DNA from: Glaucostegus cemiculus
Lineage: Eukaryota
DNA length: 64,000 nucleotides
Direction: 5' to 3'
Assembly: GCA_976551045.1 (NCBI GenBank)
Contig: CDPCPM010000026.1
Coordinates: 21,824,001-21,888,000 of the forward strand
Under the pieces are notes generated by a model. That model was not told the DNA's origin. It did not search any database and was given only the letters and a program-made list of their open reading frames with translations. Position 1 is the first letter of the stretch. The number at the start of each line of letters is the position of its first letter. The position numbers were made by a program, and so were the translations under genes. Shown here one piece after another: positions 1 through 64,000 of this stretch.

Positions 1-1794
1 GTGTTGAATTAAATGTGGGAAAAATTAAATAATCATCATTGGACAAATTCTGAGAAACAAAATTAAACAGTTCACAAAATATTCATTTTTACTCAAACAA
101 GTGTTAATAACTTAAAAAAAGTAATTCAATATTGCAGACTTAGTGCACCAACCTGTCACCTTCAAGGTTAGCACTCTCTCTGTATACTAAGAAGACAATA
201 TTCGATAAGAGGAGAGGTGAGCAAAAAGGGGAAACACTATTGTAAGAGTTTCCTCATGTACATGTTTTCATCACAAGCAAATAACTTATAACATTGAGGT
301 TACTGAGGTATTGATGAACTGTAAAACATTGGGTTTTAGATGACATGGACACGATCAGTGTTCAGGGCAGGGTGTTGGTCTGGGTGGGGTCAGGGTGAGA
401 ACCTCACCTGAAGAATGACAGACACTGAAAGTCCAGTTGTGAGGGTCACAGCCATGACAAGAGATGTAATGAGCTGAGCACTAGAATCTCAGTAATACCA
501 ATCTTCAGCATTAAGGGTCAAAGTTTCAGGATGGGTAACTTGTCTGAATTAGAGCTTTTATAGTGTTAAGGCCTTAGTTTTTACCAGTCTCTACTATAAT
601 AGAAAATAAAATACAGCAGAAGACTATGCAGCTACTTTTAAAATTTTGGGTGTGTGGATGCATTTGAGTGGAACCTTAGCCATCCTGCCATGGAACGTGT
701 GTTGGATAAGTATCTTGTTTGGAATCAGAAAGACTCTTCAGTACCAGAAATACACTGCAAAGGCACTTCGTAAAATAAGGCACCATCTCATAGTATGCAT
801 CTTTCATGAAACACGAGACAGATGCTCTTAACAAAATAGGCTTTGCAAAACAAGTATATTTCATGCGTTGGCTAAAACATACAAGTTGATACAAAGAATA
901 GCAGTTCATATTCAAGTATTAGCAATAACTACTCAAACTGAGTTTGAATAATCAAAAAATGTTTCTTGTGATGGATATTGAAACGATATTGTAAATACTG
1001 AAAAATTATGTCAGCTTTCAGAATGTGTCTATTTTTTCATTCAACTTTGCAAATATAATTTCCAGTAAAATGGCTCTGTTACAATGGGCTGAAGTAGTCT
1101 CTTTCCGCTTAAGTGCACAGAGACCCTTTCAGAAATACGTTATTTATTTTTAATATTTTTGACATAGAAGTAAAATATAATGATAATTTTAATGAAACTT
1201 TCATGTTAGTGCCAAGAATTACTTCAATGTGCAGAAGTTCACCCCAAGGTTTATACTATCCAATATACTTTGTTATCATAGCACAATTGAAGTGAGCTTT
1301 TCAGACAGACAATTCCCTAATTTGACAAGGCGTTAGTCTTTTGCAATAAGATTGTGTGCATGGAATGCAGAAATGCCCTTCAAAATTAACTATAGACTGA
1401 GAGCATTTTTGTGAGGTATAAAAGGAGTTTCTTCACAGTCCGTAACTGAATGGACTATTTAGGTTCTATGCTTAGTTTAAGTGCCCCTCATGCAGATAGT
1501 TGTGCCGTATACAACTGCACCATGGGAAATCTTGCTAAGCCAAAGTTGTTGGGCAGTGGTACTACTGTACCACTTGGGCAATGGCTTTCACCTGTTTCAA
1601 ATATACTGTATAATTGACAGTGCTTGTAATGAGTTTGAAGCCCAGTGCCTAACTCCAACCAAGTTCTTTAATAATTTTTTTTTTCTTGATCTAAGTTCCA
1701 CTGGCACGTTATTTCATTTGTGACTGGTGAAAACAGTCATTTAAAAAATTTATGATGTTTGACAGGAAGCCTGTTGTACCATGATTACACAGCA

Positions 1795-2200
1795 ATGTAA
1801 GATCAGGAGCAGGCCTTCAACACCACGAGACTCTTCAACTATTCAAATACATCGTGGCTGATCTGTACTTCAACTCAATTTGCCCACCTTGGCTCCGTAT
1901 CCCTTGACATAGCCACCCAAAAAGAAATCTATTGCTTTTAGACTTAGACACATCAGTTGTTGTAATATCCACAGCTTTTGGAAAGGAGAATTCCCTTTGT
2001 CCCACCCTTTGTGTGAAAAAAAAATGTATTTCATGATTTCCCCCTTAAATATTTCTAATTTTTGGATCATATCCCCTTGTTCTTGATTTCCCCTTCGGAG
2101 GAAGTAATTTGTCTCCGTCTAGCCCATTGAATTCTTCAAACATTTTCGAAAATCTTAATGAGTTAACCCTTAAATCTTCTCCACTCTAGAGTGTAAAAGA
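1795..2200 (-). mobile_element. Degenerate CR1 LINE 3' fragment
   Basis: Reverse-strand ORF remnant 'IFKGEIMKYIFFSHKG' resembles the CR1 ORF2 C-terminal (G.FFTQRVV) region, followed by 3' UTR-like sequence similar to other CR1 copies in the window. Confidence 0.65.
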
Positions 2201-3109
2201 TTGAAGGCTGATCCGGTTGATGTGTTGTTTGAAAACTGACATTTCATTGTTGGTGACAGAATACATATAATTAAAGAGAGAAAGGAAATGACTTCATGTG
2301 GTTCACCTTCTCTATGAAATAATAGTGATGACACATAAGACATTTTAAGGTTTCAATTTACCTGCAGAGTATAGAATGCCTTATTACAAGAGTTGGGGTA
2401 GCTTGAAAAAGGTCTTTTCATAATGGGTGCTGATTCAAGAGGAATATCAGGCTCAAATAAAGGAACTCACCAGAGTTAAGAAAACCTATATTTTAACGCA
2501 ACTCTGGGTGGCTACTATTGATACACAGTAGCAAGAAGAGGCAACTAAAACATACCTTGCCTCAGGGCAAGTTGACTTGGAGCATAGATTCATAGTCTCT
2601 GACAGGAGAAGAAAGTGCTGATGGAAGTTGTTTTGCTGTCACTTCACTTTACAGGGAAACTTATCCTGTTTGTTGTTATGAGGGAAATGCTAATTTCATT
2701 CTCAGTTTATGTAGAATTGTAAGCAAGAAGCATTGGAATGATGCACTCTTTCTGCAGTAATATGATTATTGAAAAGAGGGGCCCAGAAATTCTGCCCACA
2801 TAACAGCCAGAATTTTGTATATTAAGATGTCAGTATATCGCTTCCTAAAATTGTTTAAAAACCTATTAAGGGACTATGAATTTTGTTAGTACTGGTTGGA
2901 AAACAATGTAATCGGCTCCCTGGTGGAATGTCAGTCTGATTCAGGAAGAGTGGGCTTCACTGGTTGAATTTCTCATTGTTTATAGCTCTTAGACATACAG
3001 CTGAGAGCTTATCAGCCAGTCCGTAAAGGCACAAACACAGAAAACAGTCACCACTCTTCCAGCTACTGAAGACTGCTGGTCACTTGACTATGACTGTCCC
3101 AGTGATTCC

Positions 3110-3735
3110 TGAGGGTTGGGAGACTGTTCCTGAGTTTACTGACAGAAACCTCCAGAGGCTGGTGGATCACATCACTTGCATGAGGGATGCCCTCCAATCA
3201 AGAGACTTGGGTTGCCAACATTGTATTTCAAAAATAAGGGACAGGATAATAATTTGGGACAGGGGCAGGAAATTTGCACCAAAGAATGTGGTTACAGTTA
3301 GGTGATCCTGGCAGGCAGTTTCTGAGAGGTCTGTCAGAGGACATGAGCACAGCCTCAGAATGCCTGCACTTTGGGATGCATGCATCTGCAGGAACATACT
3401 TTGCCCAATCTACCTGCTACTGTTGGCTGAAGGAAAAGTAGATGAAGTCTGGTGGAGTAGACAGCATCAATAACATCCCTGATGCATTAGCAATGGCAAG
3501 TGTCAGTAGATGTGGGCTGGAATGCTCTTGAAGCCAGGAAGATATGAGTGAGGGTGACCCCATTGGTGCCTGCAGTCTGTTCACAGTGTCCTTTGCATGC
3601 CTGTATCTTCCATGAAGATGAATGTAAGGTCTAGAAAAGTGGCCATTGGAAGGCAAGTGGTTGTAGAAAAGTGTTTGCAGGTGAAAGGGAGGGTCTGTCT
3701 TCATTGTGAGCAGTGTGGAGTAAACTGTGAGCATA
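3110..3735. mobile_element. Possible PIF/Harbinger DNA transposon relic (Myb/SANT-like piece on +, transposase piece on -)
   Basis: + strand 'PEFTDRNLQRLVDHITCMRDAL' resembles the N-terminus of Harbinger Myb/SANT proteins. The - strand reads CIRDVIDAVYS and, after a frameshift, DFIYF, resembling HARBI1-type transposase. Motif recall only. Confidence 0.4.
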
Positions 3736-3737
3736 CA

Positions 3738-4080
3738 AATCTATGTTATGGGGAGGGATTTGATAGGTTGGGATTGTTTTTCCTGGAGTGAAGGAGGCTG
3801 AGGTTGATACAGAGGTAGATAGGGTAGGGTAGATAGTCAAAATCTTTTTCTCATTGTAGGGGCATTAAAACCAAGAGGACATAGGTTTAAGGTGAGAGGA
3901 AGGAGTATTGAAGGGGATCTTAGAGGTAATTTTTTCACACAGAGAATGCACTGCAAGAGGAGGTGGTGGAGTCAGGTACAACTACCTTATTTAAGAGCCA
4001 CTTAGACAGACACTTAAATAGGTAAGGCATAGAAGGATATGGTCCTAATGTGGGCAAATTGGATTAGCGTGGATAGGCAA
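3738..4080 (+). mobile_element. CR1 LINE 3' fragment
   Basis: 'gataggttgggattgttttcctggag...agaggacataggtttaaggtgagagg...tttttcacacagaga' encodes the CR1 ORF2 C-terminus (LGLFSLE, RGHRFKV, FFTQR). Confidence 0.85.
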
Positions 4081-4631
4081 AAAGCAAAATCTACTGACCT
4101 TACACATCCCAAATTTTGTGCTGTGCAAACAGATAAGAGATCTCCACCAAAGCAACTTGTTTCAAAGTAAATAGCTCAGATTGAAATAATAATGGAAATC
4201 AATACGTAAACAGAGATTCACAAGTATCTGACATTTATGTAATAGTCAGTCCAATTGTCCAAGCTGATCTGGTCACAGGCAAAAAATGGCTCCTTCTACT
4301 ATGGAACCTGTCTACAATCTGCATTTTGTAGGCTTTATCATTGTTCTACAGTTCAGAAATAAATTCCCGGTGTCATGACTAAAGGAGAACAGGATATATT
4401 TCACAGCAAAAGGTCACTCACCTGTTTTGAATGATTGCTGTCCATATTTAGCAATACTGGATTATTAAGGATAAAGATCTGATATCTAGAATACCCAGCA
4501 TTAGCTATAAACATTCTCTGGACTGGAGTGAGAAAACTGACCTTATTAAGTCAAAGTAAATATTTTGTAGTCAATAGAGAAACACTTCAAGGGGAATTAT
4601 TTTAATTAAGTAAATTTTTCTTGTCCTGCAG

Positions 4632-4732
4632 GATGCTTTTGAGACCAATGCAATATAATTCAAAAATTCCTTCCTTAACTTAGTGGGATCAATACTTAAC
4701 TTTCTTCTTCATGGGTAAAGAAAACTTAATAG
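4632..4732 (+). other. Candidate non-coding exon
   Basis: Acceptor tttttcttgtcctgcag and donor AG|gtaagt flank 101 nt; all three frames contain stops. Confidence 0.2.
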
Positions 4733-5395
4733 GTAAGTGCCAATGGCATTGGCCTTGCTGAGCAGTTGTATTTGGCCTTCTGTTTGCTCTCTCATTCCTG
4801 TGGTTGTTGTGTGTCTGTGCAGTCGGTGTTTCGGTAATCTGTGCTGAGAGTTAAATGTGCTCTGAGGGATATCCTCTGTATATTAAACAAAGTGTCAGCA
4901 TCTGCTTCCCTTACACTAGAATAGCACTTCCTGTACAGTGAAAGATCAATCAACTAGGCAAGAGTATTGTTGCTTAGTGTTGTATTGTAACCATTCTTAA
5001 CCTTCAGATTTGAAAAGGAAATTAAGAAGAAAAAGGTTACAAAAGTTACAAAAGCAAATTTATTCATATCTCTGCTCATGTGCATGCTTTGTTTGTCAGT
5101 GGATTTTAAAAGACTAGTGGTATGTTTATTACTAAGTTATGACAGCTTTTGATACACTTCTGTTTATTGAAGAGAAGTTTAAAACATTCTGAAACACAGC
5201 CTGAAATTTGCCTCAAACATTTGGTTACATTCGAATGGGAGTGGAGGCACTTGTTTTCAAACACACAGGGTGAAAACTTGCCTTGATAGGTTTTCCCTAT
5301 TGCTGAGCCAATGAGTGGTGAAGCCAAGGGTGAGCTGACAATGGGATAAGGTTTACGGTGCAGCTGCCAGCATCAATCATGCCTCCACAGGGACC

Positions 5396-5960
5396 TTATA
5401 GGACAATGAATCTGAAGACAGGTGGATGAATAATGGAGGTGGGTGGTAGTTTCTTGGTGTGGGGTGGGGGGAGATCAAAATTAGTCATGGTGAAGTGACT
5501 GACATACTGTATGGTATCATTGACAACTGACAGTATAATTCGTTGCAGAAATCCTGAGGCTGTTGCCAGTGATACAGTACACTTCCTGATGGTATACCAT
5601 TTGCAGGCTTCTCCAGTGCAATTAAAGGAAATCAGCTGAACTGGCATGAATTTCAGTTATTTATGAAGGCTCAACCAAGGTTGTTCCTAAATTTGTTGAT
5701 AGGTATGGCACTGTGGCTGTTTGGCAAATTGACCTCCAGCTTGAGGAGGCTAACACCAGCTCTGACACTGCCTTCTGCTTCCCTCTGTGCCAAGACCTTA
5801 TCACTGACTCCTGCACCATTGTTTCCTGGACTATCACTGACATCAACTCCAGTGGAAATCTCTGCTTAGCTTCCAACCTCACACTCAACTCCTTCTCAGG
5901 ATCCACAAACGCAACTATCCTGGAAGGCCATTTGTTTCAGTCTGCTCTTTTCCAACGGAT
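5396..5960. mobile_element. Possible Harbinger transposase relic
   Basis: - strand 'SLATASGFLQRI' resembles the ASGSFQ motif; + strand 'LQLEEANTSSD...LCQDLI' resembles an acidic transposase C-terminus. Weak. Confidence 0.25.
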
Positions 5961-6204
5961 CTTATTCTCATCTGCCTTTTATTTCTTTTGAACATCTATT
6001 TAGCACTGTTTTCTACTAATTGGCATGTTACTTTTTGCCTCCTGGTTTATTGTGAGATTTATTTAGTGTGAATGTTTGCTGGACTAGTTTGATGACACTC
6101 CACCTGTTGGATGCCAGGAATTCCATTGAACTTAGAACACAGAACAATAAGCACAGGAAAAGGCCACAATGTCTTGCTGAACTAATTAAACTAGTAATTA
6201 AATG

Positions 6205-6940
6205 CCTAGCTAAATATACAAGGTCCATATCCCTCCATTCTCTGCACATTCATGTGCCTATCTCTGAGCCTCTTAAATGCCTCTATTATATTTGCCTCCA
6301 CTATCACTCCTGGCAGCACATTCTAGGCAGCCACTACTCTCTGTGTAAAAAGTTTGCCCTGCACACCTCCTTTGATAAGATATCTTTATTAGTCACATGT
6401 ACATCGAAACACAGTGAAATGCATCTTTTGTGTAGTCTTCTGGGGGCAGCCTGCAAGTGTCGCTACACTTCCGGCGCCAACATAGCATGCCTAAAACTTC
6501 CTAACCTGTATGTCTTTGGAATGTCGGAGGAAACCGGAGCACCCAGAGGAAGCCCATGCAGACACAGGGAGAACGTACAAACTCCTTACAGACAGCAGCC
6601 AGAATTGAATTCGGGTTGCTGGTGCTGTAAAGCATTACGCTAACCGCTACTTGACAGTGTCTGTAACCACTCTCACCCTAAATGCATACTCTCTATTATT
6701 AGATATTTTGACCCTGGGAAAAATATACCGGCTGTCCTCTCTATCTATGTCTCTCATAAACTTATAAACTTCTATCAGAGCTCCCCTCAGCCTCCACCAC
6801 TCCAGAGAAAGCAACCCAAGTTTGTTCAACCTCTCCTTACAGTGCATGCCCTCTAATCCAGGCAGCATCCTGGTAAACCTCTCCAAAGCCTCCACATCCT
6901 TCCTGTAATGGGGCTAACAGAATTGAACTTGTACTGAACC
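6205..6940 (-). mobile_element. CR1 LINE 3' fragment interrupted by a SINE
   Basis: ORF 6647-6895 'LERFTRMLPGLEGMHCKERLNKLGLLSLEWWRLRGALIEVYKFMRDIDRED' is the CR1 ORF2 C-terminus; CR1 sequence resumes left of the SINE. Confidence 0.9.
6374..6655 (-). mobile_element. tRNA-derived V-domain SINE (HE1-like) nested in CR1
   Basis: Reverse complement closely matches the copy at 48577-48879: tRNA-like head, central 'tccggtttcctcc..cattccaaagac' core and 'gtgactaataaagat' tail. Confidence 0.9.
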
Positions 6941-9269
6941 TGGGTAGTTTCTACACCAGACGTGGCCATACTTTGATGAGAGCTTTCTTCAGGATCAGTG
7001 GAGAGCACTGTTGCTTCGCTGGTAATTCTAAACCCTTGGTCATTGACCAATACCTGTTGGTGGTGTCTGCCAGGTTTGTTTCAACTGAGTAGGCCTGTTG
7101 CTCGATTCACTAATTGGAATCAAATTGGAAACTGGCAATGGATACCCATTACTTACACTAACAAAAACCTAATGCCTTATGGAAATAGTTGAAAAAGTGG
7201 CTGAACCAATTTTGAATTGGAGGTTTTCAAGTGTCCTTAATAAGCAGGAGATTGGGCCCTACAAAATAGGCACAACAAAGTCCCATTTCTATCTATAATT
7301 TTCCAATGGATTTATACAGAGCTGAAATGAAGTAATGTTGGAAGGATTTTTCACTAGTAAATTTGAATTTAAATTTATTTATTTGGACAGGTAATCTGAA
7401 CTAAAATAAAGAGAAAAACAGATTTCAGTATTTAGTGCACTTAATCCTCATTTTAATGAGTCCAAATATATGCATGGAATATGTTTCCAATTACCCCACT
7501 GACCCCGAGAGGGAGTTGCCAACCCTAATATTTATTTCCAGGGTCTGCATTTTGTGCTCTGTCAGTCAAAGGTTGCAGAATACAAATGCTGGAAATGCCA
7601 ATAAAAACGAGCCAGTGTTTGATGATACAGTGTAAACAGTCCATCAGATACATTGCAATAACAATGTTTGTCTTTACCAAAGTAGACCTTTTATGATGAT
7701 CGCAACCAGGTCTGGCCTTCCTAGCTCTTAGCACCAGATTTCTTACCTGCTACATTAATATTAGTAGGTGAAAATACCTTGGTTTCAGCATTCATTTTAA
7801 TTCACTTTTCCAACAATTTACTTTTAATAATTTAACTTTGGAGTTCAGCCAATCAGGTACAGGACTATAAGTCATTCCATCCAATGGCTTGTAATATGGC
7901 CAGAGCTACAAAAACTGACAGAGCAGGAACAAAGGTGAAACGAAAAGCAGAAAGACCCAGAAGGTGGAAATTATAAAGAATAGAACAATAGGAAAATAGT
8001 CTTGAGTTAGAACAAAAGAACTTCGAAAACAATCAAAGCAAGACTGATGGAAGAAACAATTAACTAAAAAGAAATAACAATAGTGGAAACAAAAAATAAC
8101 ACAGCAAAATTATATTTTTAATAAACAAATGTTGGTAGTCCACTAGTTGACCAGTGTTTTATCCCTGAGAAGCACACTTTAGTGCCACCTCCAAATACTT
8201 AGGGCTTATTCTTTTCAAGATGTACTGATGGCAGATTAGTCATTAATATGTGATCTGTTGAAGAAAACTACATTTCCATATGGTTTATATCATTTTTTTT
8301 TTATTTAGTTGGTGGCCAGACTTTGAGCAACAAAGCCATACCTCAGCTTGAACCAAATAGCATCACGAGTATGATTATTTGGCTACTCGGCTATTCAAGT
8401 GGCTTAAAGGAATTTAGAAAATTATTACAAAGAAATTGTATAGAAAAGGAGGAAAAATAACTTGGCATTCTTTTGTACCTGCCTCATAAGCACCATGTAA
8501 TTGAAATCTGTTGGATGATTAATACAAAGAAAGAATAGTCAGACTATGTGCTCAGGGTCAACATCAACTCTTTAACAGTAAAATAAATTCTGTAATAATT
8601 TCAATGATGTGAAAAAAATAGTTACCTTGTCCAGCTGGAACCAATGAATAAAACCAATTAAATTACATATATTTGTAAATGCATGAGATTCATTCAAGAA
8701 TTGTGCTTTCAAAAGAAGCCTTCTCTTTACTCTGACCGTGAAACATTTCTGAAAAGAATTTGAAAAATCTGAGTGCTATACAATATTTTTCTCTGCTATT
8801 CCAAATCCTTTCTGAAAGTTCAAAATGTTTAAGTAAATTTCAATTATTGAGATGCCTATTTCACTCCATGAAGCTGTTCTCTCTTGGTTTTTGTAAAGTC
8901 TGAACAATGCTGCTTTAGTTTCTTAAACAAAGATGGGACCTTGAAGCTTGTGTTCATTAAAAGTCATTCAAGTCAACAAATTCCTTAAAAAATATATTTT
9001 ATGTTTATTAACAATTTCCCTTTGCAAGAATATATTCTAATACACTCCAACATTTATTTCTTCATGTATATTATTTATTATATTTAAGAAATTTTCAAGG
9101 TCCTAGTTAAAAAAAAACAGGAGTGGCATATAAAATCATATGACACTAATTAAACATTGTTACTTACAAGAATTATTTCAAATTTTGGAAGATACAATAT
9201 TTTTTTTGACTGTGACTGGGGTTCATTATCCATGTACAGTGCCCTAGGCCTTTCTGTAGCCTCTGACAC

Positions 9270-10000
9270 AGATGACTCTACCATCTCCCCCATTGTCCAG
9301 CTAAGAGGAAATGGTCCCGTGTGGTTATAATCTCATTTAACAGGTTGTAGCTAGAGTCTCTCCAGCAATGGCTTCTCTCCCTTAATTCACACCCTTACAT
9401 CTGGAAACACCCCAAGGGGTCCAGCAGACCCCTCCTCTTCTTCATCTATATGGCGCGCCGTGGTCACATCATCCAAAGATGTGGGGTATTACTTCACCTC
9501 CCTCTATCTCCCTCTTGGCTACTACATCTCATTTGTTTCTGCAACATCCAGTCTTACCACTTCTGATTTAACATTGGGAAGGAAGACATCAGTCCTCACT
9601 AATTCTTGTCACCCACATTGAATCTTAGCTATTGTCATAGATTGAACCACGTTGATTCCAACCTCAGTGACCTGTTAGATGTTTAGCTGAGTTTCCAACC
9701 CTATGCCTTCACAATCATTTGTAGAGCCAACAATAGAGACGACCTCCACCTATATAAAATGACTTCTTCTGCCCCTTACACAGTCCATCTGTGCTGAAGC
9801 CCTCATTCTTGCTTTTGCCTGCTCCCAAAATGACTATTTCAGTGCTTCCACAAATTCCAGGTTATCTGAAACTCTGTCCGACTACGTTTACCATCCTTAC
9901 TGATCTTCTGACATGTATTGGCTTCTTATGTCCCAATGCCAATGATATACAATTCTATCTTCATGTTTGAGATCCTGTCAGCAACTTACCTCTCACACTA
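9270..10000 (+). mobile_element. Degenerate L2-type LINE RT fragment
   Basis: 'acatctggaaacaccccaaggggtccagcagacccctcctcttcttcatctatatg' is a decayed GVPQGS.LGPLLF.IYM RT motif, followed by L2-like downstream sequence. Confidence 0.65.
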
Positions 10001-10929
10001 TCTGTATTTCTGTCCAGTTTTTTCTTTCATGGAATTCATCTGAACTCCCATTTTCCCACTATCATTTGCAACAGTTTACAACTTATTGTGCTTGAAACAG
10101 ATCCTTTTCACAATATCGGTCACATCCTCAGACTAAATTAATTACAATTGTGAGCTTCCACTAATAAGGGGTTCACCTTGGACTCAACAGCATTAAAGAA
10201 ACATTTTAGTAGTCAGTGGCCTAGAAAATGGATTGCATAATGTTACATTTTTGAGTGCCATGTTATTCAGAATTAATATTAGGGACCTCATGCAGTTTTT
10301 TACAGGTTCCCTATGTGTCTGAGGCACTGACACAGGAAGGATCCCAGGCTGCTCAGTGGCATCCAACAATGTGCAGTGCACACAAGGATGCCACCTCCAT
10401 GATTTTCAAATATGCATGCATGTGCCACCAGAGGTCATTAAAGCAGAAATAGCCTTTCACAACATCTGAAGCCTGCTTCTATGTGACTTGGAGGTTGACC
10501 ACCTGAGCAGGTCTCAGTTCAGTCCTGGGAACTCAACTCAGGTAGGTTCTCCTTAGAGTAGGTACCTACCCATGTCTCCTTTGGGCCCTGCTCACCGCTG
10601 GAGTGATCTTCTCCCCAATCAATTATTGTCACGCTTGCCAGCCTGCTCCATACGCACAAATTTTGCAATCTAACAATCTCCCTGCAATCATCAATTGCAA
10701 GCCCACCCCAACAACTTATTCTCTTGCTCTCCAAACACCAATTGCATGCATTTCTAAGACCACTAACCGCAATCCCCACCCTGCCCTGCTGAGTGATAGG
10801 ACAACAAGATGGCAGTCGGAGTACAAAGTTGTAAAATCTGCTTCAGTGGAAAAAATAGAAAAGCAAAAATCCAAATACATTACATCAACATCATCAGGTC
10901 CCTTGTACAACTAGTGTTATTCAGTTAAT

Positions 10930-12230
10930 AAGAAATGCAAAGTATTTTTTAAATGGAGAGAGATTGGGAAATGTTGGGCCTTTGCACTACTGGGCCCTAG
11001 AAAAATATGTTAATTAATTTCCTAGGGGAATGGCAGAGGAATGAATTAACTACTTTGTGCCTTTCTTCATGGAAAAAAACACAAAAAAACCCTTACAGAA
11101 ATACTGCAGAACCAGGGCTCCAGTGTAAGTGAGGAAGTGGAAGAAGGTTCCCAGAGAAGTTAATGAAGCTGAACATGAGTAACTCCCAAGCACCTAATGA
11201 TCTACATCCCAGAGTTTTGAAGGAGATGGTTTTGGATATAATGGATGCTCTGATTATCATATTCCAAAATTCTACAGATTCTTGAATGGTTCCTGCAAAT
11301 TTGAAAGCAAGCTAAGAAAGGATGGAGCGAGAAAACAGGAAACTACCAACTTGTTAGCCTAATAACACTAGTTGAATAAGGGATCTGATGGCATTGATGT
11401 GGTCAATGGGATTTTCAGAAGGCTTTCAATAAGGACTAAGAAGTTGCTGAACAACACCAGAGAACATAAAATTATGGATAATATACTCGAGATGGATTGA
11501 AAGTTGGTTGCAGACAGAAAACAAAGAGTAGAAGTAAATGGGCCCTTCTCTACCTGTGACAAGTGGAGTACCACAAAGATTTTCAAATTTGTTGATGACA
11601 CAAAACTAAGTGTGTATATGACCAGTGATAAGGCATGAAGAGGACAAAGACCCGCTGGGTGACAGGACAACAACATGGCAGATGGAGTAGAATGTTGAAA
11701 AATGTGCTATTGTTTGTTTCAGTAGAAAAAATGGAAATGCTATGTATTTTTTAAATGGAGAGAGTTTGAGAAATATTGTTGGTCAAAGGGATCCGTGTGT
11801 CTTTATACATTAATCATTGAAAGCTATCCAGCAGATGCAGCGGGAAACTAAGAAAGCAAGTGAAACATTGGTCACTATTGCAAGAAATTTGAGGGTAAGA
11901 ATCTCAATATCCTGCTAAAATTATATAGGCTCTCAGCAACGCCACATCTAGAGCATTGTGTACAATTTTAATCTGCTTACCTAAGAAGAGTACATCAAAA
12001 ATTCTCTCAACTGATTCTTGACATGGTGCATCAGTCAAAAGAGTAGAGGCTGAGAAGACTAGGCTTCGATTCTCTAGTTCAGAAGAATAAATGGTGACCT
12101 CACTGAAACATACAAAATCCTTCATGGGCTCAATCGGTAGCTGTAGGGAAGATGTTCCCCTTGCTGATGAATCTAGAGCTGGGGGTAACCATCTCAGAAA
12201 AAGGAGTAGGCCATTTCTGCAGATTCTGCA
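10930..12230 (+). mobile_element. Degenerate CR1 LINE ORF2 (RT region)
   Basis: Decayed motifs DFQKAF ('gattttcagaaggctttc') and KFVDDTKL ('aaatttgttgatgacacaaaacta'), plus C-terminal 'gggggtaaccatctcagaaaaagg'; many stops and frameshifts. Confidence 0.85.
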
Positions 12231-14214
12231 ATGTTTCCTGCAACTGGTAGGCAATCCTTCACTCCCCTTCAAAGCACAGATGATACCTGAAGTATTGTTT
12301 ACATGAATGCTATGAGACGCATGTGGAGGCTTATTCAGAAGACAGCACAGGAATTATTTACACTTTAAACCTTTAAGCTGTTGGCGAACATTGAATGCTT
12401 GTGACAAAGTTACATCATTGCAAGGATAACACATGACTCTCACCAAATACAGCATTCCATTCTCCCTCTCTGTAGGCTGTTCTGTATTGATCCCTCTGCC
12501 TGCTCACATTAAGTACTCTCCTGTTTTTTTTCCCATCTTATTGCATTCCTCCCTGCTCCTGTTTCTTCCCATCCTTGTGTCATGTGGCCAGAAGTCCACA
12601 TTCAAGACCCTAACCCCCCAACCTCCCCCCCCCAGTCTCAGCCCTTCCCTTTCTTCAGGCCTGTGTCCTTTGAGGACACTGATGCTCAGAGGAGGGTCAT
12701 TTTCAAGTATGAAAATGTCCCATACCTAACCAGTCACAGCTGAATTTTGACATGGTAGGTCAGCAAACAAATCATTAATTATTCCACCACAGTAATGCCA
12801 TTCCAATAGACCTTTTAGGTTGCACTGGAATTTCAACTTAATTATTTAACGTTAAAACCATTTCCAGCAATACTTTTTAAAATTGCACTGAGATCCCACT
12901 CTGAAATATATGAAGGAATATATTCTGATCTTTAAAGAAAAATTTCCTCTAAAGTACTGTCCAGCTGTGGTAATTTATGGCAGATTTTGCCTTTGGTTGA
13001 TTTATAAATGAGCTTGAGTGGAAATTCAAAAGAATGTTTTGCAAACAGATAAAATTTTGGGAGCATTTTCCAAAGCTGAAACTCACTGGTGGCCCCAGAT
13101 TTCAACATGTCAGCAACACTGCCGTCTGTAGTTCCCTCATCTTTCAGGGTACCGTTGAAGGCGTATGTATTCTTAAATTCTTCTGCTCACCAACTTTTAA
13201 GACCCTCCTTAAGGTTCACATCCAGGAGTGGTAACTAAGCTTATCTCCTTCTTTGCCTCTGTATCTATTTTTGTCAGAATCTCTTGCAAAGTAGCACTGT
13301 ATATCACTGATGAGGTTATTGATAAATAAAAGCTATCTAAAATCAGTCAACATGTTAGCTTTTTTCCCCTTATCCTTGCACATTTGTCATGGTACAAGGT
13401 TCACAGCTACATGCCATAGTATGGACATACTCCAACTATTCAACTATGACAGATTCGTTGCTTGACACCCAGTGACACATTTCTCTATCTTTTGCCAGAC
13501 TGAATAGTGACTAATCAGCCATTGCTGCATGGTCCTACTTGGGGAAGCAGTGCTTGGAGTGGCTGCCATTGCCTTAAAGCTAATTCTCCTGGGCATTGCT
13601 GCTGCTGTCTGGCTGTGCACAAAGGAACTTGCAGGGCACAACACCAGCCCCATAATTGGTGGTGCTTGCCTTCGCATGATGACATCTGTCATCACTCCAC
13701 TGCCACACCACCACTAACCTAAGTGTTTCTTGTGAGCCAGCAAGGCCAGACCATGGCCACCCATGACAAGATAGTGCGGTCTAAGCTAGACTACCTGGAC
13801 CCAGTCCTGTTCAAAGTTAACCCCAGTCGTCATCTCAGCCTACCACTAGCAATGCTGCAGGCACTGACATAGCACTACATGGATGTGCTAAAGTGGACCA
13901 AGATACATAGAAGAGAGGACAGTAAGTTTAAAGGATGTCACTTCTATTGCAAAGTTGCATGCTTTAATTTATAATTTCCTTTGGATGTTTACTTTATGTT
14001 GACTTTCATTTTTGCACTGTGGTCAAACAGAGGATGGCCAACAATAAAGGAAAGCCAAGCTGTGGTTTGGCTGCAAGATAGGATTTACCGATACATTAGT
14101 TTGAATTGGTTGAGTAGTTTTTGGAAAGTCCAGCCAGGCAATGGATGCCTAGGTTACTTCCTTGCTTCCTTTCCCTCCTTCTCCCCTGCCTTAGCTGTTC
14201 ACTATATATGACAA

Positions 14215-15190
14215 GAGCTACATGAGCACATGGAATAGGAGCAGGTATGGGCTAATTGGCTCCTTGAACCTGCTCCACCATTCATTATATTCGTGGCATC
14301 ATAACATCAGCTCAGCATTCCTGTCTACATGCAGTGACCTTTCATCCTCTTGCTTATCAAGAAGGTATCTACCTCTCCCTGAAAAGTATTCAAAGATTCT
14401 GCCTCCACTGCTCTTTAAGGAAGAAAGGTCCAAAGAATCACAACTAGGAGTGACCCCTAGTCCGAGATTCTCCCACAAGAGGGAACATTCTCTCTACATC
14501 CACCCCATCAAGGCTGTTCCAAGATCTTTCAGCCCCTGTCTTTCCTCATAATCCAATCTTTCCTCATAAGGAATTTCAGGCATCAATTTTGTCAAATAAA
14601 ATCCAAAATAAGCTGTAGATGCTGGAAATCTGAAAGAAAACAGGGAACACTAGAACCTCAGCAGCTCAGGTAGAAGGCTGCATAGAAGTTTGGGGGCAGC
14701 TTTAAACTAATATATTTTCTCACTTTTCCAGTTCAGATGAAAAATCTTCACTCTAAAAATGTTAATGGTGTTTCCCTCTGCACAGATGCTATCTGACCTG
14801 CTGAGCATTTCCAGAATTGTCTGTTCTGATATTAACTCAGTAAACCTTCTTTAAATTGCTACCAATGCATTAATATTCTTTAAATAAAGAAAGCAACATG
14901 GTACACAGTACTTCAGATATGGTCTCACCACTGCCCTAAGTACCTAAGTGTAACCTCACTACCTTTATATTCATTTCCTCCCACAATACATGATAACATT
15001 CTATTAGCTTTCCTAATGACTTCTTGGACATGCTTACTAGCCTTTTGTGAATCATACACTAGGACACAGAGATCCACTTGCATCCTAGAGCTCTGTAATC
15101 TCTCAGCATTCAAATAATATGCTTTTTTTTTTACAGTTTTTTTCCTGCCAAAATGGACAATTTTACATTTCCCCACATTATACTCTATTC
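14215..15190 (-). mobile_element. Degenerate CR1 LINE with an internal Penelope-type insertion
   Basis: ORF 14925-15176 'GKCKIVHFGRKK...YYLNAERL...IRKANRMLSCI' is typical CR1 ORF2; CR1 3' UTR-like end near 14220. Confidence 0.85.
14605..14835. repeat. Penelope-type terminal repeat, inverted pair
   Basis: 'agatgctggaaatctgaaagaaaacag' on the left and 'cacagatgctatctgacctgctgagcatttccag' on the right; same family as 27772, 58050 and 62672. Confidence 0.7.
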
Positions 15191-15486
15191 ACTAGAACTT
15201 TGCATTACCATGCTGCAGGGTCCCACTGACCACTTTGCACATCAGTTCTGAAATTCTCCGTAAGATTTCGCAGCATGCTTCTAGTCACCTATGCTGTTGT
15301 GTACTGGAAGGCATTTCCAGAGCAGTCTATATGTGGAAGAGATCATTCAGCATTCCATTAGACTGTCCACCACATTTCATGCCTGATTCTATGTACATTG
15401 GCCTCATGTAGAGGGACTAGATTCTACAACCAATAGCCTTGATGTCCATGCAGAACCCTTGGAGCCTAATAACCCTTGGCTTTGCT

Positions 15487-15700
15487 CTAATTGCTCAAAT
15501 GCACAACAAAGGCATCAACTGCTGCCAGGACACCAGGAACTGATTCATGTGATCCACTCATGGTCACATACTGGCTGGTATAACCCGAGGGAGTGCAGAT
15601 TATGGTGGATCCAGAGTTGATGTGTAAAGTGATGTGCATATGGCCAATGGAACCCTGCACCATGGGGCAACTGTAACGCTCACAAAGCTGCAAAGCTGCA
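15487..15700 (-). mobile_element. Harbinger/HARBI1-like transposase relic
   Basis: 'CPMVQGSIGHMHITL' resembles P.V.GAIDGTH, and 'SGSHES' resembles GS.HD, the DDE motifs of PIF/Harbinger transposases. Confidence 0.5.
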
Positions 15701-16599
15701 GTCAGCTCACTTTGAATAGAGAGCGAGTCAGTTAATGTCAAACTATGAGATGCTGCAAATCTCTCAGGTTCCATTCAGCATGGAGGCAGCCAAATGCTTA
15801 ATTGGTAATGGTCATGGTTACCCTGAAAGCACTGGCCCTTTTGGATTTGAACTGGTGCCCACTGTACTCAATAATCCAATGCAGAACCAGCTGAAGATCT
15901 CAATCATTGATGATTTACACAAGAATGGAAAAAAAATATATTTTAATGTGCTTGTTGTAAATGCTGTGGCACTACCTCCTACAGGTAGCCTCATGCTATT
16001 GCCTGAATTGATTGCACCATCAGATCTCAGCTCTCTATATCGTAATCTTTGCATTGATACAAGTACTGAAAAATGAAACATAAACATCAATAACACAGTC
16101 TATGGAAAGAGATATGGCTGTTTATTTCCCTCAACAAAATTGGTTGTGGGTCAGTGAGAAGTCCTATTTAGCATACAGTGTTGATCAAACTGTAAGTACA
16201 GCACAAACAAGTAAATGGAATATAGAAGCTACAATAAGAATCAATACATCATTTTCACATAATACTTGGCTTGAATGCAGCCAGCCTGTTCATATTGCCT
16301 CTACATTTATGACTCACTGAAACTGTGCCTTAAAAAAGCAGACAAGACAGGCAGAGTTTAATTTATCGGTTGCAGATAAATTGAAAACGGAAGATACAGA
16401 GGGCTTGGACAGTTAACTCTGACTGGCTTTTAGTTCTGGAAGATAGGGCGTCTTTGGGAATTAATGAAAGAAGGTTAGACAGTTTAAAGTTGTGCTTCAG
16501 GAATTACTTTCACTTCTGTGATCAACCCTCTCATGGCGTTTGCTGCTTGAGGTAGCATTTCTAATGCAGCAATGTAGAAAACTAGCAACTATTTCAATT

Positions 16600-17080
16600 A
16601 GGCTGACAAGACAGACTCGAATTTGATTCTCCATCCCACCCCTATTCCAACCTCTCTGAGTTTGGGCTGTTCCAACAATGCCCTACACTAGGTCAGGGAA
16701 TAGCACCTCATGTCCCATCGAGGCACACTCCACCCCCCAGCACTCAACAATGAATTCAACAATTTCAGATCACTAATGTTTCCAGTTTATATCACAACTG
16801 GCATAACTTTAACTCTGTTTTTCTCTCTCCATAGATGCTGCTGAAAACTTTCATGTTGCTCCTTCATATTCCATAGCAACTGCTGTGTTCTCTATCTCAC
16901 TGCTGTTTTGTCCTCTTTCCTCTGTTCTCATTTATGTTCCTTGAATTACACCTCCCCCCGCATCCTCCCACCCCACCCCAGACACATCAGCAATGATTAA
17001 TAAGCCTCTCTCAGCTTACACCAACACCATTTGTGTCACTCAGTTTCCCTTGATCTCCACCCTATCACAAACATTTGTGT
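16600..17080 (+). mobile_element. Penelope-like element 3' relic (GIY-YIG C-terminus plus terminal repeat piece)
   Basis: 'gaatagcacctcatgtcccatcgaggcacactccaccccccagcactcaacaatgaattcaacaatttcaga' reads E*HLMSHRGTLHPPALNNEFNNFR, like the PLE C-terminal EQHLIFRLGTL.P.GLN.EF; followed by 'ctctccatagatgctgc'. Confidence 0.65.
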
Positions 17081-19349
17081 CTATCCTAGACTTAACATTG
17101 GTCAGCTTCCCTAATATCTCCTTATGTAGCTCAATGTGAAATTTGAATGGCCTTTCTGCACTACAATGGCACTAAAATTCTGTAACTTTCCTGGGAAGAA
17201 CTATGGGAAGGTTTATTATATTAACAGGTGCTATATAAATGCAAGTAGCTGTTTATGTTAAATCATATTGTTATGTTGTTTGGGTGTTTGTCACAGTGAC
17301 TTTTCTCCTGATCACACCCTCACTTATACCCTTCAGGTCTACTTCATTTTGGCACGTCAGTCCAATCCTTTCAGTTCATACTAACTTTCTTTTCTATCCA
17401 GTTCACCTGCACTCCTTGTTAGTGTAGCAATCTTCCCATTCCATTTTCAATTCACACTGGCATACTTCTTCTAGTTCATGGAACCATGTTTTACCCATAT
17501 GAGTCCATGATATTAGCCCTATGATTGTAAAGGAGCTGTGACTCATATCTTGGTTGGAAGAGTATAATGATTATTTGGAAGACATGGTGTTTCTACACAG
17601 TAATCAGCAGGCCACATAAATGGAAACCCAGACCAAGTGATTAAGGAAATTCATCCATTGAGATGATCAGCATTTTCTCTGCAGAATACTCTGGTTTTAA
17701 TTATTCTGAATGTGTAACCTTCATGTGGTGAAGCACAATTTCATCACTGCAGGGTCAACCACTGCCTATGTGGTTGCTTTCTCCCATTCCTGGGATACTG
17801 TACTTTGCCTCATCCTTTGGTCCTTTAAATAACTGAAGATAACTGTGGATTTAAGGAAAAATATTACAGCTAGCTTGATGGGAATTCCAACAGTTTGAGC
17901 AATCGGAACCATGAAATCATTTTCCAAAAGAATTGCATTCTTCCACTTTCACATTGATCTGCAGGTGTCCCTGTGGCTGCTGTAAAGTTCTGACAAAACG
18001 CTTATGTTCTCTTTAATCGACATTTGTGTTTCTTGACACTGCAGCAGTTTAATCTGACACTAGACGACCTTCCTTTTACACTCAGACTAGCCAGACAGGC
18101 AATTGTGTTTGGGTTCCAATTATTTCACTGGATATCCAAATCTAATCTGATCAATCTGACTATTCACACATCCACTGCCAATCCAAAAGATCTGATTATT
18201 CACACACCCAGTACCAGGTTAGGTTATTGAAGGGCATAAAGACTGTTTCGCTTAGGTTTAGCAGCTGTCAGTGGATTTTCCATGGGATCAGCAGCTGATT
18301 AGCTTCACTAGCATTAGGTTTATCCTACACTGCAGTCAGAGAGGCAGTGGTATCTTTTGATCCTTTCACAAGTGGGATTTCAGTTTGCCAATTTTTAGGG
18401 CTATTAGGCCTCATATTTTACCAGAATGTTTTAAATCTCCCTCAACTTAGTGCTGCTGCCAAAATGGTCCTACTGGGTGCTGATAGAAAGGGATTATGTG
18501 TTGGCTTTGCCAGCGGTGTGGGTCCCTCTGGGATGCAAATGCCATGTACTTAATGGAAGTGAACCAAAAGGCCAGTTTTAAAATGTGGATTGCTGTCCAA
18601 ATAATTTTTATATGTCATTAACAAACTTGGGGGTTGAAATTGGTCCCAGATGTACCTAGTTTACAGGCATAAGGGGAGGACAAGGAGGATTAACTTCAGG
18701 GTGAAAGAGGAGATTTAAGTGGGTGTGTGGTAGACAACATCCTAGATGTCAAGAAGTGTTGAAAAAATTGAACCGGTTCTTTTCAGGCCCTTGGAGTAGA
18801 CACCTAAAGCAGCCATTAGGCCCCTTCTGCACAATAACACCTGTTATTGAACCTTTCCAAAAAGTGGACTGCCTCAGACATAGTTGCTTCACTTTCTGGA
18901 TGCGGATATGGCCAACACTGAAAAGGCAGGTACTTTATTTTTAAACTGAAGCCAGATCCACACATTCCTGACAGATGCAATCAGATCTTTCCCCCAGTCC
19001 TTCCAGGATTTACCTAAAGAGTCATGCCAGAGAGGAGTTTAGCTCCAAACCAAAGTGTTCCCTTGGCCAGTGGAGACCTGACCAGTGCTAACAGCTCACC
19101 CAAATATGTAAACCAGGCCAGAAAATCTCTAAGCTCCATCTTCCATCTTCAAGTGTTGGGTCTACTCCCAACAGTCTTGTTCTAAAAATGGGATCAGAAG
19201 AAAGTATTCTCTCTGAAACCTAGAAGAGTATACCTCCTTTATATAAAAAAACCAAATAATTGAAATAGAAGTTGGCCTGATAAGGTCCATCTCACTTGAA
19301 TTGTGTATTAATAAATTAATTGCATAAAACACTGAATTGGTTATAACAG

Positions 19350-19452
19350 TCTGAAACAACAAATAATCTACTGGAGGAACTCAGTGGGTTGAGAAGCAAC
19401 TATGGGAGGAAAGGAATTGTTAACATTTCGGGTCGTAACCTTGCATCAGGTT
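19350..19452 (-). repeat. Penelope-type terminal repeat with degenerate hammerhead motif
   Basis: Reverse complement reads CTGATGC-AAGGTTACGACCC-GAAA-TGTTAAC followed by the family tail. Confidence 0.7.
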
Positions 19453-19474
19453 AGTCTGATATTAAGTGGAAGTG

Positions 19475-20260
19475 GAATCATGGAATCCTAGAAGCGTACA
19501 GCACAGAACTGGGCCCTTACAACCCACCTCAACCATGCTGACTGTAACACCTATTTACCTGTCTCATTTTCCAGCATTAGACCTTTATCTCTTTATGCCT
19601 TCCCCATCCAAGTATCTGTCCAAACACTAACTTGTGTAATCTTATCTGCCTCCATCATCTACTCTGGCAGTTCCTTGCAGATACTCACTACCTTCTCTGT
19701 GAAAAGCTCATCTCTCAGATTTCCTTTAAATTTCTCCCCTTTTACTCTAAACCTGTGCCCTCTAGTTCTAGATTCTCTGCACTGGAAAAAGATTCTGCCT
19801 CTCTATTCTACCTATGCATCTCATAATTTTGTAAACCTCTATAAGGTCATTCCTCAGCCTGCTATGTTCCAGTGAGAATAGACCCAGCCTATCCAGTCTC
19901 TCCTTATAACTACTGTCTTCCACTGCAGGCAAGATCCTGGTGAATCTCTCCTAGACTCTTTCTTTTACTACCAAATCCCTACTGTAGTGTGGCAACCAGA
20001 ATTATGAACAAGTGTAGTCTAACCAATGTTTAGTAATAGCTGCAACATAACATCCCAACTCTAAGACTCAAAGTCTTGACCTATGAAGGCAGGCACACCA
20101 AATGTCTTTTTCACTATCATATTCAACTGTGTTGCCACTGTCAGGGAGCTGTGGACTTGCACTCCAAGATCCCTCTGTATGTCAATGCTCCTGAGGTCCC
20201 CACATTATACCTACATGTCCCACCAGAATTTGACTTTCCTAAGTGCATTACCTCACACTC
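19475..20260 (-). mobile_element. CR1 LINE 3' fragment
   Basis: 'cataattttgtaaacctctataaggtc' and 'cctatccagtctctccttataact' are reverse complements of the EVYKIM and ERLDRL coding segments; 3' UTR at the left end. Confidence 0.85.
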
Positions 20261-21795
20261 TAAGTATGTAGGTAAATTAGTTAAATGTTATATTTCAGGT
20301 CAAACTCATTGCAAAATAGGCTTGTTTTAAAGTTATTTCTGATTTCTTACTTACTGATGTCCAGCAATGTGAATTTTGCCTATGGATCAGACATCAAAAC
20401 AATGATAAGTTTTGGTTAGGCTCCTATTTAAAGCATGTTATTTTGTATGTAGAACCTTTCTCTCTCGTAGGATGCTCTTTGTACCTGGCAATGTTATTGT
20501 CATCAGGCCTTTACCCTGACTGGGCACCAGACAAACTGTGGCATTGTGTCAATGTGATTAGATAAGACTTGTTAAAAATGCAGTCTGTGTTTAACTCATC
20601 TGAAGTGGCACGGAAAGTTCAAATTTCATCACGGCTGTTGCAGTTTTTCCATGTTTCTTGGCCTCGACTTTGCTCAGCAAGGTGAGGACAGTGGAGCTAA
20701 GGTGATTTATTACAGTACAGGCTTTCCCTGATATTGCCCTGAAAATACTCCCTGACCCTGACCTAAGCAAAGCCCCTCTTCTAATCTCACCCGTGCAAAA
20801 TACTCACATCTCACAAGCACCATAGGCGCCAATGAATTACACAGCTCTTTCAGTGGATCAGAGGGACAGCCCTAACTCAGCCATCCAGTCTGAAGTGCTC
20901 TGATTAGCTCGCAGCAATTTTTATTTTACTTTCAGGGAGCAATGCACATGTTACAGAATTATTTCTAAAGTCACATATGCCAGTTATCATATTCTCCGTT
21001 CACTTGTGTAAAACAAGGGTTGAGCACTGACATTGTGTTTATGCCTCTAAAATAAATTGAGTACATTGTATATATCCTCTTTGTTGTGTCCATTCCTAAT
21101 CAGAAAGTACTTATTTCCTGTTGCATTAAAAAATATAAACGCTCCCATCAGCTCGTTCACCTGAACAAAACAAGAATCCTTCCAGGTGTTAGCAACAGCA
21201 AACAGTGGCAAGGTAGCAGCAGATGCAATAAAAATAGGGTTAGCTATTTTTTTGTAGGACCATTTTCTTCTTTTATTTCTCCTTAAGGGACAGGGCAATA
21301 CAACCGTTTGACAATATCACAGATTCCAGATACATAAACTGCCTATAATCAGATAGCAGATGCCATTTGATAAAGAGAAACTCGACGGTTTTAGTGCAAA
21401 GGCCTTTAATAAATACTGCACTACCAAAGGCACCTCAGTCAATTCCCAAACATGTTAACTTGGTGAATGTAATTCTTAAATTCAGTGCCGCTGAAGGTCA
21501 AGTGAAGCGCAGAGCATTAAACCTACCTCCTTTCACTACGGCACACAAAAAACACATCAAAAACCACAGACTTAAATGTAATTTATGGAGTACAATGGGA
21601 TATTTTTAAATTCAATAGTTGCCTATGTGTGTGGCACTTGGAGATTTAAAAAGATTAGTAAGAACAGTGGATGTGGAAATTCTGCTACAGTGGGGCAGTA
21701 CCTTGGTATTGCATGTCTTAGACTGGATAGCAAATCAACAACCTACCAACTCAGAAATGAGAATATTACCAAATCAGCCAATATGACATTTGGGT

Positions 21796-21890
21796 AATGC
21801 TGGAGATTAAATCTTAACAGTGTTTCTCTCTCCACAGATACTGTCTGATCTGCTGAGAACTTCCAGCATTTTCTGTTTCATATTCACAGT
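21796..21890 (+). repeat. Penelope-type terminal repeat fragment
   Basis: 'tctctccacagatactgtctgatctgctgagaacttccagcattttctg' matches the family tail. Confidence 0.7.
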
Positions 21891-24800
21891 ATTTTGTTCT
21901 TGAACTAGAGGTGCATGGACTCTTTTTTTTCCTTGCAATGGCTTATTTTCCAGAAGAATAAGTCCACATCATTACTGTTTATGTCTTAGGATAAGATAAA
22001 GTAAATACAAGATTTTATAGTAAATTTTGAAGAAACTTATCTTGGGCCAAAAGCATTAATACATAATGGGGCTGAGCTACTTTAACTCAACTGGTTATTT
22101 GAGTTAAACTCAACTATTTGAATTGTTGCCTCAAGATCCTGAAAAGACCAGAACACAGGACTAGGCAACAAGTGTTAATGGGACTGTGGCTTTAGTTATT
22201 TTCCATGTATATTTCCTTTCAGTGATGGCTAATGATTGACACCTTAAGATGATATGGTTATAGTGCAGATCTTTCACAGGCCAGTCTGTTTAGTGTGTGG
22301 TGCTGGTGAGTGTAATGTGCCTCATATCAATGGGAGGTGCTGTTCAATGCGATGGTTGGCCTGGGGAGAAGAAAGCTGTGGAGCAAAATTTCCCCAAGAG
22401 ACAACATGACAGAGTAGGCTTCTCATGAGTGGCAGGTGTTTCACATTGCCTCTTCCTCTGTTCTCAAGAGTAATGGATAATTCTGAAGGGACAAATTATT
22501 CTCTGGACTGGGTTCATGAACAGCAGATGAAACCTGTGACTAAACTTGCCAGATAGCATTGCCATTCATAACCTGTCCCAGACAAGATATTATGCTATTC
22601 ATAATTGGTTATGGAACAGGCATGCATTATTAATATTATTTGTTATGTGGGCAACCATTAGCACACACCACTTACTTCTTGATCAAGTAATCAAGGTGCT
22701 GAAATTTTGCCATGGGACATTTGTGCACAAACACTCAGCCTGTTGACTGAGGATTTCTCTCTCTGGGCATTGAGCTGTTTAAGAGAAATGTATTGTTATT
22801 TCTGCTAATCTAGCTCAGAAAGGCATACCAAGCCAAAGCATTAAACATTTGTATGTTAGAATCCCACAATGTTACTTCAGGGCTGCTTTTTAATAAAATG
22901 AGGGGGACTCTAGAGGGATTGATGCAATGACAAACCAGCAAAGCCATACTCAAATAATAAAGTAATCTCATTTAAAAAAAATCCACCAGTACATGATATA
23001 AGCCAAGTACTTTTATTGTCATCTACCCATACACCACTAGCAATATATGGCTACCTCTCTTAAAACTGAAGGAGAGCACTTATTGCTGCAGTTGGTTGTT
23101 TGCCTCCACAGCTGCTTCACAGGGGACAATGAACCATGACCTGCATTTGTGTGTTACTCTGAACTGACTTATCTCATGGAACGGAGATCAATGAATTATT
23201 AATAGGACAGTGGTGCCCCCATCTACAGGAAGGGAAAACATGTTGTGTTTGTACCCAAAGTCCTTATCCCATGCACCCGCCCCCTCATCACCAGTCCCCC
23301 TCGGGTGAAAGTGTCTGCGTTATTTGGCACATGGACCATCTTGATTTAGTCTGAACACAGTAAGATCACATGGCTGTAAAGTTTACAGCAGGAACTGAAT
23401 AAGAAACATTTGATAAAAGCTTGCCAGACACATACCAAAAATAAAAGTTATACAGAGCAGAGGCTGTGTTATGACGGTTCTAAGTCTACCATAATCCCTA
23501 GAGGAACTTGCCAAATTAAATGCCCCAGCATCCTTCTTCCTTGTGTCAGTTGTTCCTTCCCATGCTTTATAAGGAGCTGTTTCATCTGATGGATCAAAAA
23601 CACTGGGCAAAACTTTCCCATGCCACTATCCCTCAGAATATGTACACAGTGCAATGTTTACAGTGGACAGCACTAATGGCAGATTTGTTTTAATTTCCAC
23701 TGCTTTGTGTTTAAAGTTAACTATCACCCACAGGCAGTCTTTTCATGCCTTATTGTCTGGGTGTGTTGGATCCATTCACATGAAGATGCGTACACGCAGA
23801 TTCACAAAGCGTCTTAAATGTTTACTATTCTATAAACCAGTCCTAAAGAGAGCTTCAGTAAGTAGACTGAACAATGAGAAACAAGGCAGGCAGCGTGCCA
23901 GCATGGGCCTCCTGCCAAGCCACATATCATTAGCCCAGGCTTGCTATAAGCAAGGAAATGAGAAACACATGTTGGGGAGCTGGGGTGAGCCATACGGGAC
24001 TCCGGGTCACTGACAGTCGTCCTAAAGCTTTCCCTTCCTCTGCCTCTGCCCATTGATGTCAAATGTCAATGTGATTGTCTAAAGTTCTCAGGGATTTTTT
24101 TTAAAGTGACTCTTGAGTTATGATTTTCACAGTTATGGGAAAATAACAACCTTGTTCTCTGTTATGCTTTATAAATTCCTCGCCACTCCTTCAAATAACA
24201 TATGTAAGTGAGGTTGGAATGCTTGAGAGGGACTTGGTTTCTTATGTGAGGCGTTCTGTACTTTTTAAATATAATCAGCTCTGCCTCATCATTAAGTTAC
24301 ACAGTAGGCTCTTTTTCCTTGCACTGTGTTTTGTACAGGCCACAACATGCGTAAGCATGCAGTTTTGCTTTTTTTTGTGTGTGTTAATTTTGGCTTGCCT
24401 GAATACAGTCAGCAAAGATGTATCTAATAACAGTGCTTGCTTTATTTCCTTCTAAAGCTGGATTCTATTGACATTTGACCTTTCAAGCATTCCATAGATA
24501 GTGCAAGAACATGATAATTACTGACTGGTGGTGAGAAAATCAAACGGAAAGGACCCAGCTTTCCACTAACTGTTCTAAATATCCCATTAAGCACGGAGAT
24601 ATAAATCACTGAACATATTTAACAATAACACGGTTTTTGCATTGAGCAGCCTTCCCTTCATGTGTGTCCATGATCAGCATATTAATAATGCCCTGACCAA
24701 CAAACATTACTTTGAAGTCTGAGCCATTTTTGGCATGACTAAATCCACACTTGGACTGCACAAGAAAAAAGATTCACCTAACAAAGCGAGGAGGGATTCT

Positions 24801-25598
24801 GAATGAAAGTGCCATTTTTACTCCCTCACCCACTCCCATCTTTTTATTTTGATCAAATATTTTTTGAATAAATACCATTTTGATACCAGAAGACAAAATT
24901 TAATTTTAATTTAAAAGAAAAGTGGGTTAACTTATACTTAATTCTGACCAGAGCCATGTTTCTACAACAAGCTGCAATGGCAGTTTGATTTCTGCTGCAC
25001 GGTTGAAGCAATTACACTTGGTAGGAAAATCCTGGTAAAGTCAATATTACTTTCGCAAACATCTATTAACACAATAGAAACTTATTTCCCTGTCTATACT
25101 AATCGTGTTCATTCCTGCTAAGTTGTACTTAAGGCACAGTGTCCATTTTTTCCTTTTTTTCCCCCAAAAACAGTTAATTACTTCAGTAAGTAACTTGTGG
25201 ATGTGGTCTGAACACCTGTCCATGCTGACATACAGTATACTATGTAGAGATCGCTTAGCAATATGTCCTCTCCTGCATCTTTAAGGGCCAGGCTTCAGGT
25301 AATTGGTCACACATCATGACATGGATGCCCTGATAGCAGAGTGTGAATATACCAGGCTTCATGCAGAAATTACAAATAAACGATTGTTCTTCCACTTTTG
25401 ATCATTTTCTTTATTTCTGTCAAGTTGAAACACAGACAGTACAGTCATTACGAAATCTTGGCTGGAATGCTGGGTAAAGCAATGATTTATGATGATTTTG
25501 TAACTAAGTGGATAAAGATGACTCTATTTGTCAGGTTGACGTGTTTAGTGCACCATCTAGTCTGAATCAAATTGATTCAGTTAAACATGATAGTCTAT

Positions 25599-25800
25599 GG
25601 GGACTGGGTGGTGCAGTGGGTTACTTTGCAGTACATTCAGCTCTGGGGCTTGGTTTCAAATGCAGCACAGACTAATAGGATAAAAGTGTCTTTTTTCTGA
25701 TGGCTTTAGAGGAGCAATGTGAGGTGCATTTAGGCAGACTCTGCCTCTTGTGGATGGTGGCTTGCAGAACAAAGCTCTCCAGATCAGCTGGTGTGGGAAA
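25599..25800 (+). mobile_element. LF-SINE-like ancient tRNA-derived SINE (5' part)
   Basis: Collinear blocks ggggactgggtggtgcagtgg, ttcagctctgggg..ggtttcaaatgcagcacag, tctgatggct, atgtgaggtg and cttgtggatggtg match my recollection of the LF-SINE 5' consensus. Confidence 0.6.
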
Positions 25801-26261
25801 TGAAAGGAAAACAGAAATACACTAGCTATCCATGCTGAAAATTACAGTGTGCACATTGGGTTAAGATTGGGGTCAGCTTAGTTGCAAAGCGCTTCTCCTA
25901 CAGTCAACAGTTGTTGACAATCACTGTATTAATGGATTCACGAGAGGTTCCACTTGGAATGGCTGATGATGATGTTCATGGAAACATTCTCACCTATAAG
26001 TCACTGACTTTGGAATAGAATAAAATGGTGTTAATAATCTACTTTGTACTATGACATGTAAATGCAATGTGACAGGTTTTGCAATTGGAGCTTTGGAGTC
26101 AGGGACTTATCATCAGAACTAACAAATGGAAGAGGTCTTTCTCTACTTTTTGGGATACACAGAAGTTTGCTACAATATTATTTTCATTTGAATAGTGATT
26201 TTTGCCTTCTGAGGAACTGCCAAAAGATTTCAATGACCAATAAATTATTTTGAAGAGAAGT

Positions 26262-26317
26262 TGCTGTTGCTGACTATTGAATGTTATAGATATAACATTC
26301 AATAGTCAGCAACAGCA
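26262..26317. repeat. Perfect 27-bp inverted repeat with 2-nt loop
   Basis: tgctgttgctgactattgaatgttata - ga - tataacattcaatagtcagcaacagca; the arms are exact reverse complements. Confidence 0.97.
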
Positions 26318-26678
26318 TGATAGAGTTATATAAAATGATAAGAGGTATTGATCGGGTAGATAGTCAGAGGCTTTTCCTCAGGGCTGAAGTGGTGGCCACA
26401 AGAGGACATAGGTTTAAGGTGCTGGGGAGTGGCTATAGAGGAGATGTCAGGGGTAAGTTTTTTACTCAGAGAGTGGTGAGTGCATGGAATGGGCTGCCAG
26501 AAACAGTGGTGGAGGCTGATACAATAGGGTCTTTCAAGAGACTGTTAGATAGTTACATGGAGCTAAGTAAAATAGAGGGCTATGGGTAAGCCTAGTAATT
26601 TTTAGTGTAGTGACATGTTTGGCACAACTTTGTGGGCCGAAGGGCCTGAATTGTGCTGTAGTTTTTCTATATTCTCTA
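26318..26678 (+). mobile_element. Young 5'-truncated CR1 LINE
   Basis: Open ORF 'IELYKMIRGIDRVDSQRLF...TRGHRFKV...FFTQRVVSAWNGLP', 3' UTR 'gggccgaagggcctg' and a ttctat-type tail; tgaatgtt occurs on both sides (26278-26285 and 26679-26686). Confidence 0.95.
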
Positions 26679-26739
26679 TGAATGTTCTCAATTTATCTTC
26701 ATTATTTGTATTATCTCAATCATTTATGGCCACTTCTCT

Positions 26740-27390
26740 CGATACTGTAATCAAGTCACCCTCCATTGACATTCAGCTGGTCACTATAGTTCAGAAACTC
26801 AACTGGACCAACTACATCAACACTGTGGCACCAAGGGCAGATCAGCGGCTGGACATCCTGTGATGAATGATTCGCCTGCTGATTCCCCAAATCCCTTCTG
26901 TCATCTGCAATGCTCGAGCCAGCAGTATGATCAAATATTCCCCACTTACCTGGCTGTGTGCACCGCTGACAACACACACAAAGTTTAACATCATTCAGAA
27001 CAGAGCACCTGTTTGATTGGCACCTGTCCACCAGCTTAAAAATTCATTTCTTTGCATTGCAGCTGCAGTGTGTACAGAATGCATGACGTTAACTCACCAA
27101 GGCTACTTTGATAGCATTTTCCAAGCCCATGACTTCAACCAGCAAGAAAGACAAAGGCAGTGGGCAACACCACCACCTGCTGGTTCCCCTCCAATTCACA
27201 CACCCTCCTGGATATAATCTGTGTCTTCCTTGTTGATTGGTCAAAATTCTAGAACTCCCCTTCCAACAGCATTGATTCTTCACCACAAAGACTGCAGCAG
27301 TTAAAGAGGTGGCTCACCACTACCTTCCCTCGGACAATCAAGGATGGACAATAAATGCTGGCCTTGAAATGATGCCTGCACCCCAACTTA
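26740..27390 (+). mobile_element. Second non-LTR retrotransposon family, 3' fragment (clade not determined)
   Basis: 'QKLNWTNYINTVAPRADQRLDIL' RT C-terminal region; ends in 'caataaatgctggcctt'; homologous to the reverse copy at 50985-51830. Confidence 0.8.
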
Positions 27391-27771
27391 TTCATAAGTA
27401 ACAAAAAGATGGTGCCCTGATAGTGAGCAGGTGCCTGTCAATGCTATACTATAATTGACCACTAGGTGGTGCAGGAAAGTGGCCAAGGGCATTTTGACAT
27501 TTGGCTTTGTTGCCATGATTGGGGTAGTATATTGCCTTGATTGAACATTATTGAATGGATCAGCTGAAGTCACAGACACTTCGCATGGTGAATTTAAGAT
27601 TTCTATTGAACCAATTTTTTTCACCAGATAGCTGTATTTTTCCAATTCCATAAGTCACTGATTGGCAGTGTGCTTTTAAACCAAAATATATTCTGACATG
27701 GTTTGTTTTATAATATTGACAACTTCACCATGTAATATTAAAAAAAAGACAATTCAAAATTGGTAATGCAT

Positions 27772-28017
27772 GAGATGCTGGAGGAACTCAATGGATTAGG
27801 CAGCACCTGTGGAGAGAAATGGACAGATGACATTTTGGGTCAGGACCCCTCATCTGAACTGATTGGGTCAAGATCCTTCATCTGAGTCCAGATATAGGGT
27901 CTCGACCCAAAATGTCGACTGTCCATTTCTCTTCATAGATGCTGCCTGACCCGCAGAGTTCCTCCAGCATCTTGTGTGTTGCTCCAGACACCAGTATCTG
28001 CAGCCCCTTGTGTCTCC
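27772..28017. repeat. Penelope-type terminal repeats as an inverted pair
   Basis: Left arm 'agatgctggaggaactc...ggacagatgacattttgggtc' is the imperfect reverse complement of right arm 'gacccaaaatgtcgactgtcc...gagttcctccagcatct'. Confidence 0.85.
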
Positions 28018-29559
28018 AAAATTGGTAACGGATGCTTTTGTATGGGTGTATGATAGACAGCTGGTATCTTAGCAATTAAAAGGTTTTGTACTCAAATGCC
28101 ATACTGAAAATCTTAGAAATTATGAGCCTGTACAAAAAATTATCATCACATCTAGTATGCTGGTTATAAAAGCCTAACTACTGTTTCTTTAGGGAAGGAT
28201 CTTCCACCCTTCCCAGGTCTGGTCTACATGCAATGCCAGAGTGTAGCTGGCTCAATTCGGCCTCTGTTAATCATTTTTATAAGGTGGCAGTGGCTGAATT
28301 TTCACTGTCCATTCCTAATTGCAATAGGAGCTGTCAGACCAGATTTGTTGTGAAGAGGAGCTAAGAAACATCAACTATTGAGTGCTAATTTGAGGCAGGA
28401 ACCTTTCAAATGAGGTGTTGGGCTCTAGGTGTTCCAAATGTGGGTCAGACAATTTGTGATGGACTCTGAAAGAAATTATTTATACATCAGCTGCTAAGAA
28501 AAAAAATACTTTCTTCGAAAGGAACTTTCTGGATTATGCCTGACTGTTGTCTTATAGGAAGATTTATTTCCTTCAATAGTAGTTTCAGCTGCTATTTTGA
28601 GAGAAGGTGGGTGTTCCCTGGCGTGACTACATACACTGGCTTTATTTGACAATTCCTGTGACTGTATTTATGGAATTGGCAAAACTTGGAATTTTGATAA
28701 AGGAATGCTTGATACGCTTTCCTTAATTATATAAAATACTGAGATTAGCACTCAGAATTACAGAAGGCTTCAAAATGCCAATAAGTGAAGCAAATCAGTG
28801 CCAAAACTCAAAATGTTCTGAAGGAGCTTGGCTGCATGGAAAATAGATTTAATTCCTGCAGTATATATCTATCTTCTTCAGTGACCCTTGAACAATAATG
28901 CCATTGATTGTGGTTTTGTATACTGTAATAAAAATAATTAAACTCTGGATATGTCCATGGCTTGGTTAACAACAAGTGCATCTACCATTGAAACTTCTTG
29001 CCTCACTCATCTTCACGTGACACGATAACATCCTTGAGATGTGCAATATATTGTGGGTTGGTGCCTCCATAAGAATTACACCATGTGATCAGCTGCTCTC
29101 TACATTGTTCAATGTTGTTTGGTATGGAACTTGTCAGAGAATCTATTTGTCTCTGTAGAGAATGCCACAGTAAGAAGCCTTGACACTGAAAGCTTTTCAT
29201 TATTTAATAGAGCACCTTGTTTGGTAGTTTGAATCAACAATCATCATTCAGCATCTTAGAGAGAGAAGGATACTGAGAAATTGTGTCAGGGATGCAGATT
29301 AATGAATTTAGATGCCATGCCTGATTCAGAATACTGAATACTGGGTGTGATCCTTCCAAACTGAGATAACATGTAGATGTGCAGTGAGACACAGTGAGCT
29401 ATGTGATTTACTTGAATAATACACAATGGAGTAAATAAAACTGCCTGATCTGCTTGATTTTTAGGTACATACAGTAACGTCCAGAGACTAGGGACTAGGG
29501 ATAGTGGAAGAAAAATTTTGCAACGCATGCTGTCCAGAGTAGATAAACTAGGGCAGTCT

Positions 29560-31520
29560 AAACAAATCCTTGGAGAATGCACTAGATGCATCGACATTGC
29601 AAGCCACCAAAAAATGAAAATGTTGACAGTTACTGGTTCTTTACACAACTGTAAGAGCAGGGAGAAACTTTTAATACTTCCTTAACAGAGCTTTCAACAA
29701 ATAATTGCAGTTTTGCAGTATTGAAGGACTCAGTCATTAGAGATAGAATTACTGGTGGAATCCAGGGGACCAACCTGAGGAAACAGCTACTATATGAGAC
29801 AGAGTTAACTCTACAGAAGTCCATAAGTTTCTGGACTACCCAGTGCCTGGACAGAAATGTGGAACAGCCATTGTATAGGATGAAAAGGACATCAAAGATT
29901 CATGGAGTGGATGAGATGAGCTCTGCAGGGAGGTAGGAAGGGTCAGATTCAGAGTACCAGTTGGAAACGATGTACCTGGTGCCAAACAAAGTTTAATCCT
30001 GTAGAAGGAGCATTCAGTTGATGTATCTATGACATAACATTAATGCCAGGACATCCAGTGATATTTCAGCTTGACCTGGGGACAACTTGTGTTGCCAAAG
30101 CAAATCAACAATATCCATATGATACTGTTAAAACGTATGCCACATTTCTGTCAATGTAAAAGACTACACTAAAGGGAAAATATCCTCTGAAGATGGTGAG
30201 CCCAAAGAATCAGAATATGGATCCAATTGTAGTAGACCAGAAAGATGTCACATCTGGACTTGGAAGTAGTACAATACAGCAGATGGGACTGATAAATTTA
30301 CACCGTGACAGGATCGTGAAGATTGATTCAATGCAAGCAGTCACTTCAGCCGCACAGCACGCAGATGAATATGCAGATGTTTTCCATGGAACAGGGAAAA
30401 TAGAAAACAAGTATCAACTGGTCCTAGATGAGAGGAAGCTGTCAGTAGTACACTCACCAGTACCTCTCAAGGTGAACTTAAAGCTGAATTGGAGAGACTG
30501 AGCAAGACAGAGTTGGTAGTTCTGGTAGATACAACTTACCCTGGGATATTCAGTCTGATTTATGTTGAGAACTTAAGTGGTAAGGATCTGCATGGACCCA
30601 GGGGACCTTTGTGGAGCCATGGCTTTATGAGGAAGACAGAAGGTATTTTGCCAGATCTGAGAGGAATAAAATTTTCAGTGTGTTGGATGGAAAGAATGGG
30701 ACTTCAATGAGGAGAGCTCACATCTATTTCAATGCAACATTTCTTAGGTATTGTTGGAGAAGACTGCCTTTTGGAATCAAGACCATAGACCATGTACAGA
30801 AGAGAGACTTTCAGATCTCTAAAAAGGAACAAGCAGAAGAAAATACCTGGATGAGCTTTGGGCAAAAGTCATATCAGTTCTGTTCTACTTAGAGAGGAAA
30901 GTGTATCTGGTGATAGCTTACTATTCTTCAAGTTTTACAAGATAGACTTTGTAGAGAACAACCGTTCATTGCTGGCCATTTGCAAGCCCGAAGGACTGTT
31001 TGCCTTGAGGTGCTGACCTCAGATAATGGACTTCAGTTCACAGCAGACAACACTGAGAGTTTTTTAAAGGGCTGGATACATCAGGTAGCTTTTCACAGAG
31101 AAATGGAAAGGCAGAGAACAAAGTGTAGATGGCTAATACACTGCAGAGCAAAACCAAATTATAACCGTCAGATCCCTCCTTCAGCATCCTAGCCTTCTGC
31201 AGTAACCAAGCCAGAGGGATGATGAGCAGAGCCATGGAGAGACTTAGGATCAGAGAAACCACAACTCTGCTCCTAACAACAGGAATCCTGCTGGGACAAA
31301 AAGTGAAAAACAATGTAGGAGAAAAGAGTCAGCCAAAAAAAGACAGGCACACTGCTACAACAGAGATGTTACAGACACCGTCAAGAGCTGGAGACACACT
31401 CAATCAGATGGACAGCAGCTGTGGCTAAAGGTAATGGTGACTTGACACATCAGACAACAGATCAGAGAGGTCATGTTGGAGGATGGCATCCCATATCAGA
31501 GGAACTGTGTGGACTTTGTC
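29560..31520 (+). mobile_element. Decayed Ty3/Gypsy LTR retrotransposon internal region
   Basis: In order: gag 'IRDRITGGI...LRKQLL...LTLQK', protease 'FQLDLGTTC' (30064), RT 'YADVFHG', 'IFSVLDGKNG' and 'RYCWRRLPFGI', integrase 'YLVIAYYS' and 'LTSDNGLQF'. Many frameshifts; RNase H and LTRs not seen. Confidence 0.9.
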
Positions 31521-31654
31521 AGGTTTGTATTTCAGTGGAGAAAATCACCATAAAAATAATACTGTCTTCCTATTTAATGATGTAACCTTGTTGATGTTAG
31601 TGTGACTTTCTATTTTTCAGGATCTTTGTGAGAGAGAAAGTTATACTGCAAACC

Positions 31655-31745
31655 TGCATCTGTTCAGAATCTAACATAAAAACAGAAAATGCTCAGCAGG
31701 TATAGGATCATCTTGCTCCACAGATGCTGCCTGATCTGCTGAGAA
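31655..31745. repeat. Penelope-type terminal repeat fragments (inverted)
   Basis: 'ataaaaacagaaaatgctcagcagg' followed by 'ctccacagatgctgcctgatctgctgag'. Confidence 0.65.
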
Positions 31746-32019
31746 TTTGGTTAGTATGTATTGAAGTGTTGGATCATATGACCAACTGATTCAACCAAAA
31801 AATAGCTTCCAATGATGTCATAGGCATCAATGTGAAACAAAATCAATCAGCATGGATTAACAAATTGATGCTTTGTGCAATTGTTTTTTTGGGCTTTTCC
31901 CTTAATATAATGCAACAGATTAGTTCCATTAAGATAGCATGTATCTAATTATATGTAAGAAGACTGGAGTTAAACTATATCATATGCAGTCTCAAGTGAT
32001 TGTGTGAGGGATTACTGCT

Positions 32020-32170
32020 GGCTGTTTTAGACCTCCGGGTTTTAGTGTGCCTAGTAGCCTGAATAATATTACCAATTTTGCATTCATATACACCCTCAAC
32101 AAGCTGATTGCATTCAGGACCTTCATTGAACAAATTGGGCGGCAGTTTCTGGAGTTAAACACAGAAATCT
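32020..32170 (-). mobile_element. Possible old Penelope GIY-YIG C-terminal relic
   Basis: 'VFNSRN...MKVL...ILFRLLGTLKPGGLK' resembles the PLE motifs HFNS...IFRLGTL.P.GLN. Confidence 0.4.
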
Positions 32171-33087
32171 GGAAGTTGCAGTTTGATTTTCCCAGCTCCT
32201 CCACAAGCTGGTACCTCACTAATAGACTTAACATTCAAATCAGTGTAAGAATGACAAGTTGATATTCTTACATGTGAGGCACCTATTAAACTTGTTAGAG
32301 AATTTAAGGCTGGTGTACAGTACTTAGGATTTTTTAACAGTGAGATAAGTCTTAATTACTGTTGAACTATGAACCCTGAAATATTAATTTTACAAATATG
32401 GAGTCTCATTCCTTCAGAATCCTTCACTACTATTAGATTTTTTTAAAAAAGTAAAGTAAAACATTAATATTCAATATTTTCTTTCAGTTTTTAAAATCTC
32501 CAAACCTTCCTCCTCTTTTTATTTTTGAATATGATTTTACAATAATTTATACATTCTAATTTCTACTTGCTGATTTAGACTCTGGCAGGGTTCAGGGAAG
32601 ATTCTTCAATACAAGTAACTAACCACCTCCCCATCACCCTGTTCCCTCACCCAGTTGGATTCCTTCTCATGGGTTCAGTGCTAGAAAGAATTTCAAGGAA
32701 CTTCTGCACAAAGATTTGCACAAATGTCCGTGGGCAGGAGTAAGTACAATGAATGATGAGCAGCATTCATTAACCTTTGAACATAAGATCTGGGAGATTG
32801 GGTGCAGACTAGATAATATATTACAGTTTTTCATAGCATTGCTACCTAACAGAGAAGGTGCGTCCCAAGATTTCATACATTAGAATAAACCTTTTGAAAA
32901 GTTAAGGTCCATGTCTGTTCCAAGATGCTCCTATACCTGGGGAGTCACAGCATCTGGGAAACAGGATAAAGTTATTTCTCTCCCCTTTATAACTTCTATC
33001 ACCTTTTAATCTTAGCTTTCACTCAATGACAACACCTACTTCTTAATCATAGGGTGAGGGGTTCAAGCCTCAAACCAGTTATTTTAG

Positions 33088-33170
33088 CATCAGTTCTGAT
33101 GCAGGGTTTTGACCGGAAATGTCGACATTTCCACAGATGCTGCTTGATCCACTGGTTGCTTGTTGTTCTG
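33088..33170 (+). repeat. Penelope-type terminal repeat with degenerate hammerhead motif
   Basis: CAGTT-CTGATGC-AGGGTTTTGACCG-GAAA-TGTC-GAC followed by 'ccacagatgctgc'. Confidence 0.75.
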
Positions 33171-34354
33171 GAATGATTTGGTGTTCTTTGGTTGTGTCTT
33201 ATCTATTTATTTATCAATCAGTATAGCTGTGGTTGCCCAGAAGGATTTTACCTTTCTCTTTATCTCCTTCACATGATTGAAGAGTTCTAGTAGAAAGGTA
33301 AACTTGCAGCAAAGTTCACCAAAGGACCCAATAAATCTTTAAAGTTTTCCCAAACTGCAGTCATATAATCTGGAAAATTTAGCTGGCAAGTGATTTGTGT
33401 AACAAACAATGAAGCATTTTCTTGAGAGAGGGAAGAGAGAAGGTGGGGAATTGTGTAATTACTTTGTAGTATTCTGTCTATGCAGCTGGGTGCTCAGGTG
33501 GACATGTGGGTTCAGTGGCTTCTGAATAATCTATTGCCATTACTATCAGTTTGTTTGATCAATGTAAGCTTTCCACCATGAGTTTGTTACCATAGAGTGC
33601 ATATGAGGAAGTTTGCAGGCTAATTGCGATTCATAACACATGCTTTTTGCAGGCAAGAATAGTTTCAGATTTAATGAGACCCAATCTCATTGACCACTTG
33701 ATAAATGTGAGTGGGGCAAAATTGCACTCTTCATTCTATTGTGATTGAATTTTGCAATGGCACGGGAGCTTGATTTGTATGAAGAGGCGGTTGGTGACAG
33801 TGCAAATATCCATTGAACAGATCAAGGCTCTTGCATAATCTATTGAATATGCATAGTAGAAGTATCAATGTTTGTGTCATCACCACCCCTTCATCCCCCA
33901 ATCTGCACCTACACCACTACTACTGTCAATAGTTGAACACCATCCCTATGGTTTTAAAATAATTGGAAGCAAAATATTAATTGCCTTTAAATTGCCTGTT
34001 GGTCATGTAAGGTGTGCTATTTAGTAATCTGCAAGTGCAAAATATACATTTGTACCAGCATATCATATTTAGAGCTATTGACTGGGGATGAATTTCAAGG
34101 CAGACATAGTTGTGACAGATGTAGCAATGTTCATCAGGAAGATTAAGCATACTGATGTTGAGGGATTTATGTATTTGATTCAAACACTTAAAATCAAAAA
34201 TTTCTGTCTGAGTAAAGCTCATCACCAGCCTGCCTGTCAGGGCTCATACAGTCCGAGAGTTTTGCCATCTGCACTCGGAAGGAGTTGGTGACTGCAGAGA
34301 ATAACAGCCTTCTGCTGTTCGATTTGTACAGGAGTGAGAAGACAATGACCTTCT

Positions 34355-35190
34355 GACTCAAGCCTCAATCCAGGGCCCAGAACACAAAATTCAGGCTGAT
34401 AGCTGAGGGGTGGTGCACATCATAGGTTTTCAGTCAAACCTTTGAAATAAAGCACCATCAGCCTTCCCAGGTAAACATAAGGATCTCTTGTAGTATTTCA
34501 AAGAAAAGCAGAGGTTTCTTCCTTGATGTCCTGGACAATACTTATCCCTCAACCAATAGCGAAAAAACAGATGTGCCTGGAGAATCAATTGTATGATACT
34601 TTTTTTTCAGTTACGCAATTTAAAATAGATTTTAGTTTTCTGAAGTGTAATGAAATAATGATCATTTCCAGGTGTTATTTTGCTGCTCTGGAAAATCGAT
34701 CAAGCTTTTCCTGGTGCATAATACCTTTGCAACCCTGAAGTGATTTCAGCCTTGGTCTGCAAATGATGATGTCATTTCCTGTGCAAAACTCCTGGAATAT
34801 TGCAGAACTTGGAGCGTGTTGACTCCTCCTACAGCACCACTGGGTTTGTGGCCACAGGCCATCCTGAAACCAGCCTCGGAATGGTGTACAGGACAGCATA
34901 TTTTCAATGCTGACACACATGCAATGCCCAAAGAGCTATCAGCTCAAGTGGTTTTTGGTGCACAGCCACTCTGGCCATCTAGCATACCCACTAGTGTGCA
35001 CCAGAATTTCTGGACTATTATCTGGTCATTATCTTATAACTATTTGTAGAACTTCTTTTGTACAAAAGGCTGTTGTAGTTTCTGCATTGCAACATAAATA
35101 CAATTCAAAGCACTTCATTATGTGTATGGAGCTTGTAGATACTGTGGGGTCCTGAAACAACACCGTATAAATGGAGGTTTTTCCTTTTCT
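34355..35190 (+). mobile_element. Degenerate Deu-domain SINE (body about 34355-34575, probable tail about 35015-35190, interrupted)
   Basis: 'caggtaaacataaggatctcttgtagtatttcaaagaaaagcag...tgtcctggacaatacttatccctcaacc' matches the Deu domain as recalled and the copies at 56270 and 57520. Confidence 0.7.
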
Positions 35191-36269
35191 TTTCAAACCA
35201 ATGGCTTTGTGATTTTTTTCCCCAATATTGATTGTGGCAGTGTTGTAAAGTGAAGAGGATTGATTCCAAAAAGCAGGAAAATGTTAATTATAATGTTCCA
35301 GGAGAAGGGACCCATTTCCAAATACAGCACTTGGTCAGACACCAAAGTGTTAACTTTTTGTATTAAAAGAATCTTGCATGATAGTAGCTAATTTTCAAAC
35401 CAGTACCCATATGACGAATGTTACTGAGTGGATTTTCACTTTAGAACCCACAAACAGCTTTAGGGCTAAAGGTTATCAGCTCAGTTCAGTTGGATAAATT
35501 ATACTTATCATAGATGCCATTATGAATGCTTTATTTACACATTTATTGAACTTTTGCACTAGGTTTTTGTCTTGATATATTTGTTGCCAAGATTCAGCCC
35601 GTTACTGGCTCATTGTGTTTGTTAGGAAAGTCTCAGCACAGATTAGGGAAGGATGAGTGAACAGCTTGGATGTGACTTGTTCCTTTAATCAGGAAATAGT
35701 TTATTTGTGGTTTCAAATATTTTGGTCTCAACATTTCTGTTGCATAGGTCAACATTTTTGAGTGTTACGTGAAAGAATTTAATCAAAAACCCGATCGCAG
35801 TGAAAATCCAATTGACCCAGAACTGCCCAATAACAGTTGCTCCCAGGATAACTTGGAATAACTTCTCCCATGGTGCTCTGAAAGGGACTATTGTACAAGG
35901 CATGACATCACTTGTTGTGCGTGTGATGTGGAAAGTACTTCAGCTGCACGTGTGATTCAGGCAGAGAAGAGCCCGTTCTGCTGTTCGGACTGACACGAAG
36001 TGATGTGGAAATGTTTCAAATCATGGTGAGTGCATTTTCAATCATGTACAGCTGAAATAAACTGAACTAGGAAACCAAATTTCTAAGCTTATGAATGAGG
36101 CCTCTGCTGCTAAATTCAGTTGGACTTCTGTGTTGCCACCACAGGGACAGGTCTTGCTCTCTTTCTGCCTCCCTATAAATACCAGAACTCACACTTGTTG
36201 AGAATGAAAATTTGCTTAAAAAATTGCCTGGTAATTGTATGGAATAAGTGCTTTTGGCTGTTCAGTAGC

Positions 36270-36545
36270 TCAGGCCTGACTATTGTCCAGGTTTGGCTGC
36301 AGGCAGGGATAGCTGCTTCAATATCTGAGGAGCTGGGAATATAACTGAACATTGTTTAATACAAATATCTCCACTTCTGACCATATGATGGAAGGAAGGT
36401 AATTGAAGAAGCAATTGAGGGTGACTTAGGTTCAGATATTGCCCTGAGGAACACCCTCAGTGATGTTCTGGGGCTGAGATACTTGGCCTCCAACAACCAC
36501 AACCTCCTTCCTTTGTAGCAGGTATGAATCATGCCAACAGAGAGT
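36270..36545 (-). mobile_element. Second LINE family RT fragment
   Basis: 'SYLLQRKEVVVVGGQVSQPQNITEGVPQG' RT motif; shares sequence with 51740-51830. Confidence 0.8.
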
Positions 36546-37409
36546 CTTCTCTTCAGTCTTTATGGCACAATACACCCGATGTATTCCCTGTGACTGGATC
36601 ATGTTTACTAATGTCACATAAATGATTTTGATCATTATTGTGTTACTATTTGTGTGAGTTTGCTGCGTGAAAATTTGCTTTTGATTCAAGCAGAGGCACC
36701 AGTGTCTTCTCAGTGGAGCAGCAAGTTAGGGGATTTAATGTGGTGATGGCATCATACTTGGAGACTGCATCACCCATGTTAATCTGCCCCATAGCAATTG
36801 TTTTAGATAAAAGGATTCTATTTTCCCATTAGATTTGTATAAATATTCCTATTTTATCTTCCTATAATATATCTTTGAAACAACTTTTAAACTAAGTGTT
36901 GGGATTGTGCAATCCAGACAATGTTAATCTAGTTTCATTGTTGATTCCAGTTACCTAACCATCAACCACCTCTTTCATGATTTAAAAGAAACTCATTTTC
37001 TTTTCTCTGTCATGCATTTTATGCCTTCCTGTTGAATGGATGCTCTCCTGGAAATCCTTCCAGCCACATAACGGAGCTCCAGTGAGTGTTCCCTCATTTC
37101 CCAGACAGGCATCCCATCTCTGGCCATTTTCAGTTGGGACATCCACTGGTGGCAGAAAACCTTGGTCCTCAACCTTCATGACTAGTTCCCCAAATCAAGA
37201 AATGGGATTTAGTTGTCTGTTCGCAGCTTCCACACGCAAGGTTTGTGTCACAGATATTTTGCTCAACGATTTGCAATATTGAAACAGAAGCCCACACAAA
37301 TTTGCTACTTACCTTTGGACACAGAAGTTCAATTCAAGTTACAAAATTTGGTTCACAACAAGGCTTTTAGCTAAGTCAACAACAGAATAATCTTCACCTC
37401 AGATCTTTT

Positions 37410-37690
37410 CAATAGCAACAACTCACTTCTGTATAGTTCCTTTAATGTAGGAAAATGTCCCCAAACAGGAGAGTTATTCGTTTTGGTTTATTATTGTCAC
37501 TTGAGAAGAAACTTGATATCAACTCATTTAAAGCAGGTGACTAAAAGCTGAAACTAAAAATTAGTTTATGTACCATCATGAAAGAAGAGAGGCAGAGGGG
37601 CAGAAAGGTTAGAAAGGGAATTACTGAGGTTTGGACCTTGAAAGCTGAAGTCACAGTTGTGAATGGTGGAAATATAAATATCAGGATGGG
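37410..37690 (-). mobile_element. L2-type LINE 3' tail relic
   Basis: 'caacaactcacttctgtatagttcctttaatgtag' is the reverse of an L2-like 3' end, similar to 'gtgctatataaatgcaagtagctgtt' at about 17230. Confidence 0.5.
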
Positions 37691-39776
37691 CAAGTAACTC
37701 GAATTAGAGAAATACAGAAGAGCTTGTTTAGAAGTATTAGATTTCTAAAACATCTCCCTACAGTAGAGGCAACATATTCCAGAACTTTCATAGAAATGAT
37801 TTTAAATGGAACATGAGGTGCAAGAAATGCCAGCATTAGACAGGCCACCTGATGGGGAGCTGAAGTAAAAAGCAAGGCAATCCTGCACCAGTACTGGTCT
37901 AAAGCACAGTACTATATTGTTTTGGTCTCATGCTAGCTTATAACCTAGAGATGTGCTTGCTCCTGAAGACCGGTTATGAAATGGAACATCCTTTACCATA
38001 GACGAATGATGGCTGCTATGGGTGTTAAGGAAAGAACAGCCATGGTGTAAGAAGGAAAATCAATAACAATAGAGTGTGCTACTTATACTGTGTGGCTCAA
38101 TAACAGAAGGTTGAAGGTTCAGTAATGTGATTCTCCTCAAAGGTGTTATTTTGATCTTTTGCATTTCCACTGCATTCTGTTGCTTAGTCTTCACAGAATA
38201 ATGGCATTAAACAGCTCTATAAATGCATGAAGATGTAAAACTTGCCAGATATTATATTTCACATTTAAAATGAAGTGGATACAATTGAAATTGTGTTCAG
38301 AAGCTCGTAAACTTGCCAGTAAATTTTGAGGTAAAACACAAAAATGTTTTGAGCTCCAATTAACAGGTCAGTGAGGAACCCATTTGCTGAGTGACAACTT
38401 ATTTTTTAAATGAGTTAACTGTTTCATTTAAGTTGTTTTAAATAACAAACACACTGTGCCAAATCCTTTAGTGAAATACATCTAGAATTAAATGATGGAT
38501 TTCAACAAAGGCAGTTAAATATTTGTTACAGTTAAGGAAATAATTATTATAGAAGATATCATTGGAAGTTTTGGCATTTAATGGTTACATGCTGCCTCCT
38601 TATATTTTGTCAATTTCATTACTGGGAAGGATATATAAATTATTTTTATTTTAGTTATGGAAACAAGTAGTTCTGAAATCTCCAAAAGACATTTACTATT
38701 CAGAATAACTAGCAAGAAAATGCAACAAAAGGTAATATTCTTGAGCTCCTGATTCCATTTGCTGTGTTCTTATGATTGTTAAATTCTTACTGCATGTTTT
38801 GCATTCATTTCTCTAAAGTTTACTGAGACATGCTGGGTAAAGGATAGAGAAAAATGTTTCTACGCGATTCACTGTTACTCTTGATTTGCTGTCAGATTAT
38901 TTAAAGAACAACTGACCTGATGAAAGAGCTCTTAACATTCTAACAGCCAACTATCAGAGATGTTAGCTAAGCTAATGGGTTGTGTGGAACACTCAATGGT
39001 TTTCTCTACTTCTTATGTACAAATTCTGCTTGAAAGTATTGTCCACTCCCCACTTTTGCTGATTTGATGCAAAGATTACATTGTTGTCAGCAGGGAGAAT
39101 GTCCACCAGTCTGGCCTCAGAGACACAACTGGCTGCAGGAGGTCACCAGAGGCTTGCTACTGAGTGCACCAATTATCTCCAAGCTGCTTTGAAGAGTCTG
39201 TCAGCTTCTCATATTACTGCAAACTTAAAAAGGGCATCATTATCGATCAGAGCTGGGAATCAAGTGGGTTCAAATAATCCTAAAACTGAGTAAACTCTTT
39301 TTTTCTATTTGCCTTGGTGCTTAAGAAGAACAAGCCACAGCAGTAAACTACAGCAGAAGGAGAAGTGAGAGGTCTGACTGGATGTTGTTAATAGTAACAC
39401 ACTGTGCAGGATGCTGAACAATTGTTTAATATATGAAAAGGTCTTCTTTACAGGCTTCACAAAAGTGTTTTATTCCAACTGCATCAAAGCACAGTCTGCT
39501 ATGACTCTACTAAATGCCTGACTTTGAATATCAAGAAGAGAATCTAAATCATACTTCCAGCACTGAAGTATGACTTGGGCTGATAAGAGCTTTGGGGGAT
39601 GAATCTAAACACTTTGCTTATCTGGCATAATGTCTTTGACATATTCCTGCCAACCTCAGCTTCAGAAACCTATATGTACATTTTGTACAATTACTTCAAT
39701 CGTATTTACATGAGGCTCGCTTTGTTTGAATTCGAACTCAACCATGGCTAAGGATACTTGTTAGAAAAAAGTCAGC

Positions 39777-39914
39777 TATGTTAACTGCTGCATAAATTGA
39801 ATCCATTGAATGATTAAATTCCCAAAAGGCACCACAGCCAAAAAATGGAGGTATGTTAACTGCTGCAAAATTGAATCCATATAGTGAGTTCAGTTCCCAA
39901 AAGACATCACAGCC
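39777..39914 (+). repeat. Diverged tandem duplication, period 75 bp
   Basis: tatgttaactgctgca..aattgaatccat...ttcccaaaag.ca.cacagcc at 39777-39839 and 39852-39914. Confidence 0.9.
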
Positions 39915-40834
39915 TGCTGTGTATGGCTAACAGAAAACAGCTCAGATATGATAAAGATTATACTTGTCATAAGATGATTCTTTCACAGAATAGAGTGACC
40001 CCAAAATTTGTACCTGCTGGTTTGCACTAGTGTTTGCCACTGCTGTGATCTATAGAGTCAGTAGAAGGGCACCTCATTTGTTTGGGACTAGCCAAGCCTT
40101 GGTGCCAACACTTGGTAAAGTTTGCACATATTGTAATGCCCATTTTTCATTGAAGCATTTCATTATGAGTGCAAGAGGTCTCAACCTGAGCAATTTCTGC
40201 TTCTGGGACATTGTTTGCTTATCCCTTTAATCACACTGCCTTATTCATTTATTTATGTAAGATTAGACCTTAGTCTGCTCAGGACCCTTGATGCAGATAA
40301 GATTCGTGTCAACTAATGGCTAATGGAATAATAGTTATCTCCAGGGCTTGTAACACTGAAATGGGAAAGTGCTGTTTCATATGTATAGAGCCTTGTCTTG
40401 TCCACTGCTACACTCAGATTTCTGTGGATGATCTAAGGAAGGATATGTTAACTGAGGAGGTGGTTAAGCACAGGTTTATTTGACCAATTTCATGGCTTTA
40501 AGGCTTAAGCAATGATGATAAATTGCATAAACCTGGCTTTTATTATTGAATTTAGTACAGGGGCGTGACAGGCAAGCCCATATTGTGCTGAAGGTAGTTG
40601 GAGTCTTGAAATGGGACATGAATCGTCTAGCTGCTGTTTCAACAGCTTATGAGTACCCTACCTTGTAAGGTTCACAGGCTCATCTCCACAGCTCTGTGAT
40701 GCCACTGCCCACATACCCTCCACACCACGGGCACACCAGGAGTCAGATTAGGCGGGTTGATTCTTCCAACAGTCTTCTGGCCAGCCTCTTATCTTCCACC
40801 CCCAAGCATTGTCATTCAAAATTCTAACTTACAC

Positions 40835-41550
40835 AAGAGACACAAGATGCTTCAGATGCTGGAATCTGGAGCAATAAACAATCTGCTGGAGGGACTCAGT
40901 GAGTTGAGCAGCATCTGTAGGGGGTAGAGGAACTGTCACTGTGTCAGGACTGAGTGTGGAGAGGGAGAATAGCCAGTTTAAAGAAGAAAAGGGGAAGGAT
41001 AAGACAAGGGCCAGCAGGTGATTGGTAGACTAGGTGCGGGGAGGAGAAGGTGAGGGTGGAGACAGCTGCTGGAGGGTGAGAAGCAGGAACATAAAGGCTA
41101 CCAGTGCTGGAATCTGATGTGAGGAAGGTGATAATGGGAACTGTTAGGGGAGACGTAGCCAGATGGAACCAGATGGGGGAAGAGATTCAGTGGGTGAAAT
41201 GTGTGGGTGGTAGATGGATGGACTGTGAGGGGGATGGAAACAGATGATGGCAGCTTGGAGGGGAAGGGGTGTATGGGATAGGGGATAAAAATGGGAGGAC
41301 CAGAGGTGGATTGGAAGGAGAGGGTAAACCTGCCTCTGTTTCACAACTCCACCCCTGACGCTCCCCCACATAGCTTCATCTGCCCATCATTCTTCACTCC
41401 TTCTTGGTCCACCAATCACCTACTGCTCCCTATCTCACCCCTCCCCCTCTCCCCTTTATGCTTCTCCAGGCTCAGTTCTGATGCAGGTTCTTAACCCAAA
41501 ATGTTGACAATTCCCTTTCCCCTGACAGATACTGTGCAACCCATTAACTT
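40835..41550. mobile_element. Penelope-type element ends in inverted arrangement
   Basis: Reverse terminus at 40835-40950, purine-rich stretch, pyrimidine-rich stretch, then forward terminus 'cagttctgatgcaggttcttaacccaaaatgttgac'. Confidence 0.75.
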
Positions 41551-42724
41551 TCTCCAGTATCCATTAGTTTGGAGAAATATACAACTAGGCCAATTAGTTT
41601 TGAAACTAGGAAACATCTTTTCCACATGAAGGCAGGAGAATTCTGGAATTCTTTCATCAACAAGACAGTGAAGTTTTCATCACTGAGCTCATTAGATTTT
41701 TATTATGTTATTCTATCAAAGGATATTGATCCAGTCCAATTAATAGATTCGGATTTGTTGAGATCAAATTCAAAGACGTAATAGTCTCATTCATTTCAAA
41801 GTTCCTACATACTTAGGCTGAATGTAGTGCTGAACTTAATATCTAAAAAGCTGCTGTGAGTTGTGGGAATGTCAGATTTACACTAATAGTGCAATTTAGG
41901 TTTAGTCAGGTTCTTTTTGAAAAATAGCAGCTTGTTTATCCAGAAGTAAAATGTGCATTTGGAACATGATTTTTTTTTGCCTTGCACAACATTTCAAACT
42001 GTATTGACAATTCTCAGCAGATAAAATTGCAGTGAACTATTTTGTTATCTGTTTAAGAACAAAAAAATCTTACCTTATGGTTGTGGGAACTGTACAGTGG
42101 CGGGTAGATTCTGTAACTGAGCATGAATTCAATTCCTTAAAGGAAAGAGATACCTTTATTGATCATTTTTTCTCATCTCCATCCCAACAATACAGCAGAT
42201 AGTATTCCATCCATGGAAATCCAGACCTGGATGTGCACTTGTCCCCTTTACAGTTTGATAAATTGAAAGCATAAGCTTAATCCATTGTAATTTAGAAGAG
42301 GATGGCAAATATCCTTATTCTCTTGGAACAGTCTATTGCCAAATAAATGCTTCACATTTGGCATCCTGCAAATGTTCTCACATTCATTTCAATAATTAAT
42401 TATTTACTTTCAAGTTCACCTGAATTTCAGTCCCTGAGCCTGAAATGTTATCCCTAGGTGTTTACATAAGAAAGATTCAGCATCATAGAAGTCAACAAAC
42501 ATATTCCCTGTCACAGAAATTTTAGATTTCAAACCTATCAAAAACTTTTGGCCCAATCTTTAGGAAAGACTGTGACAGGGACAGGGAAAGGGTTTGCTGC
42601 AGGTGCCTATTTTTCCAGACCCTCCCCTGGCACATAGGGCAATGAAGGTGATGGGTATGTTAAATCTGTTTTAATCTTCATGTATTGTGACCTGGGGCAA
42701 TGAAAACTGTATGTGGCTTGGGTG

Positions 42725-42727
42725 GTG

Positions 42728-42775
<48 letters not shown>

Positions 42776-42787
42776 TGTGTGTGTGTG
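42725..42787. repeat. Compound microsatellite (GT)n(GCGT)n(GT)n
   Basis: Directly visible. Confidence 0.97.
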
Positions 42788-42822
42788 ATGAAGGTGTTCA
42801 TGGCTGCATGCCAACACACAGG

Positions 42823-43050
42823 TAGAGTGAGGGAAAGTGAGAGGGAAAGAACAGAGAGAGAGGGAAAGGAAGGAATGTGAAAGACAGAGAGAGAAAGGAA
42901 GAGAGAGAGAAAGAGAGAGTGGCAGAGATCCTCAAGAAACAAAACCATTAATGCAGAGAATACAGAGCAGAGTCAGAAGAGAAAGAAGCATAGACTGGAA
43001 GAAATAGCAGCATAGAGGTTGAAGGGGAAGAAAGGTAAAGAAAACAGTGA
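42823..43050. repeat. GA-rich polypurine low-complexity tract
   Basis: Directly visible. Confidence 0.8.
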
Positions 43051-43878
43051 CTGATAAATATTACAAGAAGAGCAAGCTTTCATTTGATTAACTCAAAGGC
43101 AGACGCCAGTAAAGTTATCTGCTGCAACTTATTTTGTTTAAAATGTGCTCCTTGTGTTGCTTTCTGAGTACTTCTTGAATGACTAATAGAATTTTATTCA
43201 ATAATGAGATTTGTTTAGGAGCAATGATATGAAATTTGTCCTGTGAAACTTTCTACCGAGCATTAAGATTAAGGGTTTAATTTGTACTTGTGTTATGGAA
43301 TGGAACCTGATTTTTTTCCAATGACTAGCCCCTATATTAAATGGCTCTTATACTAATGATAATTATACTTTATTTTGCATTGGTAAAAAAAGGACCAAAT
43401 TCAGTCTAAAGAAATAACTTAATTGCAAAGAAGTGTAAGAAATCAGCAGCTCAGGAAATTGTATGCTTGTCAAGTCCTGTGGCTGGGTGTTATTCAGAGT
43501 CATGTGCCTTTACCAAATGAGCTTCCAGACATTATTAATATGGGGAATTGGAAGAGGGAACCAATGGAAATGCAATGAATCTGGCTTTCAATGAACAATT
43601 CCAGTTATGTTTATTTCTAAACTAAGCCTTCTGGCGGAATGCTAATAACGTTTCATACTGTGGATGAATATGTATGTAGGATGTAGCTACAGATGACATA
43701 AAGCACACTAAATGTACTATCATTATCAGCACCATTCTTTACATGTGACAAGTATCAAACGAATAATTTAAGAATGGCATACCCAAAGTGTCACAAGTCT
43801 TTAGAACAATGTGTCATGTCTGACAATTAAAATTACACTTTTAGGTGCAAATGCAGTTTTGCATTTTGTTCTCTTCAG

Positions 43879-43970
43879 ACCTGCCAGCTCTCTGTGCATT
43901 TCCACAGTTCATTCCCGAATTTCCCAATTCAATGCTGATGATTCTGCCCTGAGTCTCAGAGAATGTAAAG
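43879..43970 (+). other. Candidate exon, product unrecognised
   Basis: Acceptor ttttgttctcttcag and donor AAG|gtgaga; 92 nt with one open frame (PASSLCISTVHSRISQFNADDSALSLRECK). Confidence 0.25.
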
Positions 43971-46359
43971 GTGAGAGTTACTTGGTGGGCTATATGTAAT
44001 CCCACAACACACACAGAGGAAATCTTTCAACAAGAAGAATGTTGTCAAGCACTGTATTAAGTTTCAAAGGGAGCATAAGAACAACAGATCAGTTAGCTTT
44101 ATCCCTAATTTATGGAAGGATTAATACATTTATGCAAGCATTTAATAGACATAAAAAATTATCTTGCACTAAAGCAGAACAGTGTAATTTTATATGACTA
44201 ACAAGAGCACTTTTACACTAAGCCAATGCATGCTAAACCCAACCATTTCCTTTGGAATTATTCTAGAAATTGCATTATAAAGCTTTATGAAAATCTCTAC
44301 AACATGCTAAATGAAACCTTCGCAATATCCAGGCTGTGCTCATGGGGTTAAACATGAAATTTATTTTTTCGAGAGGACCTTTCTTATCATGTTACTGTCA
44401 GCTCAAAAATGACATTTTCCTGCTCTGATTCTGAAGAGATAGGTCTGGGATTTTATTAGCTGTGCAGATACTGACTGCTGATCAACCTACGGAGACCCAT
44501 CAAGGACTGTTTTCAATCATAATCCCTGACCCTCAGTAACTTCCTCTTACCATCTATTGACATTGACCTTAAAATGCAGTAAGATAAGATAACAGATCCT
44601 GTTGTGTTTAAGAAATGTGTAGTCTCATGGAATTTGAAGAACTAATGCCTCATTGTCTAAAATGTTCCATTAAAAGTATGTTTTAGTCAATGTGATTTAT
44701 ACAAGAATGATGGGAAGATGGCAGATTCAGGCTGCTACATTTCCACTCTTAAAAGTTTGTACTGTTTTTAGGTAAGGGTAAGAAGGATGTCACTCTCGTG
44801 TTCTCCACTGCATTTTCCAAATTCCAATTCCCTTGGAAATTAAAGATAATCTGCTGTGGAGGTGCAAAGGCTTTGAAATTTTTTTTATTTGTTTATTGCT
44901 GCACCACTGACTTTCCAGAGATTGTATGGCAATGACATTAGCTCAGCATTGCATTGAAATAAATGAATAGGTGGAGTCAGACATCATCCTGCACCCAGTT
45001 TGCCAAATCACAGATAACACACTGGCTGAGTTTTCTGTAGGAACTGGAGGGAATGTGCATTTCGAAAGGACAGAACTAATGAATAGTTTAACTCCCATGA
45101 GGGCTTCTTCTTGAAGAAGTGGAATTTCTCATTTCTATTTTCTTGAAGGAAGGGTTTATTTTTAGAAGTCACTTTCCTTGACGCAAGATGTCTTCCAAGG
45201 CCTTAAAATGAACAGCAAATCATGTGATTCAAGAGTCATTATTTGTGCTCAACTGTAGTTAAAAACGTTTTGATTAAACCATGCTTTATATTTTCCTATC
45301 TCTTTTATTTTCCATAATTAAATGATTTTAAGTATTTCAGGTTCAACCTACATCAGTTTTTCGAAAATTGAATCACTTGACGGCTTTCTTTCTGTTTAAG
45401 TGTAACTTATGACTTGGGATATAGATCATTTGCCAGGCAGCTTCAAAATCAACAATTGGCACATACAATACTATAAATCCTATGCTCAGTTTACAGCCAG
45501 GAACTTACCCATCCCTTTAAGAGTTTCAATAATCAGAGCACTCAACTGACAGTAGTCAGTTTAATACAATCAGCATATTGCTATGGCCTGCATTTAAAGT
45601 GACAGCAATGACACAGAACTTCCGATAAGCGAAGGAGCTTTCTAATGTTGAAAGCTTTTTGGAAATGGAGGGAACTGAATATTGCTCCCTCGACTTTGCT
45701 CGCTTATCAAGACGGTGATATATCAGTTTAAGTGAAATACCAAGTACTTCCTACATTCGTCACTTAGAGGTTATATTTTCAGTTGTTTATATGCTGTGTA
45801 AATGCTGTGAATGAAAAGTGGCAGGGTGTTGGCAGCATTTGTCAATATGGCTGAGTGTTGGTACAGTTTTATCTCTCAATGAGCAGCACCAAAACAGATT
45901 GATTGGTTAAGTAACTCCTTTGTGGAATCATACAACATACACGTCGGCTGCCATATTTTCCAACAAAACAATAGTGTTTACTCTTTCAAAGTTACTCACG
46001 GACAAGAGAAGCTCTTGAGAATGCTGCTTAGATTTATACTCCTTCAAACACTGAGACAAATATTCGGTGAAAATTCTCTAAGGACATCTCCATGTGCCTA
46101 TTGAGTCTTGCTGAATTTATTAACCTGTTCAGTAAGATGGTAAGTATATCTGTGATTTCTTCATCTGGTACTTCTGATGAGAATGCAAATTTATTCATTT
46201 CTTTATGATGTTACTGCCATTGGAATAAAAACAATTCCCCCTGCCCTGGATGAACTGAATGGAGGATACATTGGCCTTGTTGTTGAAACATTTAAAGAAT
46301 CCGGAAGAGCTTTTGCCGTAGAATATGGATTTCATACCCATCATTTGGTTATCCAGGGT

Positions 46360-47260
46360 GGGCAATGTGACATGTATTGTTCCTAAAGGATCTAGATTGG
46401 GGCCTTGGTTCTTTTATAATTTACAATAATGAGAGCAGAATGAATCCAAGCTCATATATCCAAGTTTGGCAGTGACACTAAGTTCAGATCATTATGGATT
46501 CCATGTGGAGGAGTTGTAAAGGGCTATTGAGAAATTAAGTGTGAAGTTAAAGCAATGACAAATGGAGTTTAGAGTGGGAAAGCTTAAGTTCATCCATTTT
46601 TGATAAACAGAAACTTATTCTTAATGGTGAGTGACTAGGGACTGTGAAGAAGCAAGTAGATTTAGAGGAATAACAAAAGGGTATGCTATTTTTACAAAAA
46701 TGTAAGCATTAAGGCTAAAGGATTGTTGTCCTTAATCTGAGGAGAATTCAGATTCAAAAATGATATTAGTCTGGTCACGTCCTGTATGAGAATTTTGTAT
46801 AGTTTTGAACTTCAAACCTTGGGAATGATGCATTTACCTTGAAAGAGTTACAATGCAGATTCATCAGAATAACATTAGAAAATTAAAATGATAAGGATAG
46901 GTTGTATAAACTGACTTGAATTCCCTTGAATTTAAAAGGCCATTAGAACAAAAAAGGTATTTGATAGGATTGGCACAGAGAAGGTATTTCCTTTAGTGGG
47001 GAATCCAAAACATAAAGACATCATCTTAAAATTTAGAGCCACTTAAGTGGGAAATGAGGAAGCAATTTCTCACACAGTGACTCCCCAAAAGACTACAGAT
47101 GCTAGGTCAATTGAAATGTTCAAGACTGCGATGGACTGGTTTGTGTCAGGCAATATGAAACAAAAGTGATGAACAGAGTTGAGGTACAGATAGGTCAAGA
47201 CCTAAGTAGCAGAATGATTTGAGGAGATGAATGGCCTAGTTATGCTCTTCATTCCCATAT
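46360..47260 (+). mobile_element. Old CR1 LINE, RT to 3' end
   Basis: 'gtgacatgtattgttcctaaaggatctagattggggcc' is a decayed GVPQGSVLGP; 'tccaagtttggcagtgacactaag' a decayed KFADDTK; CR1-like 3' UTR 'gaatggcct'. Confidence 0.8.
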
Positions 47261-47454
47261 TCCTACTAGGAAACTGTACTTATCCTCTGACTTAGTTTGT
47301 ATTGACTTACTAATATAACATTCTGTTCTCTTAATTGATTGGTACTCTATAATTGCTTCAGTGCTAATTAATGCTTGTTTCAAGTGCTGTGCCATAATGC
47401 CTGATGAGCGTTACTCTTCAGGATTGACCCGCGGGCTGAAAAATCATTGTTAAC

Positions 47455-48443
47455 GCTCCAGCAGTCTCTTCCCTTGCTTCCCATAGTAACCTGGGACTTA
47501 TCTATCCTAATGATTTTTAGTAGCTCCAACACTGCTTCTTTCTTAACCTTAACATGCTCCAACACATTTGCCTGCTGTACACTAACCTCACATTCGTCTA
47601 AGTCCCTCTGCCTGGTGAACACTGAAGCAAAGTATTCATTCAGGACCTCCCCTATCTCCTTCGCCTCCAGACACATTTTCCCACCTTATTCCTGAGGGGT
47701 CCTACCCTCACCCTAGTTGTCCTTTTGTTTCTCATATACATATAGAATGCCTCAGTGTTTTCCTTAACTCTACTTGCTAAAGCCTTCTCATGTCCCTTCT
47801 AGCTCTCCTAAGTCCCTTCTTAAGGTCCTTCCTGGCTACCACATAACTCTCAAGAGCTCTGATTGATTTTTGCTTCCTAAACCTTAAATAAGCTTCTTTC
47901 TTCCTCTTGACTAAACCTTCCGCCTCTCTTGTTAACCATGGTTCCTTCAGCCTACCATCCTTTCCTTGTCTCCGTGTGGACAAACCTATCTAGAACTTCA
48001 TGTAATTGGTCCCTAAACAACATCCACATTTTTGTGTTGCATTTACCAGAGAACATCTATTCCCAATTTACGCTCCCAAGTTCCTGCCTAATACCATCAT
48101 AATTTGCCCTCCCCCAATTAAATACTTTCCCATAATGTCTGCTCCTATCTTTGTCCATGGCTATGCTAAAGGTCAGGGAGTTGTGGTCACTGTCCTCGAA
48201 ATGGTCTCCCACTGAGAGGTCTGTCACCTGACCAGGTTCATTAGAATGTACCAGATCCAGTATGGCCTCTACTTTAGTCGGCCCGTCTACATACTGTGTC
48301 AGGAATCCTTCCTGGAAACACATAACAAATTCTGCCCCATCTAACCATTTTTGCACTAAGGAGGTGCCAATCAATATTAGGGAGTTGAAGTCACCCATGA
48401 CAACAACCCTGTTATTTTTGCACCTTTCCAAAATCTGCCTAGT
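47455..48443 (-). mobile_element. CR1 ORF2 endonuclease/linker fragment
   Basis: 'RVVVMGDFN', 'FLTQYVDGPT...ILDLV', 'SDHNSLTF' (APE endonuclease) and 'EVLNEYFASVFT'. Confidence 0.95.
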
Positions 48444-48576
48444 GATCAATCCAAAACCTGCCATACTTAACATCTTTACTCTTTCTCCAATGCTACTGAA
48501 AATTTCTAAGTGTGTTTAAATGTTAATGCACATGGTGGATAATGCAGTTGGTCATAACAATTGCTTTACTGCTCTA

Positions 48577-48879
48577 CGGCACGGTAGCATAGTGGTTAGC
48601 ACAATGCTTTACAGTGCCAGCGACCCGGGTTCAAATCCGGCCACTGTCTGTAAGGAGTTTGTATGTTCTCCCCGTGCCTGTGTGGGTTGCCTCTGGGTCC
48701 TCCGGTTTCCTCCCACATTCCAAAGACATACAGGTTAGGAAGTAATGGGCATCCTATGTTGGCGCCAGACGTGTGGCGACACTTGTGGGCTGCCCCCCAA
48801 AATCACTATGCAAAAGATGTATTTCACTTTGTGTTTTGATGTACATGTGACTAATAAAGATCTTATCTTATCTTATCTT
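48577..48879 (+). mobile_element. tRNA-derived V-domain SINE (HE1-like), full length
   Basis: A-box-like 'tagcatagtgg', B-box 'ggttcaaatcc' (48628-48638), V-type core, aataaa and (tctta)n tail. Confidence 0.92.
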
Positions 48880-50349
48880 TAACTGTTGTGATTAACTTCT
48901 GGAAGCCTTGGTCACCATTGATCCATGGGATTGAATAATCACTGTTCATGACTATGACTGGACAACATTCAGCTAATTTCACTTTGGTATTCATTAAAGC
49001 TTTGTTCACAATCTCAAGCCATCTTCAATGAATAGCAAAATGGTTTCAGGATCGGATACCTCTGTCTTAACTGCTGAGCATGTGGTTGCAAGGAAGCAAC
49101 CTGTATTTCCAGCAGCCAGCACAATCATTGCATTAGACACAAAACCTGTGGATTTCAATTTCATACAAGTAAGAAAATGTTTCTTTCAGGGGCAAAGTTT
49201 ATATTTTTAAGAGGTATGAATTGCTGAGTGGAATTAAAGTTTGTAATTACCTTACATCTTCAATCTTAACCCAGGTTTGTACTCTTGCAAGTAGTTGGTA
49301 TTTTTGTTTATCTCTGACCAATATAAACATAAAGTTGGTAAGAGCCTATTTTAGCAACATGACTGATGCAAGCTTTTGTGCTTCAAAGTGAAAAACTAGA
49401 CTGAAATGGGAAAACTGGATGTGTGTTTCCTGGAAGAGCTCCCTCTATGGGAAGTGTTTTACATGGGAGTATTACCAATTGGTTTCCAAAGTCCAACTTC
49501 TGGAAAGATTTGCAACCTTAATGGTGAGCATACTAGGATTAGAATGCAGTTCTATGGGTAATTTTCAGGTTAGAACAGAAAGGATTGTTTAAGTTTTCAC
49601 GTTGCTGGCTAAAAGTTCTGTTCTAGAGTGAGGAACTAGAGTTCTAGGGTATATTTATTGTCATAATCCTGGGATACACTGACCACTTCTGGTTCAAAAG
49701 CAAACTTTACAATTAATCTTAATTGAAGTAATAGAAAGTAAATTCCAAAAGTTTACTCACTTAGAATCTCAGAACTTGGAAAAGTGTCTAGAACTTGGCT
49801 CCCTCCAAATTCTATTACTATAATGATGTTAATATCTAATTTATTAATACTTTTAATTTTGTATGGAGTTTTGAATAAAATATACTTTATTAATGTGCAA
49901 ATTGAACAGCGCCTGCTCTTTACCAGAACACCACTGTCAGTAATTATGAAACCCTAGAGTATGTAGTAGGAATGGGTTAATTGTATTAGAACTGGACCTG
50001 CTATATCGTATTCAGGTTTCAATTTAGAATGACATCTTGCTGAAAATGTGTAGAACAGTATCGTATTTGGTGTACTAGAGGGATGTGGAAGGTTCAGCAT
50101 TGGAGGCATGGGTTACTGATTCTCGTGTGAGCTGCTCCTGCAATTTTATTGGAGCATTATTGGCAAGAAGATTATAAACTCTGAGATGCTGCTGAATCCT
50201 TGGGAAACAAGGCCAGAAAAGATGGTACAAAAAGTTTTTGTGCTAGCCTCATCACAACATCATTACTTACATATACTGACATTAATTTGAAAGCCATATA
50301 ATACTGGATTTTGAGCCATTAAGCAGAGTAGCTATCTTAAAACAGAATA

Positions 50350-50700
50350 ATACATTACAGAAGGTGGCCTTAGCATACATCAGCTTTGTGCTATCTCTTT
50401 CAACAAACAGTTCAGTTGGTCCCACTCCCCTGCCCTTTCACCATATCTTTTTCTCCTTGATGAATTTATTTGTTCCTTTTGAAGGGTGCTGTTGAATCTG
50501 TACCGACCATTCTTTCAGGCATTCTATGCCAAATGTTAATCACTTACTCAGTGATGCCCTTGGCTATTTTGCCAATCATCTTAAATCCAAACCCTCTCAT
50601 AATAGACCCTCAGCGGTGGAAATGATTTCTATTTATTTACACTGTCTAGAATCTTCATGATTTTATTAAATCATCACTTGGTCTTTTCTGCTCTATTACA
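50350..50700 (-). mobile_element. Old CR1 3' fragment
   Basis: 'ctatttatttacactgtctagaatcttcatgattttattaaa' and the 3' UTR resemble the other reverse CR1 copies. Confidence 0.6.
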
Positions 50701-50984
50701 AACAATCACAACTTCTCCATTTTATTCACACAACTATAATTTGCCATGTACCACTGCAATAAATTGGATTTTTATTCAACTGTTTATTATTTGGAAAGTA
50801 AATGATGGTGGCATGGCCAGTAATTATTGCCCAGGGCAAGATGTTCTGAATCCAGGCCACTGAAATAGTCCATTATGAGTAGCCCAAAGGAAAGACGTCC
50901 TTGGACAGTGATTGGCCGTCAAAGAACAATGGGGTTATACTTAAAGGTTGATGGCAAATAGATTTTCTGTTATTAATTTTCAGG

Positions 50985-51830
50985 AGCATCACTGGTATGG
51001 CCTAGCATTAATGGCCCATTCATAATTGTCCTTAAGATGATAGTGGGCCACCATTTTGAACCTTTGCAGTCCTCCTGGTGAAGATGCTCCCACAGTGCAG
51101 TTGTGGAGGGAGTTACAGGATTTAGACTCAGGTCCGGTGATACATATCCAAATCAGGATGGTTGGAGGGAACTCTACAAATGGTATAGTTTTTGGGGGCC
51201 TGCTGCCCTGGTCCTTCTTGGTGATGGAGGGTTCATGGGTTTGGAAGTGTTGTTCGGTAGCATAGGTAAGTAACTGCAGTGCTTTTTGCAGATGATGCAC
51301 ACAGCAGCAACGTTACTCTGGTGGTGAGCAAGTGAATGTCTTGGACTGCTTTGTTCTGGATGGCACTGAGTCTCTTGAATGGTGTTGGAATTGCTTTCAT
51401 CCATGTATGTGGCAATTATTTCATCATCCTCTTGACGTGCCTTGCTGATGATGTAGAAGCTTGGGGTGTTAGGAGGTGAGCCACTTACCATGGAAAACAC
51501 TGGCTCTCACCTGTTCTTGTAGCAACAATAACTATTTGACTGGTTAAGTTGAGTTTTCAGTGATGACTCCCAGAATATTGATGCTGATGCACCCTGCAAT
51601 GGTAATGCCACTGAATGTGAAGAGTAGGTGGTTAGATTGTCCCTTGTTGGAAATAGTCATTGTCTGCATAAGTGTTGGTTGCCAGTTATCAGCCAATGCC
51701 TGAATGCCCTCCAGGTCTGACTGCATGCAGGCATGGACCATTTAACTTGCTGAGGAATTATGCAATCATCAGTGAACATCTCCACTTCCTACCTTATGAT
51801 GGAAAGAAGGTCATTGATGAAGCAGCTGGA
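50985..51830 (-). mobile_element. Second LINE family 3' fragment
   Basis: Reverse homologue of 26740-27390 ('LADNWQ', 'INILGV', 'AIQNKA'). Confidence 0.8.
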
Positions 51831-54800
51831 GGTGGTAGGTTATGTTGCCTGGGTAGTATTGATGGAAATGGAGATTACAGAAGCCTAACAGAGCCAATTA
51901 TGATCATGAAAAGTAGAACAACAGACATAAGCATGTTTAATTCACCAGTTCTGTTATCACCCACCTTAATAACCTCCAGAGAAACAGTCAAGGGCCCTTC
52001 AATGATAGTATGGATACACTGCAGAAAGTTGGCAGCTGCATAAAGGGAGACTCATGTAACTTAAATTAGATCATTCTTAAATGGCAAGCATAAGTATTAT
52101 GATATATTTATTTTATCATTAGCCATTAATCTTCTTCAGAATATTCCTTATGTGCATATATTTGCAACTTAAAGTCAATATCAGTGAGAATGTGAACATT
52201 ATTCACAAACTTTTCACCACAGCAGATAGTAATTACAAATCTAAGAACCAAAACAATGCATATTTGTTCCAGTCAACCCCTGCTGCATCTGTAGTAGTCA
52301 GTAATCTCCATGGGGATAAGCTTTCACTTTGATGTCTATGTTGTACTTTTTTTTGCTGGATTCCAATATCCAGTAAAGGCCATCAGACAGACTACAGGCA
52401 GTGAAGGCCTCACTGGTAACAACTGGGCTGTAGGATAGCCTGAGGCAGTGCTTTAAGACCACAAACTTCTTCATTGATTTTTGTTCTGATCTTTCCATCT
52501 CTTTCAATGTAGGCAGTGCTATTTCTATTAACATTGCTGGTTACATAGTCTTTCCTCATCTGGATGGAATAATCCTTGAACACCATATTTCCAATGACAA
52601 GAACACAGGTTTCTTTTTTAAAAAAGTACCCAATAGACCGTGGCAAATATAGAGCTTGTTGTTTCAGATTTTGCACTTGAAACTGTTCTATATATTTTTG
52701 CTTTTACTTTTACCAGTTTTCAACAGAAGTCCGTAACCCCAGTGGCTGCTGGCAGGTCCAGTGAATTCCACAATTCAGGCCAGACAATTTCAGAAGTTTC
52801 CATGTATTACCATAATGGTAAATCAAATAGCAGAAGTGCTGTGTTATATTGTGACTTCTAACCAAAGAAAATTTAAAAACACTTAACTTTGTTCCTACTT
52901 TTATCCTTCTCCTCCATTCCTTTTATTTTCTATGACTCTTCCTTCTAAATTTAATCTGACTTGTTACTACCAATCTTGCCTTTTCAATAAGTTCTCTGGC
53001 AAAAGTGAAATCATCTCTAAAATATTTAAGAATGTTCCCTTTTTTATTTTTCTCCTTTCTTTCCTATTATCGGGATTGGAAGTAATGACAAATTTACCAG
53101 AAATACTGAAGTAATAAAATTATTATTCACCAATGTTCCTGGAGACACTCATTAGTTACTCTGCTATGCAAATATATTGCCATCAGGTTACTTAAAGATA
53201 AAATGGGTTAGGTTGCATTTGGTTGCAAAATGCTTACTTTTCCTTCACGTGATCCCAACTGGTTTCTACCAGCCATCTTATAAAAGGTTTCAGGCAAAGT
53301 GAAGCCAGTGTACATCTTCATGCAAGTGGTTAGTACTTTGCATTTTACAGAGGAAATTATATTCTCTGCTCTAGTCCAATGCAAAGTGCTTTAATGAAGC
53401 TAAATGCTGGGCAATCACATTCTTCATGCAGTGAAGATATTTAACATGCCAAATTACATGCTAATGATGCATAGACTTATTTGAATTTTCATTAGATTAA
53501 AATGCTGCAAAAACTCCTAATGAAAATGACAGTAGGAATAGAGCAAAATCCTGGCAAATAGCATGAAGCCTGGTATCGAATGGAAAAAAAGTTGCTATTT
53601 CAGCAGATTAAGGTTAACTTAATAGTAAAAGTTATTTCACAAATGCTCTTCTCACGTGCGAACAGCTAGGATTAGAAAATATGTTCTAATGTCATCTTTG
53701 TGGTAATGACGAAGGGCTCACTTCAAGTGAAGGGCCTTGAGGGAGATGAGGGATTAATCAGCCTGCTGTAATTTGACCCTGATGCTTCTCATAACAGTAT
53801 GACATCTATTTCTCTTACTATAGTACCCTCTGGGACCCTGAGATGCAGCAATGGTCACTACGAAAGAGGTGGATATCATATTACTCATGTTTTACATTAA
53901 TGCCAGTCGCTAATTGTTCCCAAACAGATGTGATCTAATCTATGAATGTACAAAAGGAAAATGTGCAAAAAAAACTGTTCTATACAGGGCACAATGTAAT
54001 CAGTTATGCTTTCTCTAATGCAATTAGTGACACAACTAAGATTGGAGTTATATTAAAATGTGGAAAAGGGAAATTTAATCAAAACCAATGAAGACAACAA
54101 TAGACACCAAACAAATACTGGTAACCTCATCATCAGAGGTAATTAGATACTATTGATGCTTTCATTGTCTATTACCTCAGGCAATCCTGAATTAAAAATA
54201 ACCAGAGCACAAATACCAATGTGAAAAGATTTTACAGGAACAAAGCTGCCACAAATCACATGTGTTTTCTTCCACTAAATCAACTGTTCCATTTATAGGG
54301 TACAACTAAAATTGGAATAATTTCCATCCCTTGACAAGTGTGAAAAAGTAATTTGGTAACTCTTTCTTTAGATAACAGGTATCTCAACAGCAAATGTAAA
54401 ATTTTCAGATCCATATGCATTGTCATTTTTTTCACTCATCAAGGTGAACAATTGCAAAAGGAATGGCTGTGACACTTTGAGAACTGAATATTTCCTGGCA
54501 AAATGTAGTATAAGCCTGAAGCATAGTATGTCACATATTTCTCTGCCACTGTACATACAGGCTTTTCCTACTGCATCAGTGGTATATACATTTGTCATTC
54601 CTGTTGTCTTCAATAATTTTCCAAGTAACGGTAGCACCATATTATGGTCAGTCTTATACTAGGAACTCACAGTCACATGGAACTATTCCTGCCACCACTA
54701 ATTATTTGGGAAACACATCCAGAAGTTGACACCTAATTAGAACTTTATTTGTAACGCAGTTATATGTGAACTGCATGTGTGAATTTGACTATATATTGTG

Positions 54801-56269
54801 TATATCATGTATACATTCGTCTATCTTGGCAATCCATCACAAAGTTTACTTGGTAAAACCACCAAGGTTTTTATAGATTAACATTGATAAGCTCAGGAGA
54901 CTTGTAAACTTGTTTTGTGGCATTATAAAAGGCTGCTTAAAACACACCTCAGCTGCTGCAGATTTGGTCTCTGGTAAAGCCCGACATTCCAACATTCCTG
55001 CCAGTCACGTAAGTAATACATTTCATCCGTTTCCAGCAAGCGAGGGCTGTTGAAAACATAGAATACAGTTCCCTGCTGGGAGTCCAGCTCACCCAAAGCC
55101 ACCTTTAGGCACGCACAGCTCCCTCAGAGATTGGCATTCATGCCGACAGATCAACTAGATCAGCTGTGAGGCAAGGGATGAAAGGCTGAGAAGGGAGGGA
55201 TCTAGAAACAGGGTTAAAAAAACAAGGAAACTCTCTTGTTTAAACAGTTTAACATTAGAAGGCCAGCAGAATGTAGCCTGGAGTATAAAGGAAAGAGCAC
55301 TGAGAACCTTCAATTCTCTGTATTATTAAACTTTCACCTTCTGATAGAGGTCAAGAGAATGCTTTCTTGGCTGTTTCCTCCTTGGAATGTGTTTTTGTGT
55401 CATACCAAATGGCAGTGAGCATTTTCAATACACAGGAAACAATAAGCGTCAGTCACCAAGCATTCATCTAGCTGCAGTTTTTCACATATACACTGAACAA
55501 ATTACAAAAGCATTCTGGGAATCCAAGTAAATATAAAACTTGTTTTCATTAAATTATATGAATATATTTTCCTTCAGTTTCAAATGCTGTTGTCGAGATC
55601 TCGAAGTGTGAAGGAACTTTGTGCAATGCCTTCATCAGCTTTTTGGTTTATCTTATCACTTGACCAAAATATACACTTAATAATTTCAACAAATTTCTGA
55701 TTTAGCTTCCGAATGGTGGAAATAGATTTTTGATGTTTGTTACAATTTGTAAATATGTGATATCTCATGGAAGTCAATTTGCATTTTTCTTTTCTTTATT
55801 TTTCCCTCAGCTCACTTCTGCCCATTCAATCCTCGCAGTTTACTCGGAATTCATAATGAATGTGATGAATAGTCCTCCCATAATGTTCACAAGCTCTAAT
55901 AGCAGAATAGAAACAGTAGAATAGTAAAAATTCACTGGATCAACAATTAATTCTTCATTCAGGTTTCTTTCTGGAATTCTTTTTTTCCTTCTGATCTTCA
56001 ATGACAGTGGATAACAATGCAAACTTGGAATAATTAGTATGATTCAATCTCTTAATTTTTTGCCACTATGCAACATTCCACCTTAATATCTGTCTATATT
56101 TTAATTCTGATCATAAATGTAAGAAGGTCCAATAGAAGACTAACGGATCCCAAAAGAGTTGAACAGCACTAAAATTTACTTATGTCCATGTGCAATCATA
56201 ATACTATTGAGAGAAATTGTCACAGCAGCCAATTTGCAAACCATTTTGAAATATGTTGGCTGTGGTTTC

Positions 56270-56540
56270 CTTGGTTGCACTCTTGAGTCTGAATGGGAAG
56301 GTTGTGGTTTCAAGTCCCACTCCAGAGAATTATGCATAAAAATTTAGTCTCAACTGCAGTGTGTGTGTACTGAGGGAATGTTTAACTCTTGAATGTCATT
56401 TTTTAGATAATAAACTAAAGTCCCATTTGCTTTTTAAGGTGTGCATAAAAAATCCCATGATGCTATTTTAAGAATGATTTTAGGGATATATTTATCTGAT
56501 GCCCTGACAGTATTTATCCTTCATTCAGTATTATTAAAAT
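56270..56540 (+). mobile_element. Degenerate Deu-domain SINE
   Basis: 'ggtttcaagtcccactccagaga', 'gtactgaggga', 'atcccatgatgctatttt' and 'tatttatccttca' blocks; probable tail at about 57020-57175. Confidence 0.7.
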
Positions 56541-56719
56541 AGGAATTCCAGGATTTTATGGGGAAACATCACCAGTTCCCAGTGTTACTGTGATATTTTC
56601 CTGTGTAACTGTAAGTCTGGTATTTCCCTATGTGTTTCAAATGAGAGGAAAGTGGACAGAGAAGTTCTGCAGGGGTTGGTAATAGAACAACCATATTTCT
56701 TAATGCATAAGGACAGCAC

Positions 56720-56950
56720 AATTTTCAAATCTGCAGATGACACAAAATTTGGAAATATAATGAACTGAGGACAGTATTAGATGTCAAAGAGCTATAGATA
56801 GGCTGGTGGGCTTGTAGGATACATGGGAGAATAGATGCTGAGAAATGTGAAGTGTTACCTTTTGGTAGGAAGAATAAGAAGAGACAACAAATATTGGAGG
56901 GCACATTTCCAAAATGGTTACAAGAACAGGTAGATCTGGAGGTATGTGTG
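56720..56950 (+). mobile_element. CR1 RT fragment
   Basis: 'aaatctgcagatgacacaaaa' (K.ADDTK) and 'gagaaatgtgaagtgttaccttttggtaggaagaat' (EKCEV..FGRKN). Confidence 0.75.
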
Positions 56951-57519
56951 TACATTTTCACTGGGAGGAATGTCATGAACTATGTCCGAACCTTTTTTTG
57001 GAGTCATTGTCAAATTGTAATCCAATATCTGGTCTTATCGCATTGGTCTTCGTTAGAGATTGTGCAAATTGCTGTTGTGTTTTCTACACTGCAATAGTAG
57101 CCATGCCAAAAGAATAGTTAATTGGCTGTAAGGAGCTTTGGGAGATTCTGAGAAGGTGGTATATAATTTTTTCTTTAAATTCTGCGATGATGCCAGACTG
57201 GAATTATATCACTGTGTCTCTAAATATATTTAAGCCTTCGTCGTGGTTAAAAACTTGAAAAACTCTGGCAAAATGTTTATACAGAAGGCTAGACAATTCA
57301 ATAACAAGGTTGAATAATCATTACTTGGTGAATAACTTTACTGATGTCTAAACATTTTTAGTTTGCAAATTGCTGAAGGCAATTTTAGGGGCCTCCTTTA
57401 CTTCCACTGTCTTTGTCTGATTGTCTTAAATGCCTTTCCCATTAGTTTTCTAATGATTTATTCAGGGTATGGAGGTACAAGGCTGCCAAAGTGGCTGATT
57501 CCTGCTGATTTCAAATGCC

Positions 57520-57935
57520 AGCTGGGTAGCCCTCTTACCTCTGACTCAAAGGTTGTGAGTTCTACTGTCAATCCAGAGATCTGAGCATAAAATCTATCCT
57601 GGCTTTCAGATGCAATACTGAGGGATGACTGTAGTACTGAAGATTTCATCTTTCAGGTGAGATGATAAACTCAAGTCCTATCTAAGGCAGATGTAAAAGA
57701 TCTTATAACTTTATTTTGAAGAGCAACAGGGGAATTTTCTCTGCTTTGTTGATTATGTCTCCATCAACCTTACTAAAGATTAGTCATTATCATAATGCCC
57801 TACAGAGAGCTTTCTCTCTGCAAATATGCTGCCATGCTTCCTTTATGTGAAGAGACACATTTTAAAAATACTTCAGTAACAGTAGAGTGCTTTGGGCTAA
57901 GTGTGTGCCAGTTTCTGTGTAAAAGCAAGTGTTTA
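57520..57935 (+). mobile_element. Degenerate Deu-domain SINE, near full length
   Basis: Head 'gggtagccctcttacctctgactcaaaggttgtgagttc', core 'tctttcaggtgagatgataaac...gatgtaaaagatc...gaagagcaacagggga' and L2-like tail. Confidence 0.75.
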
Positions 57936-58049
57936 CCATGGTTGAAAACAGGAAAGTAGCCAATGAAGGAATAGATTAGAGATCACATCCAAACCAATTC
58001 AACCATTCCACCTGTAAATGGGCAAGCAACTCAAACAGAGGAAGAACAC

Positions 58050-58220
58050 CAAAACATCTGCAGATGCTGGAAATTTGAAATAAAAACAGAAAATGTTGGA
58101 AACACTCAGGCAGCATCTATGGAAAGAGAAACAGACAACATTTCAGGTCTGCTACATTTCATCAGAAAAGTCTTCATGACTTGCTGAGTGTTTTTAGCAT
58201 TTTCTGTTTTTATTTCAAAC
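58050..58220. repeat. Penelope-type inverted pair (36-bp fold-back)
   Basis: Arms 58074-58109 and 58184-58219 are reverse complements with three substitutions. Confidence 0.9.
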
Positions 58221-58714
58221 AGGGGAAGCAACAGGCAAGATAGATTGTGGGCATCTGTCTCAGATGGCACAGTCCAGCTTTGGACCTGGTGCAATGTGGC
58301 ATTTAGATTTTTTAAGCACTTGGTTTGATTTATAGACATTAGATGAAATCAACATACTTATTCTTAAAAGTAAAACCTCCTCTCTTCAGTTGCATTTATT
58401 CACCATTTCTATTGGATGGATTTTTGATCTTATCCCCATCTTCTACATTGATTGCCGAAGAACTCTTGTGTGACCCATCATCAATTAATTTATTTTGTTA
58501 CATGTGGCAGAGCTGACAAAATCTTATCAGTTCAACCTCTTAATGAAATTGCTGAGATATGGGATCCAGTACATGGAAAATGATGAGAGTTCTACTATTC
58601 TATGACATAAGTATCAGAAATCAATGCCCTACTGACACTGTCCCACCACCCAAATTAGCAAGGGTCCTTTACAGACTAATAATCACATTTTTAAAATGTG
58701 CTAACCACCACAGG

Positions 58715-58872
58715 AAATTAGAAGCAACAAACAATCTGCCAAAGGAATTCAGTCAGGTCTTGACCTGAAGCATTGACAATCCTTTTTCCCCCATAGATTC
58801 TGCTCAGCCCACTGACTTCCCCAGCAGATCTTTGTTGCTCCAGATTCCAGTCTCTGCAATCTCTTGTGCCTA
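58715..58872. repeat. Penelope-type terminal repeat (short reverse piece plus forward copy)
   Basis: 'agcaacaaacaatctgc' versus 'gcagatctttgttgct'; tail 'ccagattccagtctctgcaatctcttgtg'. Confidence 0.7.
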
Positions 58873-60379
58873 CAGGGAAATAGAAAATGCTTGGATCTCC
58901 AATCTTTCCTCAGAAAACCTATCTTTGCCTGAGATGTTCTAAATGAAAATTAATGTCAGTGTTTCTTCTTTGAAGCATGTGCAAAATTATTTTTGAAGAG
59001 CAGGCTGTCTGTTAATCTGAGTGATGTTCTGATGGGATATATTAGAAGCAACCAAATAGGGAGTTTCTTTTCTAACAACTCCTTGAGTGAAGTTTCATCA
59101 TGAATCCTATTATCAGTATTTGTTCAGTGACATTTTGGTCACCACTCAGCATTGTACAGATTAAAAGGGCATACTTGAAATTTTCAATGGGGAATATTTA
59201 AGAGGAAATGAGCTTGCTTAGCAAGAAAGTCATTAGAGTTGATGTCACTAGTTCAGACCATTGGCCAGGTCCATATTACAACTTAGGAGGATAATTGAAT
59301 GCAAAACGACTGTAAATTCTGAAGATTTAACTCTTATATTGATGATTAAATGCACAAATTGTTGCTCATTAAACTGGAGACATGGTGGCTGCCTCTTTAT
59401 TGCCCCATGCTGGTTATCCCCATGCTCAAAATTACAGTTTTCTTAAAAGAGAAATAGAAATGGTGTTCTCAAAGTGGTTATAATAATACAGGACCAAGCC
59501 ATTTCACAGAGATTTACCAGACAATGATATCATTTGGAAGCTATTGTTTGGAAGAAATTCTAAAAAGGAATGGCTTTCCTGATACTAAAGTTTGTAAGTT
59601 TTGGTCATATATTGGCTTTGAGGATCCTTAAATTCAAGAGCAAAAATCTTAACAGTGAGTGATTTCAAGATTCCTGAGGTAGGGTAGCTTAGATTGTACT
59701 GTATTGATTTAATTGTAACATTTAGAGTGCTATTTTCCTATTTTTAACATTGCAAATATCCCAGTATTTTCCTTTGAATAAATGCCATTGCACTGGATAG
59801 CAAAGAAATCTGCAATTGGAGGTAACAAAATGTGAGAATGTGAAATCATCCGACAGTAAATGCGGAACAAAAAGAGATTTGAAAGCAAGTATTGACAGTT
59901 AAAACAGTGCCAATAAGTTTAATCAAAAAGCTGTACATTGCAAGGCTAAAAGATTGAATGAAAAAATGAAAATATACAAGAAAAGTATATTTCCGGCTGA
60001 TGCTGGAAAAAACTTGGAGATAGAGAGACCAGCAGATTTATTTTTTTTTGCATTTCTCTCTCTTAATGGGCAGACCTATTATCCATAAACACCAACAATT
60101 TGTACAGTATATAAGAAATGATTAGAGCAGTAGATTTGGGTGGAGGTTTGCAGCATCCTATTAATTCAAGGTAATTTCTACCATCAAAGATCAAATGTAC
60201 CATTCCAACTGGAGTGAGTGATGATCTTAATGTTCCTAGCAGCTGAAGATGAAACATGTTGGCCACATTTTTGGAACACGTTATAAATCAGGTCCACAAT
60301 GGTATTCTTTATTATTTATATCAAGCAGGACAGATTCCAAGGTCAGGGCTTCACTCTCCTTGAACTGAACACAATATTT

Positions 60380-60540
60380 TTCAGAATATTTAAGTGGGAT
60401 ATAGACAAGCACTTGAATCACCAAGGCAAAGAAGGCTATGGACCATGTACTGGATCAGTAGAGATGGGTACCTGATGGTCAACAATGGGCATGGAAAGCC
60501 AAAGGGCCTGTTTTCTGTGGTGCATTACATTATGACTCTG
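60380..60540 (+). mobile_element. CR1 3' end fragment
   Basis: 'tagacaagcacttgaat...gaaggctatggacc...aaagggcctgttttctgtggtgcattacattatgactct'. Confidence 0.7.
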
Positions 60541-60674
60541 TGAATGTAGAGTCCTAGGCATTATAGCATCACAATGTAGAATTGTGATGTAGGGTCCTAA
60601 GCATTACTCATCATAAAACAAAAAGAAGTAGGCAATTCATGTGAATTGGTATGTTCCCTCCCTGACAGATATTT

Positions 60675-61195
60675 AGAACCATAGAACACTACAGTACAGA
60701 AAACAGGCTGTTCGGCTCTTCTAGACTATGCCAAAACTTTATTCTGCTAGTCCCCCTTACCTGCATCCAGTCCATAACCCTCCAGACCTCTCCTGTCCAT
60801 GTATCTATCCAATTTATTCTTAAAACTTAAGAGTGAGCCCGCATTTACCATGTCAGATGGCGGCTCGTTCCGCACTCCCACCACTCTCTGAGTGAAGAAG
60901 TTCCCCCTAAACCTTTCCCCTTTCACCCTAAAACCATGTCCTCTCATATTTATCTCTCCTAATCTAAGTGGAAAGAGCCTACTCACATTTGCTCTGTCTA
61001 TACCCCTCATAATTTTGTAAACCTCTATCAAATCTCCCCTCATTCTTCTACACTCCAAGGAATAAAGTCCTAACCTGTTCAAACTTTCCCTGTAACTCAA
61101 CTCCTGAAGACCTGGCAACATACTAGTAAATCTTCCTTGCACTCTTTCAATCTTACTGATATCCTTCCTATAGTTAGGCGACTGGAACTTCACAT
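60675..61195 (-). mobile_element. Young 5'-truncated CR1 LINE
   Basis: 153-aa open ORF 'RKDISKIERVQGRFTSMLPGL...RGDLIEVYKIMRGID...FFTQRVV'; (ttctatgg)-type tail; atattt on both flanks (60669-60674 and 61194-61199). Confidence 0.95.
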
Positions 61196-62671
61196 ATTTG
61201 TGAAGCACTCAATCTTTTAAAAGAAAAGTTAACGAATTTTGCCAGTGTCAAATTCCCACGTAGAGCATGTTGTTCAGCCATACTGCTTGCATTGGAGGAT
61301 AGACCCTGAGTTGTAAGGAAAGTCTGGAAGCACTGGGTCTTCAAACTCAAAATTAAATGCATAGAGGGTGAACTTCCAGAAATAAGTGGGATTGATAAGG
61401 GTATTCTGAAAGATAACCTGGACTGTTACTTCAAGTTAAACTCTGAAAGTAGAACCAGGTGACAAATGTAACATGTGACAGAATGTTATTTTAAAACTGG
61501 TGGCAGGATGCTCTTCTAAATGCAAAATGTTCTCCATGTGCAGAGTAACCTCACAGATATTGTGCAAGATTCCTGAACTCATTTAAAAAAGAACAGATTT
61601 CTGCTACTAGTTGTGCTACAATATGTTTCTGACCACACTGGATACATGGATAAAAATGGGCCAATTGTCTTCCTTTGCTCAAAATTACCTTGTAAACCCC
61701 ATCTTTCCATTCCACTAACCTAAGCTTCATGGAATCATACCTCCTTGTGCTGAAAGTTTGATCATGTTGCATGCTTAAGATTGGCAATTAAGCATCTTAT
61801 ACTGTTAATGTTATCACTGGATTCTTTCAACTGATAGACTAATAACATTACAATTGACTGCATTTCAGATATTAACGTAGGATCAACTTACCATGAAACA
61901 GAATGAGAAGAAGCAAAATTTAAATAATAGCAGAAAAGATGTCACTGTGGCTTAACTAGTGCAAAAAAAAATCAAAAGGATGACAAAAATTCAATTGCAA
62001 AACTTGGAATGCACATCTCTGAGGAACAAAGACCACTAAAATCAGGTATTCATGGAATTCTGACTCATTGGCAAGGCAGAGCTCCACCAAATAAATCTTG
62101 ATATAAAGCATGTAATTGGCAAGAAGAAAGATACAAAAATTTACCTTCAGATGAGAAAATGATGGGTCAGATCACCCTGGAAGCAGTCCTCTGTTTGGAC
62201 TAGCCATAGGTGGTATCTGCCCTCCCACACTTCCCTATTTTAAATCCAGAGCATTGAACAAGCTGAAGTTCCCTACTCCAGGACCCAGGGAGTGTCCCAT
62301 GAGGCAGAGTCAAGCATGTCTCAGGCAGCGCAGAAGTGTGGAACAGCCTGACAATCTTTGACAGCTCACCATCGCCAAAGGATTTGTTTAAATGAGAGAA
62401 ATCTAATATTATTCAAGTAAAGTTACTGAATTTAAAAAAGTATAAAATGATCAAAATAAATTTTATTTATGACAAAATCAGATACAAATAATTGAAATAT
62501 GAAATTAAGAAAAATAATCTGAAAACTTACCCTTTTAGCATCCCGATTTAAATGAATGTTAACATTTGTATGTTAGCCCTCACAGGGTAAAGCTAAGGAT
62601 GGTTGCAAAATCTGGACTCTCTCTCCAGTCCATAGTGAGTCTATGGCAGAGCAGGAGGTCAGTAAATCCAC

Positions 62672-62880
62672 TTGTCACCTGCCAGCTCCTGCCCCACCCC
62701 TTCCTCCTCACCTCCTTATACTGCGTGTCTCCCCTCTGTCTTTCAGTCCTGATGAAGGGTCTCGACCCAAAACATAGACAGACTGTCCATTTCCCTCCAC
62801 AGATGCTGCCTGACCTGCTGAGTTCCTCCAGCATTTTCATTGTTGTTCCAGTTTCCAGCATCTGCAGTCTCTTCTGTCTC
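62672..62880 (+). repeat. Penelope-type terminal repeat with best-preserved hammerhead motif
   Basis: CAGTC-CTGATGA-AGGGTCTCGACCC-AAAAC at 62744-62773, then 'gactgtccatttccctccacagatgctgcctgacctgctgagttcctccagcat'. Confidence 0.85.
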
Positions 62881-63955
62881 TAACACTGACATCTGACTTC
62901 TTCGTCATTTCGTAGGTGTTTGGCGAGCAGGCGCAGGAGTCCAAAATGAGTTTAGATGTGAGTGGGCTGACTCACTGAACAGGACTGTCAGCTGTCAGTC
63001 TGCTTGGTTCAGCCTGAAGGTCCAAAACACCCGGAGTCCCTTCACAGGCTGGAAGCTTTCTGTCTAAGTCCACTCCTGAGTGAATCTGGCACCACCAGTT
63101 TCCTCAGTCACACTGGCTGCACTCTGATGGACTGAAATGCTTTGAGACCTGATGAAGCGTATACCCCCACCCCCACTGCCCAGCTTAATCGACTGTCAAA
63201 GCTGTATGTGAACTTAAACATTTGTGAATGTTTCATCACAAATATTCAAAAACATTGAATAACTAATGGGCTAGATCAAGCTCATTCTGACCTGCCCATT
63301 CAGACTTGCTGCCTGTGTTAGTCCCACAGTTGCTCTTATATTTTGTGACTCAATGTGAGTAAGCTCCAGGCCTTGCTGCCCATGCTGTTCCACGAGGAGA
63401 GCAGGGGAGGGACCAGTGAGTACATCTCAGGTAGTGGATCCCAAGCAATACCTTCATACTGCCCTGATGAAATTTTCACAGCTCTCTACAGTCAAAGGCC
63501 ATTGAATTGCTTTTAAATCAGCAACATCTACAAACACTTCAGAAGGTCCTAAATAATTAAAACTTACTAAAATTAAAAAAATCAAAAATTTTAAGTGAGG
63601 TTACAATGATATAAATTATTACAAACATTATGATTAAGTAGTGTAAAGAAAAGGAGCCATATCACCTGCCTGTAATTAGCTTCTCATGATAGGTTGGTGA
63701 CCCCAGTCAAATGAATGGGACCACCATTCCATACCTGGCCCCTCCACTCAGGATGTTTGTACTCCACCCTGGACTCAGCAGATATCAGAGGTGAGCTGAC
63801 ACACAAAGATCACCTCACCGATGGTCCTCCAAGGAACTGCCAGCGAAAGGTAAGCGTGGTTCAGGCCATTAAAATTAAACATAATATTAAGTTCCGCCAG
63901 GAATCTGCCAGCTTTATTTGCTGACAATTCAGACCACTGTCATGTTGATTTTAAA

Positions 63956-64000
63956 CAGGACAGTCAAGCAATTAAAAAAATTAATCATGATTAATCACAC
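63956..64000. mobile_element. hAT-type DNA transposon terminus, cut by the window edge
   Basis: caggacagtcaagcaattaaaaaaattaatcatgattaatcacac resembles the recalled hAT end AGGGCTGTCAAGCGATTAAAAAAATTAATCGCGATTAATCGC, mostly with CpG-decay changes. Confidence 0.65.

What the first reader, a model, noticed from the sequence alone, without database searches (positions are those of the whole stretch)
62744..62785. Dispersed repeat family reconstructs to a minimal hammerhead ribozyme
Seen: related motifs at 62744 (+), 27885 (+), 33091 (+), 41473 (+), 19416-19450 (-), 27825-27860 (-) and 58134-58167 (-). Combined they give CAGTC-CTGATGA-A-GGGTC(TC)GACCC-GAAA-CG-TC-GACTG. This has stem I (CAGTC/GACTG), core CUGAUGA, stem II, GAAA, a palindromic ACGU in place of stem III and a GUC cleavage triplet. 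Established: Penelope-like elements carry minimal type I hammerheads with a palindromic stem III that can act as dimers. Inference: this is a PLE- or retrozyme-derived family, supported by the GIY-YIG-like C-terminus beside the same repeat at 16.7 kb. No copy here has a fully intact core, and many changes fall at consensus CpGs (CCCGAAACG to CCCAAAATG/CA), suggesting methylation-driven decay.
Basis: partly seen in the sequence, partly recalled or inferred. Interest (0 to 1): 0.7.

Follow-up and report, generated by a model that had tools for sequence, protein, structure and literature searches.

The report
Decayed Penelope transposon hammerhead ends
The repeat is the end-piece of a very abundant Penelope-type jumping gene and carries an already described kind of tiny, likely self-cutting RNA motif, broken in every copy in this window; about half of the copies sampled elsewhere in the genome begin at that motif's first bases, likely because the element's RNA starts there.

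Summary
Observation confirmed; the kind is known. All seven cited motifs exist, among 15 family pieces in the window, none with an intact core. The repeat is the pLTR of a ~3.4-kb Neptune-type Penelope-like element: 19 of 20 GIY-YIG loci carry it 370-456 nt downstream, and long copies read repeat, RT, CX4CXXC linker, GIY-YIG, repeat. The 16.7-kb ORF remnant is real (E 3e-7). CpG sites are hit 3.6-fold more often than other sites. Roughly 0.5 million pieces genome-wide (extrapolated). Minimal hammerheads in PLE pLTRs, including fish Neptune elements, were described in 2014 (PMC4209133), and this scan noted the family before in this genome and others. Cleavage was not tested. One extra: 43 of 90 copies picked on their 3' part start within -7..+3 of the core, and only 2 near the cut site. 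This suggests short copies made from the 5' end of uncut RNA; an earlier scan note hinted the same. No retrozyme arrays were seen.

The parts
62666..62881 (+). 5'-truncated PLE end: about 80 nt of 3' UTR, hammerhead remnant, post-cut segment and tail (subfamily A2)
62744..62785 (+). Decayed minimal hammerhead (the finding): stem I 5' strand, CUGAUGA and stem II intact; G12>A, G16.2>A, C17>A, 4-nt insertion
27764..27862 (-). Left arm of a head-to-head pair; starts at offset -6; core changed (U4>A, G12>A); no tail. A short extra inverted hammerhead fragment lies between the arms
27885..28021 (+). Right arm of the head-to-head pair, with tail; starts at offset -4; core broken
33090..33163 (+). 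Short copy starting at offset -6; C at core position 9 (subfamily B type)
41403..41580 (+). Copy with 3' UTR; C at position 9; G12>A; inverted partner at 40836-41060
40836..41060 (-). Inverted partner copy with tail; hammerhead largely deleted
19336..19475 (-). Copy of subfamily B type; C at position 9; CpG decay
58057..58167 (-). Older subfamily C copy starting at offset -2; head-to-head with 58172-58215
58172..58215 (+). Short inverted arm, 3' part only
58747..58874 (+).
14701..14834 (+).
16644..16772 (+). Remnant of the PLE ORF C-terminus (end of the GIY-YIG domain), with a stop
   Evidence: protein profile E 3e-7, nucleotide profile E 9e-5
16805..16845 (+). Weak repeat remnant after the ORF remnant; hammerhead part lost
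21809..21884 (+). 3' part of the repeat, subfamily C type
31709..31748 (+). Short 3' fragment of the repeat

Best explanation
The repeat is the pseudo-LTR of a Neptune-type Penelope-like retrotransposon, whose first 38 bases have the sequence and predicted fold of a minimal type I hammerhead that likely self-cleaved in source elements only as a dimer or with protein help; every copy in this window is a broken relic. Shown: a ~3.4-kb unit reading hammerhead repeat, tail, 5' region, RT, CX4CXXC linker, GIY-YIG, ~300-nt UTR, hammerhead repeat; two 3' end positions about 35 nt apart; frequent head-to-head pairs; CpG-type decay; 5' ends of short copies piled at the hammerhead's first bases. Inferred mechanism: the element's protein nicks DNA and starts reverse transcription inside the RNA at the tail sites, as shown for the anole element. 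The RNA carries that site twice. Starting at the 3' site gives 5'-truncated ORF-UTR-hammerhead-tail copies such as 62666-62881. Starting at the 5' site likely runs off the RNA's 5' end after 100-140 nt and gives solo copies that begin at stem I. Priming on both DNA strands would give the head-to-head pairs. The template was likely uncut, since copies do not start at the cleavage site.
For: Linkage: 19 of 20 GIY-YIG loci, picked from 150 scored matches without regard to the repeat, carry it 370-456 nt downstream on the same strand. Pfam: GIY-YIG E 3e-4; RVT_1 E 0.03; RT motifs readable in L086. The CX4CXXC linker upstream of GIY-YIG marks Neptune/Nematis (PMC8557442 passages). Long copies: the repeat continues straight into the element's 5' region in 11 of 22 distinct loci; L327 has the repeat at both ends, L328 a partial 5' and a full 3' repeat about 3.4 kb apart. 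Hammerhead constraint: with stems fixed and core free, the first 100 of 5077 matches vary most at N7 (U50/A40/G8/C2) and keep the other six positions at 85-94 of 100 (hand tally). An older subfamily has U2.1-A1.1 where younger ones have C-G (22 of 23 against 3 of 66 at 2.1) and G.U at 10.1-11.1. 3' ends bimodal: 37 of 90 at +80..99 and 38 of 90 at +120..139. Head-to-head 13 of 18 close pairs. 5' pile-up: 43 of 90 at -7..+3, 2 at +29/+30. Anole element: internal RT start, tail, protein-assisted hammerhead, uncut RNA as main substrate (PMC11167929).
Against: No cleavage was tested. Pfam scores are below the curated cut-offs, and no RT tree was built, so Neptune against Nematis rests on the linker and on published vertebrate distribution. 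No intact ORF was seen among the loci examined. The stem I change is one ancestral event, so the copy counts and the 3/500 shuffle result (hand-picked, pattern-selected rows) overstate it. The monomer's lowest-energy fold (-12.4) buries the core against -10.2 for the hammerhead fold, and the best predicted dimer is a non-hammerhead duplex. A subfamily with C at position 9 amplified well (263 exact matches against 478), so an intact core may not be needed to spread. The 5' pile-up is weaker in incidental copies: 33 of 110 at -12..+3, and 6 of 40 at -7..+3 among those at least 85% identical. The -7..+3 window was chosen after seeing the data, and the 90 copies are the first 30 listed per pattern (contigs C1-C7). 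RNA reads showed no pile-up of starts at either site.
Confidence: 0.9

Rival explanations
1. A non-autonomous retrozyme or SINE-like family: a short hammerhead RNA with its own source genes, copied by PLE enzymes, possibly through circles.
For: About half of the sampled copies are 100-140 nt with a common start. In subfamily B 26 of 30 copies have no UTR beyond -7, and only 1 of 15 B loci showed an ORF end upstream. Retrozymes derive from pLTRs (bioRxiv 10.64898/2026.07.22.740005).
Against: No tandem arrays in the window; 4 of 18 close pairs are same-strand and irregular. Short copies share subfamily marks with ORF-linked copies, and the same start occurs on long copies L319, L320, L324. Copies are not permuted at the cut site.
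Confidence: 0.12
2. The element is a PLE, but the 5' pile-up comes from cDNA fold-back or microhomology at stem I rather than from an RNA start: stem I's two strands are reverse complements, so a new cDNA can snap back or join an inverted arm exactly there.
For: 15 of the 43 edge copies have an inverted arm directly upstream, some joined through the stem I bases. 8 of 15 listed opposite-strand joints in RNA reads have one side at 1495-1498, the start of stem I (53 more not shown). Self-priming was proposed for head-to-head PLE junctions (PMC3846280 passage).
Against: 28 of 43 edge copies have no inverted arm, and several have target-site-like duplications of 8-15 nt. The mode at -4/-5 sits on an initiator-like YCAGT (consensus recalled).
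Confidence: 0.3
3. The hammerhead is vestigial in this family: the sequence is kept as promoter, protein-binding site or splice acceptor and does not cleave.
For: The C9 subfamily spread. No copy starts or read ends pile at the cut site. A pyrimidine tract plus CAG overlaps stem I, like the intron end at helix I in D. virilis (PMC4209133). Hammerhead mutants did not affect insertion in vitro (PMC11167929).
Against: N7-only freedom and pair-keeping changes between subfamilies fit selection on the hammerhead fold. No common spliced-on exon precedes edge copies.
Confidence: 0.2
4. Chance resemblance of an unrelated SINE or LINE tail to a hammerhead.
For: No Rfam hammerhead hit; the motif is short.
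Against: All core boxes, the extra base before 10.1, G10.1-C11.1 and palindromic 15.2-16.2 are present as published for PLEs, and the repeat sits in the PLE terminal repeat.
Confidence: 0.01

Closest known systems
Minimal hammerheads (min-HHR) in pLTRs of metazoan Penelope-like elements; Cervera and de la Pena 2014, PMC4209133 (main text parts 1-2 of 4 read; 2 of 3 supplement files searched)
   Same: Type I, no helix III, extra base between 9 and 10.1, G10.1-C11.1, palindromic 15.2-16.2, in PLE terminal repeats, mostly single dispersed motifs, several subfamilies per genome; reported from fish Xena, Poseidon and Neptune elements, coelacanth and Xenopus.
   Different: Stem II is 4-5 bp rather than 6-8. 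About 0.5 million pieces in all (extrapolated), though only hundreds match the intact patterns. A subfamily with C at position 9. No shark or ray was named in the parts seen; the unsearched supplement file may list one.
Neptune clade of endonuclease-positive PLEs; Craig et al. 2021, PMC8557442 (passages)
   Same: RT, CX2-5CXXC linker, C-terminal GIY-YIG; strong 5' truncation; partial tandems; inverted 5'-truncated neighbours; optional 30-40-nt tail.
   Different: Clade not confirmed by a tree; no intact ORF seen.
Anolis Poseidon element PAc; Frangieh et al. 2024, PMC11167929 (parts 1-2 of 4)
   Same: Hammerhead at the pLTR-ORF junction; tail about 100-140 nt downstream; no reads ending at the cut site.
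   Different: Other clade. The ORF start here is not fixed: an ATG at +47 was in frame in 1 of 3 testable copies. The parts read do not describe solo copies starting at the hammerhead's 5' edge.
Animal non-LTR retrozymes; bioRxiv 10.64898/2026.07.22.740005 (passages and parts 2-3 of 5); PMC7229834 (search listing only)
   Same: pLTR-related hammerhead repeats in vertebrates, including one chondrichthyan genome.
   Different: Retrozymes are tandem units; this family is dispersed, inverted and tied to an RT-GIY-YIG ORF.

Membership tests
Minimal type I hammerhead of PLEs | Core boxes CUGANGA, GAAA and a UH cleavage site in type I order | tested here: met
   Majority of unselected copies; 478 exact matches. 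Met for the family; not met for any window copy.
Minimal type I hammerhead of PLEs | Stems I and II pair, with G10.1-C11.1 and an extra base after position 9 | tested here: met
   88% of cells paired against 18-44% for slid controls; C-G to U-A at stem I pair 1 between subfamilies; one ancestral event, rows hand-picked.
Minimal type I hammerhead of PLEs | No helix III; palindromic 15.1-16.1 allowing a dimer | tested here: met
   Sequence; the 4-bp intermolecular duplex is weak (-1.7) and a competing duplex is predicted.
Minimal type I hammerhead of PLEs | Self-cleavage after H17, as a dimer or protein-assisted | not testable with these tools
   Indirect signs absent: no pile-up of copy starts or read ends at the site.
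Rfam hammerhead families | Covariance-model hit | tested here: not met
   No hammerhead family among 8 matches at E<=10 in the window; intact copies elsewhere were not scanned.
Endonuclease-positive Penelope-like element | Single ORF with RT followed by GIY-YIG | tested here: met
   all copies broken; Pfam scores under the cut-offs.
Endonuclease-positive Penelope-like element | pLTRs flanking the ORF; 5' truncation, inverted neighbours, 30-40-nt tail | tested here: met
Neptune clade | CX2-5CXXC linker upstream of GIY-YIG | tested here: met
   CX4CXXC in L021, L082, L086, L095; shared with Nematis.
Neptune clade | RT phylogenetic placement | not tested
   No reference PLE RT set was fetched.
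Non-LTR retrozyme | Head-to-tail tandem units, each with one hammerhead and no ORF | tested here: not met
   No array in the window; 4 irregular same-strand pairs among 82 copies in 464 kb. Arrays elsewhere in the genome are not excluded.
Non-LTR retrozyme | Abundant small circular RNA | not tested
   The one lay of reads listed opposite-strand joints only among the 15 shown.

The most novel reading that the evidence does not exclude
The hammerhead's first strand is also the transcription start of this Penelope element, so internal priming at the 5' copy of the tail yields a 100-140-nt run-off cDNA that inserts on its own. About half of all insertions would be such solo hammerhead copies made from uncut RNA, which would explain why minimal hammerheads litter animal genomes as single motifs and would place any ribozyme action outside the integration step.
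Probability: 0.35. Interest if true: 0.5.

Novelty: new member of a known kind. Interest (0 to 1): 0.22.

Why it matters
As a class it is ordinary: PLE-borne minimal hammerheads are published and the copies here are dead. Two things have modest value. The family is huge (69 pieces and 5.7 kb in 400 kb sampled, about 1.4% of the sample), so it can serve as a natural record of PLE insertion chemistry. And the 5' ends pile at the ribozyme's start, not at its cut, which bears on the open question of what the PLE hammerhead is for and can be tested by 5' end mapping.

Tried and rejected
Rfam scan of the window: no hammerhead hit. tblastn of one frameshifted ORF against the window missed the 16.7-kb remnant; a profile of natural C-terminal stretches found it. 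Genomic sign of cleavage (copies starting at +28): not found, 2 of 90 at +29/+30, and flat in 110 incidental copies. RT stalling at the hairpin as cause of the pile-up: rejected, it would stop at the 3' base of stem I (+33), not at -4. Spliced template as cause: no common upstream exon in 43 flanks; the 17 of 903 similar pairs are explained by inverted arms. Loose read ends at 1496 were not used, since subfamily UTR differences would produce them too. No RNA holder listed for the intact copy; three raw RNA runs of organism A, one study, mostly under 90% alike, cover the repeat on both strands with no pile-up of ends; this says nothing on activity. ORF start not fixed. Host gene not identified: 15 open stretches gave only a LINE endonuclease hit. 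Literature searches for a shark or ray PLE hammerhead found no dedicated paper; two searches gave the papers used. The library lacks most subscription papers and Repbase/Dfam, so absence from print is not shown.

Full report
Observation. The window is vertebrate-like DNA (39% GC, CpG observed/expected 0.16) from a 2.85-Gb assembly. That it is a shark or ray is recalled from the look of the repeat and echoed by earlier scan notes; no call of mine shows it. They are the 5' part of a 100-140-nt repeat with 12-14 profile hits and 15 alignable pieces in the window. None has an intact core. The 62744 copy keeps stem I 5', CUGAUGA and stem II but has G12>A, G16.2>A, C17>A and a 4-nt insertion. Rfam finds no hammerhead.

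The reconstruction is right. An exact core-plus-stem-II pattern matches 478 places, control 0; 6 of the first 30 also have a perfect stem I, two of them duplicates of each other. In 40 arbitrary 10-kb stretches there were 69 hits, 0 in the reversed control, which extrapolates to about 0.5 million pieces; this is rough, since counts ranged 0-6 per stretch and only large contigs were sampled.

Hammerhead constraint. With stems fixed and the core left free, 5077 sites match; by hand tally of the first 100 listed (contigs C1-C7, duplicates included) N7 is U50/A40/G8/C2 and the other six positions of the box are kept in 85-94. An older subfamily (80 exact matches) has U2.1-A1.1 for C-G, U17, and G.U at 10.1-11.1. 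On a hand-picked 31-row alignment 88% of cells pair, against 18-44% for slid controls. This is one ancestral change, not many. Against function: the monomer's best fold buries the core and the best dimer is a different duplex, and a subfamily with C at position 9 has 263 exact matches. Hammerhead numbering and the cleavage rule are recalled; the min-HHR traits come from PMC4209133.

It is a Penelope-like element. L021 has a GIY-YIG stretch upstream of the repeat. A search with it gave 32582 candidates, 150 scored. Of 20 that I fetched (chosen for long open frames or rank, skipping a near-identical duplicate group), 19 have the repeat 370-456 nt downstream on the same strand. RT motifs lie upstream, copies are progressively 5'-truncated, and the linker is CX4CXXC, the Neptune/Nematis mark (PMC8557442). 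At the far 5' end the repeat's tail runs directly into the element's 5' region in 11 of 22 distinct loci. Of 13 longer stretches, 7 read 5' region, RT, GIY-YIG, repeat in order; L327 has the repeat at both ends and L328 gives a unit of about 3.4 kb. All are broken. The window's 16644-16772 stretch is this ORF's C-terminus (E 3e-7). 3' ends fall in two groups about 35 nt apart, the known tail, and 13 of 18 close neighbour pairs are head-to-head, both standard PLE traits. No tandem arrays were seen, so the retrozyme reading is not supported.

Where copies begin. I took the first 30 loci for each of three subfamily patterns lying 3' of the cut site (3291, 1736 and 2414 matches). 43 of 90 begin within -7..+3 of C3, mode -4/-5; 18 begin at +4..+33, only 2 at +29/+30 beside the cut at +28; 29 reach further upstream. 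The excess over the flanking rates is large, but the window was chosen after the fact. In 110 incidental copies 33 begin at -12..+3, but only 6 of the 40 youngest at -7..+3, so the size of the effect is uncertain. The flanks share no common exon; 15 of 43 are inverted arms. Three long copies start at the same edge. RNA reads of a related organism cover both strands with no pile-up of ends; 8 of 15 listed inverted joints sit at the stem I start.

Mechanism. Shown: anatomy, linkage, end positions, decay. From the literature: the anole PLE protein cuts both DNA strands, starts reverse transcription inside the RNA at two tail sites, assists its hammerhead, and uses mainly uncut RNA (PMC11167929); min-HHRs cleave weakly and only as dimers or with an extended helix III (PMC4209133). 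Inferred: priming at the 3' tail gives truncated ORF-UTR-hammerhead copies; priming at the 5' tail runs off the RNA start and gives solo copies; two-strand priming gives head-to-head pairs. The edge overlaps an initiator-like sequence (consensus recalled); PLE pLTRs hold promoters (PMC2377424 and PMC3846280 passages). Fold-back at stem I is a serious rival for the edge.

Novelty. Minimal hammerheads in pLTRs of fish Neptune elements and as dispersed single motifs were reported in 2014. My searches found no paper on this family in cartilaginous fish beyond one genome in a 2026 retrozyme preprint; one supplement file of PMC4209133 could not be searched, and repeat databases were not available. 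The scan has noted this family 7 times in this genome and the kind in other genomes, once with the same 5' edge hint, seen after my own test. Verdict: real, correctly read, a new member of a known kind, relics in this window; interest 0.22.

Noticed in passing
genome-wide; window 19450(-), 33091(+), 41473(+); L190-L204: A subfamily with C in place of A at hammerhead position 9 and only 3 bp of stem I has 263 exact matches against 478 for the canonical core, and is mostly short solo copies.
   Followed up: partly
window 27885(+), 27861(-), 14730(+); L006, L007, L012, L014: U4>A in the core recurs in subfamily A2 (5 of 18 unselected copies); it is not a CpG change, so it is probably inherited from a source element.
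   Followed up: no
hammerhead offsets +25..+30: The six bases across the cut site are a palindrome in both the young and the old subfamily (both central bases changed), but not in the N7=A subfamily.
   Followed up: no
L319, L320 (G000:C50, C63): Mini-elements of about 430 nt: repeat, about 150 nt of 5' region, then a second repeat joined at a short shared CCAG, suggesting a template jump from the RNA's 5' end.
   Followed up: partly
hammerhead offsets -25..-3 and +33..+46: Two splice-acceptor-like signals (pyrimidine tract plus CAG) flank the hammerhead, the second followed by ATG; no spliced copies were seen.
   Followed up: partly
L054: 3105-4363 and 6479-7723: A 1.25-kb PLE fragment present as 97% identical inverted copies 2.1 kb apart, with an unrelated open stretch at 8773-9426.
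   Followed up: no
L021/L023 and L055-L079; L028-L030: Groups of PLE fragments lie inside larger duplicated segments (24 near-identical GIY-YIG loci on many contigs), which inflates intact-core counts.
   Followed up: partly
window 62916-62978 (+): An acceptor-like site followed by a 20-codon open stretch and a stop, 35 nt after the 62744 element; possibly the last exon of an unidentified host gene.
   Followed up: partly
window 48057-48515(-), 60747-61208(-), 26296-26589(+), 3872-3948: Fragments of a LINE (endonuclease hit PF14529, E 0.001; C-terminal pieces that look CR1-like by recall).
   Followed up: no
window 29655-31328: Broken open stretches that look like an LTR retroelement remnant by eye; no Pfam hit.
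   Followed up: no
window 26262-26317: Perfect 27-bp inverted repeat with a 2-nt spacer at the edge of a LINE fragment.
   Followed up: no
window 6382-6649 and 48590-48861: Another dispersed repeat present as an 86% inverted pair 42 kb apart; also seen in L032 and L034.
   Followed up: no
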